From the NCBI GenBank assembly GCA_012270995.1, contig JAAXHG010000062.1, positions 25,881 to 89,880 of the forward strand: a DNA stretch of 64,000 nucleotides, in the 5' to 3' direction. Source of the DNA: Vicinamibacteraceae bacterium (lineage in GTDB: Bacteria > Acidobacteriota > Thermoanaerobaculia > Multivoradales > Multivoraceae). Shown here one piece after another: positions 1 to 64,000 of this stretch. Both the position numbers and the translations under genes were made by a program. The notes below the pieces were generated by a model. It had not been told where the DNA came from and did not search any database. It saw only the letters and a list, made by a program, of their open reading frames with translations. The number at the start of each line of letters is the position of its first letter. Position 1 is the first letter of the stretch.

Positions 1-1230
1 CGCCGCGTTGCCCCAGCGGTCGACCACGGAGTAGTGGGTCGTCTCCGTGCTCTCAGCAGGGGGCGCGACTTCGATCTGCGGCAGCGGCCGCGCCTCTTCG
101 GGATCGATCCGCGCCCGTAGCCCGTCTGCGTAGGCCTGGGACTCGAACTGCCCGCGCGGTACCTGGACGAAGTCGGGATCGCCGAGCAGGGTGTTCCGGT
201 CGCGGAAAGCGAGCCGCATGGCCTCAGCCTCCAGGTGGATCAGCTCGGCGCTGCCGAACGGGGGCAGGGGATCCCAGCCCTCGAGGATGTTGAGGATCAG
301 GCCCAGGGTCAGGCCGCCGGAGGAAACCGGCGGCATCGAGTAGATCGTGTGTCCGCGGTAGCGGATCTCGACCGGCTCTCGCCACACCGGCGCGTAGTCC
401 TCGAGGTCCTGGTGCGAGAGGAGCCCCCCGCCCCGCTCCATCTCGGCCACGATCAGGTCGGCGATCCGACCGCGATAGAAACCGTCCGGGCCCTGCTCCG
501 CGATCGCCTGAAGCGCGGCCGCAAGGTCCGGCTGTTCCAGCATCGCGCCCGGAGGCGGCGCCTCGCCGTCGACCAGAAACTGCATCGCACTGGCCGGGAA
601 CCGCTTGAGCCGCGGTGCCGCCGATTCGAGACTCCGGGATCGCGGCTCGTCGACTTCGTGGCCCCGGGCCAACTCCACAGCCGGCGCAACCAGGTCGCTC
701 CAGGGCAGGGTTCCATACGTCCGGTGCATCTCCCAAAGACCTGCCACCGAACCCGGGACGCCGGCCGCGAGGTGGCCGATCACCGCGCTCTCCGCGACCT
801 TGCCTTCATCATCCACAAACATGTCGCGGGTCGCGGCGCCGGGCGCCTTCTCGCGGTAGTCCAGGGCCCGCACTTCGCCGTCGCTGGATCGGTACACGAG
901 GAACCCGCCGCCGCCGATGTTGCCGGCCGCGGGCAGGACCGCTGCCAGCGCGAAGCCGACGGCTACCGCGGCGTCGATCGCGTTTCCGCCCTGCTCGAGG
1001 ACCGCGGCGCCGACATCCGAGGCGAGGCCATGGCCGCTGACGACCATGCCGTGCGTGCCATCAGCCGCTGGCGCCGTACCGCCGAGACGCCAGGACGACG
1101 GTCCCGAACCGGTTTCTGGTGCCTCCTCGGACCCCGCGCAGGAAAGTCCAAGCAGGACCGCGACGACCAGAGCGCCGGCAACCGGTCGGCGAACGAGCGG
1201 ACGCGAGGCAATGGTCGCGAGCCGGCTCAT
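1..1230 (-). CDS. ggt: Gamma-glutamyltranspeptidase (partial, C-terminus beyond window start); start codon at 1230..1228
   Basis: Reverse-strand translation begins MSRLATIASRPLV with a signal-like N-terminus. It carries GGT family motifs GHGLASDVGAAVLEQGGNAIDAAVA, GNIGGGGFLVY and the autoprocessing region TTHYSVVDRWGNA. Absent from the ORF track only because no stop lies in the window. Confidence 0.8.
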   Translation of the reverse strand, partial: MSRLATIASRPLVRRPVAGALVVAVLLGLSCAGSEEAPETGSGPSSWRLGGTAPAADGTHGMVVSGHGLASDVGAAVLEQGGNAIDAAVAVGFALAAVLPAAGNIGGGGFLVYRSSDGEVRALDYREKAPGAATRDMFVDDEGKVAESAVIGHLAAGVPGSVAGLWEMHRTYGTLPWSDLVAPAVELARGHEVDEPRSRSLESAAPRLKRFPASAMQFLVDGEAPPPGAMLEQPDLAAALQAIAEQGPDGFYRGRIADLIVAEMERGGGLLSHQDLEDYAPVWREPVEIRYRGHTIYSMPPVSSGGLTLGLILNILEGWDPLPPFGSAELIHLEAEAMRLAFRDRNTLLGDPDFVQVPRGQFESQAYADGLRARIDPEEARPLPQIEVAPPAESTETTHYSVVDRWGNAA

Positions 1231-1313
1231 CGCGGGGGCACGGTATCAAAGCGGCCGGATACGCTTGTTCCATCCTTGCCCGGAAACGGCTTCCCCAACA
1301 CCGGAGAAGAACC

Positions 1314-2423
1314 ATGCAGACGAAGCTCCCCGAGCTGACGATCGGCATCGAGGAGGAGTACCAGATCATCGACCCCGAAACACGGGAGTTGAAGCCCTTC
1401 ATCCAGGAGTTCCTTGAACAGGGCCAGATCGTGCTCCAGGAGCAGATCAAGGCGGAGCAGCTGCAGTGCCAGGTCGAGGTCGGCAGCGAGGTCTGCCGGT
1501 CGATCGACGAGGCCCGCCAGGAGCTCATCCGGCTTCGACGTTCCATTGCCCATCTGGCGTCGAGAAACGGCCTCCGCATCGCGGCCGCCAGCACCCATCC
1601 CTTCTCCTCCTGGCAGGAGCAGGACGTCACGGAAGCGCAGCGCTACATCACGATGCAGGAGACCTTCGGCGACGTGGCGCGGCGACTGCTGATCTTCGGC
1701 ATGCACGTCCACGTAGGCATTCCCGACCGCAACCTGCGGTTGGACATCATGGACCAGTCGCTCTACTTCCTTCCGCACCTGCTCGCCCTGTCGACCAGCT
1801 CGCCGTTCTGGCAGGGCCGCAACACGGGACTCAAGTCCTACCGCTCGGTCGTCTTCGAGAGCCTCCCCCGCTCCGGCCTGCCGCCGTCGCTTCGGTCCTA
1901 CGCCGAGTACGAGCGGCTGGTCGATGTTCTGGTCCAGACCAGGTGCATCGAGGAACCGACCCAAATCTGGTGGGATGTCCGGCCCCATCCAAAGTTCCCG
2001 ACGATCGAGTTTCGGGTCTGCGACGTCTGCACGAAGATCGACGAGGCGCTTTGCCTCACCGCGCTTCTGATGGCGATCGTGGCCAAGCTGATCCGTCTGC
2101 GCCACAACAACCAGGCTTGGCGGCGCTACCCCCGGCACCTGATCTACGAGAACAAGTGGCGGGCGATCCGCTACGGCATCGACGGCAAGCTGATCGACTT
2201 CGGCAAGGGCGAGGAGGTGCCGCTCCGGTTCCTGACCCTGGAACTACTCGAGTTCGTCGACGACGTGCTCGACGAACTCGGCGTCCGGAAGGAGGCGGAA
2301 TACGTCCACACGATCCTCGCCGAAGGCACGAGCGCCGACCGCCAGCTCAAGCGGGCCGCGACGGGCGACCTGAACGCCGTCGTCGACGGCCTGATCGAGG
2401 AGACCCGCGAGGGCTGCGAGTAG
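1314..2423 (+). CDS. Carboxylate-amine ligase, glutamate-cysteine ligase family 2 (YbdK-like)
   Basis: MQTKLPELTIGIEEEYQIIDPETREL...STHPFSSWQEQ...GMHVHVG matches GCS2 family N-terminal and catalytic motifs. AGGAGAAG RBS 5 nt upstream of ATG 1314. Divergent from ggt. Confidence 0.8.
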   Translation: MQTKLPELTIGIEEEYQIIDPETRELKPFIQEFLEQGQIVLQEQIKAEQLQCQVEVGSEVCRSIDEARQELIRLRRSIAHLASRNGLRIAAASTHPFSSWQEQDVTEAQRYITMQETFGDVARRLLIFGMHVHVGIPDRNLRLDIMDQSLYFLPHLLALSTSSPFWQGRNTGLKSYRSVVFESLPRSGLPPSLRSYAEYERLVDVLVQTRCIEEPTQIWWDVRPHPKFPTIEFRVCDVCTKIDEALCLTALLMAIVAKLIRLRHNNQAWRRYPRHLIYENKWRAIRYGIDGKLIDFGKGEEVPLRFLTLELLEFVDDVLDELGVRKEAEYVHTILAEGTSADRQLKRAATGDLNAVVDGLIEETREGCE

Positions 2424-2443
2424 CGAAGCGAGTCACCCGTCTG

Positions 2444-2613
2444 CGCCGGGGTCCGGAGGGGAGGGTCCCAGCGGCCGCTCGCGCTCCCTGAGTAGTGGGG
2501 AGGTTGGCGCTCGCTGCGGTCGGCTGCGCTCCGGTTGGGCGTCGGACGTTGAGATGTCGCTGGGCGTCGCTTGCCGACAGCCTCGCTGGGACCCTCCCCT
2601 CCGGACCCCGGCG
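2444..2613. repeat. MITE-like palindromic element, copy 1 (30-bp perfect terminal inverted repeats)
   Basis: cgccggggtccggaggggagggtcccagcg at 2444-2473 is the exact reverse complement of 2584-2613. The core GGGTCCCAGNGGCCGCTCGC...GCTCGCTGCGGTCGGCTGCGCTCCGGTT...GGCGTCGCTTGCCGACAGCC...CTGGGACCC recurs at 47849-48015. Confidence 0.65.
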
Positions 2614-2654
2614 CAGACTGGACGGCGTCGGACTGCGGCGCGTGGAGAACCAGC

Positions 2655-3785
2655 TCAGTCGTTGCGTGACGCGGGTGCTGCTCTGGGGCGGCCGGCGATG
2701 AGAACGACAGGCACGACGAGCAGGGCGACTACGAGGCCGGGTGCAACAAAGGGAGGAAGGACCCAGATGCGGTTGCCGCCGGCGGGGCTTTCGTAGGTCG
2801 GGACGAGGACCGCGCCCTCCTGCTGCAGGCGCTGGACCCTGTCGGCGGGGAAAGCGTGCCGCAGGCTGCCGTCGGGATTCCGAACTTCCTCCAGTACGGC
2901 CGGGTAGTAGCGGTTGAGGATTGCCTCTTCAGCAGCGGCGGTCGGCCAGTCTTCGGCGTCGAAGGCTTCGTTCCGGGCCTGGACGTGCCAGGTGGCCTCG
3001 TTGAGGAAGTGATCCTGGATCTGCCAGGGCTGGAAGGGCGGCAGCGGCGGCTGCTTCGCGGACCAGCGGGTACGGCGGCCTTCGTTCAGGTGCTCGAGCA
3101 GGCCGGCGGTGTAGTAGCTGCGGAAGCTGCCGAGTTCCGGGTCCTCGATGAGGCGGCCGAGGTTCGTGCGGTCGACGAGGAGGAACGAAGCGGCGACGAG
3201 CCAGAGCCACAGGACCGCGATCATCTTGCGTTCGCCTGAGGTGGGCGCCACGAAGTCGAACCCGAACAGGCCCGCCCCGAAGACGACCCCGCAGCCGCCG
3301 GCCGAAGCGTTCAGCAGGCAGTCGTAGAAGTCGCCGACGCGGGTCCAGACCAGCCACTGGACGAACTCGTCCGCGACTCCGACCAGGGAAGTCAGGACCG
3401 CCGCGGAGAACGCTGCTGCGATCGCCGATCGGCCGCCACGGAGGAAGGCCCGGTAGAGCAGCAGAGCGACGACACCGTAGAGAACCAGGTGCATCCGCTC
3501 GAGGGCGGATTCTTCGGGACGGCCGCGGGCGAGTGCTGTCGCCTGCACGGCCGCCCACAGCAGACCGAGCGCCATCGCGATCCAGTTCTTCCATCGCAGG
3601 CGTCTTGCCGAACGCACCACCCAGACCGCGAACGCCGCGGCGGCGACCCAGAACAGGATCGTCGGCACGATCACGAGGAGCGAACGGTCGATTTCCTCCT
3701 GAATCCACCGGGTGAGCCGACCCAGGAAGGGCGCCGAACCGACGATCCACAGGGCAATCAGGGCAGGTGCCGCAAACCGGCGCAT
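2655..3785 (-). CDS. VanZ-like family membrane protein with C-terminal extracytoplasmic extension
   Basis: Start taken at internal Met MRRFAAPALIALWIVG, the first hydrophobic segment. Multiple TM helices. VGVADEFVQWLVWTRVGDFYDCLLNASAGGCGVVFG resembles the VanZ DExxQ...R..D...N..G core. Confidence 0.5.
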   Translation of the reverse strand: MRRFAAPALIALWIVGSAPFLGRLTRWIQEEIDRSLLVIVPTILFWVAAAAFAVWVVRSARRLRWKNWIAMALGLLWAAVQATALARGRPEESALERMHLVLYGVVALLLYRAFLRGGRSAIAAAFSAAVLTSLVGVADEFVQWLVWTRVGDFYDCLLNASAGGCGVVFGAGLFGFDFVAPTSGERKMIAVLWLWLVAASFLLVDRTNLGRLIEDPELGSFRSYYTAGLLEHLNEGRRTRWSAKQPPLPPFQPWQIQDHFLNEATWHVQARNEAFDAEDWPTAAAEEAILNRYYPAVLEEVRNPDGSLRHAFPADRVQRLQQEGAVLVPTYESPAGGNRIWVLPPFVAPGLVVALLVVPVVLIAGRPRAAPASRND

Positions 3786-3831
3786 CGGTGGAAGGACGCT
3801 AGCAGTCCGACGTTGACCGGAGTGTAGGCTC

Positions 3832-4932
3832 TTGGCAGGAGGTAGCAGGGAGCACATGGCGGAGCCAGCGCGAATCGACACTCACGGCACGGAAACAACC
3901 CCGAATCGCCGAGCCGTCTCGGCCAACAGCGGCGGCAGCCTGAGGGAGGCGCTCGACGACTTTCTCGAGATCAGGGAGTTCGTCGCGACACAGGAAGACG
4001 GAGATCGCGCCCTCCGCGATCAACCGGCGATGGTGAGTCGTTTCTACGATGTCGTCACCAGGTTCTATGAGTACGGTTGGGGCCAGTCCTTCCACTTCGC
4101 TCCTCGTCGATCCGGCGAAGGACTCCACGCCGCGCAGCACCGTCTGCAGGCTGGGGTGGCCGACATCCTGGGGTTGGGGCCGGGCGCCAGGGTCGCCGAT
4201 TTCGGGTGCGGCGTCGGCGGACCGCTGATCAACATCGCGAAGACCACCGGCGCCAGGATCACGGGCCTGAATCTGAACGCGCACCAGATCGCGAGAGCCG
4301 AACGCGCAGTGCGCGGAGCGGGGCTTCAGGACACATGCGGCTTCCTGCTCGCCAACTTCATGGACGTGCCTCTCGACGACGGCCACTTCGACGCGGCCTA
4401 CTCGTACGAAGCGATCTGCCATGCACCCCACAAGGACCGCTGCTTCAGGGAGTTCTTTCGGCTGCTGAAGCCCGGCGGCCAGATCGCCCTGACCGAGTGG
4501 TGTCTGACCGAACGCTTCGAAGCGAGCGACCCCATCCATCGGGACATCCGCGACCGCGTCGAACTGACGAACGCGGTGCCCAACCTGCTTACGGCTTCTC
4601 AGTTGGTCGACGCGATGAAGGAGGCCGGCTTCAAGGTTCTCTCGGCGAAGGACAAAGCCGCCGAGAGCGACCCGGGTTGGCCCTGGTACCGGTCGCTCCA
4701 GGGCCGTGACCTCTCGCTCGCGTCGCTCGGACGGATTCCGGTCGGCCGATGGTTCACGGCCAGGGCGACCAGTCTGCTGGAACTGCTCCGCATCGCGCCC
4801 GCCGGCACCGGCGAAGCCGCCCGCATCCTCAACGTGGCGGCCGACTCCCTGGTCGAGGCCGGCGTGGCGGGGATCTTCACGCCGTCCTTCCTGATCCACG
4901 CGCGCAAACCGGGCAACCCGGTCTCTTCGTAG
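3832..4932 (+). CDS. Sterol 24-C-methyltransferase (ERG6/SMT1-like class I SAM methyltransferase)
   Basis: YEYGWGQSFHFAPR (SMT region I; ERG6 has YEYGWGSSFHF). SAM-binding VADFGCGVGGP. SYEAICHAP (ERG6 EATCHAP). LLKPGGQIALTEWCLTERFEASDPIHRDI and C-terminal FTPSFLIHARKP (ERG6 FTPMMLFVARKP). Colinear with ERG6 over the full ~360 aa. Alternative start at M9 (3856). Confidence 0.8.
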   Translation: MAGGSREHMAEPARIDTHGTETTPNRRAVSANSGGSLREALDDFLEIREFVATQEDGDRALRDQPAMVSRFYDVVTRFYEYGWGQSFHFAPRRSGEGLHAAQHRLQAGVADILGLGPGARVADFGCGVGGPLINIAKTTGARITGLNLNAHQIARAERAVRGAGLQDTCGFLLANFMDVPLDDGHFDAAYSYEAICHAPHKDRCFREFFRLLKPGGQIALTEWCLTERFEASDPIHRDIRDRVELTNAVPNLLTASQLVDAMKEAGFKVLSAKDKAAESDPGWPWYRSLQGRDLSLASLGRIPVGRWFTARATSLLELLRIAPAGTGEAARILNVAADSLVEAGVAGIFTPSFLIHARKPGNPVSS

Positions 4933-4948
4933 CGATTGGAGGTCCGTC

Positions 4949-6103
4949 ATGGCCTTCAGGACTCGCGGTTCAAGGCGCCGGGAACCGCCGACATCCGACG
5001 ACCTGCGTCTTGCCGGCTATCCCCATCCCTATCCGGACGGCTGGTACCGGCTGATGACGTCGAAGTCGCTCGGTCGCGGGCAGATCCGCTACCTCGAGTG
5101 CCTTGGCCGCGCACTGGTCGTGTGGCGGAGCAAAGACGGCGACGACGTGCACGCCATGCAGGCGTTCTGCCCCCACCTGGGTGCCAACCTCCGGCATGGC
5201 CGCGTTCGCAAGAACCGCATCGAATGCCCGTTCCACAACTGGCAGTTCACCGGCGACGGCCGGGCGGCCTGCGTGCCCTACAGCGACAGCGTGCCGTCCC
5301 GCGTCGCGGCCGACAGCTTCCCCGTCCAGGACGTGAACGGGCAGATCTTCCTCTATCACCGCGCCGACGCGGCCAGGCAGCGGGCCGGCGACGACGTCCC
5401 CTACCCGGTTCCCCGCATCCCGGAACTCGACGACGGGAGCTTCGCGTACCGCGGGCACCATGACGCCGGACGCGTTCGCATGCACATCGTCGAGTTCCTC
5501 GAGAACACGGCCGACTTCGCCCATTTCAAGTACATCCACAGCCAGATGACGGTGCCGTGGACGCAAATCCCCGTTCCCGGCGTCCAGCTCGAACACAGGC
5601 CGGGCTGGGAACTGGACGACGACCGGCCCTGGAGGCTGTACTTCCTCGACGAGACCGTGCTCAAGGTTCGCGGCCGCCGTCTCGAACGAACCCGGGCAAA
5701 CGCCAGGGTCACCTGCACCGGCCCGGCCAGCATCATCAACTTCAGGATCACGATCCCCGGCACCGGCGAGGTCGAGATCGTTCAGACCCACCTTCCGGTC
5801 GCGCCGCTCGAGCAGCAGGTCGACTTCCACTGGTTCGCCGACCGCCGGATGCCGCGCCTGCTCGTGTGGTATGTCGTCGGCAACTGGATCTCCCAGTGGC
5901 AGCACGACATCCAGATCTGGGAGAACAAGAGCTACACGACGCACCCGACGCTGTGCCGCGACGACGGGCCGGTCATCCGGCTGCGGCGCTGGTACCGGCA
6001 ATTTTTTGCGGACTGGCAACCGCCGGCCGCGCCGCGCGAGACGCCGCCGAAGGTCCCGCGTAAGCGGGCTGAACGCTCGCTCGTCGGCACGGCTTCGAAC
6101 TGA
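4949..6103 (+). CDS. Rieske [2Fe-2S] non-heme iron oxygenase, KshA/Neverland(DAF-36)-like; putative sterol-modifying oxygenase
   Basis: Rieske motif CPHLGANLRHGRV-x-IECPFHNWQF (CXH-x17-CXXH). N-terminal GWYRLMTSKSL. ~250 aa C-terminal catalytic domain. No dioxygenase beta subunit or ferredoxin adjacent. 17 nt downstream of the SMT on the same strand. Confidence 0.7.
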   Translation: MAFRTRGSRRREPPTSDDLRLAGYPHPYPDGWYRLMTSKSLGRGQIRYLECLGRALVVWRSKDGDDVHAMQAFCPHLGANLRHGRVRKNRIECPFHNWQFTGDGRAACVPYSDSVPSRVAADSFPVQDVNGQIFLYHRADAARQRAGDDVPYPVPRIPELDDGSFAYRGHHDAGRVRMHIVEFLENTADFAHFKYIHSQMTVPWTQIPVPGVQLEHRPGWELDDDRPWRLYFLDETVLKVRGRRLERTRANARVTCTGPASIINFRITIPGTGEVEIVQTHLPVAPLEQQVDFHWFADRRMPRLLVWYVVGNWISQWQHDIQIWENKSYTTHPTLCRDDGPVIRLRRWYRQFFADWQPPAAPRETPPKVPRKRAERSLVGTASN

Positions 6104-6136
6104 CCGACCCCGCTGCCCGCTGCTAGCCTTCCGGCG

Positions 6137-7255
6137 ATGGTCGGTTTCCGCCTGATCTGCATCCTGCTGGCCGGCCTGACCGTCCAGGCACCGGCGGCCG
6201 ATCCGGAGTCCAACCCGGTGATGCGCATCGAGCGCTGGATCGAGGGTGGCGCCCGGGTCGACTGGTCCCGCCAGGGTGAGTGGCTGGCCTACGACAAGGC
6301 CGGAGCGGATGGCCGCTACGACGTCTACGTGACCTCCACCGACCGGCTCGCCGAGCGCTGTCTCACATGCGACATGTACGCGCTACGCAAGGACAACGTC
6401 CTCAATCCGGTGTGGCACCCCGCCGGAGAGCGGCTGATCGTCCAGGTCCAGAGCCATCCCAAGCGGCTCAAGTTCATGGCAAACCCCCTGCAGCTCCTGA
6501 CCCCCGACCGCGCCCTGCACAGTGAGTTCTACGACATCGACCGCAAGGGCAAGGACTTCACGATGCTGACCCGCTTCGCCGCCAGCGGCACCGCGGCGCT
6601 CGACCCCCACTTCTCGTTCGACGGCGAGCGACTGCTGTGGAGCGAGCGGATCAAGGCGCGAAAGGGGCGCTACGGCGCCTGGCAGCTACGCAGCGCCCGG
6701 TTCCAGGTCAACCGCGTCGGCACCCCGCAGTTGAAGAAGATCAGGTCCCACTCCGCGCCGGCCGACGCGCTGATCGTGCCCCAGGGATACATGCCCGACG
6801 ACCGCGGCGCCCTCGTCGCGGCGAACCTGGAACCCGGCCAGTCGCCCGACACGCTCGACCTCTACCGGCTGCGCTTCGACGGCGGCGAGCCCGAGCGCCT
6901 CACCCACTCCCGGAACGGCGCCGACGAGTACGTCCGCCTGTCGCCCACCGGCCGGCACCTCGCCTTCACCTCGAGCGCCGGGATTCGCGGCACCGAGCCC
7001 GATCAGATGGTGCCTGCCTCTGCCCGGCGCGAGCTGTGGCTGATGGACGCGGACGGCTCGAACAAGCGCCGGCTCACGTTCTTCAACGACCCGACTTCCG
7101 AGCACAGCCTCGGCCACACCTACGTCGGCGACCTGGCCTGGAGCCCGGGCGGCGACCAGATCGCCGTCCACGTCCTCTGGGGCGGCAGCCGCAACGGCGA
7201 CCGCCCGCGGGAGGCGTTGTACCGTATCCATCTCGACCCCTCGTTCCGGCGCTGA
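6137..7255 (+). CDS. Secreted TolB-like/WD40-like beta-propeller repeat protein
   Basis: Signal peptide MVGFRLICILLAGLTVQAPAA. Repeated YDVYVT / LWLMDADGS / RLTFFND blocks typical of PD40/TolB propellers. Confidence 0.5.
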   Translation: MVGFRLICILLAGLTVQAPAADPESNPVMRIERWIEGGARVDWSRQGEWLAYDKAGADGRYDVYVTSTDRLAERCLTCDMYALRKDNVLNPVWHPAGERLIVQVQSHPKRLKFMANPLQLLTPDRALHSEFYDIDRKGKDFTMLTRFAASGTAALDPHFSFDGERLLWSERIKARKGRYGAWQLRSARFQVNRVGTPQLKKIRSHSAPADALIVPQGYMPDDRGALVAANLEPGQSPDTLDLYRLRFDGGEPERLTHSRNGADEYVRLSPTGRHLAFTSSAGIRGTEPDQMVPASARRELWLMDADGSNKRRLTFFNDPTSEHSLGHTYVGDLAWSPGGDQIAVHVLWGGSRNGDRPREALYRIHLDPSFRR

Positions 7256-7294
7256 CGCCGCCGCAACCGGTACTCACCCAACCGAGGAACCTGC

Positions 7295-8644
7295 ATGAGA
7301 ACACGACGCCGTCTGTTCACGGTCGCACTGTTGCTGGCCCTGGCTTTGCCGGCCCTTCCCGCCGCTGCCCAGGACGACCCCCACGTCTTCCGCAGCGCGC
7401 AACTGCTGCCGATCACAGGGGAGCCGATCGACGACGGCGTCCTCGTCGTCCAGGGCGGCAGGATCACGGAGGTCGGTGGACCCGACACGCGCACCCCCCG
7501 CGGCGCCGTCGAGCACGACGTCAGCGGCAAGGTGCTGATGCCCGGGCTCGTCGACACTCACTCCCACATCGGTTCGGTCTCCGGCGGCGACCGCTCGGCG
7601 CCGCTGCACCCGGACGTGCGGAACCTGGACTCGATCGACGTCGCCTCCGACAGCATCTGGCGGGCCCGATCCGGCGGCATCACGACAGTCAACATCATGT
7701 CGGGCTCCGGCCACCTGATGTCCGGCCAGACCGCCTACGTCAAGCTGCGCGACGGCGCCCGCACGATCGAGGACTGGCTCTACTGCGACGATCCCCTGAC
7801 CGGCATCTGCGGCGGCCTGAAGATGGCGAACGGCACGAACTCGATCGGCTCGCCGCCCTTCCCCGGCACCCGCGCGAAATCGGCGGCCCTGGTCCGCAAC
7901 CTCTACCACGAGGCCGTGGAGTACCGGGACAAGATGGCCGCCGCCGAGGCCGAAGAGAACGATGAGGACGGCGGCGCACCGGCGAAGCGCGACCTGCGGA
8001 TGGAGGCCCTGGTCGAGGTGCTCGACGGCAAGCGGATCGTCCAGCACCACACCCATCGCCACAACGACATCGCCACCGTCCTGCGGCTCAAGGAGGAATT
8101 CGGGTTCCGGGTCGTCGTCCAGCACGGCACGGAGTCCTGGAAGGTCGCCGAGGAACTGGCCGCCGCCGGCGTGCCGGTGTCGATCACCTGGATCGACGCA
8201 CCGGGCGGCAAGGAGGAGACGATCGACTGGAACATGGAGATGGGCGCGATCCTTGAACGCGCCGGTGTCGACGTCAGCTTCAACACGGACGACTCGGTGA
8301 CCGACTCGCGCCTCCTGTTCCGGGCGGCCGCGATCGCGGTCCGCTACGGCATGTCGCGCGAGAAGGCGATCGAGGGACTGACTCTCGCGCCGGCGCGGGC
8401 GCTCGGGCTCGAGGACCGGATCGGCTCGCTCGAGGCCGGCAAGGACGCCGACTTCGTCATCCTCTCCGGCGATCCGCTCAGCACCTATACGAAGGTCGAG
8501 CAGACCTGGGTCGAGGGGACGATGATCTACGACCGGGCCAACCCGGACCACCGAAAGTACGCCGTGGGCGGCTACAAGGTCTACCGCACGACCGCCCACG
8601 AAGACCACATGATCCGGCAGTTGCTCGAGGGAGAGTCACGATGA
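7295..8644 (+). CDS. Amidohydrolase family metal-dependent hydrolase (secreted)
   Basis: Signal peptide. LMPGLVDTHSHIG (HxH metal site). C-terminal GSLEAGKDADFVIL motif of the amidohydrolase superfamily. Confidence 0.7.
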   Translation: MRTRRRLFTVALLLALALPALPAAAQDDPHVFRSAQLLPITGEPIDDGVLVVQGGRITEVGGPDTRTPRGAVEHDVSGKVLMPGLVDTHSHIGSVSGGDRSAPLHPDVRNLDSIDVASDSIWRARSGGITTVNIMSGSGHLMSGQTAYVKLRDGARTIEDWLYCDDPLTGICGGLKMANGTNSIGSPPFPGTRAKSAALVRNLYHEAVEYRDKMAAAEAEENDEDGGAPAKRDLRMEALVEVLDGKRIVQHHTHRHNDIATVLRLKEEFGFRVVVQHGTESWKVAEELAAAGVPVSITWIDAPGGKEETIDWNMEMGAILERAGVDVSFNTDDSVTDSRLLFRAAAIAVRYGMSREKAIEGLTLAPARALGLEDRIGSLEAGKDADFVILSGDPLSTYTKVEQTWVEGTMIYDRANPDHRKYAVGGYKVYRTTAHEDHMIRQLLEGESR

Positions 8645-9936
8645 AGCGTCTGGGCACGACCTCCTTCTTCGTCCCGGCCGTCCTGCTTGCCGCCCTTGCC
8701 GTGACTCCGGCCGCGGCCCAGGTGACGGTCCGGGCCGGCACCCTCCACACCGTGTCCGGCGCGCCGATCGAAAACGCCGTCGTCATCGCCGGCGCCGACG
8801 GCACGATTGAGTGGGTCGGCCCCGCGGCCGAAGCGAACATTCCTGACGGCGTGGACGTCCTCGAAGCCGCCGTCGTTACGCCCGGACTCGTCGACGCCCG
8901 CTCGGTCGTCGGCCTCTCCGGCGCCCTGAACAGCAACGTCGGCCCGGTGCGCGACCAGGACCAGCTCGAACGGTCGTCGCCGCTCCAGCCCGACCTGCGG
9001 GCGATCGACGCCTACGACGCGAACGAGACCCTGGTCGAGTGGGTCCGCTCGTACGGCGTTACGACGCTCCACACCGGCCACGGGCCGGGGGCCCTGGTCA
9101 GCGGCCAGACGATGATCGCCAAGACCAGGGGCCGCAACGTCGAACAGGCCACCCTGATGCCGGTGCGGATGCTGGCGGCGACGCTCGGCAACGCGGTGTC
9201 CTCGAACTTCCAGTCGCCGGGGACGTCGGCCAAGGGCATCGCGATGCTCCGGTCCGCCCTTCACGGTGCCCAGGCCTACCTCGACCAAGTGCGCAAGGCG
9301 GAGGAGGCCGGCGGCGACGAGAACGGAGGAGACAGCGGTGACGGCGAGGAGGACGGCGACGCGAAGCCGTCACCCCAGCCGCCGCCCAGGGACCTCTCCA
9401 AGGAAGCACTCGGCCAGGTGCTCGACGGCGAACTTTCCCTGCTGGTCACCGCGAACACCGTGGCCGAGATGGCCTCGGCGCTCCGCCTGCAGCAGGAGTT
9501 CGGGTTCGACCTCGTGCTCGACAGCGCCGCCGAGTCCTACCTGCTGCTCGAGGAGATCCGCGAGGCCGGCGTGCCGGTCCTGCTCCACCCGACGATGAGC
9601 AGGGTCCGCAACGGCTCCTACGAGACCGCCGCCACCCTCGCCGATGCCGGCATACCGTTCGCCATCCAGACCGGTTTCGAGGGCTACGTGCCCAAGACGC
9701 GCGTCCTGCTCTGGGAGGCGGCCATCGCCGCCGCCAACGGCCTCGGCATGGAACGGGCGCTGGAGGCAGTCACCCTGAGCCCGGCACGCATCCTCGGCAT
9801 CGACGACCGCGTCGGCTCGATCGAGGTCGGCAAGGACGCCGACCTCGCCCTCTTTGACGGCGACCCGTTCGAGTACACGAGCCACATCTGCGGCGTGATC
9901 ATCGAGTCGGAGGTGATGTCGGCGGAGTGCCGGTAG
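8641..9936 (+). CDS. Amidohydrolase family protein (paralogous partner, secreted)
   Basis: ATGA start/stop overlap with the upstream amidohydrolase. Signal peptide. TPGLVDARS and GSIEVGKDADLALFDGDPFE motifs. Paired amidohydrolase architecture. Confidence 0.7.
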   Translation: MKRLGTTSFFVPAVLLAALAVTPAAAQVTVRAGTLHTVSGAPIENAVVIAGADGTIEWVGPAAEANIPDGVDVLEAAVVTPGLVDARSVVGLSGALNSNVGPVRDQDQLERSSPLQPDLRAIDAYDANETLVEWVRSYGVTTLHTGHGPGALVSGQTMIAKTRGRNVEQATLMPVRMLAATLGNAVSSNFQSPGTSAKGIAMLRSALHGAQAYLDQVRKAEEAGGDENGGDSGDGEEDGDAKPSPQPPPRDLSKEALGQVLDGELSLLVTANTVAEMASALRLQQEFGFDLVLDSAAESYLLLEEIREAGVPVLLHPTMSRVRNGSYETAATLADAGIPFAIQTGFEGYVPKTRVLLWEAAIAAANGLGMERALEAVTLSPARILGIDDRVGSIEVGKDADLALFDGDPFEYTSHICGVIIESEVMSAECR

Positions 9937-10786
9937 GCGGAGGCAGCGCATAGACCAGGAGCGGCGGTCGCGGATCGAAGTAGTTGTGATCGCCGGTCAC
10001 GTAGGCGAGGCCGTCCAACACGGCAATGTCAGACGGTTCGCTGGCGTCAATACCCCAAACGTCCGTGACGCGCCAGGCGACCGGATCGACCCGCAGGATG
10101 CAGGAGTAGTTCTCGGTGATCAGGTAGAGAGACGAAGCATCCGCGGCGATCCCGGAAACCACCACGCCGTCCGCCGTCCGCCCGGGCCGCAGGTGGGCAC
10201 CGATCTCCGGCTCGTGGCGGTCGCCGGTTCGGAGATTCCAGACGCCGAGGCCATCGTCGACCGTGCCAAGAGGATCGTCGCCAAACCAGGTGAGACCCGT
10301 GAACTCCAGGTCCTCGAGCCCGTCCGGCAACGCCACCGCCTCAGTGGACCTCCACTTCCCGTCCTCGCTCCGCCAAGCGGCGATCTCCCCCAGCTCGCCG
10401 ATGCCGAGGAGCCGCTCTCCCTGTACGGCGATGCCCTCCAGGCGGCCCTGCCGCAAGATCAGGGGGCCGCCAAGCAAGCGGCTGACCGATGCAGCTTCGA
10501 CACCGGCGTGCGACAGAGTGAACAACTCCGCTTGATCCGTACTGACGTAGATGTGCTGACGGTCGACGTGGAGCCCCGACCCTTGCTCCAGCGAATCGGG
10601 GAGGGGGATGCGTTGTTCCGCGCTCAGGAGGCCGGACAGAACGAGAGGCCCCTTGGTGGGGTCGCTCGGCAGGTTGTCGGAGCCAACGTCCCCCAGAACG
10701 TCGAAGACGATGAAGATGCCGAATCGCGTGGTCGTCAGCACCAGGAACACGGCCACGAGCGCCGCGGCAGCAATTGCTTTCTTCAC
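9899..10786 (-). CDS. Hypothetical membrane-anchored protein (possible beta-propeller, YjiK/SdiA-regulated-like)
   Basis: N-terminal TM anchor MKKAIAAAALVAVFLVLTT. No catalytic motif recognised. The 3' end overlaps the convergent amidohydrolase by 38 nt. Confidence 0.35.
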   Translation of the reverse strand: MKKAIAAAALVAVFLVLTTTRFGIFIVFDVLGDVGSDNLPSDPTKGPLVLSGLLSAEQRIPLPDSLEQGSGLHVDRQHIYVSTDQAELFTLSHAGVEAASVSRLLGGPLILRQGRLEGIAVQGERLLGIGELGEIAAWRSEDGKWRSTEAVALPDGLEDLEFTGLTWFGDDPLGTVDDGLGVWNLRTGDRHEPEIGAHLRPGRTADGVVVSGIAADASSLYLITENYSCILRVDPVAWRVTDVWGIDASEPSDIAVLDGLAYVTGDHNYFDPRPPLLVYALPPPTGTPPTSPPTR

Positions 10787-10867
10787 CGTCCGGTTACTCC
10801 GCCCGAGTCCGTCACCACCGGCATCTCCGGTTGATAGTCTGACAAAGGTGTCCTTGGCGGATCGCTG

Positions 10868-11128
10868 TTGCCGGAATCACGGAGGCACATGACGCGCTGG
10901 ACTGAAGCAAGACTTGGCGGCTATTCGCTGCTGTTCGGAACCGTGGCGGTGGCCGTCGGCTACGCGTTCTCACCCGGCCGCGGCATGGTGGACACCGTCC
11001 CCAGCACCAGCCTCGGGGACCTGACGCTGGCGATGGCGCGCAACGCCACCCTGTCCTACACCGTGGCGGTCGTCCTCGTCCTGGGCGCCCTCCTCATGCT
11101 GAACGGCATCGTGACGTTGCGGAGGTAG
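10868..11128 (+). CDS. Small hypothetical membrane protein (possibly the N-terminal part of a larger gene interrupted by an in-frame TAG)
   Basis: Two predicted TM helices. Same frame as the 11138 ORF, separated only by TAG at 11126-11128 plus three codons. Confidence 0.35.
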   Translation: MPESRRHMTRWTEARLGGYSLLFGTVAVAVGYAFSPGRGMVDTVPSTSLGDLTLAMARNATLSYTVAVVLVLGALLMLNGIVTLRR

Positions 11129-11137
11129 ACCGCCCCC

Positions 11138-11593
11138 GTGCCGCGGCTTGGCCTGCTAGGGATGGCCGCCGGCGCGGCCCTGCAGATGGTGATGCGAGGC
11201 TTCGACTACATGCTGATCGGCATGGGCGAGGCGGCGCTGGGGCCCGACCCGGAGCAGTCGGCGCAATGGCTGGAGTCGGCGCTCGGCATGCAGCGCACGG
11301 TATGGGGTCTGCACTTCACGGGCAGCGTCGCCGGTTATGCCGGGATGGCGGTCCTGGCCTTCGGCCTCATCTCCCGACCGGAACCGCTGCGCCTGCCGCC
11401 GGTGGTGAACGGCATCGTCGCGCTGCTAGCCCTGGGGTCGCTGGCGCTGTTCATCGCCGCATGGCACTCGAACACGCTGGAACTGAGACTCGCTCCGGTG
11501 TTCGGGTTGATGTCCGCCAGCGGCATCGTCTACATGGGGCTCCTGGGCTGGCGGTTGGCGCGATCTGAAGCGGGCGACCCGCCCACCGACTGA
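11138..11593 (+). CDS. Hypothetical integral membrane protein
   Basis: 4 predicted TM segments. GTG start. In frame with the upstream 86-aa ORF. Confidence 0.4.
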   Translation: MPRLGLLGMAAGAALQMVMRGFDYMLIGMGEAALGPDPEQSAQWLESALGMQRTVWGLHFTGSVAGYAGMAVLAFGLISRPEPLRLPPVVNGIVALLALGSLALFIAAWHSNTLELRLAPVFGLMSASGIVYMGLLGWRLARSEAGDPPTD

Positions 11594-11602
11594 GCCACGG
11601 GC

Positions 11603-12988
11603 TTACTGGTTGTCACCCGCCGCCGGCTGCGGGAACTCCGGCAGCCCGCGTTCGAGCCACACGCCCGCCTGCATCACACGGTCGATCTGCCTCGTGTTGC
11701 GGATGTCCGCCAGGGGATCGGCGGAGAGCAGAACCAGGTCCGCCGCCATTCCCTCGGCGATCGAGCCGAAGTCTGGTTCCTCGGTGAGTTCAGCGGCCGC
11801 GGCGGCGCCGGCCGCCGCCAGGGTCTCAAGCGGCGTCAAGCCGCCTTCTTCGACGAGGGTTTCCAGCTCATGGTGCGTGCCCCAGCCGTAGGCGATGTTG
11901 CCGGCGCCGCTGTCGGAGCCGACAGTGATCGTGGCTCCAGCTTCGTTCATGCGGCGGATGAACTTCGTCACGTAGTCGTATGCGACCCGCCGTTTGGCGG
12001 TCGACTCGCTCTTCAGCATCGCGGCTCGGTTCTCGGGATCGAGTAGTCGTTCGAGCAGGGCTGGTTGAAGTCCGGCCCGGAACTCCTCGTCCTCGAGCAG
12101 CTCCGGGTGCTCGGCGACCCACCAGAAGGTCTTGGCCTGACCGAGCGCGGGCGCGAACGAGAGCCCCTTCTCTTGCACCATGGCGACGAACTCGTCGTCG
12201 ACCTCCTGGTCGCGGACGCCGTGGACGAAGAAGCGGACCCCAGCGTCGACCAGTTGCCAGACGTCCTCCTCGAAGAAGACGTGGGCCGAAACCGGGATGT
12301 CGTGCCGCGAGGCCTGGTCGGCGATGGCGGCGCGGATCTCGGGCCCGATCTTCGGCCGTGTGTCGAGGAAGGTGTCGACCCACATCTTGATCAGGTCGAC
12401 TTCCTGAGCGGCGAGTTCGCGCACCATCGCGCGGGCTTCCTCTTCGGTGGCCGGACCCAGCTTGCCCGGTGGAAAGCCCTCGGGGTGCGTGAAGCCGACC
12501 CCGGCGGTGAAGATGCGGGGCGCCGGCACGATGCCGGCACGTGCCTCGTCGATCTTCGCGGGCGTCTGACCATGGTCCGAGCCGAGGCTGCGGACGGTCA
12601 GCACGCCGGCGTGGAGCTGCAACGCCCAGGACCACTCCTCCAGGCCGTCGCGGTAGTGGTTGTGGAGGTCGACGAGACCGGGGATCAGGAACTTGCCCGC
12701 GGCGTCGATGACTTCTCCGCCCTCGGGCACCAGCACATCGGCGCGCGAGCCGGCATGCTCGATCCGGTCGCCGCGGACGATGACGACGGCGTCCTCGATC
12801 GGCGGTGCGCCAGTGCCGTCGATCAGGGTGGCGCCGGCGATCGTGATCGTGCCGGTGCCGTCGATGGCGGGTTGGTCGGCGGTGCAGCCGGAAAGCGCAG
12901 CGGCGAGTGCAATAGCGATTGCGAAGAGCCGGAACGGATCCGGATGCCGGCCAGAACCCGGGTGGCGCGAATCCGCGCCACCCGTGAC
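11603..12988 (-). CDS. Amidohydrolase family lipoprotein
   Basis: Lipobox-like LAAALSGC. LIPGLVDLHNHY (HxH). C-terminal EGMAADLVLLSADPL. GTG start inferred at 12988, where the signal peptide begins. The first ~120 codons of the six-frame ORF are compositional junk. Confidence 0.65.
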   Translation of the reverse strand, partial: VTGGADSRHPGSGRHPDPFRLFAIAIALAAALSGCTADQPAIDGTGTITIAGATLIDGTGAPPIEDAVVIVRGDRIEHAGSRADVLVPEGGEVIDAAGKFLIPGLVDLHNHYRDGLEEWSWALQLHAGVLTVRSLGSDHGQTPAKIDEARAGIVPAPRIFTAGVGFTHPEGFPPGKLGPATEEEARAMVRELAAQEVDLIKMWVDTFLDTRPKIGPEIRAAIADQASRHDIPVSAHVFFEEDVWQLVDAGVRFFVHGVRDQEVDDEFVAMVQEKGLSFAPALGQAKTFWWVAEHPELLEDEEFRAGLQPALLERLLDPENRAAMLKSESTAKRRVAYDYVTKFIRRMNEAGATITVGSDSGAGNIAYGWGTHHELETLVEEGGLTPLETLAAAGAAAAAELTEEPDFGSIAEGMAADLVLLSADPLADIRNTRQIDRVMQAGVWLERGLPEFPQPAAGDNQ

Positions 12989-13065
12989 CCAGTCCGCGCG
13001 CCCGTCATCGGGCGCACGGATGACAGGCCGGCGAACCCAGTGGTTGAACCCCGTGTGCGGTCCAA

Positions 13066-14145
13066 TCACTCGAGGAACACTTCGGCGATCGCGATGCCGC
13101 TCTCGCCGGCCACGGCGTAGAGGAGGAAGACGCGGCCGTCCTCCTCGTAGATCGCGGGATCGCGCAACTGGTTCACCTTTCCATAGGCGGTGCTGCGAAC
13201 AGACGGCTCGAGCGGCGCGTTGGCGCCTTCCCAGTCGCGCTCGGGCCGGAGCACTTCGACCGGTTCGGACTCGGTCCAGTCCATCCAGTCGCCGGAGAGG
13301 TCGATGCTGCTCAGCAGGATCCGTTCCGGCGCCTCCCCGACCTGCGTCCAGAACACCCACAGGGTGTCGCCGCGGAGCAGCACGGCAGAATGCCGCATGT
13401 CCGGGTTGAACAGCAACGGTCCCTCCTCGAAGTCGGTGAAGCCGTCAGCCGAGCGGTAGAACTGTCCGGGCATGGCGAGGGAGTAGGTCATGCCGCCGTA
13501 TTGGAAGATCCGCATGTAGGTGCGGCCCAGTGACTGGGGCTGGGCTTCGAAATCGATGCCGTCGGTCGAAGTGGCGACCCGCGAGATCTGCCTGCCGACG
13601 TCCTCCAGGCCGTGGAAGTACATGACGATCCGCTGGTTCTCATCGTCGACATGCACGTCGGGCGACGCGATGTGGGTTGCCGTGATCTCCTTCTGGATGT
13701 CGTGGGAGAGCTTCAGGCCCCGGCGCTCCTCCCACTCGGCAACCATCTCGGGCGTCACCTCCGGCGGCTCGACCAGGAAGTGGGAGTCCTCGATCTGCAG
13801 GCTCCCGGGGACGTGGATCGACCACGGCCCAAGCAGGTAGTCGGCGTAGGCGAGCCGGATGTAGTGGCCCTTGTGGTCGGCGAAGTAGAGGTAGTAGAGG
13901 CCGAGCGGGTCGGAAACCCAGTCGGGCACGCGGATCAGGGACGGTCCCTGGATGTTCTCTCCGATGCTTGGGTCGAGCGCCGGCCCGATGATCGGTGCGT
14001 CGAGGAGCCGTTCGACGCGGACGGAGGACCCGGTGTCGGTCGGCGGGTCGGCGTCAGCGGCCGGTTCGGCGTCCGGCGTCGCGCAGGCCAGGGCGGTGAG
14101 TGAGGCGGTGAAGGAGAGGACCAAGAGGGACGGCCCCGCTCTCAT
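13066..14145 (-). CDS. Secreted hypothetical protein, GH43/GH130-like beta-propeller fold suspected
   Basis: Signal peptide MRAGPSLLVLSFTASLTALAC. LRDPAIYEEDGRVFLLYAVAGESGIA and GPSLIRVPDW...YYLYFADHKG resemble 5-bladed propeller glycosidase/phosphorylase blades. Weak. Confidence 0.35.
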   Translation of the reverse strand: MRAGPSLLVLSFTASLTALACATPDAEPAADADPPTDTGSSVRVERLLDAPIIGPALDPSIGENIQGPSLIRVPDWVSDPLGLYYLYFADHKGHYIRLAYADYLLGPWSIHVPGSLQIEDSHFLVEPPEVTPEMVAEWEERRGLKLSHDIQKEITATHIASPDVHVDDENQRIVMYFHGLEDVGRQISRVATSTDGIDFEAQPQSLGRTYMRIFQYGGMTYSLAMPGQFYRSADGFTDFEEGPLLFNPDMRHSAVLLRGDTLWVFWTQVGEAPERILLSSIDLSGDWMDWTESEPVEVLRPERDWEGANAPLEPSVRSTAYGKVNQLRDPAIYEEDGRVFLLYAVAGESGIAIAEVFLE

Positions 14146-14167
14146 CGGCCCGCCCGGGAGTTTGTGG

Positions 14168-16165
14168 ATGTCATCAGGTTCTATGCTAGCCGTCGTGTTC
14201 CACCAACTCCGTTGGGGCCTCGGAGCACTCCAGGGCCTCCTCCTCTGCAACGCCGCCGCCGCTCAGTACGGCGCCGTGGACGGCGAATGGCGCCATCACG
14301 GCGGCGACGACGGGTTCACCCGCTACACGGCGCTCGACCAGATCGACGGCTCGAACTTCGGCCGGCTCGAACCCGTGTGGAAGTGGGCGTCCGCCGATTC
14401 TCGCATCGAGGCGAACTCGCCCTACCGGCGGCAGGTGTTCCGGTCGTCGCCCCTCGTCATCGGCGGACGCCTCTACATCCCAACCGAACTGAGCCAGGTC
14501 GCGGCGCTCGACGCCGCGACGGGCGAGGAACTCTGGGTCTACGACCCGAAGAGCTACGGGCGCGGCAAGCCGGCACAGAGCAACTACTACACCCGCGGCC
14601 TCGAGTACTGGAGCGACGGCGAGCAGGAGCGCCTCTTCATCGCCACGATCGGCAAGCAGCTCATCTCGATCGACCCCGCCACCGGGCTGCCCGACCGCGC
14701 CTTCGGCGAGGACGGCGTCGTCGAGCTCTCGCGAAACCTCGGTCGCGAGAACACGGAACTCCGCAACATCAGCCACGGCCAGCCGGTGATCGTCGTCGGC
14801 GACACGATCGTCGTTGGCTCCCGCATCTTCGACTTCCCGCTCCGGAACAACAATCCGCCCGGCCACGTGCGCGGCTACGACGTGCGCACCGGCGAGTTCA
14901 AGTGGCGCTTCCACACGATCCCTCAGGAGGGCGAGGAGTTCGTCGAAACCTGGGAGAACGACTCCTGGAAGACAACCGGTAACGCGAACGTGTGGGCGCC
15001 CATGACCGCGGACCAGGAACTCGGCTACGTCTACCTCGCCACCAGCACGCCGACCAGCGACTACTACGGGGGACTGCGCCACGGCGACAACGTCTACGCC
15101 GAGAGCCTGATCTGCGTCGACGCCGCGACCGGCGAACGGGTCTGGCACTTCCAGACCGTCCACCACGGCGTCTGGGACTACGACATCGCCTCGGCGCCGA
15201 ACCTGATCGACATCGTCGTCGAGGGCCGGCTGATCAAGGCCGTCGCCCAGGTCTCGAAGACCGCCTTCACCTACGTCTTCGATCGCGCCACCGGCGAGCC
15301 GGTGTGGCCGATCGAGGAGCGCGGCGTCCCCTGGGAAAGCACGCTCCCGGGCGAGAAGCTGTCGAAGACCCAGCCGTTTCCGACCAGGCCGCCGGCGTTC
15401 GACCGCCAGGGAGTCAGCGAGGACGACCTGATCGACTTCACGCCGGAACTCCGCGCCGAGGCGCTCGAGATCGCGGAGAAGTTCATCCTCGGGCCGATGT
15501 TCATGCCCCTGATCCGCCGAGGCGAGGGCGGCAAGGAAGCGATCCTGGCCGTGCCCGGAGCGGGTGGCGGCGCCAACCATCCGGGGGCAGCGGCCGACCC
15601 TGAGACCGGGATGCTCTACGTACAGTCGTTGACCCGGCCCTCGGGGATGGCACTGGTCAAGCCGGACGGAGCGCGAAGCTTCTGGCCCTATGTCCTCGAC
15701 CGCGTGTCGACGGCCGGGCCGCGCGGCCTGCCGCTGCTCAAGCCGCCGTATCGGCGCATCACGGCCATCGATTTGAACCGGGGTGACATCGCCTGGCAGG
15801 TGCCGCTCGGCGACGGACCGCGCAACCACCCGGCGATCCGCCACCTCAATCTGGGGCCGTTGGGCGGACTCTCGTCGAGCGCGGTGACGGAGGGCGGCAT
15901 CCTGGTCACGAAGACGCTCCTGGTCGCCCATGCCGCCCGATTCGAGGTCTACAACGACCGCTCGACCGTGCTCGGCAGCTCGCTTCAGGCCTACGACAAG
16001 TTCACCGGCGAACTGCTGGCCGAAGTGCTCACCGAGCGCGCGCTGCACGGCGCGCCGGTGAGCTACATGCAGAACGGGCGGCAGTTCATCGCGGTCACCG
16101 GCGGCGGCATGACGGAGCCGGCGGAACTCATCGCTTTCGCCCTGCCGGAGAGTGCAGCTCGATAG
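14168..16165 (+). CDS. PQQ-dependent dehydrogenase (quinoprotein, 8-bladed propeller), secreted
   Basis: Signal peptide. Repeated PQQ-propeller W-motifs (GELLW, GERVWHFQT, GEFKWRFHT, GEPVWP). Active-site region VWDYDIA (D-x-D). Start is internal to the six-frame ORF, whose 13952 N-terminus is shadow of the minus-strand gene. Confidence 0.8.
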   Translation: MSSGSMLAVVFHQLRWGLGALQGLLLCNAAAAQYGAVDGEWRHHGGDDGFTRYTALDQIDGSNFGRLEPVWKWASADSRIEANSPYRRQVFRSSPLVIGGRLYIPTELSQVAALDAATGEELWVYDPKSYGRGKPAQSNYYTRGLEYWSDGEQERLFIATIGKQLISIDPATGLPDRAFGEDGVVELSRNLGRENTELRNISHGQPVIVVGDTIVVGSRIFDFPLRNNNPPGHVRGYDVRTGEFKWRFHTIPQEGEEFVETWENDSWKTTGNANVWAPMTADQELGYVYLATSTPTSDYYGGLRHGDNVYAESLICVDAATGERVWHFQTVHHGVWDYDIASAPNLIDIVVEGRLIKAVAQVSKTAFTYVFDRATGEPVWPIEERGVPWESTLPGEKLSKTQPFPTRPPAFDRQGVSEDDLIDFTPELRAEALEIAEKFILGPMFMPLIRRGEGGKEAILAVPGAGGGANHPGAAADPETGMLYVQSLTRPSGMALVKPDGARSFWPYVLDRVSTAGPRGLPLLKPPYRRITAIDLNRGDIAWQVPLGDGPRNHPAIRHLNLGPLGGLSSSAVTEGGILVTKTLLVAHAARFEVYNDRSTVLGSSLQAYDKFTGELLAEVLTERALHGAPVSYMQNGRQFIAVTGGGMTEPAELIAFALPESAAR

Positions 16166-16184
16166 GGCAACAGGAGGACAGCCG

Positions 16185-17204
16185 ATGCGAATCCAACTCC
16201 TCGCGGCCGTAGCGATCCTGGTCGCTCCCGTCGCGGCCGCCGCCCAGGACGACATTCCCCGCACCGCGAGTGGCCGGCCGGACCTCTCGGGCACCTACGA
16301 CATCGCCACCCGCACGCCGATGGCGCGCGATCCGAAGTACGGCGACGACCCGTACATGAGCGGCGAAGATGCGCACGAGATCGCGGCCGCGACCGAGGCC
16401 GCGAAGGTCGAGGCCGACGTCCCCAGCGACCCGGACCGCAAGGCGCCGCCCGTCGGCGGCGACGGACACCGCAGCAACATCGGTGGTCACAATCCGTTCT
16501 GGTTCGACTTCGGCACGATCCCCTTCCAGGTCGACGGCAAGTACCGCGACTCGATCATCACGGACCCGCCGGACGGCCGGCTGCCGCCCAAGACCGAACG
16601 CGGGCAAGCCCTCACACCGCGCGGCCTCGGCGCCTACAACCGGAACCCGGGTGGCGCCTGGTGGATCGAGACCGGCGAGAACCTCTACGACGAACCGGAA
16701 GTCCAGACCCTGGGCACCCGCTGCCTCTACGCCGGCGGCCCCACAGTGCCGGTCCGGCCGTCGGCCTACAACAACCTGAAGACGATCACGCAGACCGACA
16801 CCCATGTGGCGATCCACGTGGAGTGGATGCACTGGACCCGGATCGTCCGCCTCGAGGCCGAGCACGCGCCGCCGGAGTACCGCTCACTCGGAGGTGATTC
16901 GATCGGCTGGTGGGAGGACGACACCCTGGTCGTCGAGACGAAGAACTTCCTGCGCGCGCCGCACGTTTCCCACGACGGCTTGCGCGTCGTCGAGCGTTTT
17001 CACCGCATTGACGCGGAAACGCTGTTCTACGAGTTCACCGTGGAGGACTCCGACTACACCGCGCCGTACACGGGCTCCCTGCCCTGGCCGCGGACCGGTA
17101 AACGTCTCTACGAGTACGCCTGCCACGAGGGGAACTACTCGATGGGCAACATGCTCCGCGGCGCCCGGCTGCTGGAGAAGGAAGCGCGCGAGGAACAACG
17201 CTAA
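16185..17204 (+). CDS. Secreted hypothetical protein immediately downstream of the PQQ dehydrogenase
   Basis: Signal peptide MRIQLLAAVAILVAPVAAAAQ. 19 nt after the PQQ-DH stop. No recognisable catalytic motif. Confidence 0.45.
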   Translation: MRIQLLAAVAILVAPVAAAAQDDIPRTASGRPDLSGTYDIATRTPMARDPKYGDDPYMSGEDAHEIAAATEAAKVEADVPSDPDRKAPPVGGDGHRSNIGGHNPFWFDFGTIPFQVDGKYRDSIITDPPDGRLPPKTERGQALTPRGLGAYNRNPGGAWWIETGENLYDEPEVQTLGTRCLYAGGPTVPVRPSAYNNLKTITQTDTHVAIHVEWMHWTRIVRLEAEHAPPEYRSLGGDSIGWWEDDTLVVETKNFLRAPHVSHDGLRVVERFHRIDAETLFYEFTVEDSDYTAPYTGSLPWPRTGKRLYEYACHEGNYSMGNMLRGARLLEKEAREEQR

Positions 17205-17340
17205 GCCGCCGGCGCTCCACTGATACCCTGCCTGCGGCCCAGCCCACAGACCGGCGCTTCCGAAGCGCCCCTCGACGCTCCGGAAGTCCCTTCTGGCTAA
17301 CCAGGTACTCGATCCGTACACCGTCCGCCACGGCGAGGCC

Positions 17341-18711
17341 GTGGCTCCGCCGGCGACCTTCCGGGACCGCCTGAAGTACCTCGGACCGAGCCTGATCGTC
17401 ACCGGCGCCGTGATCGGCTCGGGCGAGTTGGTGCTGACGACGAGCCTCGGCGCGGTCGCCGGTTTCACCCTGCTCTGGTGGATGCTCCTCTCCTGCTGGT
17501 GCAAGTCGCTGGTCCAGGCGGAGATGGCCCGCTACACGATCGAGTCGGGCGACACCTACCTGCGGGCGATGAACCGGCTGCCGGGACGCATCTGGAGGAT
17601 CTCCTGGCCGATCTGGTTGGGGCTGATCGCCTACGTTCCCGGAACGATGGGACTGGGCGGCATCATCGGCGGCGCCGGCCAGTCGATGTCCTTCCTCGCC
17701 TCGCTGGGGAACATCGAACTCGACGGGGTTCTCTGCACCGGTCTCATCGCCGTCGCCGGTTCGATCATCCTCGGCACCGGCTCCTACAAGTGGCTCGAAC
17801 GCGTGATGCTGCCGCTGGTCCTGGCCTTCACGTTCTGCACGCTGATCTGCCTGATCGCGATGCAGTTCACCGAGTTCCGGACCACGCCGGGCGAGATCCT
17901 CGGCGGCATGAAGCCGGACATGACCCTGTTCGTCGCCGTCGCGGCCCTCGCGCTTTCGGCCTACGGCTACACCGGCACGACCTCGGGCGACATCTCCTCC
18001 TACACCTACTGGTGCGTCGAAAAGGGCTACCCGAGCTTCCTCGGCGCCGACCGCAGCGACCCGAACTGGGAGTCCCACGCTCGCGGCTGGATGCGGGTGC
18101 TCCACACCGACGTCTGGCTGGCCCTGATCATCGTCACCTGCGCCACGATCCCCTACTACATCCTCGGCGCCGGGGTGCTGAACAAGATGGGGCTGACGCC
18201 CGAGGGCAACGACGAGACGATCGGGGCCCTCTCCAACATCTTCACGCAGACCCTCGGCCTCTGGGCGGTGTGGATCTTCGCGATCGGCGCCTTCTGCATC
18301 CTGTTCTCGACCGTCCTTTCGGGAGCCGGCGGCGGCGGCCGCTCGATCCCCGACTACTTGATGGAGATGGGCCTGATCGAGCGCTCCAACCTGGCGCTGC
18401 GCAAGAAGATCATCCGCGGCTACCTGGTCTGCCTGCCGCTCGCCGCCTTCGGGATCTACTACTTCGTCACCGACTTCGTCATCCTGATCATGGTCGGCGG
18501 CCTGACTTCGGCGATCTTCCTGCCGATTCAGGCAGGCGCCACCCTGTGGCTCCAGCGCACGCGGATGGACCCACGCATCCGGCCCCGGCGGTTGACCTAC
18601 GTCGGCCTCTGGGTCGTGTTCGCGTTCGAGGCCGCAATGGCGCTGCTGGTCGTCCGCTACGTCGTGCTTGCCGACCAGTTCGACTGGCTGTTCGGCTACC
18701 TGTCTGGCTAG
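17341..18711 (+). CDS. Nramp-like divalent metal cation transporter family membrane protein
   Basis: About 11 TM helices. N-terminal GPSLIVTGAVIGSGELV resembles the Nramp/MntH first-TM consensus. Confidence 0.6.
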   Translation: MAPPATFRDRLKYLGPSLIVTGAVIGSGELVLTTSLGAVAGFTLLWWMLLSCWCKSLVQAEMARYTIESGDTYLRAMNRLPGRIWRISWPIWLGLIAYVPGTMGLGGIIGGAGQSMSFLASLGNIELDGVLCTGLIAVAGSIILGTGSYKWLERVMLPLVLAFTFCTLICLIAMQFTEFRTTPGEILGGMKPDMTLFVAVAALALSAYGYTGTTSGDISSYTYWCVEKGYPSFLGADRSDPNWESHARGWMRVLHTDVWLALIIVTCATIPYYILGAGVLNKMGLTPEGNDETIGALSNIFTQTLGLWAVWIFAIGAFCILFSTVLSGAGGGGRSIPDYLMEMGLIERSNLALRKKIIRGYLVCLPLAAFGIYYFVTDFVILIMVGGLTSAIFLPIQAGATLWLQRTRMDPRIRPRRLTYVGLWVVFAFEAAMALLVVRYVVLADQFDWLFGYLSG

Positions 18712-18723
18712 GAAGACCAAGGC

Positions 18724-18759
18724 GTCGGTGCGCCGGCCCTCTGGCCGGCATCCGGCGCG
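18724..18759 (+). terminator. GC-rich hairpin (GCCGGCC-CTCT-GGCCGGC), repeated element, putative intrinsic terminator without U-tract
   Basis: 13 nt after the Nramp stop. The ~33-nt core GTCGGTGCGCCGGCCYTCTGGCCGGCATCCGG recurs at 58608-58640, again right after a stop codon. Confidence 0.45.
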
Positions 18760-18796
18760 CAGCGGCGGCTCCGTCTGGCGCTACCATCCGAGCACC

Positions 18797-19429
18797 ATGC
18801 TCCGGTACACCCTCGCTACAACCCTCGCCCTGCTAACGGCTTCCACCGCGGCCGCCCAACGTCCGGGCGACCGCGCCGACCGGATGCGTGAGAGGAGCCA
18901 GCAGATCGACGCCCGGCTGGCCGACGATCCCTACGTCGGCATCCACGCCAGTTCCGGCATCCAGCGCGGCCTGTACAGGATCGAGTCGACCGGCGTGTCG
19001 ACCGAACCGGTCCGTCTCGCCGCCGAGAAGTTCCTGGCGGCCCTCTCGGCGGAACAGCGCGCCAGGACGACGTTCGGGGTCGACGACGACGAGTGGCGCA
19101 AGTGGATGAACCAGCACTTCTACGTGCGGCAGGGCGTCGGCTTCGACGAGATGGACGAAGCGCAGCGCGAAGCGGCCTTCGGCCTGATGCGCGCCTCGCT
19201 CAGCGCGGACGGACTCAAGCTCAGCCGCGACATCATGAACCTCAACCGCACCCTCGGCGAACTGAACGAAAACAACTTCGACGAGTACAACGAGTGGCTG
19301 TACTGGATCACCGTGATGGGTGAGCCCTCCGCCGACCAGCCCTGGGGCTGGCAGGTCGACGGCCACCACCTGATCATCAACTACTTCGTGCTCGGCGATC
19401 AGGTCGTGATGACACCGCTGTTCGACTAG
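18797..19429 (+). CDS. DUF3500 family secreted protein
   Basis: Signal peptide MLRYTLATTLALLTASTAAAQ. GWQVDGHHLIINYFVLGDQVV motif typical of DUF3500. Confidence 0.5.
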   Translation: MLRYTLATTLALLTASTAAAQRPGDRADRMRERSQQIDARLADDPYVGIHASSGIQRGLYRIESTGVSTEPVRLAAEKFLAALSAEQRARTTFGVDDDEWRKWMNQHFYVRQGVGFDEMDEAQREAAFGLMRASLSADGLKLSRDIMNLNRTLGELNENNFDEYNEWLYWITVMGEPSADQPWGWQVDGHHLIINYFVLGDQVVMTPLFD

Positions 19430-19454
19430 CGCCCCCATCGGTAGCCCGCGATTG

Positions 19455-19474
19455 CAATGACAGCGCTGTCATTG
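19455..19474 (+). promoter_or_regulatory. Perfect 20-bp palindrome CAATGACAGCGCTGTCATTG, putative VapB/FitA operator
   Basis: Seen directly. Centred 24 bp upstream of the antitoxin start at 19488. Extends to a 26-bp near-palindrome. Confidence 0.55.
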
Positions 19475-19487
19475 TAACGTCCAGCCC

Positions 19488-19739
19488 ATGGGTCAACTGA
19501 CCATTCGCAACGTCGACGAGGCGGTGGTGCAAGCGCTGCGGCGCCGAGCCGCGGCCGCTGGCCGCTCCACAGAGGAAGAAGCCCGGCGTTCGCTTGCGAT
19601 GGCCGTGGGGGTCGACCGCGACGCAGCGCGGGCTCGCCTCGACGCGGTTCGCGCGGCTCTCGCCGGTCATGATGATGAGCCGGCCGAGCAACTGGTTCGG
19701 AAGCTGCGGGACCGAAGGACCCGCGAACTCGCGGGCTGA
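19488..19739 (+). CDS. vapB: Ribbon-helix-helix antitoxin, FitA/VapB-like
   Basis: MGQLTIRNVDEAVVQALRRRAAAAGRSTEEEARRSL is the RHH N-terminus. Immediately upstream of a PIN toxin. Confidence 0.7.
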   Translation: MGQLTIRNVDEAVVQALRRRAAAAGRSTEEEARRSLAMAVGVDRDAARARLDAVRAALAGHDDEPAEQLVRKLRDRRTRELAG

Positions 19740-19745
19740 ATCGGC

Positions 19746-20162
19746 TTGCCGCTCCAACGCGTCGTGGTCGACGCGAGCGCCGCTCTCAAATGGGTCCTTG
19801 AAGAGGAAGGCAGCGCCGCGGCGCGCGACCTTCTGGACCGGGAAGTCCTTCACGCCCCGGACTTCCTGCTGCTGGAAGTAGCGAACGTACTCTGGGCGAA
19901 GGTGCGCCGCGGCGTTCTGTCACGAGTTGATGCCGATACCGCCTTCCACGCGCTGGCCGCGGTACCGATCGTGATCATGCCGCTGGCTGAACTCATCCGG
20001 CCGGCCCGTACCCTGGCCTTCGCCCTGGACTTGACCGTCTACGACGCCGTGTACGCCGCGCTGGCTCAACGACTCGACTGCCCGCTCGCCACCGCCGACG
20101 AGAAGCTCGCCCAAGCCATGGCGACCGCCCACCTCACCGGGTCGGCACATCTCATTCGTTAG
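19746..20162 (+). CDS. vapC: PIN-domain toxin VapC/FitB-like
   Basis: VVVDASAALKWVLEEE...FLLLEVANVL...YDAVYAALAQRL carries PIN acidic residues. 6 nt after the antitoxin stop. Confidence 0.7.
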   Translation: MPLQRVVVDASAALKWVLEEEGSAAARDLLDREVLHAPDFLLLEVANVLWAKVRRGVLSRVDADTAFHALAAVPIVIMPLAELIRPARTLAFALDLTVYDAVYAALAQRLDCPLATADEKLAQAMATAHLTGSAHLIR

Positions 20163-20294
20163 CACCTCGCGCTGTCGCGGCAACGACTCCCTCATCGCGG
20201 GCCACGACGATCGCCACTTACCTGAGCGCCGCCGTCAGAGAGGCGGGCTCGATCGTCGCGTCGCCGGACCTGGCCGGGCGAGAAGCGGTCCCCG

Positions 20295-20723
20295 TCAGCC
20301 TTCTTGGTTCACCTGCTCCTCGTCGGCGCACACCACACAGGAGGCAGCGTGGCAAAGACGGGCGCTCAGCACCATGGCGCCCGCGATCGTCAGGCTGCCG
20401 GCGGACGACGTCAGCGTTTCGGGCAACGGCTCGAGCCAGCCCGCCAGGGAGGCCGCCCAAAGCGCCGATCCCCCGGCAAAGGTGAGGATCACGGCCGCGC
20501 TCTTGCGAGCCGGGCCCAGGAGGAGCATCGCCGCTCCGAGAAGAACGGTCCCGGCCCAGGCGGCCCGCTCGACGTCTTCGGAGAGCGCGAGCGCGGGTGC
20601 CGCCACGACCAGGACCGGCGTGAGTGCGCAGTGCAGGCCACACAAGGCCGCAGCGCACGCCGCAAGTCGCGAGCCGGAGGTCAGATACGAGATTGACTGA
20701 GCGGTTGCGAGAGAGTTCTTCAT
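20295..20723 (-). CDS. MerC-like small membrane protein with cysteine pairs (putative heavy-metal binding)
   Basis: 4 TM helices. AAALCGLHCALTP in TM1 and CHAASCVVC at the C-terminus. Weak resemblance to the MerC family. Confidence 0.35.
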   Translation of the reverse strand: MKNSLATAQSISYLTSGSRLAACAAALCGLHCALTPVLVVAAPALALSEDVERAAWAGTVLLGAAMLLLGPARKSAAVILTFAGGSALWAASLAGWLEPLPETLTSSAGSLTIAGAMVLSARLCHAASCVVCADEEQVNQEG

Positions 20724-20734
20724 GACGTTGTCTG

Positions 20735-23560
20735 CTACTCCACCGTCACCCAGATCGGGGACGACCAGGCCATGTTGCCGTCGACCTGGATCACCCGCAC
20801 ATAGTAGAGGTGCTCGCCGGGTTCGACATCGGCGTCGACGAACTCGAGGCTGACGTCCGCCTCCAGATTCTGGCGATTGTAGAGGAACGTCTGGTCCCGG
20901 ATGATGTCGATCTGGCGGATCGGCGTCGTGCCGATGACCCGCACGCTGAGCCGGAAATCGCCGTCGGCGGTGAGGATGTCGCCCTGGAGGTACTCCCTGC
21001 CTCCCGTCCGCAGCCGGTAGTCGAGGATGATGTTGTCCGTGGCGCCGTAGCTGTGACGCTTCTTCATTGCGTCGAGCATCCCCTCACGGGTGAACTCCTC
21101 GGCGATCGTGGCGGCGTAGGAGATGTGGGTCGAGAGGTGGTCCGAGGCCGCCTGGACGCCCAGCTTGTAGCCCTTGGCCCAGGCGTTCCAGACGTAGCCC
21201 TCCGGCCGGAAGCCTCCCGGCGCCGAGCGCAGGTTGCCGGTGCGCGCGGCGCGCGGGGCGCCCTCGTACTCGTTCGAGACCCGATCGCCCTGGTAGAGCT
21301 CGACGAGGGGTTCGACCTCGGGGTCATTGTCGCGCCAGTCGGTCCCCATGCTCGAGGCGGACGTGTGAGAGATCGCGATCCCGTCGTGCTCCTTCAGGTA
21401 CTCGTACAGCCTCGCCGCGCCCTCCTCGTGGGTCCGCTCCGCCTCGGTGACCGGCAGAGTCGGCGTGCCGCGCTCCGCGAACAGGATGTTCCGGTGCCCG
21501 TCGGGGAAGGAGATGCTCCGCTCGTAGCCGTAGAAAGGCTGGAAGCGGCCGGAGACCGAGAAGACGTCGACCGTCTGGTGCAGGAGCCAGTTGATGTACT
21601 CGATGTCCGGCCCGCCCAGAAAGTTGTGCTCGCTAGTCAGAAGGTAGTCGAGCGAGGCGACATCCATCGCGTAGCGATAGGTCTGGATCAGCGAGCCGTC
21701 GTTGTTGCCGTCCATCGAGATCTCGGTGTGGCGGTGGGTGTCGCCGCGGTAGATCCGGTACGTCTTCCCCTCCGACTCGATCTCGTAGTTGCGGATTCGC
21801 TCCAGGTCCTCCGCCTCGTTCTCGTGGATCACGTAGGCCGGCACGTCGTCGACGACCAGGGCCACCAGCTTCGGCGGCACGACCTTCGTCACCAGGCGCG
21901 GCAGTTTCGCCGCGTAGACGTCGGCGTGCTCGAACAGAAACTCCGAGTAGTCCCGGTTGTCCATTGGCCAGGCGGCCCAGACATCGCCGTTGCCGTCCGA
22001 AGCCAGATCCCAGCGGGCGTCCTGACGGAAGCCCGTCATCGGGATGTGCTGGGGACGGAGCCAGCGGTCTCCCTGTAGCGTCGTCCTCCAGACCTCCCAG
22101 GCGGCCCGGTGGGCCGGCGACTCGCTGAGGATGTCGGCCTGGCGGGTCGTCCGGTGCCGGAAATAGAGCCAGATGCGTCCGGCGGCGTCCGGAAAGAGCA
22201 CGGGGAAGTCGTTGTAGCCCTGGAGTTCTTCGGGTAACGCATCGTTCACGTCCGCGGCCGGCGACCGCCACTCCCAGCCGTCGTGGACCGCGAGGTTCAT
22301 CGTGCGCCACTCGTAGAGCCGCGTGCCCTCCCGGTTGAGCACCCAGCCCGTGTCCTTCCCCCAGTTCACTCCGCTTTCGTTCCAGGCCGCCCAGACGCGA
22401 TTCTGCCCGTCGACGGCGAGGCTCAGGTGCGCCTCGTACTTGGCCGTCGCAGCGACCGGCATCTCCTCGCCCCACTCGCCGCCGGCGTGGCGGCGGACCA
22501 GCACGTCGTAGTTGCCGGCGCCGTAGCTGTCCCAGCCGACGTAGACGCCGCCCTTCGAGTCGGCGACGATCACCGGCTCCCAGTCGTTCGCCGGCGATGA
22601 CGAAACCTGCTCCGCATCGGACCAGCGTTTGCCGTCGTAGCGGCGGGCGAAGATGTCGGCCGCGCCGTCGCGGAAGCCCTGCCAGACCAGCCAGAGGTTG
22701 CCTTCGGCGTCCGTCGCCAGGTTGTGGAAGACGTCCGGCTGCGGCGCCTCGGTCAGCCGTTCCGCCGGCGACCAGGACTCGCCGTCCAGGACGCGGGCGT
22801 AGAGATCCCAGTTGCCGCCCTTCTGAGCCGAGTAGACGACCCAGGGACGGCCATCCCCATCGCGGCCCATCTTGACCAGGTAGTGATCGCCGGGCTGCTC
22901 GGTCAGGGTCTGGACCTCTCCCCAGCCCTGTCCGTCGAACCGCCGCGCCAGCACCTCGTTCGCGTTGTCGCGGTAGCCGAGCCAGGCGGCCCAGACCTCG
23001 TCGCCGTCACTGCCGAGGATCGTCGCGAAGTCGTTCTGGTAGTCGTCGGAGGTCAGCCGCTCGACCCCGGGTACCCGCTCGACCGTCACGTCGCCGCCCA
23101 GAAACCGAAGCCGCCGGCCGACCGCGACGTCGGCGAGCCGGACCTCGAACTCGCCGTTGGCGGTGGCGAACATCAGGCGTGAACCGCCGTTGCCCCGCAC
23201 GTCGACGACCAGTCCGGGCGATCGGACGTACTCGACCGGACCGACGGTCTGCGTATCGTGGATGGCGCTGGGCCTGAAGTTCAGCCCCCTGTAGCTGGCG
23301 AGCTTCCAGGTGTTGCCCTCAACCTCGCTGGCGAGTCGTGGCCGCCAGTCGCGGAGACCCAGCAGTTCGCCGCCCGCCACTTCGAGCGAGCCGTCCCAGT
23401 CGCGGGCCGCGCTGTCGTTCACGCCCAGGCGGACGAGGAGCGAGACGGCATCGTCGCCGGCGAGGTCGCCGGCTTCCTGCGCCGCGACGGGCGGACACAG
23501 CACGGACAGGGCGGCTGCCGCCACGGCAGCCGAAGCGAAGGCGACCTTGTTGTGTGGCAT
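20735..23560 (-). CDS. Large secreted protein: tandem ~45-aa W-rich repeats (propeller-like) plus C-terminal PHP-like metal phosphoesterase domain
   Basis: Signal peptide. At least 5 repeats of W.aW.G.rDg..di.arR.dG..W......s. C-terminal GDTHRHTEISMDGNNDGS...EHNF resembles the PHP HxH...D motif. Confidence 0.45.
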   Translation of the reverse strand: MPHNKVAFASAAVAAAALSVLCPPVAAQEAGDLAGDDAVSLLVRLGVNDSAARDWDGSLEVAGGELLGLRDWRPRLASEVEGNTWKLASYRGLNFRPSAIHDTQTVGPVEYVRSPGLVVDVRGNGGSRLMFATANGEFEVRLADVAVGRRLRFLGGDVTVERVPGVERLTSDDYQNDFATILGSDGDEVWAAWLGYRDNANEVLARRFDGQGWGEVQTLTEQPGDHYLVKMGRDGDGRPWVVYSAQKGGNWDLYARVLDGESWSPAERLTEAPQPDVFHNLATDAEGNLWLVWQGFRDGAADIFARRYDGKRWSDAEQVSSSPANDWEPVIVADSKGGVYVGWDSYGAGNYDVLVRRHAGGEWGEEMPVAATAKYEAHLSLAVDGQNRVWAAWNESGVNWGKDTGWVLNREGTRLYEWRTMNLAVHDGWEWRSPAADVNDALPEELQGYNDFPVLFPDAAGRIWLYFRHRTTRQADILSESPAHRAAWEVWRTTLQGDRWLRPQHIPMTGFRQDARWDLASDGNGDVWAAWPMDNRDYSEFLFEHADVYAAKLPRLVTKVVPPKLVALVVDDVPAYVIHENEAEDLERIRNYEIESEGKTYRIYRGDTHRHTEISMDGNNDGSLIQTYRYAMDVASLDYLLTSEHNFLGGPDIEYINWLLHQTVDVFSVSGRFQPFYGYERSISFPDGHRNILFAERGTPTLPVTEAERTHEEGAARLYEYLKEHDGIAISHTSASSMGTDWRDNDPEVEPLVELYQGDRVSNEYEGAPRAARTGNLRSAPGGFRPEGYVWNAWAKGYKLGVQAASDHLSTHISYAATIAEEFTREGMLDAMKKRHSYGATDNIILDYRLRTGGREYLQGDILTADGDFRLSVRVIGTTPIRQIDIIRDQTFLYNRQNLEADVSLEFVDADVEPGEHLYYVRVIQVDGNMAWSSPIWVTVE

Positions 23561-23626
23561 TGCCGGGTAGCTTAGCCGTCGCTGGGCAGTACTCTACGGC
23601 TCTTGCCAGACCAAAAGGGGTTCCCG

Positions 23627-25402
23627 ATGCCGAAGCGTTACCGATACGCGCTCGCCGCCACCGTGGCCGCGGCTCAGCTCCTGAGCCTCGCCGCCGTCCA
23701 CGCGCAGTCCGGCGACGCGTTCGTCCCGGTCACCGACGAGATGCTCGTGAACCCGGCGCCGGAGGACTGGCTCATGTGGCGGCGCACCGCGAACGGCTGG
23801 GGCTACAGCCCGCTGGACCAGATCACCCCGGAGAACGTGGGCGATCTCCGAATGGTGTGGACGCGGTCGCTCAACGACGGCAGCCAGACGGGCACGCCGC
23901 TCGCCTACCGCGGCGTCATGTACATGCCGAACCCGAACGACGTCATCCAGGCGCTCGACGCCGCGACCGGCGACCTGATCTGGGAGCACCGGCGCAGAAT
24001 CCCCGAGGACGCGAAGGACTACGTCGGCGGCTTCCTGTCCCAGAACAACCGGAACATCGCGATCTTCGCGAACCTGATCATCGACACCAGCGTCGACGAC
24101 CACCTCTTCGCGCTCGACGCCGGGACCGGCAAGATGGTCTGGGAGACGATGGTCCTCGACTACAAGGTCCATCCCGCGCTCCAGGGCGCCGGCCCGATCA
24201 TCGGCGCCGGCAAGGCGTTCTCGGGCCGGAGCTGCTCGCCGCGCGGCGGGCCCGACGCCTGCGTGATCACGGCCCACGACGCGCTGACCGGCGAGGAAGT
24301 GTGGCGGCGCCGGACGATTCCGGCCCCCGGCGAACCCGGCGACGAGACCTGGGGCGACGTGCCGTTCGAGAAACGGGCCCACGTCGGCTCCTGGATGCCG
24401 CCGAGCTACGACCCGGAACTCAACCTGGTCTTCGCCGGCACCTCGGTCACGGCGCCGGCGCCGAAGTTCATGCTCGGCGGGGTCGACAGGACGCACCTCT
24501 ACCACAACTCGACGCTCGCGCTTGACGGCGACACCGGCGAGATCGTCTGGCACTACCAGCACATGAACGACCACTGGGACCTGGACCATCCGTTCGAGCG
24601 GGTGATCGTCGACACCGCCGTGGCGCCGGATCCCGACGAGGTGGCCTGGATCAACCCGAACATCGAGCCCGGCGAGGTGCGCAAGGTGATCACGGGGATC
24701 CCCGGCAAGACGGCTCTCGTCTACTCCATCGATCGGGAGACCGGCGAGTTCCTCTGGGCTCGACCGACCGTCTACCAGAACGTGATCCAGAGCATCGACG
24801 GCGAGACCGGCAAGGCGACGGAGAACCCGGAAGTCATCTTCCACGCGCTGGAGGAGGAGCGGCTCATCTGCCCGAACATGCACGGCGGCAAGGACTGGGA
24901 GGCCGGCGCCTACAGCCCGGAGACCAACACGCTGTATTACCCGCTGCGCAACATGTGCATGCCGACGCTGACGACGACCGACCCGAGCGCGTCCCACCCC
25001 TACTACGCCCTGAGCGTCCGCCACGAACTGGCGCCCGGCACGGAGAGCCTCGGCGCCGTCTACGCGATCTCCGCCGAGACCGGCAAGACCGTGTGGCTGC
25101 ACGAACAGCGCGCCTCGACGACCTCGCTGGTCGCCACCGGCGGGGGACTGCTCTTCGGCGGCGACGTGAACGGCCGCTTCAAGGCCTACAGCCAGGATAA
25201 GGGCGAGGTGCTGTGGGAGGTGAACCTCGGGGCGCCGGTTACCGGCTACCCGATCACCTACGCGGTCGACGGCACGCAGTACGTGGCGGTGAGCACCGGC
25301 ATCTCGGCGACCACGTCGAGCTTCCTGCGGCTGACGCCGGAGCTCAAGCCCGGCTTCGCGAACAACCTGTTCGTGTTCGCGCTGGAGTACACCAGTCCTT
25401 GA
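23627..25402 (+). CDS. PQQ-dependent alcohol/methanol dehydrogenase family quinoprotein (secreted)
   Basis: Signal peptide MPKRYRYALAATVAAAQLLSLAAVHA. GDLIWEH, GKMVWET, GEEVWRR, GEIVWHYQHMNDHWDLDHPFE, GEFLWAR and GKTVWLH propeller motifs. WDLD (D-x-D) at the active site. Confidence 0.8.
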   Translation: MPKRYRYALAATVAAAQLLSLAAVHAQSGDAFVPVTDEMLVNPAPEDWLMWRRTANGWGYSPLDQITPENVGDLRMVWTRSLNDGSQTGTPLAYRGVMYMPNPNDVIQALDAATGDLIWEHRRRIPEDAKDYVGGFLSQNNRNIAIFANLIIDTSVDDHLFALDAGTGKMVWETMVLDYKVHPALQGAGPIIGAGKAFSGRSCSPRGGPDACVITAHDALTGEEVWRRRTIPAPGEPGDETWGDVPFEKRAHVGSWMPPSYDPELNLVFAGTSVTAPAPKFMLGGVDRTHLYHNSTLALDGDTGEIVWHYQHMNDHWDLDHPFERVIVDTAVAPDPDEVAWINPNIEPGEVRKVITGIPGKTALVYSIDRETGEFLWARPTVYQNVIQSIDGETGKATENPEVIFHALEEERLICPNMHGGKDWEAGAYSPETNTLYYPLRNMCMPTLTTTDPSASHPYYALSVRHELAPGTESLGAVYAISAETGKTVWLHEQRASTTSLVATGGGLLFGGDVNGRFKAYSQDKGEVLWEVNLGAPVTGYPITYAVDGTQYVAVSTGISATTSSFLRLTPELKPGFANNLFVFALEYTSP

Positions 25403-25411
25403 GCAGCCATC

Positions 25412-25666
25412 TCACCGGTACACGTCCCGGCGATGCCCGATGCGGACGACCAGAATCGTCAGATCTTCGTGAAACGCTTCGTAGATGATGCGGTATCGCC
25501 CCACGCGAAGTCGACGCAGCCCCCCGAACTCCCCCTTGAGAGCGGCGCCCGCCGAGGGTTCCCGAGCGAGACGGTCGATCGCCGCGACGAGCCGCGTTCG
25601 CTCTAGCGCGCCGATTCTCCTCAGAGTTCTGGCGGCACTACCCTTGATCTTGATCGAGTAGCTCAC
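25412..25666 (-). CDS. RelE/ParE family toxin
   Basis: MSYSIKIKGSAARTLRRI...RLRVGRYRIIYEAFHEDLTILVVRIGHRRDVY is a canonical RelE/ParE C-terminus. Confidence 0.7.
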   Translation of the reverse strand: MSYSIKIKGSAARTLRRIGALERTRLVAAIDRLAREPSAGAALKGEFGGLRRLRVGRYRIIYEAFHEDLTILVVRIGHRRDVYR

Positions 25667-25865
25667 GCTTGACGTCTTCCCAATCGAGGACCGTGTCGGC
25701 GGGATCGTTGAGTCGATCCAGCGCCAAACGCAGATCCTCGAAGTCGTCGAGGTAGTACTCGAGCGCCTGTCGCACCAACTGCGCTCTCGAGCGATTCAAC
25801 TGGCTCGCGGCGCGGTCAGCTTTCTCGACGAGATCGTCGGGGAGTCTTGCGGTCACCTGAACCAT
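25638..25865 (-). CDS. RHH antitoxin (RelB/ParD/CopG-like)
   Basis: MVQVTARLPDDLVEKADRAAS...SRAQLVRQALEYYL. Overlaps the toxin start by 29 nt. Confidence 0.6.
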   Translation of the reverse strand: MVQVTARLPDDLVEKADRAASQLNRSRAQLVRQALEYYLDDFEDLRLALDRLNDPADTVLDWEDVKRELLDQDQG

Positions 25866-26464
25866 GGTCTCGTCTCTGACTCCAGATGATGTCTTTGACT
25901 TCGGATGAAGTCAAGGCATCCTCTCGACCGTGATTCCTCCAACAGCTTGGAGTCCGCGGCCAACTCATGATCCCCCGCCGGGTACCTGTTGGCGCTCAGC
26001 AGGAATGCAACGATGTCGATGTAGGTCCGGTCGCCGAGCGTCGCCGGTTCCTCCGGCGGCATGGTCGACTCGATGCTCTCGAAGATGTCGGCCACCTTGA
26101 GGCCACGCCACCGGAATCGGAACGCCACGCCGGTCAGACCCGGCGCCATCTCGTCGCCGCGCAGTTCTTCGCCGTGGCACTCGGCGCAGTGCTCCCCGTA
26201 GGCGACCCGGCCGCGCTCCGCCTGTGCTTCAGTGAAGATACCGTCGACAACAGAGGTCGGCGGCAAGGCTGGGGCGGGTTCCGGTGCCGCGACGGGCAGC
26301 TCATTGGCGGGCGCAACCGGAGGCGCCGTCATCACGGCCGTCGAGCACGCCGATCCGGAGGCGAGGATCGAAACCGCGGCTCCAACCGCCGCCAGAAAAG
26401 CCCTCGCGTCCCGCAACGTATTACGCCAACCCCCGTCGGTCCACACACCCCTGAGCCTGCCCAT
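25853..26464 (-). CDS. Mono-heme c-type cytochrome (periplasmic), candidate electron acceptor for the PQQ dehydrogenase
   Basis: Signal peptide. Heme site CAECHG. Distal Met candidate in ESTMPPEEP. TGATG stop/start overlap with the upstream DUF924 gene. Confidence 0.6.
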   Translation of the reverse strand: MGRLRGVWTDGGWRNTLRDARAFLAAVGAAVSILASGSACSTAVMTAPPVAPANELPVAAPEPAPALPPTSVVDGIFTEAQAERGRVAYGEHCAECHGEELRGDEMAPGLTGVAFRFRWRGLKVADIFESIESTMPPEEPATLGDRTYIDIVAFLLSANRYPAGDHELAADSKLLEESRSRGCLDFIRSQRHHLESETRPWFR

Positions 26465-27000
26465 CAGAACGACGAACCAGGCTCCCGCAGAAAGGCGATC
26501 TCCTCCTCGGTCGAGGGGCGGCCGAGGACGCGGTTGCGGTGCGGATAGCGCCCGAAGCGATCGATGATCGCCTTGTGCCGCATCTCGAAGTCCAGGGTCT
26601 CCGGCTCGTCGAGGCTCTCGAACAGCGGGATCGCGGCCTCGTGGATTCCGGCTGACTCGCTGTGTTCGTAGGGCATGTAGAAGAACCGCCGCCTGTCCGG
26701 GGAGACCGCCTGATCGGCGCCGGTCCGGACCGCCTCCTGCGCGAGCGCCAGGGCCATGCCGTCGGCCGCGAAGGCGCGCGGGTCGTCGCGGTAGAGGTTG
26801 CGCGAGAACTGGTCGAGCACGATGATCTCCGCGAGGCGCCCTTGCGGCGTGTCACGCCATGCGTACAGCTCCCCCCGGACCGCCCGGTCGTGCAATGTTC
26901 CGAACCGCGAACGGATCGCGGCGTCGAACCGCGGATCGCTGTTCCACCACTCCTCGGGACCACTCTCCTCAAACCAGAAAGACAGGACTTCTTCGATCAC
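26464..27000 (-). CDS. DUF924 (YbaA-like) family protein
   Basis: MIEEVLSFWFEESGPEEWW...DQFSRNLYRD matches the DUF924 N-terminal consensus. Confidence 0.65.
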   Translation of the reverse strand: MIEEVLSFWFEESGPEEWWNSDPRFDAAIRSRFGTLHDRAVRGELYAWRDTPQGRLAEIIVLDQFSRNLYRDDPRAFAADGMALALAQEAVRTGADQAVSPDRRRFFYMPYEHSESAGIHEAAIPLFESLDEPETLDFEMRHKAIIDRFGRYPHRNRVLGRPSTEEEIAFLREPGSSF

Positions 27001-27084
27001 GGCTCCGCTCCTCTCGGGGCCAGAGCACTCTCACTCGACGGCCAGGAACGACGCGGCAGCCGTCGGTTAGTCTCTACGCTCCCC

Positions 27085-30000
27085 ATGGGACAGTTTAGGC
27101 CAGTCGAAGCGGCCGCCGCCCCGCGAGTGCTCACGGCACTCTTTTCTCGCCTGCCCGTCGCAGCTCTCGCGGGCGTGTTTCTCGCCGTAGCCGCCCCGCC
27201 CGCGCTCGAAGCCGCCGCCGAGCCGGCGCCCGCCGTCGACTTCCAGCGCGACGTCCGGCCGATCCTCTCCGACAATTGCTTCGCCTGCCACGGTCCCGAC
27301 GAGGCGACTCGCGAAGCCGATCTGAGGCTCGATACGCGGGACGGCGCGTTCAGTGCGCGGCCTCCGGCGGGCCGGAGCAACCGACCGCGCGGTCCGGCGG
27401 TCGTTGCGGGCGACGTCGACGCCAGTCTGCTGGTGGAGCGCATCAACCACGCGGACCCGCTGCGGCGGATGCCGCCCGAGGTGTCGCAGAAGTCACTCTC
27501 CGACGAGCAGATCGGGACCCTTACCCGCTGGATCGAGCAGGGCGCGCCCTGGGACGAGCACTGGTCCTTCGCCGCCATCGAACGGCCGGCGCCGCCGACG
27601 GTCGACGACGAAGCCTGGGCCCGCGATCCGCTCGACCGCTTCATCCTGGCGCGTCTCGAAGCGGAGGAGCTCACGCCCGCCGAGGAGGCCGACCGCCGCA
27701 CCCTGGCCCGGCGCGTCGCCCTCGACCTGACCGGCCTGCCGCCCGACCCGGGCACGCTCGCGACCTTCCTCGACGACACGGAAGAAGGCGCCTACGAGCG
27801 GCTCGTCGACCGTCTCCTCGCCTCGCCGCACTGGGGCGAGCACCGCGCCCGCTACTGGCTGGACGCGGCCCGCTACGGCGATACCCACGGCATCCACATC
27901 GACAACTACCGCGAGATGTACGCCTACCGGGACTGGGTGATCAAGGCGTTCAACCGGAACCAGCCGTTCGACGAGTTCACGGTCGACCAGATCGCCGGCG
28001 ACCTGCTCCCGGATCCGACCCTCGACCAGTTGATCGCCACCGGCCTTCAGCGCAACAACATCACGACGAACGAGGGCGGCGCCGTCATCGAGGAGTACGA
28101 GGCGGTCTACGCCAAGGACCGGGCCGAGACGGTCGGCAGCGTCTTCATGGGGCTGACCGTCGGCTGCGCGACCTGCCACGACCACAAGTTCGACCCGATC
28201 AGCCAGCGGGAGTTCTACGCGCTGACCGCGTTCTTCCGGAACACGACGCAGTACGTGATGGACGGGAACATCTCCGACCCGCCGCCGACCCTGGTCGTGC
28301 CGCGGGACGAGGACCGCGATAGCTGGTACCGCCTGCGCGAGGAGGTCGGCGAGATCGAGGACGCGATGGCGGAACGCCCGGACGCGATGGAGGCGGCGTT
28401 CGAGGAGTGGCTCGGCACCGGTGCCCACCAGTCCATCGAAGCTCCGCTGGGGACGGCCTCCGAGCTCCTCCGGCTCGACCTCGACGGCGAGGAGCCGGCC
28501 GCGATCCTGAAGGGCGAACGGCAGCCGCTCCCTTCGTCGGAGGGGATCCGCATCGAACCCGGCCCGAACGACCTGCCGGCGGTGCTCTTCGACGGAGAGT
28601 CCTGGGTCGAACTGCCGACCCTCGAACTCGACACGGAGTCGCCGTTCTCCCTGGCCCTCTGGGTCCGCATGCCGGAAGCCGAGGGCACCTACACGATCGC
28701 GAGCCAGTACGACCCGACCGACGGCAACCGCGGCTGGGCGATGACCTTGGCTGCGCGGGAGCTTTACTTCGGCCTCTACGGCGACCGCGCGGGACCCGGC
28801 CGGGGCGTCACCAGCATCCTGATCAACCCGAACAACACGCAGCGGCTCACTCCCGGCGAGTGGACCCACATCGTCGCGACCTACGACGGATCGGGCGAGC
28901 GCGGCGGCATGCACATCTACCGTGACGGCGGTCGCGTTCCCGAGCAGGGCAGCGAGTACTTCAGGAAGGTCGAGGGTCGCATCCGCACCGACCGGCCGTT
29001 CTACCTCGGGCGGGGCGACGTGAGGGGCGACGGCAAGCCGCGGACGCTGGCCGGCGGCGCCGTCGCCGACCTTCGCGTCTTCGACCGCGTCCTGTCCGTC
29101 GAGGAAGCGAAGGTCGTCTCCGAGTGGAACGCGCTCCGGGCGGCGGCCGCCAAGCCGGCGGCGGAACTCGACGCCCCCGAACGCGAGGCGTTGCGGCGCT
29201 CCTACCTCAAGACACACGACGAGGAGTGGCGTCGGCTCGCCTCCCGCCGGCTCGAGATCGAAGCCGAGTGGCGGGAGCTCCGCCGCCGGGGCACGATCAC
29301 TCACATCATGCAGGAACTCCCGGACAGCGAACCGGCCGCCCACGTTCTCTATCGGGGCAACTACGACCAGCCGCGCGAGCGGGTGACCGCGAGAACGCCC
29401 GCCGCCCTGCCGCCGATACCGGAGGACCTACCCCGCAATCGACTCGGCCTGGCTCACTGGCTGATCGACGAGACGAACCCCCTGATGGCGCGGGTCACCG
29501 TCAACCGCTTCTGGCAGCAGGTCTTCGGCACCGGGCTCGTCACCACGAGCGAGGACTTCGGCGCCCAGGGAGACGTGCCGTCGCACCCTGAACTGCTCGA
29601 CTACCTGGCGACGGAGTTCCGGGAATCCGGCTGGGACGTCAAGGGCTTCTTCCGACGCCTGGTGACCTCGTCGACCTACCGGCAGGCAGCCACCCTGACG
29701 CCGGACAAGCTGGAGCAGGATCCCGACAACCGCCTGCTGTCGCGCGGCCCCCGCTTCCGCATGGACGCGGAGATGGTCCGCGACACGGCGCTCGCCGCCA
29801 GCGGCCTGCTAGTGCGCACGATCGGCGGCCCGAGCGTCAAGCCGTACCAGCCCGAAGGGCACTGGGAACGCGTGGCGATGAACTCGAGCAACACGTCCCG
29901 CTACCAGCGGGATTCGGGAGACAAGCTCTACCGGCGTAGCCTCTACACCTTCTGGAAGCGCGCCGCGCCGCCGCCGTCGATGACGATCTTCGACGCCGGC

Positions 30001-30384
30001 AACCGCGAGCACTCGATGGTCCGCCGGGAGCGCACGAACACGCCGCTCCAGGCGCTGGTCACCATGAACGACACGCAGTTCGTCGAGGCGTCGCGCTTCC
30101 TCGCCCAGCGAGCGATGCGCGAAGCCGGCGACGACTTCGACCGCCGCCTCGACTACCTCACGACTCGACTCCTGGCCAGGGACTTCAACGACTCGGAGCG
30201 GGCGGTAGCGCGACGGACGTATGACGGCCTGATCGACCTCTACGGCACGGACGAGGCGGCGGCCAGGCAGCTCGTCGACGTCGGCGAGTCGGCCCACGAC
30301 GCCGGCCTGCCCATGTCCGAGTCCGCGGCCTGGACGATGATGGCGAGCCAGTTGATGAACCTGGACGAGTCCCTGAACAAGTAG
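27085..30384 (+). CDS. PSD1-type large protein: PSCyt1 (planctomycete cytochrome c-like) + DUF1549 + LamG-like + DUF1553
   Basis: Start [12 protein letters not shown] is signal-like. [21 protein letters not shown] (PSCyt1). DUF1549 block [36 protein letters not shown]. LamG-like [22 protein letters not shown]1553 C-terminus. Confidence 0.7.
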
Positions 30385-30398
30385 CCGGAGGACCTGGG

Positions 30399-31865
30399 AT
30401 GGACCCATTCAAGGAAACCGTTCGAGCCGAGACCAGGCGTCAGTTCTTCGGCACCGCCGCGCGCGGCATCGGCGGCCTGGCGCTGGCCAGCCTGATGGCG
30501 GACGACCTCTTCGCCCTTCCCGTCGCCCGCGACCGCTTCGGCGGCCTGCCGGATCTGCCGCACTTCGCGCCGAAGGCAAAGCAGTGCATCTACCTCCACA
30601 TGATGGGCGCACCGCCGCAGATGGACCTGCTCGACTACAAGCCGAAGATGAAGGAGTACTTCGACAAGGACCTGCCCGGCTCGATCCGGCAGGGGCAGCG
30701 GTTGACGACGATGACCTCCGGGCAGTCGCGCTTCCCGATCGCCCCGTCCGTCTTCGAGTTCTCACAGCACGGCGGGAACGGCGCCTGGTTCTCCGAGCTG
30801 CTGCCCCATACCGCGAGCATGGCGGACGACATCGCGATCATCCGCTCGATGCACACCGACGCGATCAACCACGAGCCGGGCATCACCTTCATCCAGACCG
30901 GACAGCAGATTCCGGGCCGGCCATGCATCGGATCCTGGTTCGCCTACGGCCTCGGCAGCATGAACGAGGATCTCCCGACCTTCGTCGTGATGAACGCGGA
31001 GCGCAGCCACCCGGCGGCGGGCCTCCAGGCCATCTCGGCGAAGCTCTGGAGCGCCGGTTTCCTGTCACCGGAGTACGCCGGCGTCGGCCTCCAGACAGGA
31101 GACGAACCCGTGCTCTACCTCAAGGATCCGCACGGCGTCTCGCCCGACGTCCGGCGGCGAGTGCTCGATGGGCTAAGCGAACTGAACCGGCTGCGCCATG
31201 CACAGGTCGGCGATCCGGAAACCCTGGCTCGCATCGAGCAGTACGAGATGGCGTTTCGCATGCAGTCCTCGGTGCCCGAGATGGCCGATCTGGCGAGCGA
31301 ACCCGAGAGCACCTGGGAACGCTGGGGCGAGGAGGCACGGCAGCCGGGCAAGTTCCAGAACGCCGCCCTGATGGCGCGGCGCCTGGTCGAGCGCGGGGTG
31401 CGGTTCGTGCAGATCTACCACCGGGGGTGGGACGTCCACTCCATCCTGCCGACGGTGCTGCCGGCGCAGGCGCGCGACGTCGACGGGGCCGCCTGGGCCC
31501 TGATCCAGGATCTGAAGGAGCGCGGTCTGTTCGACGAGACCCTGGTCATCTGGGGCGGCGAGTTCGGACGGACGATCTACTCCCAGGGGGCCCTGACCGC
31601 GGACAACTACGGTCGCGACCACCATCCCCGCTGCTTCACCATCTGGATGGCCGGCGGCGGCGTGAAGGGTGGGGTCGTCCACGGAGAAACGGACGACTTC
31701 TCGTACAACATCGTCAAGGATCCGGTACACGTCCACGACCTGCAGGCCACGGTGCTGCACCTGTTCGGCATCGACCACGAACGGTTCACGTACCGGCACC
31801 AGGGCCTCGACGCCCGGCTGACCGGCGTCGAGAAGGCGCGGGTGGTCAGGGAAGTCCTCACCTAG
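30399..31865 (+). CDS. DUF1501 family protein (sulfatase-like), TAT-exported
   Basis: Twin-arginine motif TRRQFFGTAARGIGGLALASL. Conserved DUF1501 blocks (IYLHMMGAPPQMDLLDYKP, GRDHHP). 14 nt after the PSD1 gene. Confidence 0.75.
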   Translation: MDPFKETVRAETRRQFFGTAARGIGGLALASLMADDLFALPVARDRFGGLPDLPHFAPKAKQCIYLHMMGAPPQMDLLDYKPKMKEYFDKDLPGSIRQGQRLTTMTSGQSRFPIAPSVFEFSQHGGNGAWFSELLPHTASMADDIAIIRSMHTDAINHEPGITFIQTGQQIPGRPCIGSWFAYGLGSMNEDLPTFVVMNAERSHPAAGLQAISAKLWSAGFLSPEYAGVGLQTGDEPVLYLKDPHGVSPDVRRRVLDGLSELNRLRHAQVGDPETLARIEQYEMAFRMQSSVPEMADLASEPESTWERWGEEARQPGKFQNAALMARRLVERGVRFVQIYHRGWDVHSILPTVLPAQARDVDGAAWALIQDLKERGLFDETLVIWGGEFGRTIYSQGALTADNYGRDHHPRCFTIWMAGGGVKGGVVHGETDDFSYNIVKDPVHVHDLQATVLHLFGIDHERFTYRHQGLDARLTGVEKARVVREVLT

Positions 31866-33147
31866 GACCCGCCGGCGTAGCGCCGGCTGATTGCCGCCTG
31901 CCGTGCCGCCACGATCCGCGCGCGTTCCGCGGGAGAGACCCTCACCGTTTCGGGCGGCAGGTATCGATCCAGTTCGTCCAGCTTGACGACGCGGGCGTTG
32001 ATGCCGGTCGGGTACTCGCTGCAGTACGTCCACCGCGCGCAGAGGGACCCCTCGGCCCAGCCGGCGGTGTCCAGCCAGTTCTGTACGCCCGGATCCCGGC
32101 CGCTGATGACGTAGCGCACCCGGCCGTCGGCGTCCGCGTGGGCGGTGCGGTGATTCAGGCTCGACTGGTGGCTGGCGTAGTCGAGCGACTCCATCCACGG
32201 ATGGCGAGCTGGATGTTCGTGTACCGGCAGTCGGCGACCGGCACGTCCACGAGCAGGGCTTCATCTTCCTCCAGCCGGAAGTAGCCCCGGGCGCCCGCCT
32301 GGAAGGCGTCGGCCATCGCCAGATTCGGGTCGGACTCGGCGGGTTCTTCCACCGTGTTGGGCCGCAGCCTGAGCTGAAACGTGATCCGATGCGCGAGCGT
32401 GAGGAGCTCTCGCAGGGAGCGGGTCTGCGTCACGGCGTCATCGAGCGCCCGGGCAACCGATTCCGGCGTGGGGCGGGGCGCGCCAGTTCCCAGCGTGGTC
32501 AGATTGAGAATCTCCCACAGGCCTTCGTCGGTCTTCTCCCAATCGGAAACCAGGCGTCGTACGACGACGATGTGCGCGTCCGGTTCCAGCTTAAGCCAGT
32601 CGCCTTCGGCCCGCACGGCACTAAGCGTCAGGACGAAGTCTCCGTTCTCGTCGACGTCGAGATCGTCGGAGGCGATGCTCGAGACCGTGCGGATCTTCCT
32701 CACCGGCGTATGGCCGAGCATGCCGCTGTACACATTGATCGTGACGAGGTCGAAATTGGTCGTGTTGCCACGCAACCGGTAGACGTGATCGCCCCGCACG
32801 GCAAACACGAGATAGGGATTGTCCGGATTGTCCCAACCGATGCGGGCGACGCCGTTGGGGAAGCGCGAGAACTGCGGGTAGTCCGGGTCCCGCAGGTCGG
32901 TGTACTCGGCCAGGAAGGTCGAGAGATAGCGGGCGATGTGCCGGTATCCCGCGGCTGCGGTCTGTTCGTCGCGATTGAACGGCGCGCTCTCGATGGCACG
33001 GCCGAGGTCCGCGACCTCCTCGGCAAACCGGCTCCACGCGGCGTTCACTTCCTCCTGCTCCTCCGTCTGGGGATTGAAGAAGAACGCGAAGTACAGCGCC
33101 AGCACGATGACGGCGAGCGCCGCCAGGGAGTAGAGAAGGATCTTCAT
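31862..33147 (-). pseudogene. DUF1254/DUF1214 family gene interrupted by a frameshift (330-aa N-terminal ORF + 110-aa C-terminal ORF overlapping around 32155-32194)
   Basis: ORFs complement 32155..33147 and 31862..32194 are in different frames and overlap by 40 nt. Together they match the ~440-aa DUF1254+DUF1214 architecture. N-terminal TM/signal MKILLYSLAALAVIVLALYFAFFF. Confidence 0.5.
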
Positions 33148-33291
33148 GGCTGGTTCTCACGGTTGAGGCACATGCGGCCATGCTGCTGGATGGCGCGGTC
33201 GGACGCAATCGAGGAACGACTGGGTACGCCCCCGGCGCTACCATGACCACCGTGGAGGCCCCCAAGGACCGCCGGGCAGCACCCGTTCACG

Positions 33292-33810
33292 ATGGCGCCG
33301 CTCGGGGTCTGGCTGCGGCTGATCGCGGACAACGGCGGCGTGCCGCCGCGATACTGGGGCAAGCTGGCGAAGGTGCTCGCGGTCAGTGTCCTGATGACTC
33401 AGTTGCGGGTCGCCGAGCGCCTCCGCTACGGCCCGTCCAGGATGGCGCGAATCGCCATCGACGAGGCGCCGCTGTACGTCGACTCCTACGCCGCGATGAT
33501 GAGGCAGTACATGAGGGACCGGGAGTCGATCCCGGAAGGACACCTGGCCGAAGTGCGCTTCGAGGATCTCGAACGAGCGCCCATGGCGGAACTCGAGCGT
33601 CTCTACGACGAGCTGGCGCTGCCGGGCTGGGAGCGGGCCCGCAAGCCGATCAGCGACTACCTGGCGACCTTGTCGGGCTACCGCAAGAACACCTATCGGA
33701 TCGACCCGGAGACGATCGACGTAGTCGACCGGAACTGGGGATTCGCCGTGGAGGCCTGGGGTTACCGGCCGCCGAAGCAACGACCAGGAGGAGAGGAGTC
33801 GAACTCATGA
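33292..33810 (+). CDS. Sulfotransferase-like C-terminal domain protein (lacks N-terminal PAPS 5'-PSB loop)
   Basis: HLAEVRFEDLERAPMAELERLYDELALPGWE resembles the sulfotransferase vrYEDLv.dPe...ri.efLgl block. No PKSGTT motif upstream in any frame. Confidence 0.3.
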   Translation: MAPLGVWLRLIADNGGVPPRYWGKLAKVLAVSVLMTQLRVAERLRYGPSRMARIAIDEAPLYVDSYAAMMRQYMRDRESIPEGHLAEVRFEDLERAPMAELERLYDELALPGWERARKPISDYLATLSGYRKNTYRIDPETIDVVDRNWGFAVEAWGYRPPKQRPGGEESNS

Positions 33811-33983
33811 TTCGAGCTGAAGAACGCAACGACATCGCGCCGCTGTGCCCCCACTGCGAGCATCCCGTGAGTATCTACTTCCGGGAGATCTCGGGAATCC
33901 TGGGCAAGCGCTACCTCTACTTCTGCGCCCTGTGCAAGAAGGTGCTCGGCGTCTCGCACCGCAAGGGCTTCTTCATGGGGTAG
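33807..33983 (+). CDS. Small zinc-ribbon protein (CxxC-x24-CxxC), translationally coupled
   Basis: MIRAEERNDIAPLCPHCEHPVSIYFREISGILGKRYLYFCALCKKVLG. ATGA overlap with the preceding gene. GGAGGAGAGGAG RBS. Confidence 0.4.
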   Translation: MIRAEERNDIAPLCPHCEHPVSIYFREISGILGKRYLYFCALCKKVLGVSHRKGFFMG

Positions 33984-33994
33984 AACCGCCCGCC

Positions 33995-35247
33995 TCAGTC
34001 GATACGGAGCCGGTCGAACTCATCCCAGGCGGACATGTCAGACAGAACGACCTGATCGCCCGGAACCAATCCGTCCAGCACCTCGATCGTGTTGGCGGAG
34101 CTTCTGCCCAGGAACACACGCGTTCGGGTAGCGCCGTTTCCTTCGCCGTCCAGTCGGAAGAGACCGACCTCGCTCTCTTCCTGGCCGACGACGGGCCGGC
34201 CGACGAAGACCACATCCTCCAGCCGGTCGAGTTCGATCGTGCCGGCCACGGTCAGGTCCGGCCGGGCGCCGCGCGGCAGGTCGCCTTCCAGTGCAACGTC
34301 GACGGTCACCGTCCCCTCTTCGACCGCCGGATCGATCCTGACCACCCTGCCGGGGACGACGCCGTTTCGCGTGTCGACCGCGGCGACTTGCCCGATCTGA
34401 ACGTCCTTCGCCTGGGTTTCGGCGATTCGCAGTTCGGCCTTCAGCGCGGTCGGGTCTCCGACGCGGGCCAGACTCGTGCCCGCGGAAACGCGCTGCCCCT
34501 CCTCGACCGGCACCTGCTGGAGGACGCCGTACATGCCGGCGCGGACCCGCAGGGCCGCGACCTGATCGAGCCTGAGTTGCCAGATCGCGCGTAGACGATC
34601 CACTTCCGCCTGCTCGACCGCGAGCTTGGCCGCCTTCGTCGTTTCCGCGATGCCGAGGCGCTCCTCCTCCAGGGCGAAGCGCGTTTCATGTTCCCGCTTC
34701 GACGCCTGCGCCCGCTGGAGTTCGATCGCCGAAGCCAGACCGTCCTTCGCCAGCTCGGCGTCGGCGTCCGCCTCGAGCCGGGCCACGACCAGTGCAGCCT
34801 CCACGCTGGCGAGCCCCGCCTTCTGCATCAGCAGCTCGCTCTCAAGTTCGACCTTCCGGTTCTCGTAGCGGGCCTCGGCGGCGCGCAGGTTGAGCTCCGC
34901 TTCCCTGGCCTGGTGCTCAAGTTCCGGGTTGCTCAGTTCGACGATCACCGAGTCCGGCGTCACTTCGGCGCCGGGGTCGATCGCGATCCTCTCGACGGTG
35001 CCTTCCGTCGAGGCCGGAATCCACCGGATGTTCTCCGGTACCAGCGTTCCCCGCCCCCGGACTTCCCGCACCATCGGGCCCCGTCGCACCGTGTCGATGT
35101 AGAGATCGTCGCGGTCGACGCGCGGCGCCGACGGCTGCACCTGCTGCAGACCGAGCGTGACCAGTACGAGCAGGAAGCCCCCGAGGGAGTAGTACGTCAC
35201 CCGGCGAACCTTCTTCTTCCGCGCCAGGTCCGGTCTCGCGACGTCCA

Positions 35248-35248
<1 letters not shown>
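33995..35248 (-). CDS. HlyD/MacA family periplasmic adaptor (membrane fusion protein)
   Basis: N-terminal TM. Long coiled-coil (EARYENRKVELESELLMQKAGL...). Beta-barrel/MPD C-terminus. 1-nt overlap with the upstream ABC ATPase. Confidence 0.75.
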
Positions 35249-35919
<671 letters not shown>

Positions 35920-35961
35920 GGTGTAGACAATCTACGTCACATGGAGTAGCTTGTCTACATC

Positions 35962-36303
35962 ATGACGCCAGCAAGTCCCCGCAACCAGCTTCTCTACGGA
36001 ACCCTGGACCTGCTCATCCTGCGCACGCTCGTCTACGGCCCGGCACATGGCCACGCGATCGCCGGGCACATCCAGCGCGTGTCGGAAGACGCGCTCCGCA
36101 TCGAGACCGGCTCGCTGTATCCGGCGCTGCACCGGCTGGAAGCGCGCGGCTGGATCGCGGCGAAGTGGAAGACCTCCGACAAGGGCAAGCGCGCCAGGTA
36201 CTACCGGCTCACCCGAACCGGGCGCCGGCAGCTCGTCGTCGAGCAGTCGCGGTGGCAGCAACTCTCGGTTGCCGTGACCAGGGTGCTGCGTCCGGCGGAC
36301 TGA
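35962..36303 (+). CDS. PadR family transcriptional regulator
   Basis: LDLLILRTLVYGPAHGHAIAGHIQ...SLYPALHRLEARGWIAAKW is the canonical PadR wHTH. Confidence 0.8.
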   Translation: MTPASPRNQLLYGTLDLLILRTLVYGPAHGHAIAGHIQRVSEDALRIETGSLYPALHRLEARGWIAAKWKTSDKGKRARYYRLTRTGRRQLVVEQSRWQQLSVAVTRVLRPAD

Positions 36304-36316
36304 GCCCTGAGACCAG

Positions 36317-39037
36317 GTGATGCTGCGGCAGGCTCTACACCGCTTTCGATGTCTGTGGGACCGGCGACGCAAGGACGCCGAACTCGACGAGGAAATCCGC
36401 TTCCATCTCGCCGCAGAAGCGGAGGAACGGATCGACGCGAGCCTGGCTCCCGAACGGGCGCGCGCCGAGGCACAGCGGGACTTCGGCAACGTCCTGCTGA
36501 CTCGCGAACTGACCCGCGAGGCCTGGGGGTGGGCACCGGCGGAGCGCCTTCTCAGGGACATCGCCTCGGCATTCCGGATGATGCGACGCAATGCCGGCTA
36601 CACCTGCGCTGTCGTTCTCACCCTGGCACTCGGCATTGGACTCAACGCCCCGATGTACGAGATGCTGTCGAGGCTTTTCCTTCAGCCGCCACCTCACATC
36701 GAGGACCCGGACGCCGTTCATCGCGTCTGGCTGAGCGAGCGCGACGACTCGGACGATCGCGGAGTCTTCACTGGCCCGGCCTCTGCATGGGATCGGATGC
36801 AGTGGCTCGAATTCAGCGCACTGAGCGCCGACAGCGCGCCCACCGGCGCGGTCGCGGGCTACACGGCACGCCGGTTCATGCCGAACGGACGGGGTCAGAC
36901 CGCCGAGAACCTCAGCGTCTCCTGGGTCACGGGAGCGTTCCTGGATCTCCTGGGAGTAGAGCCCACGATCGGCCGGCTGATCGGCCCGGAGGACGACGAC
37001 CCGGCGGCGGCACCCGTCGCCGTCGTCAGCGACGGCTACCGGCGGGAGAGGTTCGCCAGCCCGCAGGAAGCACTCGGCGCGACACTAGAATTCGACGACG
37101 TCACGTACGTCGTAGTCGGCGTGCTGCCCCCCGGCTTCTCCGGACCGGATCCGGGCGGGGTCGATGTCTGGCTACCTTTGAAACCGGCGGTAACGGCCTT
37201 GCGCGGGGACCGCTGGCGAAACTTCGGAAGTGGCTTCTATCTGACGCCATTGGCCCGGCTTCCGCGCGGTCTGACCCTCGACGCGGCCGGCGCAGCGGCG
37301 ACCGCCGCGGTCCGCGCGGCACGCGCCGACTCGCCCTTCGGGGACTCGCTCGACCCCGAAGCGACCGTCGTGCTGGGTTCCATCCTCAGGACCAGGGGTC
37401 CCTCCTCGCCGTCCGGCGAGATTCGCCTTGCACTGGTGGTAGGCGGCGTCACGCTGCTGGTGCTACTCATTGCGGCCGTCAACATGTCGAACCTTCTGTT
37501 GGTGCGAGTGGCGGCGCGCCGCCGCGAACTGGCGGTGCGCTACGCGCTCGGTGCCGGCAGATGGGGAGTCGGACGCCTGCTGGCGATAGAGAGTCTCGTG
37601 CTCGCCACGGTCTCCGGCGCCGTGGCGCTGGCCGTAGCAGGGGTAGCGGGCCGCACCCTGCGCCTCACCCTGCTGCCAGGACATCAGGGGACCGTGGACG
37701 CGCTGAACTTCACGGCTGTCGGCTTCACGGGGTTAGCCGTGCTTGCGGTCGGCCTCGGCGCGGCCATTGCGCCCGCCGTGTACGCGGCGCGGAGCCGGCA
37801 GATCGAGAGGCTGGACAGCTCGCGAGGCGCCAGCGCACTCGGTACGCCGGTCCGCACCGGCCTGATCGTCGTTCAGGTCGCGCTATCGCTGGTGCTGCTC
37901 TGCGGAACCGCCGTCTTCTACCGCTCGTTCGAGGCGGCGCGTCAGGTGGACGTCGGCTACGCGAAGGAGAACCTGATCACGGTGGACCTGGCGGGCTTTC
38001 GGCGCACCGGGCCGCTCGATGAAGCCGCGATCGACGCCCTGGAGTCCCGCCTCCAGTCACTACCGGACGTCCTCGATGTCGCCCAGGGAACGAACTCACC
38101 GATGTGGGGGCAGGCCGCGATGCCGCCACCACGGGTCGAAGGGCTGGACCGCCTACCGTTCAACGAAGGTCCCTACGTAAGCCTCACGACGTCCAACTTC
38201 TTCCGCGTCGCCGGCCTGGCGATTCTGGAAGGTCGCGGCTTTACCGAGTGGGATCGCGCCGAGACCCAGAAGGTCGCGGTCGTGGACACGACGTTCGCCG
38301 ACGGCATCTGGCCCGGCAGGAGCGCCGTGGGCCAGTGTCTCTTCTTCGGCCAGGCGTCCACGGACTGCACCACGGTCGTCGGCGTCGTGGAATCCGCCCT
38401 CGACAGGGGCCTACTGGACGCCGACCGCGCCGCCGTCTACTACCTGCCCATCTCCCAGGCTTCGTCGAATCCCATTCAGGCCGGCTTCGTGAAGAACATG
38501 CGCACGGTGGTCGTGCGGACTCGCGGGAACACAGCGCGCGCGGTGCAGCCAACCCTCCTCGCACTGGCGGACTTGTTCCCCGACCTCCCGCGCGACAATG
38601 TGCGGAGCCTCCAAACTGTCTTCGCGCCGCGGATCCGTACATGGACCATCGGTACGGGGCTGTTCGGCGCCTCCGCCGCCCTGGCGGTGCTGCTCGCCGC
38701 CATCGGGCTCTATGCGGTCATCGCCTTCGGGGTACGCCAACGCGAACTGGAGTTCGGCATCCGTCGCGCCCTTGGCGCCAGGGCGTCTCGCCTCCTGCGC
38801 ATGGTGCTGACCCGTGGCTTCTCCCTGGCGGCGGCCGGCGTCGTAGCCGGCACGCTCGCCGCGCTGTGGGCGGGCAGGTTCATCGAGCCGCTGCTCTTCG
38901 ACGACCGGACTCCCCGCGACCCGCTCGCGTTCGCCGTCGCCGCGCTGGTGCTCCTGACCATCGCGGTAGCGGCCTCCTTGCTGCCGGCCCGCCGGGCCTC
39001 TCGCGCCGACCCTCGTCAGGCGTTGGAGGCTGAGTAG
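36317..39037 (+). CDS. ADOP-family (acidobacterial duplicated orphan permease) FtsX/MacB-like ABC permease, copy 1
   Basis: 906 aa. N-terminal DAELDEEIRFHL...RDFGNV. Two FtsX-like 4-TM modules, each preceded by a large extracytoplasmic domain. Follows PadR by 14 nt. Confidence 0.75.
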   Translation: MMLRQALHRFRCLWDRRRKDAELDEEIRFHLAAEAEERIDASLAPERARAEAQRDFGNVLLTRELTREAWGWAPAERLLRDIASAFRMMRRNAGYTCAVVLTLALGIGLNAPMYEMLSRLFLQPPPHIEDPDAVHRVWLSERDDSDDRGVFTGPASAWDRMQWLEFSALSADSAPTGAVAGYTARRFMPNGRGQTAENLSVSWVTGAFLDLLGVEPTIGRLIGPEDDDPAAAPVAVVSDGYRRERFASPQEALGATLEFDDVTYVVVGVLPPGFSGPDPGGVDVWLPLKPAVTALRGDRWRNFGSGFYLTPLARLPRGLTLDAAGAAATAAVRAARADSPFGDSLDPEATVVLGSILRTRGPSSPSGEIRLALVVGGVTLLVLLIAAVNMSNLLLVRVAARRRELAVRYALGAGRWGVGRLLAIESLVLATVSGAVALAVAGVAGRTLRLTLLPGHQGTVDALNFTAVGFTGLAVLAVGLGAAIAPAVYAARSRQIERLDSSRGASALGTPVRTGLIVVQVALSLVLLCGTAVFYRSFEAARQVDVGYAKENLITVDLAGFRRTGPLDEAAIDALESRLQSLPDVLDVAQGTNSPMWGQAAMPPPRVEGLDRLPFNEGPYVSLTTSNFFRVAGLAILEGRGFTEWDRAETQKVAVVDTTFADGIWPGRSAVGQCLFFGQASTDCTTVVGVVESALDRGLLDADRAAVYYLPISQASSNPIQAGFVKNMRTVVVRTRGNTARAVQPTLLALADLFPDLPRDNVRSLQTVFAPRIRTWTIGTGLFGASAALAVLLAAIGLYAVIAFGVRQRELEFGIRRALGARASRLLRMVLTRGFSLAAAGVVAGTLAALWAGRFIEPLLFDDRTPRDPLAFAVAALVLLTIAVAASLLPARRASRADPRQALEAE

Positions 39038-39051
39038 CACCACCTAACCGG

Positions 39052-41784
39052 ATGCTGAAGCAGTTCTTGTTTCGCCTGCGTTCGAGCTGGGACCGGCGGC
39101 GGAGGGACGCCGAACTCGACGACGAGATCCGCTTCCATCTCGCCGAAGAAGCGGAAGAGCGAGTCGAGGCGGGCCTGTCTCCCGAACGAGCCCATGCCGA
39201 AGCACGGCGCGACTTCGGCAACGTCAGGCTGATTCGCGAGCGGACCCGCGAGACCTGGGGCTGGGCGCCCGTGGAGCTGCTCCTCAAGGACATCCGCGCC
39301 GCCTTCCGGATGATGCGGCGCAACACCGGCTACACCTGCGCCGTGGTCCTCACCCTGGCCCTCGGCATTGGCCTGAACGCCCCGATGTACGAGATGCTGT
39401 CCCGCCTCTTTCTCCAGCCGCCACCCCACATCGAGGACCCGGACCGCGTTCATCGCCTCTGGGTCAGCGAGCGCATCGATCCAGGCGATCGCGGCGCCTC
39501 CACGGGACGAACCTGGGTAGTCGATGCGATGCAGTGGCTCGACTTCGAGGCCCTGGCCGCAGACAGCGCACTCATCGACGGCGTCGCGGGCCACCGAGTC
39601 TCGTTCAGGACGAACGGCCGCGGTCAGCGCGCCGAGAATCTCACCGTCTCCTGGGTCACGGGAGAGTTCTTCGACTTCCTTGGCGTGGCTCCTACGGCCG
39701 GAAGGTTGATCGCCGCCACGGACGACCACCTGGCGGCGCAACCCGTTGCCGTGGTCAGCGACGGCTACGGGCGGCAGCGGTTCGGCAGCGCGGAGGAAGC
39801 GCTCGGCACGACGGTCAGCTTCGAGGACGTCACCTACCTCGTCGTCGGCGTGCTGCCGCGCGGCTTCTCCGGACCCCGCTCGAACGCAGTCGACGTCTGG
39901 CTCCCTCTTGAACACGCCGCAACCGCCAGCCGGGGGAACAGCTGGAGACGGTACGGAACCACCTTCTACCTCACACCGTTCGTCCGGCTGGCGCCCGGCG
40001 CGACGGAGGAGGCCGCCGGGGCCGCGGTGACTGCCGCTGTCCGGGCGGCGCGCGCCGCCTCGCGGTTCCCGGACTCCCTGGACCGGGAGGCGACCGTGGC
40101 TCTCGGCCCGATCCTTCGAACCCGCGGCCCCGTCACGCTGCGGCGCCACATGCGCCTGCCGCTGATCGCAGGCGGGATCACCTTCGTGGTGCTCCTCATC
40201 GCGGCCGTCAACATGTCGAACCTGCTGATGCTGCGGGTCGCTGCCAGACGACGCGAATTGGCGGTGCGCTACGCACTCGGCCTGGGACGATGGGGAATCG
40301 GACGTCTCCTGGTGACGGAGAGCCTGGTGCTCGCCGCCCTCTCGGGCATTGCGGCGTTGGCCGTTGCCACGGTCACCGGCGACGCTCTTCGCCGCACGCT
40401 CTTGCCGAGTTACCAGTGGGCCGAGGATCCGCTGGGCGCCACGGCAATCGGCTTCACCGGAATCGCCGTGCTCGGGATCGGCTTGGCGGCGGCCCTGGCC
40501 CCTGCCGTGTACGCGGCGCGCAGCCGGGGAATCGAAAGGCTCGACAGCTCCCGGGGCGCCAGCGCGCTCGGAACCCCCGTCCGCACCGGCCTGATCGTGG
40601 TCCAGGCCGCGCTGTCGGTCGTCCTGCTCAGCGGGACGGCCGTGTTCTACCGTTCCTTCGAAGCGGCGCGCCAGGTGGATGTCGGCTACGCCAAGGAGCA
40701 CCTGCTCACGGTGACTTTGGGGAGCTTTCACGGCGACACCCGCCTGGATGGCCTGGACGGCATCCCGCTCGACGAGAGCGCAATCCGCGCCATGGAGTCC
40801 CGCCTCCGGGATCTGCCCGGGGTGCTGGACGTCGCCCAGGGTACGAGTTCACCGATGTCGGGAAGCGGCGCGGCGTACGCGGACCTGCGCATCGACAGGC
40901 TCGACCGCCTGCCGTTCCGCTCCGGGCCCCATGTGAACTTCACTACGCCCAACTTCTTCGACGTCGCGGGGCTGGACATTCGGGAGGGCCGCGGCTTCAC
41001 GGAGTGGGACCGCGAAGGCACGCAGAAGGTCGCGGTCGTCAACACGTCGTTCGCGCAGCAGGTCTGGCCCGGTCGGAGCGCCGTCGGCCGTTGCCTGTTC
41101 GTCAGCGGCGACGCCGACTGCACGACGGTGGTCGGCGTGGTGGAACCAGCAGTGAACTGGACTCTGCCCGGAGCGGACCCGGTCTACTACCTGCCGATCG
41201 CCCAGGCGTCATCCGATCCGACCCTGTCGGGATGGACGAGCATCCAGCGTGCGCTGATCGTCCGAACCGCCTCAAGCCCCGGGCGCGTCGAGTCGCCGGT
41301 GCTTGCCGCCCTGGCCGAGCTGTTTCCAGAACTGCCGGGACACCACGTCCGGAACCTCTCCACACAGTTCGCCTCGCGGATTCGCACCTGGAGAACCGGA
41401 ACCCGCCTGTTCGCCGTCTCCGCGACGCTCGCCGTGTTGCTCGCGGCCATCGGGCTCTATGCGGTCATCGCCTTCGGCGTACGGCAGCGGGAGCACGAGT
41501 TCGGCATCCGTCGCGCCCTGGGCGCCAGGGCGTCGCGCGTTCTGCGGATGGTGCTCGCGCGCAGCCTCTCCCTAGCGGCGGCTGGTGTCGTGGCCGGCAC
41601 CCTCGCCGCGCTGTGGGCGGGTCGCTTCGTAGAACCGCTGCTGTTCGATGGCCGAACTCCCCGGGACCCGTTCGCGTTCGGAGTGGCGGCCCTGGTGCTA
41701 CTGGCGGTGGCCGTGAGCGCGTCGTTTCTTCCGGCCCGCCGGGCCGCCCGCGCCGACCCGCGTCGGGCGCTCGAGGCGGAGTAG
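39052..41784 (+). CDS. ADOP-family ABC permease, copy 2 (tandem paralog)
   Basis: 910 aa, colinear with copy 1 (MLKQFLFRLRSSWDRRRRDAELDDEIRFHL...). Long stretches of near-identical nucleotide sequence. Confidence 0.75.
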   Translation: MLKQFLFRLRSSWDRRRRDAELDDEIRFHLAEEAEERVEAGLSPERAHAEARRDFGNVRLIRERTRETWGWAPVELLLKDIRAAFRMMRRNTGYTCAVVLTLALGIGLNAPMYEMLSRLFLQPPPHIEDPDRVHRLWVSERIDPGDRGASTGRTWVVDAMQWLDFEALAADSALIDGVAGHRVSFRTNGRGQRAENLTVSWVTGEFFDFLGVAPTAGRLIAATDDHLAAQPVAVVSDGYGRQRFGSAEEALGTTVSFEDVTYLVVGVLPRGFSGPRSNAVDVWLPLEHAATASRGNSWRRYGTTFYLTPFVRLAPGATEEAAGAAVTAAVRAARAASRFPDSLDREATVALGPILRTRGPVTLRRHMRLPLIAGGITFVVLLIAAVNMSNLLMLRVAARRRELAVRYALGLGRWGIGRLLVTESLVLAALSGIAALAVATVTGDALRRTLLPSYQWAEDPLGATAIGFTGIAVLGIGLAAALAPAVYAARSRGIERLDSSRGASALGTPVRTGLIVVQAALSVVLLSGTAVFYRSFEAARQVDVGYAKEHLLTVTLGSFHGDTRLDGLDGIPLDESAIRAMESRLRDLPGVLDVAQGTSSPMSGSGAAYADLRIDRLDRLPFRSGPHVNFTTPNFFDVAGLDIREGRGFTEWDREGTQKVAVVNTSFAQQVWPGRSAVGRCLFVSGDADCTTVVGVVEPAVNWTLPGADPVYYLPIAQASSDPTLSGWTSIQRALIVRTASSPGRVESPVLAALAELFPELPGHHVRNLSTQFASRIRTWRTGTRLFAVSATLAVLLAAIGLYAVIAFGVRQREHEFGIRRALGARASRVLRMVLARSLSLAAAGVVAGTLAALWAGRFVEPLLFDGRTPRDPFAFGVAALVLLAVAVSASFLPARRAARADPRRALEAE

Positions 41785-41836
41785 CGACACGAACGCCGCC
41801 CTGGCGCGCCCCAACTCAAGCACTGCTGGACGTCTT

Positions 41837-41880
41837 GCAGTCATCGTAGCGACTGCGTAGACTCCGTCTTGTTGACTGCA
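41837..41880 (+). promoter_or_regulatory. Inverted repeats TGCAGTCA...GCGACTGC...TGACTGCA, putative operator of the second vapBC
   Basis: Three GCAGTC/GACTGC half-sites within 44 bp, ending 16 bp upstream of the antitoxin start at 41897. Confidence 0.4.
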
Positions 41881-41896
41881 TCGCGGAGGAAGCTCG

Positions 41897-42148
41897 ATGA
41901 AGACGATGACCATCCGCAACGTATCGCCCGACCTGGCGGCGGCCCTCGAGGAGGAAAAGAGCCGACGCGGCCTCTCTCTCAACAGGACTGTGCTTGCCCT
42001 GATGGGCGAGGCTTTGGGCGTCTCGGAAGAGCCGGAAAGAGGCAACGGACTTCGCCGGCTGGCCGGCACGTGGACGGAGGACGAGTTCCGCGAGTTTGAA
42101 GAGGCCGTTCGGCCGTTCCGGGAAATCGACGAGGAACTCTGGAGGTGA
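41897..42148 (+). CDS. vapB: RHH antitoxin, FitA/VapB-like (paralog of 19488)
   Basis: MKTMTIRNVSPDLAAALEEEKSRRGLSLNRTVLALM. ATGA-type 4-nt overlap with the toxin. Confidence 0.7.
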   Translation: MKTMTIRNVSPDLAAALEEEKSRRGLSLNRTVLALMGEALGVSEEPERGNGLRRLAGTWTEDEFREFEEAVRPFREIDEELWR

Positions 42149-42546
42149 CGGGGATCTGTGTCGACACGTCGGCCTACAGCAACTTCCGCCGCGGCGAAAC
42201 GCGAGTCGTCGAGCAGATTGATCGAGCTCGCTGGATAGGCGTTCCGAGCATCGTCGTTGGCGAACTGCACGCGGGTTTTCGCGCGGGATCCCGGTTCGAT
42301 CAGAACCTCGGTGATCTCAGAGAGTTCCTGCGTCAGCCCGTCGTGCAAGTCCTGGCCGTCGACGAACAAGTCGCCCACATTTACGGTGAGATCGTCTCGG
42401 AACTGCGAACGGCGGGCCGTCCGCTGCCTACGAACGACATCTGGATTGCGGCCACCGCGGTCCGGTTCGGAGCGGCGGTGCTGACCTTCGACGCCCACTA
42501 CCGAGAGATCGGCCGCGTCGGCTCGATCGTGCTCGGCGGCGCCTGA
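42145..42546 (+). CDS. vapC: PIN-domain toxin VapC
   Basis: ICVDTSAYSNF...VVGELHAGF...TNDIWIAATAVRFGAAVLTFDAHYR. PIN Asp residues present. Confidence 0.75.
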   Translation: MTGICVDTSAYSNFRRGETRVVEQIDRARWIGVPSIVVGELHAGFRAGSRFDQNLGDLREFLRQPVVQVLAVDEQVAHIYGEIVSELRTAGRPLPTNDIWIAATAVRFGAAVLTFDAHYREIGRVGSIVLGGA

Positions 42547-42556
42547 GCACCACTGC

Positions 42557-43588
42557 TCAGGGAAGGTCAGCCACCCACATCTTCGCCTGCGCTCCGCGGC
42601 CCGTCGCCGAACCGCCGGCTACGTAGAGTTTGCCCCCGATGATCGCGGCGGCGGGTGACGACAGCGGCATCGGCAGCTTGCCGAGGAGTTCCCACTCGCC
42701 GCCGGGCTCGAGTACCAGGATGTCCGGGTCGATCGACTTCCTGCCGCCGGCTGGCGTCGTGTGGCCGCCGACCATGACGATCCGGCGCTCGTGGACGAAG
42801 GTGCCGGCTTCGCCGTGGGAGTGGCCCTTCGGCAGGTCGGGGCCGCGGCTCCAGGAGTCGGTTTCGGCGTCGTACACATCGATTCGCGGCTGGTCGAGCT
42901 GCTGGCTGTCGTGGTTGTACTGGCCGCCGATCGCGTAGATGCGGTTGCCGATCGAGACTGCCGAGAACTGGTTGCGCGGGTCGGGCATCGGGGCCGCGTT
43001 CCGCCAGGTCGCCGAGCCTCCGGCCAGGTCGTCCAGGTCGAGGACCCAGTGGTCCGCGGCGTCCGTGTCCCGATCCGCCTTCAAACCGCCGAAGTAGTGC
43101 AGCTTGCGGCCCACGAGCGCCAGACCGCCGCCCGCACGCGGCTCGGGCAGCAGCGGTGCCGCCGTGTAGCGGTCAAGGTCCAGGTCGTAGTTCCACACCT
43201 CCGCGATCGCGTGGCCCTTGTAGCCGTCCTTGAAGCCGCCGGCGAACCAGACGGTGCGACCGTCCAGCGCCGCGTTCAGGTGTGTGACCGCGCTCGGCAT
43301 GTCCTGGATCCGCGTCCAGCTTCCGTCCGCCGGATCGAAGACGTCGACCCGCTTGCTCGACCGGACCGGTCCCTCGTAGCCGGCGAACACGCAGAACTTG
43401 CCATCGATCACGGTGGTCGCGGCTTCCCACTTGCCGGCCGGCATGTCGGGGAGTTCCCGCCACGCGAGTTCCTGGGCCGGGAGCTTCGATGTGCTCACGG
43501 CAAGAGCCGACACCGTCAGAACGACGACAGATACGGCTGGTCCAAACCTCGGACCCTTCGGACCCTTGTGCATGGTGAACTGCGGCAC
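42557..43588 (-). CDS. Secreted Kelch-repeat beta-propeller protein
   Basis: Signal peptide. Repeated GG..dg motifs (VWFAGGFKDG, LHYFGGLKAD, IYAIGGQYNHD, IVMVGGHTTP, LYVAGGSATG). Confidence 0.6.
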   Translation of the reverse strand: MPQFTMHKGPKGPRFGPAVSVVVLTVSALAVSTSKLPAQELAWRELPDMPAGKWEAATTVIDGKFCVFAGYEGPVRSSKRVDVFDPADGSWTRIQDMPSAVTHLNAALDGRTVWFAGGFKDGYKGHAIAEVWNYDLDLDRYTAAPLLPEPRAGGGLALVGRKLHYFGGLKADRDTDAADHWVLDLDDLAGGSATWRNAAPMPDPRNQFSAVSIGNRIYAIGGQYNHDSQQLDQPRIDVYDAETDSWSRGPDLPKGHSHGEAGTFVHERRIVMVGGHTTPAGGRKSIDPDILVLEPGGEWELLGKLPMPLSSPAAAIIGGKLYVAGGSATGRGAQAKMWVADLP

Positions 43589-43605
43589 TGTATCGTCGGG
43601 GCCGA

Positions 43606-44517
43606 TCAGCCGTGGAGCTGACGGGCCAAAGCGGCGGCTTCGTCAAGGAGCGTCCGCATGCCGCCGCCTTCCAGCCAGTCGATTCTGAACAGGCGGTAGC
43701 TGGCCTCCGCCCGAACCGCGTTGAGCCGGCACAACTCCAGCACTCCGGGCTCCCCCGCGGTCGACTCTTGAACCTCGTCGCGCCACCCTCTCAACAGGTC
43801 GTCGAGGACGTTCGCGTCGTTCAGGGTGCCAAGTACATCCTGCAGGCGCTTGCAGCGATCAACCAGGGACACGGCAACTTCGCATTCGGCTCGGACCGGC
43901 TCCACCAGGTAGCGGAGCCGCTTGCCGGCGATGCGCACTCTGTGCGGGCCCCGCTCTCGGTCGTCGCCGATGCCGCCGATGCAGGCGTCCAGCCTGTGCG
44001 CAACCAAGTCGAGCCGCTCGGAAAGCGCGTGAGGGTACGACGGACCAACGGCTGCCGCCGGTCCCCGGTCAGCCAGGCGCGACTCGAAGGCGCCGGCCCA
44101 CTCGGTGAACTCGTTGCACACTGCCCGGTTCTCGTCGCCAGACTGTGCTCGCAAATCCGAACGAAGTCGCGCCCTGACCCACTCAGAGCCGGGCCGGTGC
44201 TCCGGCTCCAGCCCATCGACCTGTTCCTCCAGCCACTCGAGCGCCACCTCGGCATCGCGGCTGGAGCCGGTCCGCTTCTGGTACCCGGCGAGCGTCCGCC
44301 GATCCCTCTTCTTCACGACGCCACGCAGCAGTCCCTTCCAGGCACTCAGGGTGCTTCGCAGCCGCCGGATCGCGACCCTGAAGTCGTGGAGGCCCTCGGT
44401 GTCCTCCGGATCGAGGGTGCGCGGCGCGGCCTCGCGGGCTTGCGAGAGAAGATCGAGCGCGATCAGGCGGACAGCCTCCCCCGCGTCCCGCGGCAGCAGA
44501 TCGGCCGGAAGAGGCAT
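43606..44517 (-). CDS. CHAD domain-containing protein
   Basis: LHDFRVAIRRLRSTL and VRIAGKRLRYLVE are CHAD helical signature blocks. Start set at internal Met MPLPADLL; upstream codons look non-coding. Confidence 0.55.
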   Translation of the reverse strand: MPLPADLLPRDAGEAVRLIALDLLSQAREAAPRTLDPEDTEGLHDFRVAIRRLRSTLSAWKGLLRGVVKKRDRRTLAGYQKRTGSSRDAEVALEWLEEQVDGLEPEHRPGSEWVRARLRSDLRAQSGDENRAVCNEFTEWAGAFESRLADRGPAAAVGPSYPHALSERLDLVAHRLDACIGGIGDDRERGPHRVRIAGKRLRYLVEPVRAECEVAVSLVDRCKRLQDVLGTLNDANVLDDLLRGWRDEVQESTAGEPGVLELCRLNAVRAEASYRLFRIDWLEGGGMRTLLDEAAALARQLHG

Positions 44518-44539
44518 TCCGTCAGTATAGGAAGGTGCC

Positions 44540-45889
44540 ATGAAGACGATCATCGAGCCCTTCCGGATCAAGGCGGTCGAGCCGATCCGCCTCGCCAGTC
44601 CCGAGCAACGCGAAGAGGTGCTTCGCGACGCCCGCTTCAACCTGTTCAAGATCGCAGCGGAGCATGTGCTGATCGATCTCCTGACGGACAGCGGCACCGG
44701 CGCCATGAGCGCGCAGCAGTGGGCCGCGGTCATGCGCGCCGACGAGAGCTACGCCGGCTCGACGAGCTTCCTCCGCCTGCGCGAGACCGTCGAGGAGATC
44801 ATGGGGTTCGAGCGGATGCTGCCGACGCACCAGGGCCGAGCCAGCGAGCGGATCCTGTTCGATCTGATCGGCGGCGACGACAGGATCGTGCCGAACAACG
44901 CCCACTTCGACACCACCCGGGCGAACATCGAACACAGCGGCGCCCGGGCGGTCGACCTCGGCATTCCCGAGGCAACCGACCCGACGAACCGTCACCCGTT
45001 CAAGGGCAATCTCGATCTCGACCGGCTGGAGTCACTGCTTGCGGCCGAAAGCTCACGCGTACCCGTCGTCATGTGCACGGTGACGAGCAACACGAGCGGC
45101 GGCCAGCCCGTGAGCCTGGAGAACCTGCGCGCGACGCGGGACCTGTGCGACCGGCGCGGCGTGCCCCTGTTCCTGGATGCTTGCCGGTTCGCCGAGAACG
45201 CCTGGTTCATCAAGGAGCGGGAAGCCGGGCAGCAGGAGCGGTCCGCAAGGGACATCGCGCGCGAGATGTTCGATCTCGCCGACGGCGCCACGATCAGCGC
45301 CAAGAAGGACGGGATCGTCAACATCGGGGGCCTCCTGCTCCTGCGTGACCAGGAGCTGTTCCGCCGCGCCAGTGACCTGACGATCCTGACAGAGGGGTAC
45401 GTGACGTACGGGGGCCTCGCCGGCCGCGATCTCGAGGCGATGGCGCAGGGCTTCCGGGAGGTGCTCGACGAGGATTACCTGCGCTACCGGATCCGCAGCA
45501 CGACGTACGTCGGCGAGAAGCTGCTGGAGGCCGGCATCCAGATCGTCGAGCCGCCGGGAGGACACGCGATCTACATCGATGCCTGCCGGTTCTGCCCGCA
45601 CCTGTCCCGCGAGCAGCTCCCGGGCCAGGCGCTCGTGGTCGCTCTCTACCGGCATGCCGGCATCCGCACCTGCGAGGTGGGAACCGTCATGTTCGGCGCG
45701 CGGCAACAGCCGCCGCTCGACCTGGTCCGCCTGGCCGTGCCGCGGCGGGTCTACACGCAGTCCCACATGGACTACGTGGTCGAGGCGCTGGTGGAGTTGT
45801 ACGCCGAGCGCGAGCGGATCCGGGGGCTACGGATCGTGGGCGCTCCGGAAGCGCTGCCGCACTTCTCGGCGCGCTTCGAGGAGATCTAG
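44540..45889 (+). CDS. tnaA: Tryptophanase / tyrosine phenol-lyase family beta-eliminating lyase (PLP)
   Basis: MKTIIEPFRIKAVEPI N-terminus. PLP-lysine block ATISAKKDGIVNIGGLL. Length 449 aa typical of TnaA/TPL. Confidence 0.8.
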   Translation: MKTIIEPFRIKAVEPIRLASPEQREEVLRDARFNLFKIAAEHVLIDLLTDSGTGAMSAQQWAAVMRADESYAGSTSFLRLRETVEEIMGFERMLPTHQGRASERILFDLIGGDDRIVPNNAHFDTTRANIEHSGARAVDLGIPEATDPTNRHPFKGNLDLDRLESLLAAESSRVPVVMCTVTSNTSGGQPVSLENLRATRDLCDRRGVPLFLDACRFAENAWFIKEREAGQQERSARDIAREMFDLADGATISAKKDGIVNIGGLLLLRDQELFRRASDLTILTEGYVTYGGLAGRDLEAMAQGFREVLDEDYLRYRIRSTTYVGEKLLEAGIQIVEPPGGHAIYIDACRFCPHLSREQLPGQALVVALYRHAGIRTCEVGTVMFGARQQPPLDLVRLAVPRRVYTQSHMDYVVEALVELYAERERIRGLRIVGAPEALPHFSARFEEI

Positions 45890-46047
45890 CAGCCCGTGGT
45901 GAAAGTCGCGCTGCATTCGAGCGGCCATGCATCCCGCCCAGCATCGTTGCTCCTCGGTCGAATATGGCCCGATATGCTCCCTCGTCGCGCCTTGCTGGGC
46001 GGGCGCCTGACCGCTCTCGGTGCGACACGCACTTCCACCACGGGCTG

Positions 46048-47835
46048 CTAGGCCGTGCGCGGCAGGAGGCGGAACAAGCCGTACGCCGCCGCCAGCGCGG
46101 CGATGCCGAGGACCGCCGCGGCACCGAGACGTCCATAGAGCGCCATACCGGTCCCGAACAGCGCGGCGTAGACCGCCGCGCAGCCGAGCATCCAGGCGAG
46201 CAGCGCCGCGGTGGCGCTGCCGGGCTCGTCCGCCCGGGTTTCGACGACCTTCCGCCAGCCGCGCGCGAATGGCCGCACGCGGTCGTAGAACGATTGCAGG
46301 ACCGCCGTCTCCGTCGGCCGTGTGGCCATCGTGACGCCGAACCAGACCGCCGTGGTGAGCGCTACGCCGAGCAGGAGCTGAGCCGCAACCGAAGGCAGCG
46401 TCAGACCGACGGCGGCGTGGCCGAACTGAAACCACACGGCGACGGCGAACGACACGACCATCGCCGAGATCTCGGACCAGGCGTTGATCCGCCACCAGAA
46501 CCAGCGCAGCAGGAAGATGAGACCGGTGCCGGCGCCGATCTGGAGCAGGATCTGGAACGCCTGCATCGCGTTCTCGAGCCACAGCGCCACGATCGCCGCC
46601 AGCGCGACCAGGGCGACCGTCGACAGCCGCGCTACCAGGACGTAGTGCGACTCGCCGCGGCCCGGCCGGACGAAACGCCGGTACACGTCGTCGACGATGT
46701 AGGAGGCGCCCCAGTTGAGGTGCGTCGAGATCGTCGACATCAGGGCGGCCGCCAGCGACGCGACGACCAGGCCAAGCAGGCCGTGCGGCAGGAAGACCAG
46801 CATCGCCGGGTAGGCCAAATCGTGCCGGATGATCGACGGATCCAGATGCGGGAACGCCTCGGCGATCGAGTCCAGGGTCGGATAGACGACCAGCGAAGCC
46901 AGCGCGACCAGGATCCACGGCCATGGCCGCAGCGCATAGTGGGCGATGTTGAACCACAGGGTGGCGCCCATCGAGTCCCGCTCGCTCCTGGCCGCGAGCA
47001 TGCGCTGGGCCGCGTAGCCGCCCCCGCCCGGTTCGGCGCCCGGGTACCAGGTGGACCACCACTGGACGGCGATCGGAATCAGAAAGACGGTGGCGGCCGT
47101 CTCCCAGTCCGCGAAGTCGGGCAGCAGGGCGAGGCGCGCGGCGATGTCGGGGTTCGAGACGAGGCCGGAGAGACCACCGACAGCCGGGTGCGCGAGTGCG
47201 TACCAGGCGGCAGCGACCGAGCCCGCCATCGCGATGACGAACAGCATGAGGTCGGTGACGACGACACCCCACAGGCCGGAAGTCGCGGAGTACACGGCGG
47301 TCACCGCCGCCGCGACGAGCACCGTCGTGTACTTGTCGGCGCCCAGCAGGACGCCGCCGATCTTGATCCCGGCCAGCAGCACCGAGGCCATGATCATCAC
47401 GTTGAAGAACACGCCGAGGTACACGGCCCGGAACCCGCGCAGGAAGAGCGCAGCCCGCCCCGAGTACCGGAGCTCGTAGAAGCCGATGTCGGTGAACACC
47501 CCGGAACGCCGCCAGAGCTTCGCGTAGAAGAACGTCGTGCACATGCCGGTGATCAGGAACGCCCACCACATCCAGTTGCCGGAGACGCCGCCGTTCCGCA
47601 CCAGGTCCGTCACCAGGTTCGGGGTGTCGGTCGAGAACGTCGTGGCGACCATCGACGTGCCGAGCAGCCACCACGGCAGGTTCCGCCCGGCCAGGAAGAA
47701 CTGCCCTGTGCCGGCGCCGGCGCGCCGCGCGAAGAGGAGGCCGACGGCGAGGGCGAGCGCCCCGTAGGCGGCGAGGACGGTCCAGTCGAGGCCGTTCAGG
47801 CGCACGGCTGGGGCGGCGGCGACGGCGACGGACAT
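46048..47835 (-). CDS. Sodium:solute symporter (SSS/SLC5) family transporter
   Basis: 13+ TM helices. GQFFLAGRNLPWWLLGTSMVATTFSTDT matches SSS TM1-2 consensus. Start at MSVAVAAAP; the upstream 90 codons of the six-frame ORF lie in the MITE repeat. Confidence 0.7.
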   Translation of the reverse strand: MSVAVAAAPAVRLNGLDWTVLAAYGALALAVGLLFARRAGAGTGQFFLAGRNLPWWLLGTSMVATTFSTDTPNLVTDLVRNGGVSGNWMWWAFLITGMCTTFFYAKLWRRSGVFTDIGFYELRYSGRAALFLRGFRAVYLGVFFNVMIMASVLLAGIKIGGVLLGADKYTTVLVAAAVTAVYSATSGLWGVVVTDLMLFVIAMAGSVAAAWYALAHPAVGGLSGLVSNPDIAARLALLPDFADWETAATVFLIPIAVQWWSTWYPGAEPGGGGYAAQRMLAARSERDSMGATLWFNIAHYALRPWPWILVALASLVVYPTLDSIAEAFPHLDPSIIRHDLAYPAMLVFLPHGLLGLVVASLAAALMSTISTHLNWGASYIVDDVYRRFVRPGRGESHYVLVARLSTVALVALAAIVALWLENAMQAFQILLQIGAGTGLIFLLRWFWWRINAWSEISAMVVSFAVAVWFQFGHAAVGLTLPSVAAQLLLGVALTTAVWFGVTMATRPTETAVLQSFYDRVRPFARGWRKVVETRADEPGSATAALLAWMLGCAAVYAALFGTGMALYGRLGAAAVLGIAALAAAYGLFRLLPRTA

Positions 47836-47848
47836 ACCCGCCTGTCGC

Positions 47849-48015
47849 GGGTCGGGGGAGAGGGTCCCAGGGGCCGCTCGCACTTTCCTGGTGGATGGGA
47901 GGTGAGTGCTCGCTGCGGTCGGCTGCGCTCCGGTTTGGCGTCGTTCGATGAAAGGTCGTCGGGCGTCGCTTGCCGACAGCCCCCTGGGACCCTCTCCCCC
48001 GACCCACGACAGGCT
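47849..48015. repeat. MITE-like palindromic element, copy 2
   Basis: Terminal inverted repeats gggtcgggggagagggtcccagggg / cccctgggaccctctcccccgaccc. Internal core matches copy 1 at 2444-2613. 14 nt upstream of the SSS start codon. Confidence 0.65.
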
Positions 48016-48040
48016 GGAGGGCGTTGGTGACTGCGACCGC

Positions 48041-49003
48041 TCACGCGGGTCTTCGGGAGGTGCGACCGGCAAACCAGTTGCCGAGGTCGGCCGGATAGTC
48101 ACCCGCGTCGACGCATTGCTGCAAGGTCGTCGCGACAGGCGGCAGGTCCCCCGGATACGTGAGTCCAGCGGTACTCTGGGTCAGCCCAAGAAGACGAACA
48201 CGCGCCGCACCCTCGTTCGCAAGTTTGCCGAGCGTCTCGCTCAGTAAGAACTCGCTGGTCAGCGGGTCCGCCGAGGGAGGACCGAGAGTGGCTTGAAAGG
48301 CCTCGAAGCGGTCTTCGAGGAATCCGAAGATCGAGGGCTGGAAGGCCCAGAGGTTCATCGAGCAGGGGCTGTCAGCGACCAGCGATCGAGCTTCGCCAGC
48401 GCCGTCGCGGCCAACGAGGCCGGAGTCGGTCTCCCGCACGTCGTAGACCTCATCGATCCCCTCCAAGGTCGAATCCGTGCCTGCCTTGAGGATCCCGCGG
48501 TTGACACCGCTCGTCCGGGAAACGCCGGTTCGGTGGAGTTCGTACGCCGCGAGGAAATGCGAGCCGTGGCCGCCGTCCAGCAGCTCACCGACCCGGCGGC
48601 CGAACGACTCGATCGCCCGGGGGCCGTAGAAGTCGTCCGCGTTGACGACCAGGAAGGGCTCCTCGATCTTCTTCCGCAGCGCAAGGACGGCGTGGCCGGT
48701 GCCCCACGGCTTGGCCCGCTGCACCGGCGGCGCGGCGCTACTCGGCAGGTCGTCGAGGCTTTGAATCACAGAGTCGACGGGAACCGCCCCGCCGGCCCGC
48801 TCGGCGGCCCGGCTCATGAGCTGGTCGTTCCAGTCCGCCGACGTGACGAACACGACCTTCCGGCAGCCGGCGCGAATCGCGTCGCAGATCGCGTACTCGA
48901 ACAGCACCTCGCCACTCGGCCCGACCGGCTCGAGCGTCTTCGGTCGGCCGAACCTCGCCGAACGGCCGGCGGCGAGAATCGCCAGCGTCAGTCCCTGACT
49001 CAA
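48041..49003 (-). CDS. Nucleotidyltransferase (NTP_transferase family, sugar-phosphate nucleotidyltransferase-like)
   Basis: LAILAAGRSARFGRPK is the nucleotidyltransferase G-rich loop. VVNADDFYG. Confidence 0.5.
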   Translation of the reverse strand: MSQGLTLAILAAGRSARFGRPKTLEPVGPSGEVLFEYAICDAIRAGCRKVVFVTSADWNDQLMSRAAERAGGAVPVDSVIQSLDDLPSSAAPPVQRAKPWGTGHAVLALRKKIEEPFLVVNADDFYGPRAIESFGRRVGELLDGGHGSHFLAAYELHRTGVSRTSGVNRGILKAGTDSTLEGIDEVYDVRETDSGLVGRDGAGEARSLVADSPCSMNLWAFQPSIFGFLEDRFEAFQATLGPPSADPLTSEFLLSETLGKLANEGAARVRLLGLTQSTAGLTYPGDLPPVATTLQQCVDAGDYPADLGNWFAGRTSRRPA

Positions 49004-50247
49004 GCGGCTCGATGCCTCTCAACGACCGCCATGTCGAGCTCGACGCCCAAACCCGGCCCCGTCGGCGGTTCGATGAACCCGTTCTCGAACTTGATCGGCT
49101 CGACGAAGATGTCGCTGTGCAGGGCGTTCGTGTTGAACTCCTGGATCAGGAAGTTCGGCGAGCAGGTGTCGATCTGTATCGCCGCCGACGCCGCGACCGG
49201 GCCGCAGTACATGTGCGGCGCAATCATCGCGTAGCGGGTCTCGGCCATGCCGGCGATCTTCTTCGCCACGAGGAGGCCGCCGCACTGGCCGACGTCGAGC
49301 TGGATGATCTGCGCCGCCTGCTTCTCCAGCACCTCCGCGAACTCGAACATGTTGACCAGCCGCTCGCCGGTGGCGATCGGGATGCTCGTGTGAGCCGCGA
49401 CGCGGGCCATCTCGTCGACGTTCTCGGGCGGCACCGGCTCCTCGAAGAAGAAGGGGTCGAACTCCTCGAGAATGTCCGCGACGCGCAGCGCCACCGCGGT
49501 CGAGAACTGGCCGTGAGTGCCGATGCCGATCTCCAGTTCGTCGCCGACCGCGTCCCGCATGGCGCGGAAAATCGTCGCCACGTGGCGGATCGTCTTCAGT
49601 GTGTAGTCCCGCGGCGGTCCCGTGATCGGCGAGAACGGATCGAGCTTGCAGCAGGTGATGCCGCGGTCGACCAGTTCCTGTGCCCGTTCGCCGGCAAGGG
49701 ACGGGTTCTCCCAGATGCCGGAGCTGTTCAGGTAGGCATACGCTCGTAACTTGTCGTGGTACCTGCCCCCGAGGAGGTTGTAGACCGGCTGGTTCGTCGC
49801 CTTGCCAATCAGGTCCCAGCAGGCCATCTCGATCGCCGAGAACGCCGGCACGCCGTACAGCCCGGGGTGGCTGTAGTCGTGGAGCGTGGTCTTCATCCGC
49901 TGCCAGATCTTCTCCACGTCGAAGGGGCTCTGGCCCAGCACGAAGCGATCGAACAGATCGTTCAGCAACTCGATCTGTGGCTTCAGGTTCGTGGCGCCGC
50001 CGGAAACGCGCTCACCCAGACCGACGAGTCCTTCGTCCGTCCTGAGTTGAATGAACAGCCACTTGCGGTGCCCGATCGGCGGGTCGATGTTGTCGATCAG
50101 GATCGTCTCGAGTTCGGTGATCTTCATGTTCGACGCCTCGGAGTGTTGAGCCAGCGCAGCGGCCGCCTGCCGCGCCGCGGTCAGGCCGGCTGTCATGCCG
50201 GCCAAAGCACTCCCGGCGCTGGAAAGGAAGCCGCGTCTGGTGATCAT
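49000..50247 (-). CDS. Enolase-superfamily enzyme (mandelate racemase/muconate lactonizing family dehydratase) with twin-arginine signal
   Basis: TAT motif MITRRGFLSSAGSALAGMTAG. MR/MLE capping domain followed by a barrel (KLDPF, DVGQCGG, EEP metal ligands). 4-nt overlap with the downstream gene. Confidence 0.7.
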   Translation of the reverse strand: MITRRGFLSSAGSALAGMTAGLTAARQAAAALAQHSEASNMKITELETILIDNIDPPIGHRKWLFIQLRTDEGLVGLGERVSGGATNLKPQIELLNDLFDRFVLGQSPFDVEKIWQRMKTTLHDYSHPGLYGVPAFSAIEMACWDLIGKATNQPVYNLLGGRYHDKLRAYAYLNSSGIWENPSLAGERAQELVDRGITCCKLDPFSPITGPPRDYTLKTIRHVATIFRAMRDAVGDELEIGIGTHGQFSTAVALRVADILEEFDPFFFEEPVPPENVDEMARVAAHTSIPIATGERLVNMFEFAEVLEKQAAQIIQLDVGQCGGLLVAKKIAGMAETRYAMIAPHMYCGPVAASAAIQIDTCSPNFLIQEFNTNALHSDIFVEPIKFENGFIEPPTGPGLGVELDMAVVERHRAA

Positions 50248-50337
50248 TGCAGGCGGTCCGACTCTACGCGGCGCAGCATCCCATGGACGGCGTGCCGAGA
50301 TCCGGCGCCTCCGTTCGCACAGGCGCTAGAGGCGGCT

Positions 50338-50766
50338 CTAGGCGACCCTGTCTTCGACCACGAGACTGCGCCCAACGGCTCGAAGGGCGCTCGTGACTCT
50401 GCTGATGTGGGAGTAGCGGTCCGGATCGAGCAGCTTGCCGACCGAGGCCTCGTCCAACCCGAGTTGCTCGGCCAGAGCCGCCTCGCTCAGGCCCTGTTCC
50501 CGCATCGCCGAGTAGAGCGCCAGTTTTGCGGCGGGAACGGGTGGAACGGCCACGACCTCCTGGCCATCCGCGACGGCGCTTGGGGTGGGAAGGTCTTCTC
50601 CGTTGTGGACGTGACTAGCGAGTATGGCGACAAGGGCGTCCGCCGCCATTTCCAGAGCTTCGGTTCGGTCGTCTCCGCACGTCAACGCCCCCGGAACATC
50701 GGGGAAAACGACAAAGAAGCCGCCGCCTTCTTCCGGGTTGAGAACACACGGATAGGCATAGCGCAT
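50338..50766 (-). CDS. hicB: HicB family antitoxin (RNase H-like fold + C-terminal HTH)
   Basis: MRYAYPCVLNPEEGGGFFVVFPDVPGALTCGDDRTEALEMAADAL. C-terminal HTH LSEAALAEQLGLDEASVGKL. Confidence 0.7.
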   Translation of the reverse strand: MRYAYPCVLNPEEGGGFFVVFPDVPGALTCGDDRTEALEMAADALVAILASHVHNGEDLPTPSAVADGQEVVAVPPVPAAKLALYSAMREQGLSEAALAEQLGLDEASVGKLLDPDRYSHISRVTSALRAVGRSLVVEDRVA

Positions 50767-50769
50767 CGG

Positions 50770-50976
50770 CTAGAAGTCTCCTCTGTCGACACTCAGATCT
50801 CTTAGCATGGATGCCAGCAGCCCTCGTCCGATCTCCTTCTGCGGAACCGTCGTCCAGCGGTTACCCAGATAGAGCACCGCGTGGCTTCCCTTCCCTCTGC
50901 GGGTGTCCAAACGGAAGTCCTGCTCCGTCCTCCGCGCATATCGCCTGGCTCGTCTGATGAACTCCCGTCCGTTCAT
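50770..50976 (-). CDS. hicA: HicA family toxin (mRNA interferase)
   Basis: 68 aa. RRGKGSHAVLYLGNRWTTVPQKEIGRGLLASMLRDL. Sits 4 nt upstream of hicB. Confidence 0.7.
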   Translation of the reverse strand: MNGREFIRRARRYARRTEQDFRLDTRRGKGSHAVLYLGNRWTTVPQKEIGRGLLASMLRDLSVDRGDF

Positions 50977-51165
50977 GCTCCCGCTGCCGCAACGGAGGAT
51001 CCTCCCTCAGAAGGCGAGATGGACTACGGTCGCTCGCAGATGACGCGAGGCTATCACCCGGCAATGTGTAGTTTCGCCCGGCGCACCGCCGATGCCAGCA
51101 CTCGGCGCTACCATCCTGTCAGCGCCGCAGACGCGCTTCCCATCCAACTGAAAGGCCGCTTCACG

Positions 51166-51423
51166 ATGAGTTCCGTCATCACCGTCCGTGACCTCGACCC
51201 GGGGGACAGGGCCTGGCTGAGGCATGAAGCGCGCCTGGCCGGTCTTTCGGTAGAAGAGTACGTTCGGCGCTTGATCCGGGAGAAGCGCGAGGAAGCGGAA
51301 CGGCGGTACAAACCCTCGGAGGCGTTCAGGAGGCACTTCGGTGTCACACACGGCATCGAGTTGCCGCCGATCAGGCGTTGCTCGCACGAGGCCGTCACGT
51401 TCGCGGACGAGACCGAGGGGTGA
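51166..51423 (+). CDS. Orphan RHH antitoxin (third VapB/FitA paralog); downstream toxin apparently decayed
   Basis: MSSVITVRDLDPGDRAWLRHEARLAGLSVEEYVRRLIRE. GTGA overlap leads into a frame reading LAGFFRTNVMS (degenerate PIN N-terminus, Asp to Arg), which is then cut by the convergent gene at 51505. Confidence 0.5.
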   Translation: MSSVITVRDLDPGDRAWLRHEARLAGLSVEEYVRRLIREKREEAERRYKPSEAFRRHFGVTHGIELPPIRRCSHEAVTFADETEG

Positions 51424-51504
51424 GTCTCCCGTTAGCGGGCTTCTTCAGGACGAACGTCATGTCGCTCACCCGCGCCGCTTCGCGGCGCGCTGTCAGGTCG
51501 ACTC

Positions 51505-52884
51505 TCAGGTCTCGACCTTGCTCATCAGCCGCGCGTCGGTCACCGGGAAGTGGCAGAGCGTTTCGTCGCAGGCCTGGTAGTCGACCAGGAGCGTCGCCAC
51601 GACGCCACGGCCCTCGAGCGGCACTTCGACGCGGAAGTCGCCGTGCATCCGGCCCTGGCCGTCCACCTTGGGCAGAACCGGGTCGCCCGCGACCTGCAGG
51701 CCGAAGCCGGCCGGTGCCCGGACGCCGAACTTGAACTCCGCGTCGGAGCCGGGGGCGTAGATCCAGAAGCCCGGTTCGAGCCTGAAGTCGAGGACGGCCA
51801 GCGTGGTCTCGCCGTCGGTCGTCGTCGACATGGTCACCTCGACCGCCGGACTCACGGCGACGGAGAGGTTCTCCAGCTCGCCGCCGTCCACCGCGAACCG
51901 GGACGAGCTGAGCAGGTCCGGCCCTCCCGGGCCCTGGGCGGCCCGGAAGCGGTAGCCGCCCCAGTCGGAGGCGAACAGCGAGTCCCCGTTCTCGTCGAGC
52001 CAGCCCTGCCAGTCGTCGGCGGAGTCATGGCTCAGGCCGGTGTAGCGGCTAAGCAAGCGCTGCGCGCGCTCGGGCTCGACGCCTTCGCGCAGGTCGGCGA
52101 CCGCGCGGTCCAGCAGCGCCGGGTCCTTGTTCGCGATCCCCAGCGCCCTGGCGTCCTCGTCGATCCGGAAGCGTCCGTCGAGCCGGAAGTACACCTTGCC
52201 CCCGTACTCGCTGCCGACGCGGGCGCCGTCCCAGTAGAGGTACGGCTCGTTCTCCGCGTACCAGGCCTGCCGCTCCTCGCGGTCGCCGCGCGCCGCTTCG
52301 GGAACCGCGTCGCCGAAGCTGAACGCGAGGCCGCGTTCCTGGGCCTCCTTCACCTTCTCCGGCGTGTCGTAGTACTCCTTCATGTCCTCGGTTTCGTAGT
52401 TGTCGAGTAGCGCGAGGCTGGTCGCCAGCCCCTCCCGGGGGCGGGCCTCACGAGTCGTCAGGATCGGATGGTCCCTGAAGCCGTGGATGTAGTGGACCGC
52501 GTTGATCAGCAGCCGCTGGCCGGTTTCGGTCATCTCGTCCGGAGTGCCGTAGAACCCCCACTGCAGCAGCCGCCCCTGGCGGCCGATGGCGAAGTAGTCC
52601 GGACCCTTCAGGTGCATGCCGCCGGCGATCCATTCCGTGTCGGGTGAATCGAGGAAGCCGTCGCCGGTCGTCACCACGCCGGCTTCGCTCTTGTCCGGCC
52701 GCTCGCCGACCGGCAGGTTCAGGGTGTCCCATTCCTTCTTGAGGACCTTGACCGTGGTCATCGTGTCCGGAACGTCCTCCATCAACTCGTAGTACTTGTA
52801 CTTGGGCGGGGTAGGCACCTCCTCGAGCGCCAGCTCGATCGGCAGAGGTCCCTGGAAGATCGGATGGGTCGGGGACTGTGGCAC
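51505..52884 (-). CDS. Hypothetical protein with C-terminal DsbD-alpha-like (thiol:disulfide interchange N-terminal domain) region
   Basis: The C-terminal 120 aa (FKFGVRAPAGFGLQVAGDP...LLVDYQACDETLCHFP) resemble the DsbD N-terminal immunoglobulin-like domain with its Cys pair. Confidence 0.35.
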   Translation of the reverse strand: MPQSPTHPIFQGPLPIELALEEVPTPPKYKYYELMEDVPDTMTTVKVLKKEWDTLNLPVGERPDKSEAGVVTTGDGFLDSPDTEWIAGGMHLKGPDYFAIGRQGRLLQWGFYGTPDEMTETGQRLLINAVHYIHGFRDHPILTTREARPREGLATSLALLDNYETEDMKEYYDTPEKVKEAQERGLAFSFGDAVPEAARGDREERQAWYAENEPYLYWDGARVGSEYGGKVYFRLDGRFRIDEDARALGIANKDPALLDRAVADLREGVEPERAQRLLSRYTGLSHDSADDWQGWLDENGDSLFASDWGGYRFRAAQGPGGPDLLSSSRFAVDGGELENLSVAVSPAVEVTMSTTTDGETTLAVLDFRLEPGFWIYAPGSDAEFKFGVRAPAGFGLQVAGDPVLPKVDGQGRMHGDFRVEVPLEGRGVVATLLVDYQACDETLCHFPVTDARLMSKVET

Positions 52885-52908
52885 GACAGCCCTGGAGAAC
52901 AGGCACAG

Positions 52909-53295
52909 TCACCCGTATCGCCAGCCGAGCAGGAGGTTCAGGTCGTCCGAGATGCGGGCGCCCTGGCCGCCGATCAGGACGGTCGGCATGGACAGGGTCT
53001 CCAGCGTGACTCCCTCCGCTCCCGGGATCGTCTTGATCCGCTCCTCCGACCGGTCGATCGTCTGGCCGTCGACGATCAGGACGTCCGCGTCGCCGAGGTC
53101 GGCGCTCGCCAGATCGTTGCGGGCGATGCTCCGCACGTCGAAGTGCTCCGCGAGCATCGCGTGGTAGGCGTCCGCGTGGGCCGTGCCGGCGTCGCCGGCG
53201 TAGACGACGCGGAGTTGCGGCGCCGGCTCGGTGCAGGCGAGCGCCAGCGCGCCTGCCGCTAGCAGGGCCAGTCCGGACCATCTTGTGAATCGCAT
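52909..53295 (-). CDS. Hypothetical lipoprotein
   Basis: Lipobox LAAGALALACT. Confidence 0.4.
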   Translation of the reverse strand: MRFTRWSGLALLAAGALALACTEPAPQLRVVYAGDAGTAHADAYHAMLAEHFDVRSIARNDLASADLGDADVLIVDGQTIDRSEERIKTIPGAEGVTLETLSMPTVLIGGQGARISDDLNLLLGWRYG

Positions 53296-53344
53296 GTCGA
53301 TGTTCCCCTTGAGGTTTAGAGCGGCGGGACTGGAGCCTCCAACC

Positions 53345-53878
53345 TTACCGGCAGCAGCCGAGCCGTCTCTGATCCGACGCGGTCGGCGTGTCCAACGAGT
53401 ACACGTTGAACTGCCGTAGCGGCGGCGAGTAGATGTGGAGCGTGATCAGGTCCTCGCCCGCCGGTTGCGTGTTCGCGACCTGGTGGCAGTCGTCCTCCTC
53501 CGAGGCGCAGACGCGGCCGGCCCCGTGCTCGCGGCGACCGCAGGGGCAGATGAGGCCGGACGGCGTCGGCTCGAACGCCGTCTCGGTCGCCACGCCCTCG
53601 ACGACGCGGAAGGCGCAACTCGAGCCCCGGTGGTCGTGGATCGGGGTCCGCTGTCCGCTCGACCAGCACAGGCAGACCAGTTCGTACCAGTCCGACTCGG
53701 CGATCCGGTTCCGCCGGTAGCCGTGCGCGCCGAAGCGGCAGGCGGAGCCGAGGTCGGCCCGGGTCACCGGGATGTCGCCCAGCAGACCGCTCAGGACCTC
53801 CAGGTCGGCGCATCCGTCGAGCGACCCCAGGTAATCCAGCAGCGGACCAAGCCGGCCCGTGGACGACCCCGAGTTCAC
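53345..53878 (-). CDS. Cysteine dioxygenase type I-like cupin (thiol dioxygenase)
   Basis: IHDHRGSSCAFRVVEG...VANTQ...ITLHIYSPPL: cupin His ligands spaced as in CDO/3-mercaptopropionate dioxygenase. Confidence 0.5.
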   Translation of the reverse strand: MNSGSSTGRLGPLLDYLGSLDGCADLEVLSGLLGDIPVTRADLGSACRFGAHGYRRNRIAESDWYELVCLCWSSGQRTPIHDHRGSSCAFRVVEGVATETAFEPTPSGLICPCGRREHGAGRVCASEEDDCHQVANTQPAGEDLITLHIYSPPLRQFNVYSLDTPTASDQRRLGCCR

Positions 53879-53890
53879 GTCAACGCCCTC

Positions 53891-56728
53891 CTACATCGAC
53901 CACCTGATCCCGAACTGCGCCGAGCGCTGCGCGCCGCGCGTCCGGATCCGGGGCCAGTCGTCGCGAGTGATGGTGCCGGGCTCACCGAGACGGCCTCGGT
54001 TGTTGTAGCTGCGCAGACCGTCCATCTCGATCGCGTTCGTCCGGTCGGTGGCGTTGAAGACGTCGAGGAAGACGAGAAGGCCGTGTCGTTCCCCGACGGT
54101 GAAGTTCCTGGCGAGGCGCACGTCGGCCGAGAAGTAGTCCGGCGCGTTTCTGCTGTTGAAGCCCTCGAAGAGAATCGTCGGATAGGCGGGGAAGCCCCCG
54201 GGTGAGCGTATGAACTCGCTGTCCCGGACGGTGTAGGGAGTGCCGGACCGGTAGTCCAGGAATCCCGACAGTTGGAATCCCCAGGGCAGGTTCCCTATGG
54301 CTGAGAGCTTGTAGCTGTGCTCCACCTCGGTGTTGAGCGGACCATTGAACAGCGCGGGCGGGTCGTCCAGACCCTCATAGCGCGCCGCCCGGTTGAGGGT
54401 GGAGTTACCCGAGATCAGGTCGAAGAACGAACTGCCGACCGCGTCCTGGTTGGTGTAGCTCACGTGCACCAGGGAGCCGTTGGCAAAGCGGCGCTTGAAT
54501 TCGATCTCGACATCGAGGACCTCGCTGTAGCCCGTGTTGGTGTAGAAGCGGACCGGTCCCCTGGTGGGATCGGGCCGCGCTCCGTCGAGCTCGAATGACT
54601 GCCTGTTCAGGAAGTCCGTAAAGAAGAGGCCGTCGCTGTCGGAGCCGATGACGTGAATGCTCAACGTATTGCGCTCACCGAGCTGGCGCTCGTAACCCAC
54701 GGTCCACTTGACGATCTCAGGCAGGTAGAGGTTCGGATCGACGATCCTCTCGGAAGTCGCGGTTATGCCCGTCGGGTCCATTGCGCCAGTCGCGGGATCG
54801 ATCGGCACGCCAAAGAGGAGCGGGGGCCGCAGAGCCCCCGTATGGCCGATCAGGTTCGTTCGATCGTGGTAGATCCCGGCGCCGAAACGGAACACGGAAC
54901 GGCCGTTCCCCTGAACATCGACGGCAGCGCCGAGCCGCGCCTCGAGCGTCTGATCGTCGACCAGGTTGTTCCGGTCGTAGCGCCCGCCCAGATTGAACGT
55001 CCAGCGGTCGTTCACGAACCAGTCGTCCTGGACGAAGAGATGCGTGTTCGTGACCGAGGCGTCGATGTCGGTCGCCAACTGGTAGACGCCACTGGCCGGA
55101 GGGGTAGAGAAGTCGGGAGCGAACCCGTGGCTCCAGTTGCGCCACGCCGGCTGCTCGGTACGCTGACCGAAACGCTCCACGCCGACCCCCGCACGCAGGG
55201 AGTGATCGCCCTGGAGCCAGGACAGGCGTTCCTTCCACTGGAAGCTCTCGAGCGTGTTGTCGACCGCGGGGCCGATGGCGCCTCGGAGGTTGAAGACGAG
55301 ATCGCCTTCATCGAAGTAGAGACGAAGTTGCCGCAACGGATTCGAGGATGTCTCCATGCTCCGGTCGGACCCAATCTGTCCCACCACGGATTCCAGCGTC
55401 ATGTCCGACCTCACGGTGGCGACGTGGCGCACGGAAATGCCCAGGGAGTCGTTGGCATGATCCTGCTCCTCCACGTCTTCCAGGCGGGCGCGGAAGAGCG
55501 AGTGCGAAACGTCAGCCCGCTCGCTGACCCAGTTCCCCGACACGGTCAGGTCGTTCGAGTCCGAGAACTGGTGGGTCAGCTTGCCGGTCAGGCGGTCGCG
55601 GCTGGTGACGTTGGCGGTCAGCCCCAGCTCGGGCGGCACGGCCCGCACGTAGATGTGGCTCTGGTTGTAGTTGTAGCCCATCTCCAGATCGTCGTACTCG
55701 TAGCTGGTGAAGAAGTGGGTCGTGCCCCGGTTGACGGGGCCGCCCAGGGTCAGCGAGGCCTGTCTCCGCGTGAAGTCCTGCCCCTCCAACTGCTCCGCGT
55801 CGTCCGCGGTCGCCCCGGTGAACCCCGGTTCCACCAGCCCGTCGTGCGCTTGCTGAATCGTCGCCGAAGCGTTGTACCGGTCGGCGCCGGAGCGGGTGAT
55901 GATGTTGATCACGCCTCCGGACGCGTTGCCGTACTCGGCCGAGAACATCGAGGTCGACACCTGGACCTCCTGGATGGCGTCCAGGTTGTAGGTCTGCAGC
56001 GCCGTTCCCGTCGAGAAGCTCGATCCCATCTGGCCGGCGCCGGCGGAAGCCCGGGGCCCGGCCCGGGTCTCGGACGTGGCCAGATCGTCGTAGTTCAGGT
56101 CGCTCAGGTCGTTGTTGGCCACGCCGTCGATCAGGAACTGGTTCTGGTTCATGCGCGCGCCGTGAACACTGAAGCTGTTGTTCGGCGCACTGTTCTCCAG
56201 GGCGCCGACCGACAGCCCCCCGTGGACCCCTGGAAGGATCTTCAGCACGTCCAGGAAGCTCCGGTTCGGGAGCGGAAGGCTCTGGATCTCCTCGAAGGAG
56301 ATGTACTTGTTCACCCGGGAATCGACCGACTCGATCGGCGGCCGCTCGGAGACGACGGTGATCTCCTCGCTCACTTCCTCGGTGGCCGCGAGTTCGAAGT
56401 TCACGCGCTGAATGCTGCCGACCCGCACCGCCAGGGATACGGGCGGCGCGGCGTATCCGGTGGCCTCCACGGAGACCTGGTAGGTCGCGGGGCGCACGTT
56501 GGTCGCGTTGTAGAACCCGTCGGCGTCGGTGGTGAGAACGAGCGGATCCTCGATCTCCTGCGATTGAAGGATGACCGTAGCGCCGGACAGAGGTGCACCC
56601 TCCGCGTCGGTCACGGTGCCGAGCACCTGGCCGGTGGTGCCGAACTGGCCCGTGGCCGGCACGGCTACCAGCAGCAGGACGGCCCAGCCCACCGTCCGCG
56701 CGTGTCGAGTTCTCATCTGGTTGAACAT
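53891..56728 (-). CDS. TonB-dependent outer-membrane receptor with N-terminal carboxypeptidase-regulatory-like domain
   Basis: Signal peptide. GTVTDAEGAPLSGATVIL (CarbopepD_reg). Plug region. C-terminal beta-barrel ending in an aromatic residue (RWSM region). Confidence 0.7.
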   Translation of the reverse strand: MFNQMRTRHARTVGWAVLLLVAVPATGQFGTTGQVLGTVTDAEGAPLSGATVILQSQEIEDPLVLTTDADGFYNATNVRPATYQVSVEATGYAAPPVSLAVRVGSIQRVNFELAATEEVSEEITVVSERPPIESVDSRVNKYISFEEIQSLPLPNRSFLDVLKILPGVHGGLSVGALENSAPNNSFSVHGARMNQNQFLIDGVANNDLSDLNYDDLATSETRAGPRASAGAGQMGSSFSTGTALQTYNLDAIQEVQVSTSMFSAEYGNASGGVINIITRSGADRYNASATIQQAHDGLVEPGFTGATADDAEQLEGQDFTRRQASLTLGGPVNRGTTHFFTSYEYDDLEMGYNYNQSHIYVRAVPPELGLTANVTSRDRLTGKLTHQFSDSNDLTVSGNWVSERADVSHSLFRARLEDVEEQDHANDSLGISVRHVATVRSDMTLESVVGQIGSDRSMETSSNPLRQLRLYFDEGDLVFNLRGAIGPAVDNTLESFQWKERLSWLQGDHSLRAGVGVERFGQRTEQPAWRNWSHGFAPDFSTPPASGVYQLATDIDASVTNTHLFVQDDWFVNDRWTFNLGGRYDRNNLVDDQTLEARLGAAVDVQGNGRSVFRFGAGIYHDRTNLIGHTGALRPPLLFGVPIDPATGAMDPTGITATSERIVDPNLYLPEIVKWTVGYERQLGERNTLSIHVIGSDSDGLFFTDFLNRQSFELDGARPDPTRGPVRFYTNTGYSEVLDVEIEFKRRFANGSLVHVSYTNQDAVGSSFFDLISGNSTLNRAARYEGLDDPPALFNGPLNTEVEHSYKLSAIGNLPWGFQLSGFLDYRSGTPYTVRDSEFIRSPGGFPAYPTILFEGFNSRNAPDYFSADVRLARNFTVGERHGLLVFLDVFNATDRTNAIEMDGLRSYNNRGRLGEPGTITRDDWPRIRTRGAQRSAQFGIRWSM

Positions 56729-56940
56729 GTCCTTCGCTCCCTTCCGGTTCCCGGCCTTCGCGATCTAGACGCTGCCCGCGCCGGAGGTCGTTCGACCCCC
56801 GGCTCCCGGGCACACTTCAAACGGTATGAACAGGCTATGGGGAGGCCATGGCCACTAGCTTGATCCAAACCTCAGCGGACGTTGATCGGACTTGAAGCCG
56901 TCAGCAACCGGAGCGTGAGCCCGTCCGCTAGGATCCATCG

Positions 56941-58605
56941 GTGATCTTCTACTTCGGCCCCTTTGTGCTGAAGCCCGAGCAGTACGGCCTCGAGGTGGCC
57001 GGACAGCCGCGCCAGCTTCAGCCGAAGGTGTTCGAATTGCTGGCCTTCCTGGTCGCCAACAGGGATCGGGTGGTATCCAAGGAAGAGCTGCTGCGGAACA
57101 TCTGGCACGGCGCCTACGTGTCGGAAGCGGCGATCAGCCGCGCGGTCAGCGAGGTGCGCAAGGTTCTCCGCACTGGTGGCGGCAGCGCGGACTGGATCAC
57201 CACCGTCTACGGGCGCGGATTCCGCTTCGTCGGCCCGGTCATCGAGGACCTGGCCGCGCCGGACGGCGCCTCCGCGGTTCCGGACTCGCCGCCGGAGGAG
57301 GAGCGGAGGATCTCGATCGCCGTCCTGCCGTTCGCCGACCGCAGCCCGCAGCGCGACCAGGCTCATCTCTGCGAGGGGATGGCCGAGGAGATCCTCCACC
57401 GTCTCGCGCACGTCGTCGGCCTCCGGGTCGCGGCCCGCGGCGTGTCCTTCCAGTACGACGCGCTGGCCGACCCCCGCGAGGTCGGACGGCAGATCGGCGC
57501 CGACCTGGTGCTGGAGGGTACGGTCCGCAAGGAGGGCGACGAACTGCGCATCGGCGTCGAGGTGACCGACGCGCGGACCGGGCTCCAGGTCTGGTCGGAG
57601 CAGTGGCAGCGACACTCGCAGCAGGTCTTCGCGTTGCAGGACCAGACGGCGACGCTGATCGCCGAGACCCTGGAACTGCGCCTGGCGCCGGACGCGCCGC
57701 GGCACGAGGCGAGGCGCACCGCATCGAGCCAGGCCTACGACCTCTACCTGCGCGGCCGCAGTCTCTACCACCAGGCGCGCAAGCGGACCTACTACGAAGC
57801 CCGGCGGCTGTTCGCGGAGGCGATCCAGCTCGACTCCGAGTACGCCCTGGCCCACGCGGCGTCCGCCCACTGCTCGGCTTACCTCTACCTGTTTCACGAG
57901 CCGAGCGCGGAGAATCTCAGACTCGCCGACGAGTCGAGTTCGCGGGCCTTGGAGCTGGCGCCGGAAGTCGCGGAGTCGCACTCGGCGAGGGCGATGACCC
58001 TCAGCACGAACGGCCGGCTGGAAGAGGCCGAAGTCCACTTCCGGCGCGCCCTGGAACTCGATCCGCTGAGCTTCGAGGCGAATCACAACTTCGCCCGTCA
58101 CCGTTTCTCCCAGGGCCAGATGGAGGAAGCGGTCACGTTCTTCTTCCGGGCGATCGAGGCCGATCCGACGGCCTACGCCCCCTGCTCGATCTGCGCCTCG
58201 GCTCTGTCGACGCTGGGCCGGAAGACCGAAGCGACGCGACTCCAGGAACTCACGATGGCCAGGGTGCAAAGGCGCCTGCTGCGCTACCCCGACGACCAGC
58301 GCGCGATCTACCTGGGAGCAGTGGCTCTTGCCCGCGAGGGTCGAACGGACGAGGCCCTGGAGTGGGCCGCGCGGGCGGAGACCCTGGATCCGCAGGATGC
58401 CGTGGCGCTCTACAACCTGGCCTGCATCGCTTGCGTGTGCGGTGATGCGGAAAGCGGCCTGCGGTACCTGGAGTCGGCGATCACGCACGGTTATCCGCAC
58501 TTGAGCTGGATCGAGAACGATGCCGACCTGGCGGCGCTGCGGCAGGATCCGCGGTTCGAGGAGGTCGTGGCGCCGTTGCGGGGGGCGGCGCGGCAGGCGG
58601 GCTGA
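56941..58605 (+). CDS. Winged-helix (OmpR/CadC-type) transcriptional regulator with TPR repeats
   Basis: N-terminal trans_reg_C-like block LKPEQYGLEVAGQPRQLQPKVFELLAFLVANRDRVVSKEELLRNIW. Central TolB-N-like segment. C-terminal TPR repeats. Confidence 0.6.
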   Translation: MIFYFGPFVLKPEQYGLEVAGQPRQLQPKVFELLAFLVANRDRVVSKEELLRNIWHGAYVSEAAISRAVSEVRKVLRTGGGSADWITTVYGRGFRFVGPVIEDLAAPDGASAVPDSPPEEERRISIAVLPFADRSPQRDQAHLCEGMAEEILHRLAHVVGLRVAARGVSFQYDALADPREVGRQIGADLVLEGTVRKEGDELRIGVEVTDARTGLQVWSEQWQRHSQQVFALQDQTATLIAETLELRLAPDAPRHEARRTASSQAYDLYLRGRSLYHQARKRTYYEARRLFAEAIQLDSEYALAHAASAHCSAYLYLFHEPSAENLRLADESSSRALELAPEVAESHSARAMTLSTNGRLEEAEVHFRRALELDPLSFEANHNFARHRFSQGQMEEAVTFFFRAIEADPTAYAPCSICASALSTLGRKTEATRLQELTMARVQRRLLRYPDDQRAIYLGAVALAREGRTDEALEWAARAETLDPQDAVALYNLACIACVCGDAESGLRYLESAITHGYPHLSWIENDADLAALRQDPRFEEVVAPLRGAARQAG

Positions 58606-58607
58606 CT

Positions 58608-58640
58608 GTCGGTGCGCCGGCCTTCTGGCCGGCATCCGGG
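58608..58640 (+). terminator. GC hairpin repeat, copy 2 (GCCGGCC-TTCT-GGCCGGC), putative terminator
   Basis: Begins 3 nt after the regulator stop. ~90% identical to 18724-18759. Confidence 0.45.
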
Positions 58641-58747
58641 GCGATGCCGCGGAGCGGCGAGCCCGAAGCGCCCGCCCCGCGCTTGCACGCCTCCGCCCGA
58701 CACAGGCACACTCACGGTTTCACTCGAACAGCTCAAGGACGGAACGG

Positions 58748-59527
58748 ATGCTGGAACTTGGTCTTGAAGGCAAGGTGGCGATCGTCACCGGCGGCAGCGA
58801 TGGGATGGGGCTCGCCACGGCGCGCCGACTCGTGAACGAGGGGGCCCGCGTCGCGATCTGTGCGCGCCGGGCCGAGAACCTGGAGCGGGCCGCGGACAAG
58901 CTGCGCGCTGTCGGCGGCGGCGACGTGTTCGCGCAGGCCGCCGACGTCACGTCCAGCAGCGACGTCGACCGCTTCATCGACGCGGTGACGGCCGAGTTCG
59001 GCGGCGTCGACATTCTGATCAACAACGCGGGCGCGTCGGCCGCCCAGGGCCTCGAAGCGCTGGGCGACGACGCCTGGATGGCCGACATCGAACTCAAGGT
59101 GATGGGCGCGGTGCGGTTCTGCCGCGGCGTCGTGCCGTCGATGCGCGAGCGCGGCGGCGGCGCCATCGTCAACGCGACGATCGGCGGCGGCAAGGCGGCG
59201 CCGGCTCGGGCGCTGCCGACCAGCGTCACCCGGGCCGCCGGCATCAACCTGACGAAGTCCCTCGCCAACGAACTGGCCGCCGACAACATCCGCGTCAACG
59301 CGATCTGCATCGGCCTGATCAAGAGCGAGCAGTGGGTGCGCCGGGCGAAGAGCCAAGGCGTCGACGTCGAGTCGGTCTACGAGGCGATGGGCAAGCAGGT
59401 TCCCCTGGGGCGCGTCGGCCAGGCCGAGGAGTACGCCGACCTGATCGCGTTCCTGGTGTCGGAACGCGGCGCCTACATCACGGGAACGGCCATCAACCTC
59501 GACGGCGGACTCTGTCCCGTCGTCTGA
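58748..59527 (+). CDS. Short-chain dehydrogenase/reductase (SDR)
   Basis: Cofactor site TGGSDGMGLATARRL. NNAG. Catalytic Ser and the YxxxK region. C-terminal ITGTAINLDGG. Confidence 0.8.
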   Translation: MLELGLEGKVAIVTGGSDGMGLATARRLVNEGARVAICARRAENLERAADKLRAVGGGDVFAQAADVTSSSDVDRFIDAVTAEFGGVDILINNAGASAAQGLEALGDDAWMADIELKVMGAVRFCRGVVPSMRERGGGAIVNATIGGGKAAPARALPTSVTRAAGINLTKSLANELAADNIRVNAICIGLIKSEQWVRRAKSQGVDVESVYEAMGKQVPLGRVGQAEEYADLIAFLVSERGAYITGTAINLDGGLCPVV

Positions 59528-59838
59528 CCTGCAAGCTCCCGCCGGCGTACCGCAAGCTGTTGCGGATGCTTGAGTTGCGGGGAGCTGGACGAGCTTGGGC
59601 CATTGATCTCTCGACATGCTTCGGCTAGCGTGCGCGGCTTGCTGATGCAGGATCGATGGAACCGCGCCCGCGAGACCGACCCTTGTGCAAGAGTTGCGTC
59701 TGCTCGGCCGAAGAGAGAGCGAGGTCATGGAGAGGTCATGGACATCGTCCATGTGCCTGGAACGGCGACTGACAAGGCGGGCGGATCTCGCGGGGCCGGT
59801 TCTCTCCGGTTCTCACGTCCCTGTTCGCGGGCCGTGAC

Positions 59839-62800
59839 GTGAGGGACGTGTCCGCCGCTTCGAGAGTGCCTGGAGGATGTCTCCGCGCGGCGTTGCCTTG
59901 CGTCCTGGCGGTCGTCGCGCTGCTGGCGCCGGCTCAGGCGGCGCAAGCGCAGCGGCTTCTGACACTCGTGCCGGGCGTCGGGCAAGCGGCATCGGTGGGC
60001 GACCTCGGTCCTTCGATCGGGCCGGTTCCGACGGCCGTGCAGGTGGACCTGGGGCTGCTGCGCGCCGCCCCGGCGCGGCTGGAAGTGCCGACGCCCGACG
60101 GCGGCGTGCTGTCCGCGGAACGGAGCGTGTTCGAGGACCGCGGCGGCGGCGACCTGATGTGGTCCGGCGGCCAGCCCGGCGCGGGGTACGACACGGTGGT
60201 GCTGACGGTGGAGGGCGGCCGTCTGGTGGGCCGTTTCGGAGCGGCGGGCGGCGGCGCGTACCAGATCCACGCGGAGCGGGACGGCCGGGGCGGCATGGCG
60301 CCGCTCGTCGGCCCGGGTCTTGAGGGGTGGTGCGGGGTGGAGGCGGGTGCGCAAGACGGCCACGAAATTCATGCCCATGACCTGGCAGCAGCCCATGCAG
60401 CGGATCCTCCCGAGCGCGCGAGCAATCCGCAGAGCCACGATCGGCTGGACATTCTGGTGGCGTACACGGCGACGGCCGCCGAGCACTGGGCCGACCGCGG
60501 CGGCGCTCTTGCGGCGATCCGCCACGCCGGCGACTACCTGAAGATGGTGTTCCGGAACAACGATCTCCCGGTCGAGCCGCACATTGCACACATCGCGCAG
60601 GCGTCGGCGGCCTTGGATCGGGCGGGGAGAGTCCTGGACCGGCACGACCAATGGAGGAACTACAACCCCTTGTACAAATGGATGTTCCGGGACGGCGATC
60701 TGCTGCGCCTTCAGCACGAGCATCGGACCGACTTCGTGCACGTCTTCACGGGCGAACCTCGACACCTTCTCGGGGGTGCTTGCGGCGGCCACCGTCAATT
60801 CACGAAGGGGTCCACCGCCCGCCGCTTCTCCGGCCTCGCCCGGGGCTGGACCACGAACCACCCTGGGCCCTGCCCCGACTACGCCGTCATCTTCGCGCAC
60901 GAGATCGGCCACGGTCTGGGCGCCCACCACGATCGGGCGAACATTGTGGGGTTCGCATCAAACACCGCGCGGAAGAAGGCGCTGGAGTCTCTGTACAGGC
61001 CGTACGCTCTCGGCCACGCGAACTTCGACGTCATGCCGAGCCTGGGAACGGCGATGAGCTACCTGGGCCAGATCGAGCCGTTCTTCTCGACTCCCCGGAT
61101 CCGCCCCTGGGGAGCGGCGGTGGGCATCGCCGACGAGGCGGACAACGAGCGCACGCTTCGCGAGACGGTCCACATCGGCGTGCGCTTCAGCGACCACCTG
61201 CGCTCGATGGACGGCGTTCCGGCGGCGCCGAGCGATCTTCGGGTTCGGTTCGACGGCGGCGCCGCGCGCCTCTCCTGGCGGGACAACGCTCCGGACGCGG
61301 ACGGCTACGAGGTCGCGTACCTGTGGGGATCCGAGTACCTGGAAGAACTCCACGACCGCGAACTCAGCGGGCAGCGGATCCGGGCCGTCGAAGGCCGCAC
61401 CGGGGCGACTCTGCCTCTCGAGTACACGGAACCGGGCTCCCTCTACAGGTTCGAGGTCCGGGCGATCAAGGGCGAAGTCCGGTCTCTGCGCAGCAGCGAG
61501 GTCTGGCTGGTCATCCCGGGCGAGCCGATCGCGGCGCCGTCGGACGTTACCGTGACGGTCGCCTCCAACCTCGATACGGTCGATGTCCGCTGGACCGACA
61601 ACTCGGACAACGAATCGGCGTTTGAAGTGCAGCTGCTGAAGGACGGCGAGCCGATCCTGCGGGACTCGTACTACGGGCCGGACAACGAGCGTGGCCTTTT
61701 CCTTGCCTATACAGTGCAACCTCAAGCCGCCGACGAATACGGCGTACGGGTGTTCGCCTACAACTCGTCGGGTTACTCCGCGAGCAGCGAAGTGGCGACC
61801 TTCCGCTGGGAGCACCCGCACGCTCCGGGACCGGTCGCCGACGTCGCTGCGACGGCCATCGGGCCGAGGACGGTGCGCGTGACCTGGACGCCCGACCCGG
61901 AGGTGGAGCGCTATGACGTCACAGCTTGGCTTAGAGGTTGGGATCACTCGCGCGATTGGTATCCATCACGCGACGGTCCCGCCAGCGCCGCGTGGGTCGA
62001 CTTCGAGGACCTGCCTCGCGGCGGCCGCTACCGGTTCTATGTGCGGCCTCGGGCTGGTCTGGGCTCCGATGCGTTCCTGACCCTGGGCGAGCGCGGCTCG
62101 GGCCCGAAGGCGCCCTCGGACCTTTCCTGGGAGACGGTGGAAGGGCGCGCCGTCATGAGCTGGAAGGACAACTCGAGCGACGAACTGGGCTTCGAGATTC
62201 AGGCCAGCAGCCAAAAGGTGGAGTCGTGGTGGAGGGTGGCTACCGTGCCTCCGAACACGGAATCCGTCGTAGTAGCGGACGCCGCAGGCAGCAATACCAA
62301 CCCGAAGTTTGGTCAGCACGTCGTCCGGGTGTTCGCCTACAACCAACGCGGATTCTCCGCGAGCAGCCCCCGCGTGCCCCGACCGCCGGGCGAGCCGGCG
62401 CCGGGCGAGCCGCCGCGAGTGCCCCCCAAGGCGTCCATCGGCGTCGACTGCTCCGATGATCCCTGCCGTGTACGAACCGGAGAGGAGATCCGGTTCACGG
62501 ATGCGAGCACCGGCAACGTGACGCAGAGGCAGTGGAGCTTCGGCGACGGCGCCACGTCTGACCTGAGCTCGCCGACGCACGCGTGGTCCACGCCAGGGTT
62601 CTACGACGTGACCATGACGGTCAGCGACGGCTCGAGTTCGGACTCGGCGACGCGGACGATGCTCGTGGAGGCGGCGGCACCCGCCGGTTCCTGCCGTTTC
62701 ACTGCGGAGATTCTCTGCCTTCAGGACTCGCGCTTCGAGGTGAATGCGAAGTGGCGGAGCTCGGACGGCGGATCCGGACCCGGACGCGTCGTTCACGCAG

Positions 62801-63054
62801 GCACCAACAACTCGGGCCTGTTCCGGTTCTTCGATCCCGAGAACTGGGAGATCCTGATCAAGGTGCTGGACGGCTGCGGGATCAACGGGCGCATGTGGGT
62901 GCTGGGCGCTTCGACGACCGATCTGGGCTACCGGATCGTGGTCACCGACACGGCGGCCGGCGAGTCGCGGTGGTACTACAACGAGCCGGGCCGGCCGGCG
63001 CCGGCGATCGTCGATACGGAGGCCTTCGCCTGCGGCGCCGGCGCAGGGCCTTAG
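59839..63054 (+). CDS. Secreted metzincin-type zinc metalloprotease with fibronectin-III repeats and a PKD domain
   Basis: Signal peptide. HEIGHGLGAHHD (HExxHxxGxxH). At least three FN3-like repeats (DLRVRFDGGAARLSWRDN...). PKD-like WSFGDGATS...GFYDVTMTVSDG. Confidence 0.65.
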   Translation: MRDVSAASRVPGGCLRAALPCVLAVVALLAPAQAAQAQRLLTLVPGVGQAASVGDLGPSIGPVPTAVQVDLGLLRAAPARLEVPTPDGGVLSAERSVFEDRGGGDLMWSGGQPGAGYDTVVLTVEGGRLVGRFGAAGGGAYQIHAERDGRGGMAPLVGPGLEGWCGVEAGAQDGHEIHAHDLAAAHAADPPERASNPQSHDRLDILVAYTATAAEHWADRGGALAAIRHAGDYLKMVFRNNDLPVEPHIAHIAQASAALDRAGRVLDRHDQWRNYNPLYKWMFRDGDLLRLQHEHRTDFVHVFTGEPRHLLGGACGGHRQFTKGSTARRFSGLARGWTTNHPGPCPDYAVIFAHEIGHGLGAHHDRANIVGFASNTARKKALESLYRPYALGHANFDVMPSLGTAMSYLGQIEPFFSTPRIRPWGAAVGIADEADNERTLRETVHIGVRFSDHLRSMDGVPAAPSDLRVRFDGGAARLSWRDNAPDADGYEVAYLWGSEYLEELHDRELSGQRIRAVEGRTGATLPLEYTEPGSLYRFEVRAIKGEVRSLRSSEVWLVIPGEPIAAPSDVTVTVASNLDTVDVRWTDNSDNESAFEVQLLKDGEPILRDSYYGPDNERGLFLAYTVQPQAADEYGVRVFAYNSSGYSASSEVATFRWEHPHAPGPVADVAATAIGPRTVRVTWTPDPEVERYDVTAWLRGWDHSRDWYPSRDGPASAAWVDFEDLPRGGRYRFYVRPRAGLGSDAFLTLGERGSGPKAPSDLSWETVEGRAVMSWKDNSSDELGFEIQASSQKVESWWRVATVPPNTESVVVADAAGSNTNPKFGQHVVRVFAYNQRGFSASSPRVPRPPGEPAPGEPPRVPPKASIGVDCSDDPCRVRTGEEIRFTDASTGNVTQRQWSFGDGATSDLSSPTHAWSTPGFYDVTMTVSDGSSSDSATRTMLVEAAAPAGSCRFTAEILCLQDSRFEVNAKWRSSDGGSGPGRVVHAGTNNSGLFRFFDPENWEILIKVLDGCGINGRMWVLGASTTDLGYRIVVTDTAAGESRWYYNEPGRPAPAIVDTEAFACGAGAGP

Positions 63055-63088
63055 CCTGTTCGAGAAGGTTCGAGGTGACCTGCGCGTG

Positions 63089-64000
63089 ATGACTTCGAGA
63101 ACGGGCGGACCGGGTTGTGCGGAGCTCCGTCGCGGGGCGGCAGCGGGGCTGTTGCTTGCCCTTGCGTTCACGGCCGGCGCGGCGAGCGGCGGGGACAACG
63201 CGGCGTGGGTGTCGTACTCCGGCGTGCCGAAGGCGCTGGAGCCGAACGAAACGGCGACGGTGACGGTGAAAATGAAGAACACCGGCACGACGACCTGGAA
63301 GACGACGGTCGTCACCGAGACGAAGGGTTCGACCCTGACCACGACGAGGACCTCGTACTCGCTGGATGCGGTTGGCCATGGTTGGGGAGTCAACGGCGTG
63401 GCGGTCACGGGCAGCGTGGCGCCGAACGCGACGCGGAGTTTCCAGTTCACGATCACGGCGCCGGGGACGGCCGGCAACTACACGTTCCAGTGGCGGATGT
63501 CGCGCACCACGGTCGTCACCGACAGGCCCATCGTGGCGAGTTCGACGCCGGGAACCTCCTTCGGCGCGGCGACGCCGAGTCGGACGATCCACGTGGGATC
63601 GGACACGGCGCCGTCGTTCGGGAACCGAACGATCGACGATCAGGAATGGCTGAGGGGCAAGGCGATTGACGCGGTCACGCTGCCGGCGGCGACCGGCGGC
63701 AACGGGCCCCTGTCGTACTCGCTGTCGGGGTGCTACCTGCCCGGGGGCGTGACGTTGGACCCGGCGACGAGGCAGCTCAGCGGCACGCCCAGGACGGCGT
63801 GGGGTCCGACGACATGCACGTGGAAGGTGACGGATGCGGACGACAACACTGCGGCGAGCGATGCGGACACGCTGACCTTCAAGATCACGGTGAAGCGGCC
63901 GATTCTGACGGTGAGCCCGGCGGAGCTGACGGTCGAGGAGGGAAAGACTGGGACCTTCACGGTGGAGCCGTCCGAGCAGCCGACGGGCACGGTGACGGTG
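63089..64000 (+). CDS. Cell-surface protein with Ig-like domains (partial, continues beyond window)
   Basis: Signal peptide MTSRTGGPGCAELRRGAAAGLLLALAFTAGAASG. Thr-rich Ig-like domain. He_PIG/cadherin-like putative Ig motif LPAATGGNGPLSYSLS...LPGGVTLDPATRQLSGTP. No stop before 64000. This frame supersedes the track ORF 63115..63669. Confidence 0.55.
   Translation, partial: MTSRTGGPGCAELRRGAAAGLLLALAFTAGAASGGDNAAWVSYSGVPKALEPNETATVTVKMKNTGTTTWKTTVVTETKGSTLTTTRTSYSLDAVGHGWGVNGVAVTGSVAPNATRSFQFTITAPGTAGNYTFQWRMSRTTVVTDRPIVASSTPGTSFGAATPSRTIHVGSDTAPSFGNRTIDDQEWLRGKAIDAVTLPAATGGNGPLSYSLSGCYLPGGVTLDPATRQLSGTPRTAWGPTTCTWKVTDADDNTAASDADTLTFKITVKRPILTVSPAELTVEEGKTGTFTVEPSEQPTGTVTV

Follow-up and report, generated by a model that had tools for sequence, protein, structure and literature searches.

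Two intergenic hairpin elements in an acidobacterial contig belong to a large, lineage-restricted family of structured repeats

The 64,000-nt stretch of DNA analyzed here (the window), which has a match in an ENA metagenome scaffold, contains two copies of a foldback element, copy A and copy B, which have the same orientation and are 81% identical over 136 ungapped nucleotides (Table 1). Copy A begins 12-20 nt past the stop codon of a GCS2 gene (2421-2423), in a convergent spacer between GCS2 on the plus strand and a VanZ-like gene on the minus strand, with the VanZ-like stop at 2655. Copy B is flanked by two minus-strand genes, NTP_transf_3-like (48041-49003) and SSS symporter (46048-47835), is antisense to both of them and is located 13 nt upstream of the SSS ATG at 47835 (all gene identities were assigned by Pfam). 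An earlier note on this DNA had described 30-bp perfect inverted repeats at copy A. Read directly in the window, positions 2444-2473 (CGCCGGGGTCCGGAGGGGAGGGTCCCAGCG) are indeed the exact reverse complement of 2584-2613, and a repeat search extended the arms to 38 nt, which are 97% complementary with a single mismatch and have 110 nt between them. The arms of copy B, found by the same search, measure 44 nt and are 89% complementary. A second copy with a recurring core had also been noted, and both core blocks, GCTCGCTGCGGTCGGCTGCGCTCCGGTT and GGGCGTCGCTTGCCGACAGCC, are identical in the two elements; each occurs exactly twice in the window, compared to 0.00-0.01 occurrences expected from shuffles. 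A profile search of the 64-kb window identified copies A and B only. Judged from the flanking genes, both copies are intergenic and copy A lies between convergent genes, as the note had it; the divergent arrangement that it gave for copy B was mistaken.

Table 1. Positions of the two copies and of their parts in the window
Feature	Position	Strand	Observation
Copy A, whole element	2430..2635	+	nhmmer profile match E = 5e-54; fold z = -8.96
Copy A, outer stem P1, 5' arm	2436..2473	+	conserved foot CACCCGTC (from 2434), conserved apex GAGGGTCCCAG
Copy A, small hairpin P2 (GCGCT...GGCGC)	2481..2510	+	U.G pairs possible on the plus strand only
Copy A, core block 1 GCTCGCTGCGGTCGGCTGCGCTCCGGTT	2509..2536	+	same in both window copies; contains the 20-mer that retrieves the family
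Copy A, variable short hairpin region	2537..2561	+	GGGCGTCG direct repeats on both sides
Copy A, core block 2 GGGCGTCGCTTGCCGACAGCC	2562..2582	+	same in both window copies
Copy A, P1, 3' arm	2584..2621	+	terminates in conserved GACTGG
Copy A, tail	2618..2631	+	conserved CTGGA + 3 nt + CGTCGG motif
Copy B, whole element	47822..48030	+	nhmmer E = 1e-53; fold z = -9.41
Copy B, P1, 5' arm	47837..47880	+	repeat search
Copy B, core block 1	47908..47935	+	exact match to copy A block
Copy B, core block 2	47961..47981	+	exact match to copy A block
Copy B, P1, 3' arm	47974..48017	+	tail CTGGA 48014-48018; CGTTGG motif 48021-48026

The sequence next to copy B is itself repetitive. Window positions 47806-47835, and many 5' leaders of other copies (L036, L068, L075), are G-rich and contain a variable number of GGCGTCGG or GGCGAC-like units. 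These leaders sit between the element and the upstream stop codon (at copy B, the SSS start), and the number of units differs between species at the same locus. The SSS ATG at 47835 is specific to the window: relatives have no start there, and all of them carry an ATG at the position of the window's in-frame GTG at 47805 (47803-47805 versus 47833-47835). The true SSS start may lie 30 nt further from the element.

Other repeats were also encountered in the window. A second, unrelated foldback at 45886-46051 has 21-nt arms that are 95% complementary and 124 nt apart, and its CTAG termini give TAG stops to both convergent genes, for a beta-eliminating lyase and for the SSS symporter. A 92%-identical copy is present elsewhere in another genome (L088 6686-6855), and the foldback is therefore a member of another dispersed repeat family. 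Two adjacent units of ~2.7 kb (36356-38734 versus 39088-41481), 69-84% identical, point to a tandem gene-cluster duplication. A ~50-nt coding repeat (…DAATGE..LW-like) is present ten times, at 14490-15310, 23937-25099 and 57548-57597 and with spacings of ~160-270 nt, and probably corresponds to beta-propeller/PQQ-type protein repeats in two or three genes.

Copies A and B are members of a large, lineage-restricted family of structured repeats in a marine Acidobacteriota clade (Thermoanaerobaculia / Candidatus Multivoraceae). Using a 20-mer from core block 1 to scan one genome per species, we found at least 114 matching places, nearly all in ~45 related MAGs, which speaks against the alternative raised in the earlier note of a local duplication with only two copies. 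The MAG labels among the matches listed are Thermoanaerobaculia, Candidatus Multivorans, 'Holophagales' and Acidobacteria, and many of these MAGs are sponge-derived. The second core block was present in 103 extracted hits, which are family members, and the remaining 14 comprise truncated or variant copies and accidental hits in other phyla. Gathering copies by an exact 20-mer inflates the apparent conservation of the core and favours well-kept copies. A profile made from 56 non-redundant copies gave 146 matches in 920 kb around the copies, some of them without the 20-mer and some in subfamilies with a diverged core. With the seed copies set aside, the DNA sampled has ~1 copy per 30-45 kb, which extrapolates to something of the order of 100 copies in a genome.

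Outside this lineage, the searches gave no family members. Rfam contained no match, neither at gathering thresholds for the whole window nor at E <= 10 for positions 2380-2680, and blastn found none to the element in plasmid and phage collections. In viral contigs, the 20-mer had 0 hits and a 17-mer had 2 chance hits without the element. The element was also absent from 371 kb of distant GCS2 loci (metagenome scan, homologues with at most 68% identity), which are a negative control and do not count as empty sites. No paper on Ca. Multivorans, and none describing this repeat, was found in the searchable literature. As far as Rfam and this literature show, the family is apparently undescribed.

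The anatomy of the element was derived from an alignment of the 56 non-redundant copies, which was also used for the covariation analysis. The consensus begins with a variable, G-rich 5' leader, often with (G)GCGTCGG, followed by a conserved foot, CACCCGCC, and by the ~35-bp stem P1, which is variable in its middle. The P1 apex, GAGGGTCCCAG(C/G)GG, is followed by CCGCTCGC and by the small variable hairpin P2. Then come core block 1, a short variable hairpin between GGGCGTCG direct repeats, and core block 2, and the consensus ends with the second P1 arm, closing in GGCTGG, and a tail A-NGN-CGTCGG. For the short hairpin of copy A, MFE prediction gives the candidate pairing GACGU/AUGUC, in a region (alignment columns ~130-157) that is variable and contains indels. 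The 3' consensus reads GGCTGGAnGGCGTCGG, and the G and T of its CGTC are at least 90% conserved in the 56 copies. The 5' CGTCGG is part of the consensus but only moderately conserved, and is missing at copy A. The two CGTC motifs are direct, not mirrored, and lie 5-10 nt away from the stem.

Conservation is unevenly distributed over the element. Its ends are asymmetric (CACCCGCC versus CCAGCC), and in the 56-copy alignment conservation is higher in the interior, with a nearly invariant core of ~50 nt, than at the ends. Within the arms, the conserved parts are the foot (CACCCGCC / GGCTGG) and the apex (GAGGGTCCCAG / CTGGGACCCTC). Invariance of the 20 search-word columns follows from the way the copies were chosen; core block 2, foot, apex and tail are at least 90% conserved in the 56 copies, even though they were not used for selection.

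Folding and covariation support the hairpin. Both window copies fold ~9 SD better than shuffled sequence, and 0 of 200 shuffles were as stable (Table 1). For both, folding is 14-16 kcal/mol more favourable on the plus strand than on the minus strand. In the 56 copies, 96.7% of the cells in the consensus structure are standard pairs, and 25 of the 47 consensus pairs show changes on both sides. None of 500 shuffles reached any of five pairing measures, and sliding the partners by 1-3 columns lowered the pairing to 35-55%. For P1, 22 of 26 pairs covary: the arm sequence differs between copies, with ~15 bp in the middle of the arm free to do so by compensatory change, and complementarity is retained. 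Given these compensatory differences between copies, the alignment indicates maintenance of the hairpin and not of a sequence bound by a transposase. At the base of P2, three of five pairs have changed on both sides, and pairs 75/100 and 79/93 are mostly U.G, while the stem foot has a conserved G.U and a fixed bulge. The U.G and G.U pairs of P2 and foot, like the bulge, exist on the plus strand only, and the element therefore has a functional strand, even though P1 is symmetric.

For the invariant core, the data are silent: there is no variation in the main family, so the predicted core helix is neither supported nor refuted. In the diverged-core subfamilies, the two core blocks co-vary directly, not complementarily. 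Coding potential of the core was considered and rejected, since copies differ by 1- and 4-nt indels in the variable region and no reading frame is kept; the similar six-frame peptides at the two window copies are a by-product of the repeat, as the earlier note had supposed. Neither a sigma-70 promoter consensus nor a U-tract terminator was found at copy A or B.

Most copies lie a short distance past the stop codon of a gene that points the same way, and the stop contexts are non-random. In the raw counts, which overstate position and stop-codon signals because many loci are orthologues, the gene on the 5' side had the orientation of the element in 80 of 106 cases, with the element usually starting 5-90 nt past its stop, whereas the gene on the 3' side had it in only half of the cases. 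Collapsing orthologues by single linkage left 38 loci, 35 of them informative, and the 5' gene was co-oriented in 26 of these 35. Co-directional spacers then comprised 8 sense versus 3 antisense cases, and there were 7 convergent versus 3 divergent cases. Among the stop contexts of the 5' genes, CTAG accounts for 37.5% (background 11%), and GTGA, TTGA and ATGA together for 4% (background 29%). In ~30 independent loci, we counted CTAG 8 times, GTAG 9 times, CTGA 11 times and TTAG twice, with no other stop contexts. The 5' genes code for outer-membrane barrels, three acyl-CoA dehydrogenases, PurU-like, RelA/SpoT, MoaA, TrkA, AcrB, GST, epimerases and others. The idea of a regulon was rejected, as the upstream genes are functionally unrelated.

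Once in place, copies are well conserved. The site of copy B is occupied in ten genomes, in which the core and the stem typical of this locus hardly vary and the flanking genes differ at many third positions. In 77 orthologous pairs, the identity was 0.92 for the element versus 0.86 for the 300-nt flanks, and higher for the element in 90% of the pairs, although the choice of copies with an intact 20-mer biases the values for the element upward. By locus group, the identities of element, 5' flank and 3' flank were 0.94, 0.93 and 0.82 for B (SSS), 0.88, 0.905 and 0.74 for OMP, 0.81, 0.957 and 0.61 for ACAD, 0.93, 0.92 and 0.51 for MoaA, and 0.90, 0.78 and 0.52 for TrkA. The rate at which the element evolves is thus close to that of coding DNA and far below that of ordinary spacer; some loci have a remodelled or replaced stem. 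Part of the conservation of the element could come from gene conversion between copies; that stems are specific to a locus speaks for vertical descent with constraint.

Copies are gained and lost between related genomes. The earlier note had suggested looking for empty sites, and the site of copy A is empty in four relatives with a GCS2 that is 86-91% identical (L196/197, L198, L199 and L200/201). In L196/197, the convergent gene overlaps GCS2, and in the three others the spacers are 74-143 nt long and have no profile match. GCS2 ends with ...GGCTGCGAC TGA (or TAG) in the empty-site relatives, and with ...GGCTGCGAG TAG CGAAGCGAGTCACCC in the window and in the 99.8%-identical L049. The last codon and stop are thus GAG TAG at copy A versus GAC TGA or GAC TAG in the empty relatives. 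Similarity ends inside the last codon, which places the stop codon on the side of the element. At a second site, L095 has no copy, L105, L042 and L015 have a diverged-core copy, and L056 has a remnant. Further rearrangements include copies that were inserted beside or within other copies (L021, L112), an arm with a triple 31-nt duplication (L013), a locus with only the 5' half of the element (L006), and a segmental tandem duplication that carries a copy (L068). In L012 (4077-5325), an IS3-family IS of 1.25 kb (OrfA HTH and OrfB DDE integrase core) lies between P2 and core block 1. This split copy was examined as a possible autonomous version and rejected, as the insert is an ordinary, unrelated IS3-family element.

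Target-site duplications (TSDs), which the earlier note had proposed to look for, were found neither in the comparison of filled and empty GCS2 sites nor consistently across copies. The CTGCG on both sides of copy A was tried as a TSD and rejected, as it is not repeated at other copies, and the flanking CGTCGG is a family-wide motif and not a copy-specific duplication. Within the 920 kb around the copies, which are a part of the genomes, there was no autonomous IS with the same ends. Orphan-arm searches yielded only chance matches, deletion derivatives and known module-containing copies. A motif search for a small HUH/Y1 ORF gave no candidate among 2,955 ORFs in the 920 kb, which is a weak test, such genes being single-copy.

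A smaller repeat is associated with some of the copies. This 72-nt two-hairpin unit opens with (C/T)GTC and AT, which are followed by a hairpin with a 12-bp stem and an ATGA loop, by CTGG and by a second hairpin (GGGTGGCGCG/CGCGCCACCC). About 12 copies carry it as an insertion at the P1 apex, and it is also found on its own; its sites include window positions 12946-13030 (minus strand), L049 887-959, L004 ~3610, L011 and L032 (two in tandem). L049 is 99.8% identical to window positions 1-2475, and the aligned stretches differ essentially by the 72-nt unit at 2475/2479. The unit, present in L049 and missing from the window, was therefore gained, moved or lost very recently. It fits the CGTC-REP pattern (PMC3733652) much better than the large element does. 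L049 and L069 are both binned as CO36388bin_1, even though the contig with the copy A orthologue is 99.8% and the contig with the copy B orthologue only 86-93% identical to the window, and the bin may be a mixture of two related populations.

Together, the above observations are best explained by a structured, non-autonomous repeat of a REP/ERIC-like kind, which inserts close to gene ends and is retained there as a hairpin, a reading to which we assign a probability of roughly 0.6. The element would spread as one strand folded into a hairpin, and an enzyme supplied in trans would recognize its shape together with short motifs, namely the CACCCGCC foot with the conserved bulge and G.U, the CTGGA tail and the flanking CGTC. 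The combination of a stem that is variable yet complementary with an invariant core points to recognition of shape and a few short motifs, and not of a terminal sequence. The most likely type of mover would be a single-strand HUH/Y1 (RAYT-like) transposase (for which the 920 kb yielded no gene), because its mechanism leaves no TSD and is strand-specific. It would also be the most economical candidate, as it could account for the missing TSDs, for the asymmetry between strands, for the hairpin and its fixed bulge and for the tetranucleotides on the flanks. Insertion would occur without duplication, preferentially at or just after stop codons, and insertions would survive where genes and promoters stay unbroken. 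Transcribed with the upstream gene, a copy may form a stable 3' or intercistronic hairpin, with a possible role in mRNA end protection, processing or attenuation, and such a role would explain why copies are conserved after insertion. Position, orientation and conservation are consistent with such an RNA hairpin role at gene ends. Several observations count against this best reading: the best-conserved locus is that of copy B, which runs antisense to the genes on either side, no transposase partner was found in the 920 kb, there is no U-tract terminator, the element is large compared to REPs, and after the collapse of orthologues the sense excess in co-directional spacers is only 8 versus 3.

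Alternatively, the element could be a host-functional RNA module (3'-UTR stabiliser, processing site or multicopy small RNA) that was spread by recombination or duplication. Such a module would fit the conservation at orthologous sites, which is comparable to that of coding DNA, as well as the covarying stems, the strand-specific inner hairpin and the nearly invariant core; the tendency of copies to be sense-oriented after stop codons and the tandem duplication in L068 also agree with it. However, ~100 copies per genome lie beside unrelated genes, copies are inserted into other copies or truncated, there are lineage-specific gains at otherwise conserved sites, and the best-conserved copy is antisense to its operon. 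With no Rfam match and no promoter or terminator consensus either, we regard a host module as possible but unlikely. It is also conceivable, though quite doubtful, that the interior is the functional unit, either as a multicopy small RNA or as a recognition or guide module of single-strand mobilisation using the GGCGTCGG motifs. In the small-RNA version, the ~110-nt interior, surrounded by a long perfect stem of a type that RNase III cleaves, would be made from about a hundred gene-end loci. In the mobilisation version, the flanking and internal GGCGTCGG repeats would serve as cleavage or target sites, which, if true, would provide a mechanism for 'orphan' CGTC-type repeats.

The earlier note had considered the element as a mobile MITE, a terminator or a source of structured RNA. 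In its classical form, a MITE is a deletion derivative of an IS with a DDE transposase, which moves by cut-and-paste via binding of the terminal inverted repeats (TIRs) and leaves TSDs. The idea of a multi-copy foldback that is gained and lost has held up, and the long TIRs, small size, intergenic position and presence or absence between relatives are all MITE-like, as is the conserved sequence of arm foot and apex. However, the TIR sequence is not common to all copies, with changes on both sides in 22 of 26 stem pairs; a consistent TSD is lacking, conservation peaks in the interior and not at the ends, and the two ends are asymmetric. In addition, the 920 kb contain no full-length partner, and the only IS seen is the unrelated IS3 member inside a copy. 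We consider a classical MITE improbable. A chance palindrome or a duplication local to the window would agree with there being only two copies within 64 kb, but it can practically be dismissed, given at least 114 places, nearly all in ~45 related genomes, and shuffles that never match the folding energy or the motif counts.

The family is a large structured repeat family in uncultivated sponge-associated Acidobacteriota, for which none is described in the searchable literature. Its architecture, with a 35-bp stem that is free to vary but always complementary around an invariant core, is unusual. It provides material for two questions, namely what moves CGTC-type repeats and why such elements become conserved at gene ends. 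There is also a practical side, as the repeats break MAG assemblies, create spurious ORFs and shift stop codons, and their annotation improves gene calls.

Among known repeats, the REPs offer the closest parallels. They fall into two superfamilies tagged by GTAG and CGTC (Di Nocera, De Gregorio & Rocco 2013, PMC3733652), are 20-40 bp in size and are found mostly downstream of ORFs, in unidirectional and convergent spacers (PMC3733652). They often form dimers with conserved spacers that result in large hairpins, and their ends can donate a TAG stop (PMC3733652). In the CGTC families, stems of 8-9 bp begin with AT, the loops measure 4-5 nt and the tail 3 bp, and a dedicated transposase is not known (PMC3733652). 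Like the CGTC-tagged REPs, the element described here is a high-copy extragenic palindrome, mostly downstream of ORFs, with TAG stop behaviour (GTAG and CTAG are frequent at the upstream stop codon), a CGTC beside the hairpin, a short conserved tail, and no dedicated transposase found. Unlike REPs, it is ~190-200 bp long (5-10 times larger), and has a ~35-bp stem and a structured interior of ~110 nt. Its two CGTC motifs are direct instead of mirrored and are located 5-10 nt from the stem, which is not the case in the CGTC REPs, and its arms do not represent two mirrored, tagged REP units.

REPINs, a subject of Bertels and Rainey that is also summarised in PMC3733652, are reportedly non-autonomous hairpin repeats mobilised by RAYT that consist of two inverted REP units and a short spacer. 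The cognate RAYT gene is flanked by REP units, the hairpin is kept by compensatory change, TSDs are absent, and the presumed mode of movement is single-strand transfer by an HUH/Y1 enzyme. The element shares with REPINs the maintenance of a hairpin by compensatory change and the lack of a TSD, but it has no mirrored tagged units, and our motif search found no small ORF with HUH and Tyr among the loci searched. The Correia/NEMIS elements of Neisseria (100-155 bp) have inverted ends and a central IHF site, are co-transcribed with their neighbours, and form hairpins that are cut by RNase III. Their 26-bp TIRs are conserved in sequence and they have a TA target duplication, whereas the arms of our element covary and no duplication was seen. 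IS200/IS605-derived elements (PATE) are strand-specific, lack TIRs and TSDs, have subterminal hairpins and insert 3' of a fixed tetra- or pentanucleotide. The element described here has no TSD and shows strand-specific features, and its recurrent flanking CGTC and enriched stop contexts are suggestive; unlike PATE, it is one large hairpin and not two subterminal ones.

ERIC/IRU elements of enterobacteria are imperfect palindromes of 100-200 bp in transcribed intergenic DNA. Their sequence is well conserved across species while their locations differ, and their effect on mRNA stability depends on orientation. To our knowledge, ERIC has no TSD-based definition and no known transposase. Sequence and host phylum are unrelated to those of the element described here, and ERIC is conserved over its whole sequence, whereas here a long stem varies by compensation around an invariant core. 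In our best reading, the element is closest in kind to REP, REP-dimer and ERIC elements, more so than to a transposon-derived MITE.

Follow-up and report, generated by a model that had tools for sequence, protein, structure and literature searches.

We describe a two-gene operon of an uncultured acidobacterium in which the gene of a sterol 24-C-methyltransferase (SMT) is followed by that of a Neverland-type Rieske oxygenase, and we regard it, with about even confidence, as a sterol-tailoring operon that probably acts on exogenous sterols. It was found in a window of 64,000 nucleotides, which is the whole stretch of DNA analysed, and its features are listed in Table 1. The host, called Acidobacteria-like in an earlier note on this DNA, was placed in the Thermoanaerobaculia / Ca. 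Multivorans group, and its close relatives are presumably for the most part sponge-associated MAGs. Bacterial SMTs are already known, and activity has been demonstrated for enzymes from sponge symbionts and from uncultured bacteria (Brown, Olagunju, Giner and Welander, Nat Commun 2023, PMC10070321; Brown and Welander, 2025 preprint); it is the Neverland-type partner and the cassette that appear to be undescribed. Our literature search, which included searches by symbiont genera, gave no report of an SMT and Neverland-type Rieske pair in bacteria, as the earlier note had supposed in speaking of an undescribed module. A Neverland-type Rieske partner is mentioned in neither the 2023 nor the 2025 work of Brown, and the only Rieske protein of the 2023 paper is SdmA.

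Table 1. Features of the SMT/Rieske locus (positions in the window)
Feature	Position	Strand	Basis
SMT/Rieske two-gene operon	3856-6103	+	
Divergent intergenic region, VanZ-like gene to SMT gene	3788..3855	.	Direct sequence reading
Sterol 24-C-methyltransferase (SMT, ERG6/SMT1 family), 358 aa	3856..4932	+	Pfam, ERG6 alignment
Spacer between SMT and Rieske genes, 16 nt, with GGAGG	4933..4948	+	Direct sequence reading
Neverland/DAF-36-type Rieske non-heme-iron oxygenase, 384 aa, Rieske [2Fe-2S] and KshA_C catalytic domains	4949..6103	+	Pfam, ligands

Gene arrangement and the methyltransferase

Two ORFs on the forward strand had been noted before, with the Rieske gene 17 bp downstream of the SMT gene; the ORFs and their strand stand, and the gap was corrected to 16 nt. 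The start of the SMT gene was also revised. The longest ORF runs from a TTG at 3832, the start given earlier, to 4932 on the + strand, but the true start is probably the ATG at 3856, because relatives of the protein have 357-358 aa and the ribosome-binding motifs GGAGG (3839-3843) and AGGGAG (3847-3852) precede that ATG. The VanZ-like gene upstream, on the minus strand, has a maximal ORF of 408 aa against 375-376 aa in its relatives, and its start is probably near 3787. The divergent region between the two genes is presumed to be the SMT promoter region, and its role is put no more firmly than this because no match to the sigma-70 consensus was found in it. At the junction of the two genes, a Shine-Dalgarno GGAGG (4938-4942) sits 6 nt before the Rieske ATG and no terminator-like site was found between the genes, a spacer that fits an operon junction.

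The first ORF is a full-length member of the SMT family, for which sterol methylation activity is predicted. It contains the motifs YEYGWGQSFHF, VADFGCGVGGP, SYEAICHAP and LKPGG, and is colinear with yeast ERG6 over 364 columns at 35% identity, the ERG6 reference agreeing with 28 published residue numbers. Regions I-IV are present and aligned, as YEYGWGQSFHF, DFGCGVGGP, YEA (E193, equivalent to ERG6 E195) and LKPGG (ERG6 Gly217). Pfam detected, above its cutoffs, a class I methyltransferase domain (Methyltransf_11, E 3e-20, residues 123-219; also Methyltransf_25) and Sterol_MT_C (PF08498, E 9e-19, residues 303-360). The full length, the four regions, the C-terminal domain and the colinearity all bear out the SMT identity proposed in the earlier note, and the profile search and ERG6 comparison suggested there as checks gave the Sterol_MT_C match and retained Regions II and III. 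The accompanying remark on the rarity of bacterial SMTs no longer holds for metagenomes, with 7,966 SMT homologs in IMG (PMC10070321) and 1,785 matches at E<=1e-10 in our own search, some of which JGI labels "sterol 24-C-methyltransferase".

The protein resembles the SMTs of Brown and Welander in its methyltransferase and Sterol_MT_C domains, in Regions I-IV and in its sponge-metagenome setting, and it agrees with the SMTs proven functional by assay (Brown and Welander 2025) at each of their 25 conserved residues (25/25). It differs from them at a position that bears on the product. In propylating (24-isopropyl-forming) bacterial SMTs, Gly249 is necessary, together with Phe at 81 and/or 83, and G249N mutants still form C28 and C29 sterols but no C30 sterols. 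The window SMT has Y81, Y83 and N249 in ERG6 numbering and does not carry this signature, and N249 is present in 39/39 Rieske-linked SMTs. Asn249 predicts, at the level of sequence, methylation or ethylation rather than propylation.

The Rieske oxygenase and its relatives

The second ORF matches the Pfam domains Rieske (E 2e-21) and KshA_C (E 2e-23). Rieske centres follow the pattern C-x-H-x16-17-C-x-x-H and the associated non-heme iron sites the pattern (E/D)-x3-D-x2-H-x4-H. The protein has C74-P-H76...C93-P-F-H96, with 16 residues between His and Cys (CXH-X16-CXXH), for the former and E185-NTA-D189-FA-H192-FKYI-H197, plus D320, for the latter; C74, H76, C93, H96, D189, H192, H197 and D320 are invariant in an alignment of 45 sequences. 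Its AlphaFold model (pLDDT 88) has KshA as best PDB match, with TM 0.67-0.72 at an identity of 22-25%, and KshA itself scores 125 bits against the protein in phmmer. The two domains and this match uphold the earlier description of a sterol-type Rieske protein. In terms of sequence, it is a Neverland-type sterol Rieske oxygenase with intact catalytic residues and predicted activity.

The Neverland assignment comes from the comparison with eukaryotic proteins, which stand in here for the experimentally characterised Neverland sequences of fly, worm and silkworm. A rotifer protein named cholesterol 7-desaturase matches the window protein with 238 bits (BLASTP, 34% identity, residues 24-354), and the same rotifer protein reaches only 128 bits against KshA. 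Relatives of the window protein are named "cholesterol 7-dehydrogenase" by JGI. Outside the bacterial family, the nearest representatives are all eukaryotic (Gefionella, Leptophrys, Corallochytrium, Heterolobosea, Colponema and Syssomonas), at 31-45% identity, a level from which the regiochemistry of the oxygenase cannot be read. In a KshA-rooted neighbour-joining tree drawn without support values, the bacterial family forms a single clade within this eukaryotic radiation. Similarity to Neverland/DAF-36 (EC 1.14.19.21, animals and protists) is colinear over about 330 residues and includes the Rieske and iron motifs and a C-terminal helix with the Asp ligand. The eukaryotic proteins, however, have an N-terminal anchor or extension of 60-370 residues, whereas the window protein has about 20 residues ahead of the conserved core, no hydrophobic N-terminus and no membrane anchor, and is encoded in an operon with an SMT.

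The earlier note had grouped the protein under a KshA / Neverland / SdmA type. The Neverland part of this assignment stands, but identity with SdmA was ruled out by the NCBIfam scores, and orthology with KshA by sequence identity and gene context. SdmA is the bacterial Rieske-type sterol C-4 methyl oxidase (Lee et al. 2018; NCBIfam NF052579). Although also a bacterial sterol Rieske oxygenase and the top NCBIfam match of the window protein, its model gives only 53.8 bits where the cutoff is 600, over residues 32-201, that is, the Rieske domain; seven further members of the family score 42-60 bits. In contrast, the genuine homologs of sdmA known from clusters of sponge symbionts share 44-47% identity with MCA1016 and lie beside sdmB, and no SdmB-like or 3β-HSD-type gene is adjacent to the window Rieske gene. 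KshA (PDB 2ZYL, 4QCK, 4QDC, 4QDF) shares the two-domain fold and the metal ligands, but the window is devoid of KshB, KstD, Hsa and any 9,10-seco catabolic context. The term "single-component", used earlier for the whole type, is inaccurate for KshA, which depends on KshB.

We also considered, and rejected, a fusion of SMT and Rieske domains in relatives of 560-800 aa, in which the Rieske domain begins at residue 220-420. None of the 10 proteins searched has a Pfam methyltransferase domain, and the long relatives, where the source could be traced, are eukaryotic proteins with unannotated N-termini.

Recurrence of the gene pair

The pair is a conserved and mobile module whose recurrence is far beyond chance, because it is found in 42 of 78 loci, in several phyla and with unrelated flanks. 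These counts refer to species-level genomes in which the two genes lie no more than 10 kb apart, the SMT nearly always directly upstream; the genomic context of the window SMT itself was drawn from relatives at 89-95%. Acidobacteriota, Gemmatimonadota, Acidimicrobiia, Chloroflexota, Gammaproteobacteria and Myxococcota all have the pair, and the SMT is the sole neighbour of the Rieske gene common to several phyla. We take the paired loci to be mostly from sponge MAGs, going largely by record titles and bin-name prefixes. The sponge link is verified for the Sarcotragus foetidus metagenome LXNI01, which is the source of one 69%-identical SMT relative and was also sampled by Brown and Welander. 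In most paired loci the two genes are separated by between -4 nt (a 4-nt overlap) and +18 nt. In an Acidimicrobiaceae MAG, for instance, the two genes overlap by 4 bp and their surroundings are wholly different, and a gammaproteobacterial MAG has the pair in convergent arrangement. In a second lineage (Rieske 48%, SMT 41% identical) the order of the pair is reversed, the genes being TetR, Rieske, SMT and a flavin/4Fe-4S oxidoreductase, and a gene for a START lipid/sterol-binding protein follows a Rieske relative of 33% identity. A third shared gene was sought and rejected: the beta-propeller and amidohydrolase genes downstream reflect acidobacterial synteny only, and CoA-transferase, PhyH and MFS genes occur as neighbours in Dehalococcoidia only.

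The Rieske partner as such occurs in 375 species genomes. In 36 of the 78 loci, about half, no SMT lies within 10 kb. Several genomes have two Rieske paralogs, so that members of the family may differ in function. Homologs are present in the sterol producers Enhygromyxa, Plesiocystis and Nannocystis, that of E. salina being 52-54% identical and located outside its sterol cluster. No sterol cluster surrounds these myxobacterial homologs, whose neighbours include M49 peptidase, DksA, aldehyde dehydrogenase and GlnA. Three distant Rieske relatives (P0277, P0280 and P0282) lie on short contigs and were uninformative.

Possible substrates and products

Regarding the chemistry, we infer the substrates, the regiochemistry of the oxygenase, the order of the two reactions and the exogenous origin of the sterols. 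With SAM, the SMT would add one, possibly two, carbons to C-24 of a Δ24 sterol side chain, for example converting desmosterol into 24-methylene/24-methyl sterols. The Rieske enzyme would receive electrons from an unlinked ferredoxin/reductase and, with O2 at its mononuclear iron, would oxidise these same sterols, most likely by a 7,8-desaturation from Δ5 to Δ5,7; both enzymes together would yield 24-alkyl Δ5,7 sterols. Because the cassette has spread among phylogenetically unrelated bacteria unaccompanied by the sterol core pathway, the substrates are probably host or dietary sterols. A parallel is offered by C. elegans, a sterol auxotroph in which DAF-36 (a Rieske 7-desaturase) and STRM-1 (a sterol methyltransferase of the SMT family) tailor dietary cholesterol. 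This functional logic may be like that of the proposed cassette, but STRM-1 methylates C-4 of the sterol nucleus and not the side chain, and the nematode genes are unlinked.

The absence of core genes was surveyed with Pfam on 48 GC3-called genes and with six-frame motif scans. In agreement with what had been noted before for oxidosqualene cyclase, squalene epoxidase and CYP51, no oxidosqualene or squalene-hopene cyclase (OSC, SHC), squalene epoxidase or P450/CYP51 was found in the 64-kb window, nor any sterol reductase, Rieske reductase partner or steroid-catabolism gene. An OSC or SHC motif is found in none of 86 related loci (±10 kb), and P450 motifs in three Nannocystis loci only. It is nevertheless possible, if on the whole unlikely, that the pair finishes sterols made de novo by its own host, with OSC and demethylases dispersed elsewhere in the genome. 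Brown et al. found an OSC in the cluster or MAG of 13/24 metagenomic SMTs tested (PMC10070321), some acidobacteria are among the bacteria listed with sterol-demethylation homologs, and cultured sterol producers have the Rieske family. Besides the missing cyclase, two points argue against a dispersed pathway. The clustered SMTs of Brown and Welander and of other known producers adjoin OSC/SQMO, CYP51, ERG24 and sdmA/sdmB, and the combination of OSC/SQMO with CYP51, ERG24 or sdmAB near the SMT does not occur within the 64 kb, where the SMT adjoins the Neverland-type gene; and the pair moves alone across phyla. Under a dispersed de novo pathway the operon would be merely a new member of a known pathway.

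A question of its own is the position at which the oxygenase acts. A sterol hydroxylase, or a desaturase for another position (C-25/C-26 hydroxylation, Δ22 or Δ25 desaturation, or the making of the double bond that the SMT uses), is an unlikely but credible reading, and it would lead to an oxysterol or to a 24-alkyl sterol with its unsaturation elsewhere. E. salina, one of the bacteria with a Rieske homolog, and Calothrix are reported to release 25-hydroxycholesterol along with further hydroxysterols; no Δ5,7 product is reported from E. salina, and its sterols fit a hydroxylase at least as well as a desaturase. KshA relatives hydroxylate, the two paralogs per genome suggest diversified regiochemistry, and side-chain chemistry would suit tight coupling to a side-chain enzyme. 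These observations single out no particular position, however, the closest named relatives are 7-desaturases, and Δ5,7 sterols are abundant in host sponges. In Dictyoceratida such sterols are dominant, including 24-methyl and 24-ethyl forms, and have been traced to an unidentified "7-dehydrogenase" that would convert Δ5 sterols from the diet (PMC3039464); in Ircinia mutans, 7-dehydrocholesterol occurs together with ergosterol and 24-methyldesmosterol (PMC8168774).

Taking the 7-desaturase reading further, we put forward as a speculation, and a rather doubtful one, that the cassette is the molecular basis of this postulated sponge activity, coupled to 24-alkylation. Symbionts of many phyla, and not (or not only) the sponge, would then convert host or dietary Δ5 sterols into the 24-methyl and 24-ethyl Δ5,7 sterols typical of dictyoceratid sponges, by means of a horizontally spreading module of eukaryotic ancestry; sponges may also carry a Neverland gene of their own. 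If true, part of the sponge sterol chemotaxonomy and of the 24-alkyl sterane precursors would be due to tailoring by bacteria that do not make sterols. Side-chain-alkylated steranes are read as biomarkers of eukaryotes and sponges, a reading that weakens if bacteria make or modify the precursors. What is new here is a large SMT clade that travels in one compact operon with a sterol oxygenase of animal/protist type, and does so in symbionts without sterol-core genes in the neighbourhood. This suggests that non-producers remodel sterols, by a route that searches for OSC-containing clusters do not cover. It also provides a clonable candidate for the dictyoceratid 7-dehydrogenase, and a bacterial Neverland-type enzyme suited to expression and structure solution.

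Substrates other than sterols are improbable. SMT-like triterpene methyltransferases of Botryococcus act on squalene or botryococcene, and the lack of a sterol source encoded nearby would agree with isoprenoids that have a terminal double bond (squalene, hopanoids, carotenoids or polyprenols). Against them speak the retention of the sterol-binding Region I and of every residue conserved in sterol-active SMTs, a partner from a sterol-specific oxygenase lineage, and the associations with a START-domain gene and with sterol producers. Least probable of all, with very little weight in our view, is steroid catabolism or C-4 demethylation by a KshA-like 3-ketosteroid 9α-hydroxylase or an SdmA-like oxidase: the KshA_C domain, the PDB and NCBIfam matches and the steroid catabolism genes reported from sponge metagenomes (PMC5790920) favour it, but KshA has half the score of Neverland-type proteins, every member tested matches the SdmA model in the Rieske domain only, KshB, KstD, Hsa and SdmB genes are absent nearby, and an anabolic SMT partner does not fit catabolism.

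As a separate observation, genomes that are nearly identical in other respects have exchanged SMT alleles, a hint that the sterol product is under selection.

Gene structure and the predicted methyltransferase

Two intact enzymes of sterol-specific families, a sterol 24-C-methyltransferase (SMT, ORF1) and a Neverland-type Rieske oxygenase (ORF2), are encoded in an operon layout in the window, and their linkage is conserved across lineages. Reading of the window sequence places both ORFs on the forward strand, as the earlier note had claimed, and ORF1 contains the three motifs named there (YEYGWGQSFHF, VADFGCGVGGP and SYEAICHAP) as well as LKPGG. The limits proposed for ORF1 are those of the maximal open reading frame; translation probably starts at the internal ATG, because the gene calls of SMT relatives are 357-358 amino acids (aa) long and GGAGG/AGGGAG precedes this codon. 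The Rieske gene follows directly, after 16 nt instead of the 17 bp first given, and the gap holds GGAGG 6 nt ahead of the ORF2 ATG. No terminator-like site was found between the two genes. A GC3 of 0.83-0.88, in a genome with 68% G+C, marks both ORFs by composition as real genes.

Coordinates of features in the window and at related loci (L handles, loci around Rieske homologs in other genomes or contigs)
Feature	Position	Strand	Content or evidence
SMT gene (ORF1)	maximal ORF TTG 3832 to 4932; probable start ATG 3856	+	Pfam Sterol_MT_C (E 9e-19) and class I methyltransferase domains; motifs
Rieske gene (ORF2)	4949-6103	+	Pfam Rieske E 2e-21, KshA_C E 2e-23
Genes directly 3' of ORF2	6137-9936	+	signal-peptide β-propeller (PD40/Tricorn_N), then two amidohydrolases
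Second divergent patch	2401-2700		33-49% aligned identity to L008, inside otherwise identical sequence
SMT segment against L008	window 3600-5100; L008 8700-10150		62-83% DNA identity across SMT gene, 99-100% both sides
PSCyt gene set	26662-31865		1,240-aa PSCyt1/PSCyt2/PSD1 (DUF1549/DUF1553) protein with DUF1501 partner
Permease gene set	33995-41784		PadR regulator, then two ~900-aa MacB/FtsX permeases; ABC ATPase and HlyD-family gene divergently upstream
Toxin-antitoxin-type genes	19746-20162, 42145-42546, 50338-51423		two PIN domains, HicB-like antitoxin, FitA-like RHH
L087	4522-9507		TetR, Rieske, SMT, 719-aa flavin/4Fe-4S oxidoreductase (Pyr_redox/4Fe-4S)
L088 (also L089)	6001-7833		Rieske/KshA_C, then 33 nt on a START-domain (lipid/sterol-binding) protein
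L055; L053	7787-11176; 2209-5709		SMT, 366-aa FAD-dependent oxidoreductase (FAD_binding_3/DAO), Rieske
L006	16941-18631		FA_hydroxylase-superfamily gene (221 aa), 3β-HSD/epimerase gene (336 aa)
L079, L080, L083 (Nannocystis)	~4000-5300, 11800-13550		P450-motif ORFs both sides of Rieske homolog

The three genes downstream of the Rieske gene follow closely, at intervals of 33 and 39 nt and with one 4-nt overlap. The β-propeller and amidohydrolase genes, which may be co-transcribed with the cassette, are kept in about 20 acidobacterial loci and in no other phylum, and lie outside the cross-phylum module. The PSCyt and permease gene sets are typical of acidobacteria or planctomycetes and are unrelated to the cassette; the toxin-antitoxin-type genes are scattered.

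Bacterial SMTs as such are already known, and the SMT alone is not what is new: enzymes from sponge and environmental metagenomes carry out C-24 methylation, ethylation and propylation in vitro (Brown et al., PMC10070321). According to a 2025 preprint, 25 residues are common to all active SMTs, Gly249 is necessary for propylation and Phe81/Phe83 enhance it, and G249N mutants lost C30 products while still making those of C28 and C29. ORF1 was aligned with yeast ERG6 (35% identity over 364 columns), the ERG6 sequence used agreeing with 28 published residue numbers. All 25 residues are kept, and positions 81, 83 and 249 (ERG6 numbering) are Y, Y and N. Given N249 and the loss of C30 in the G249N mutants, ORF1 is predicted to be a methylating, perhaps ethylating, non-propylating SMT. 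The PDB holds no close SMT structure, the best matches being other small-molecule methyltransferases.

Family of the Rieske oxygenase

In a 45-member alignment of the family, the Fe-S cluster ligands (C74, H76, C93, H96) and the iron-site ligands (D189, H192, H197, D320) are invariant, and the AlphaFold model of ORF2 is confident (pLDDT 88, pTM 0.85). The earlier note had assigned the protein to a "KshA / Neverland(DAF-36) / SdmA type", of which only the Neverland-type part stands. The NCBIfam equivalog model for SdmA gives ORF2 53.8 bits, where the cutoff is 600, with the Rieske domain alone aligned. Scores of 42-60 bits were obtained for seven further members of the family, those of Enhygromyxa, Plesiocystis and Nannocystis among them. 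KshA is the best solved-structure match of the model (TM 0.67-0.72), but at an identity of only 22-25% orthology is ruled out despite the shared fold. Since the SdmA scores are so far under the cutoff and the identity to KshA is so low, the family is an ortholog of neither.

A HMMER scan of 1.84 billion representatives with ORF2 collapsed the close family to one cluster, and the next relatives among these representatives have 31-49% identity. The nameable ones are all eukaryotic: Gefionella, Leptophrys, Corallochytrium, Heterolobosea, Colponema, Syssomonas and a rotifer, whose protein bears the UniRef name "cholesterol 7-desaturase". ORF2 matches this rotifer protein over residues 24-354 with 34% identity (BLASTP, 238 bits); against KshA the two score on a par, 125 bits for ORF2 and 128 for the rotifer protein. 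Several close bacterial relatives carry the JGI name 'cholesterol 7-dehydrogenase'. In a KshA-rooted neighbour-joining tree, which has no support values, the bacterial family forms a single clade inside the Neverland-type radiation, and the myxobacterial sequences are basal within that clade. The long eukaryotic relatives were considered as SMT-Rieske fusions and rejected as such.

Carriers and linkage of the pair

The acidobacterial host proposed earlier is borne out by the window flanks, which have 99-100% DNA identity to a 3.08-Mb acidobacterial contig (L008), and by the named relatives, Thermoanaerobaculia / Ca. Multivorans. An 'Acidobacteria bacterium' MAG has, on a contig of 2.5 kb with 95% DNA identity to the window, a Rieske gene whose product is 99% identical to that of ORF2. 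With the Rieske alignment as query, a scan of 185,579 species genomes identified the family in 375. Carriers occur in Acidobacteriota (Holophagales, Vicinamibacterales, Bryobacterales), Gemmatimonadota (Longimicrobiales, Ca. Palauibacter), Acidimicrobiia (Ca. Poriferisodalis), Dehalococcoidia/Chloroflexota, Pseudomonadales and Myxococcota; many of the bins have the prefixes IRC, RHO, COS, SB06xx and jk18x, which presumably denote sponge MAG series. A 69%-identical SMT cluster has the accession LXNI01, the Sarcotragus foetidus sponge metagenome listed by Brown et al. (PMC10070321).

Many same-sized contigs appear in both the SMT and the Rieske homolog lists. Among the best 78 loci, an SMT lies within 10 kb of the Rieske gene in 42 and is the sole neighbour recurrent across phyla; in nearly all cases it immediately precedes the Rieske gene in the same orientation, and the spacing ranges between a 4-nt overlap and an 18-nt gap. 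Near acidobacterial relatives have the whole cassette neighbourhood in synteny. The pair is present on the complete chromosomes OY762911.1, OZ220742.1, OZ242353.1, OZ244864.1, OY762557.1 and OY762279.1, and on the 3.08-Mb contig of ERZ25069412. A 4-bp overlap joins the two genes in an Acidimicrobiaceae MAG, where every other neighbour is different; a gammaproteobacterial MAG (L006; study code ROBB21, presumably a sponge-microbiome dataset) has them side by side in convergent orientation. Rieske paralogs with and without a linked SMT are interleaved inside each phylum, and some genomes hold both kinds. In Enhygromyxa salina, Plesiocystis pacifica and Nannocystis, all of them sterol producers in culture, the Rieske homolog (50-54% identity) has no adjacent SMT and lies outside any sterol cluster; that of E. 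salina DSM 15201 is on contig JMCC02000029.1, within 166749-187792. Two Dehalococcoidia loci (L054, L062) contain two Rieske paralogs within 10 kb, of which just one is immediately preceded by an SMT gene. Genes for a family III CoA-transferase, a PhyH dioxygenase, an amidohydrolase, an MFS transporter and an α/β hydrolase recur around the Rieske genes in this class.

SMT-Rieske linkage is also seen in a second, divergent lineage (L087), whose Rieske and SMT proteins are 48% and 41% identical to those of the window. This SMT has D249 and is closer to ERG6 (46% identity) than to the window SMT. The adjacent 719-aa oxidoreductase could be the electron donor for the Rieske enzyme, and the locus is possibly a self-contained cassette with its own regulator and donor. 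At L088/L089 the bacterial Rieske protein (33% identical, source name 'cholesterol 7-dehydrogenase') is encoded downstream of a fatty-acid desaturase on a contig of 47% G+C.

In two loci, L055 and L053, a FAD oxidoreductase gene is inserted between SMT and Rieske genes. These MAGs are labelled 'Myxococcota' and 'Spirochaetaceae'; the 87% identity of their FAD proteins and the sister position of their Rieske genes in the tree point to recent transfer or else to a binning error. On the Ca. Poriferisodalis chromosome OZ244864.1 (L050), the precomputed Pfam list of the 398-aa Rieske protein (P0206) includes Sterol_MT_C (PF08498); the SMT and Rieske genes there overlap by 4 nt, so the entry may reflect a gene-call artefact or partial fusion.

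Between the window and L008 the SMT proteins are 75% and the adjacent Rieske proteins 95% identical, and the window-type SMT allele is found at 89-91% in other MAGs. From the sequence comparison, it looks as if the SMT alone was replaced allelically between these near-conspecific genomes; both alleles have Y81/Y83/N249. The second divergent patch has a carboxylate-amine ligase gene on one side and the 3' end of a VanZ-like gene on the other.

Sterol core genes and proposed function

As the earlier note stated, the 64 kb hold no oxidosqualene cyclase (OSC), squalene epoxidase (SQMO) or CYP51. The Pfam survey of the 48 called genes detected no triterpene cyclase, squalene epoxidase, P450, sterol reductase, SdmB, Rieske reductase or steroid-catabolism gene, and six-frame scans of the window for DCTAE (OSC), DxDDTA (squalene-hopene cyclase, SHC) and the P450 heme loop were all negative. 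OSC or SHC motifs are likewise absent from all 86 related loci, and P450 heme-loop motifs occur in only three of them, all Nannocystis, flanking the Rieske gene. The de novo clusters described by Brown et al. (PMC10070321) have the SMT beside OSC/SQMO, CYP51, ERG24 and sdmAB, whereas the window SMT lies beside none of these.

That the SMT and the Neverland-type oxygenase constitute a conserved sterol-tailoring cassette is, in our judgement, highly probable. The SMT would alkylate C-24 of a Δ24 sterol, and the oxygenase, receiving electrons from an unlinked ferredoxin system, would act oxidatively on these sterols as well, with 7,8-desaturation the likeliest reaction, giving 24-alkyl Δ5,7 sterols; for this mechanism as a whole we consider the chances about even. 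Such products would fit the host chemistry. In a dictyoceratid sponge 61% of the sterols are of the Δ5,7 type, 24-methyl and 24-ethyl forms among them; Δ5,7 sterols are typical of Ircinia and Spongia, and have been ascribed to an unidentified '7-dehydrogenase' acting on dietary Δ5 sterols, which favours 24-alkyl sterols in some families (PMC3039464). Ircinia mutans contains cholesterol, 7-dehydrocholesterol, ergosterol and 24-methyldesmosterol (PMC8168774), and the conversion of desmosterol to 24-methyldesmosterol is among the activities of bacterial SMTs (Brown et al., PMC10070321). A serious rival to the desaturase is a sterol hydroxylase, since E. salina has bound 25-hydroxycholesterol and other hydroxysterols for which the responsible enzymes are unknown, and the regiochemistry of the Rieske enzyme is not inferable at the present level of identity. 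Neither a bacterial Neverland-type family nor its operon with an SMT was found in the searchable literature, and Brown et al. (PMC10070321) make no mention of them. At L006, the FA_hydroxylase-superfamily and 3β-HSD/epimerase genes, about 6 kb from the pair, are possible further sterol-modifying genes.
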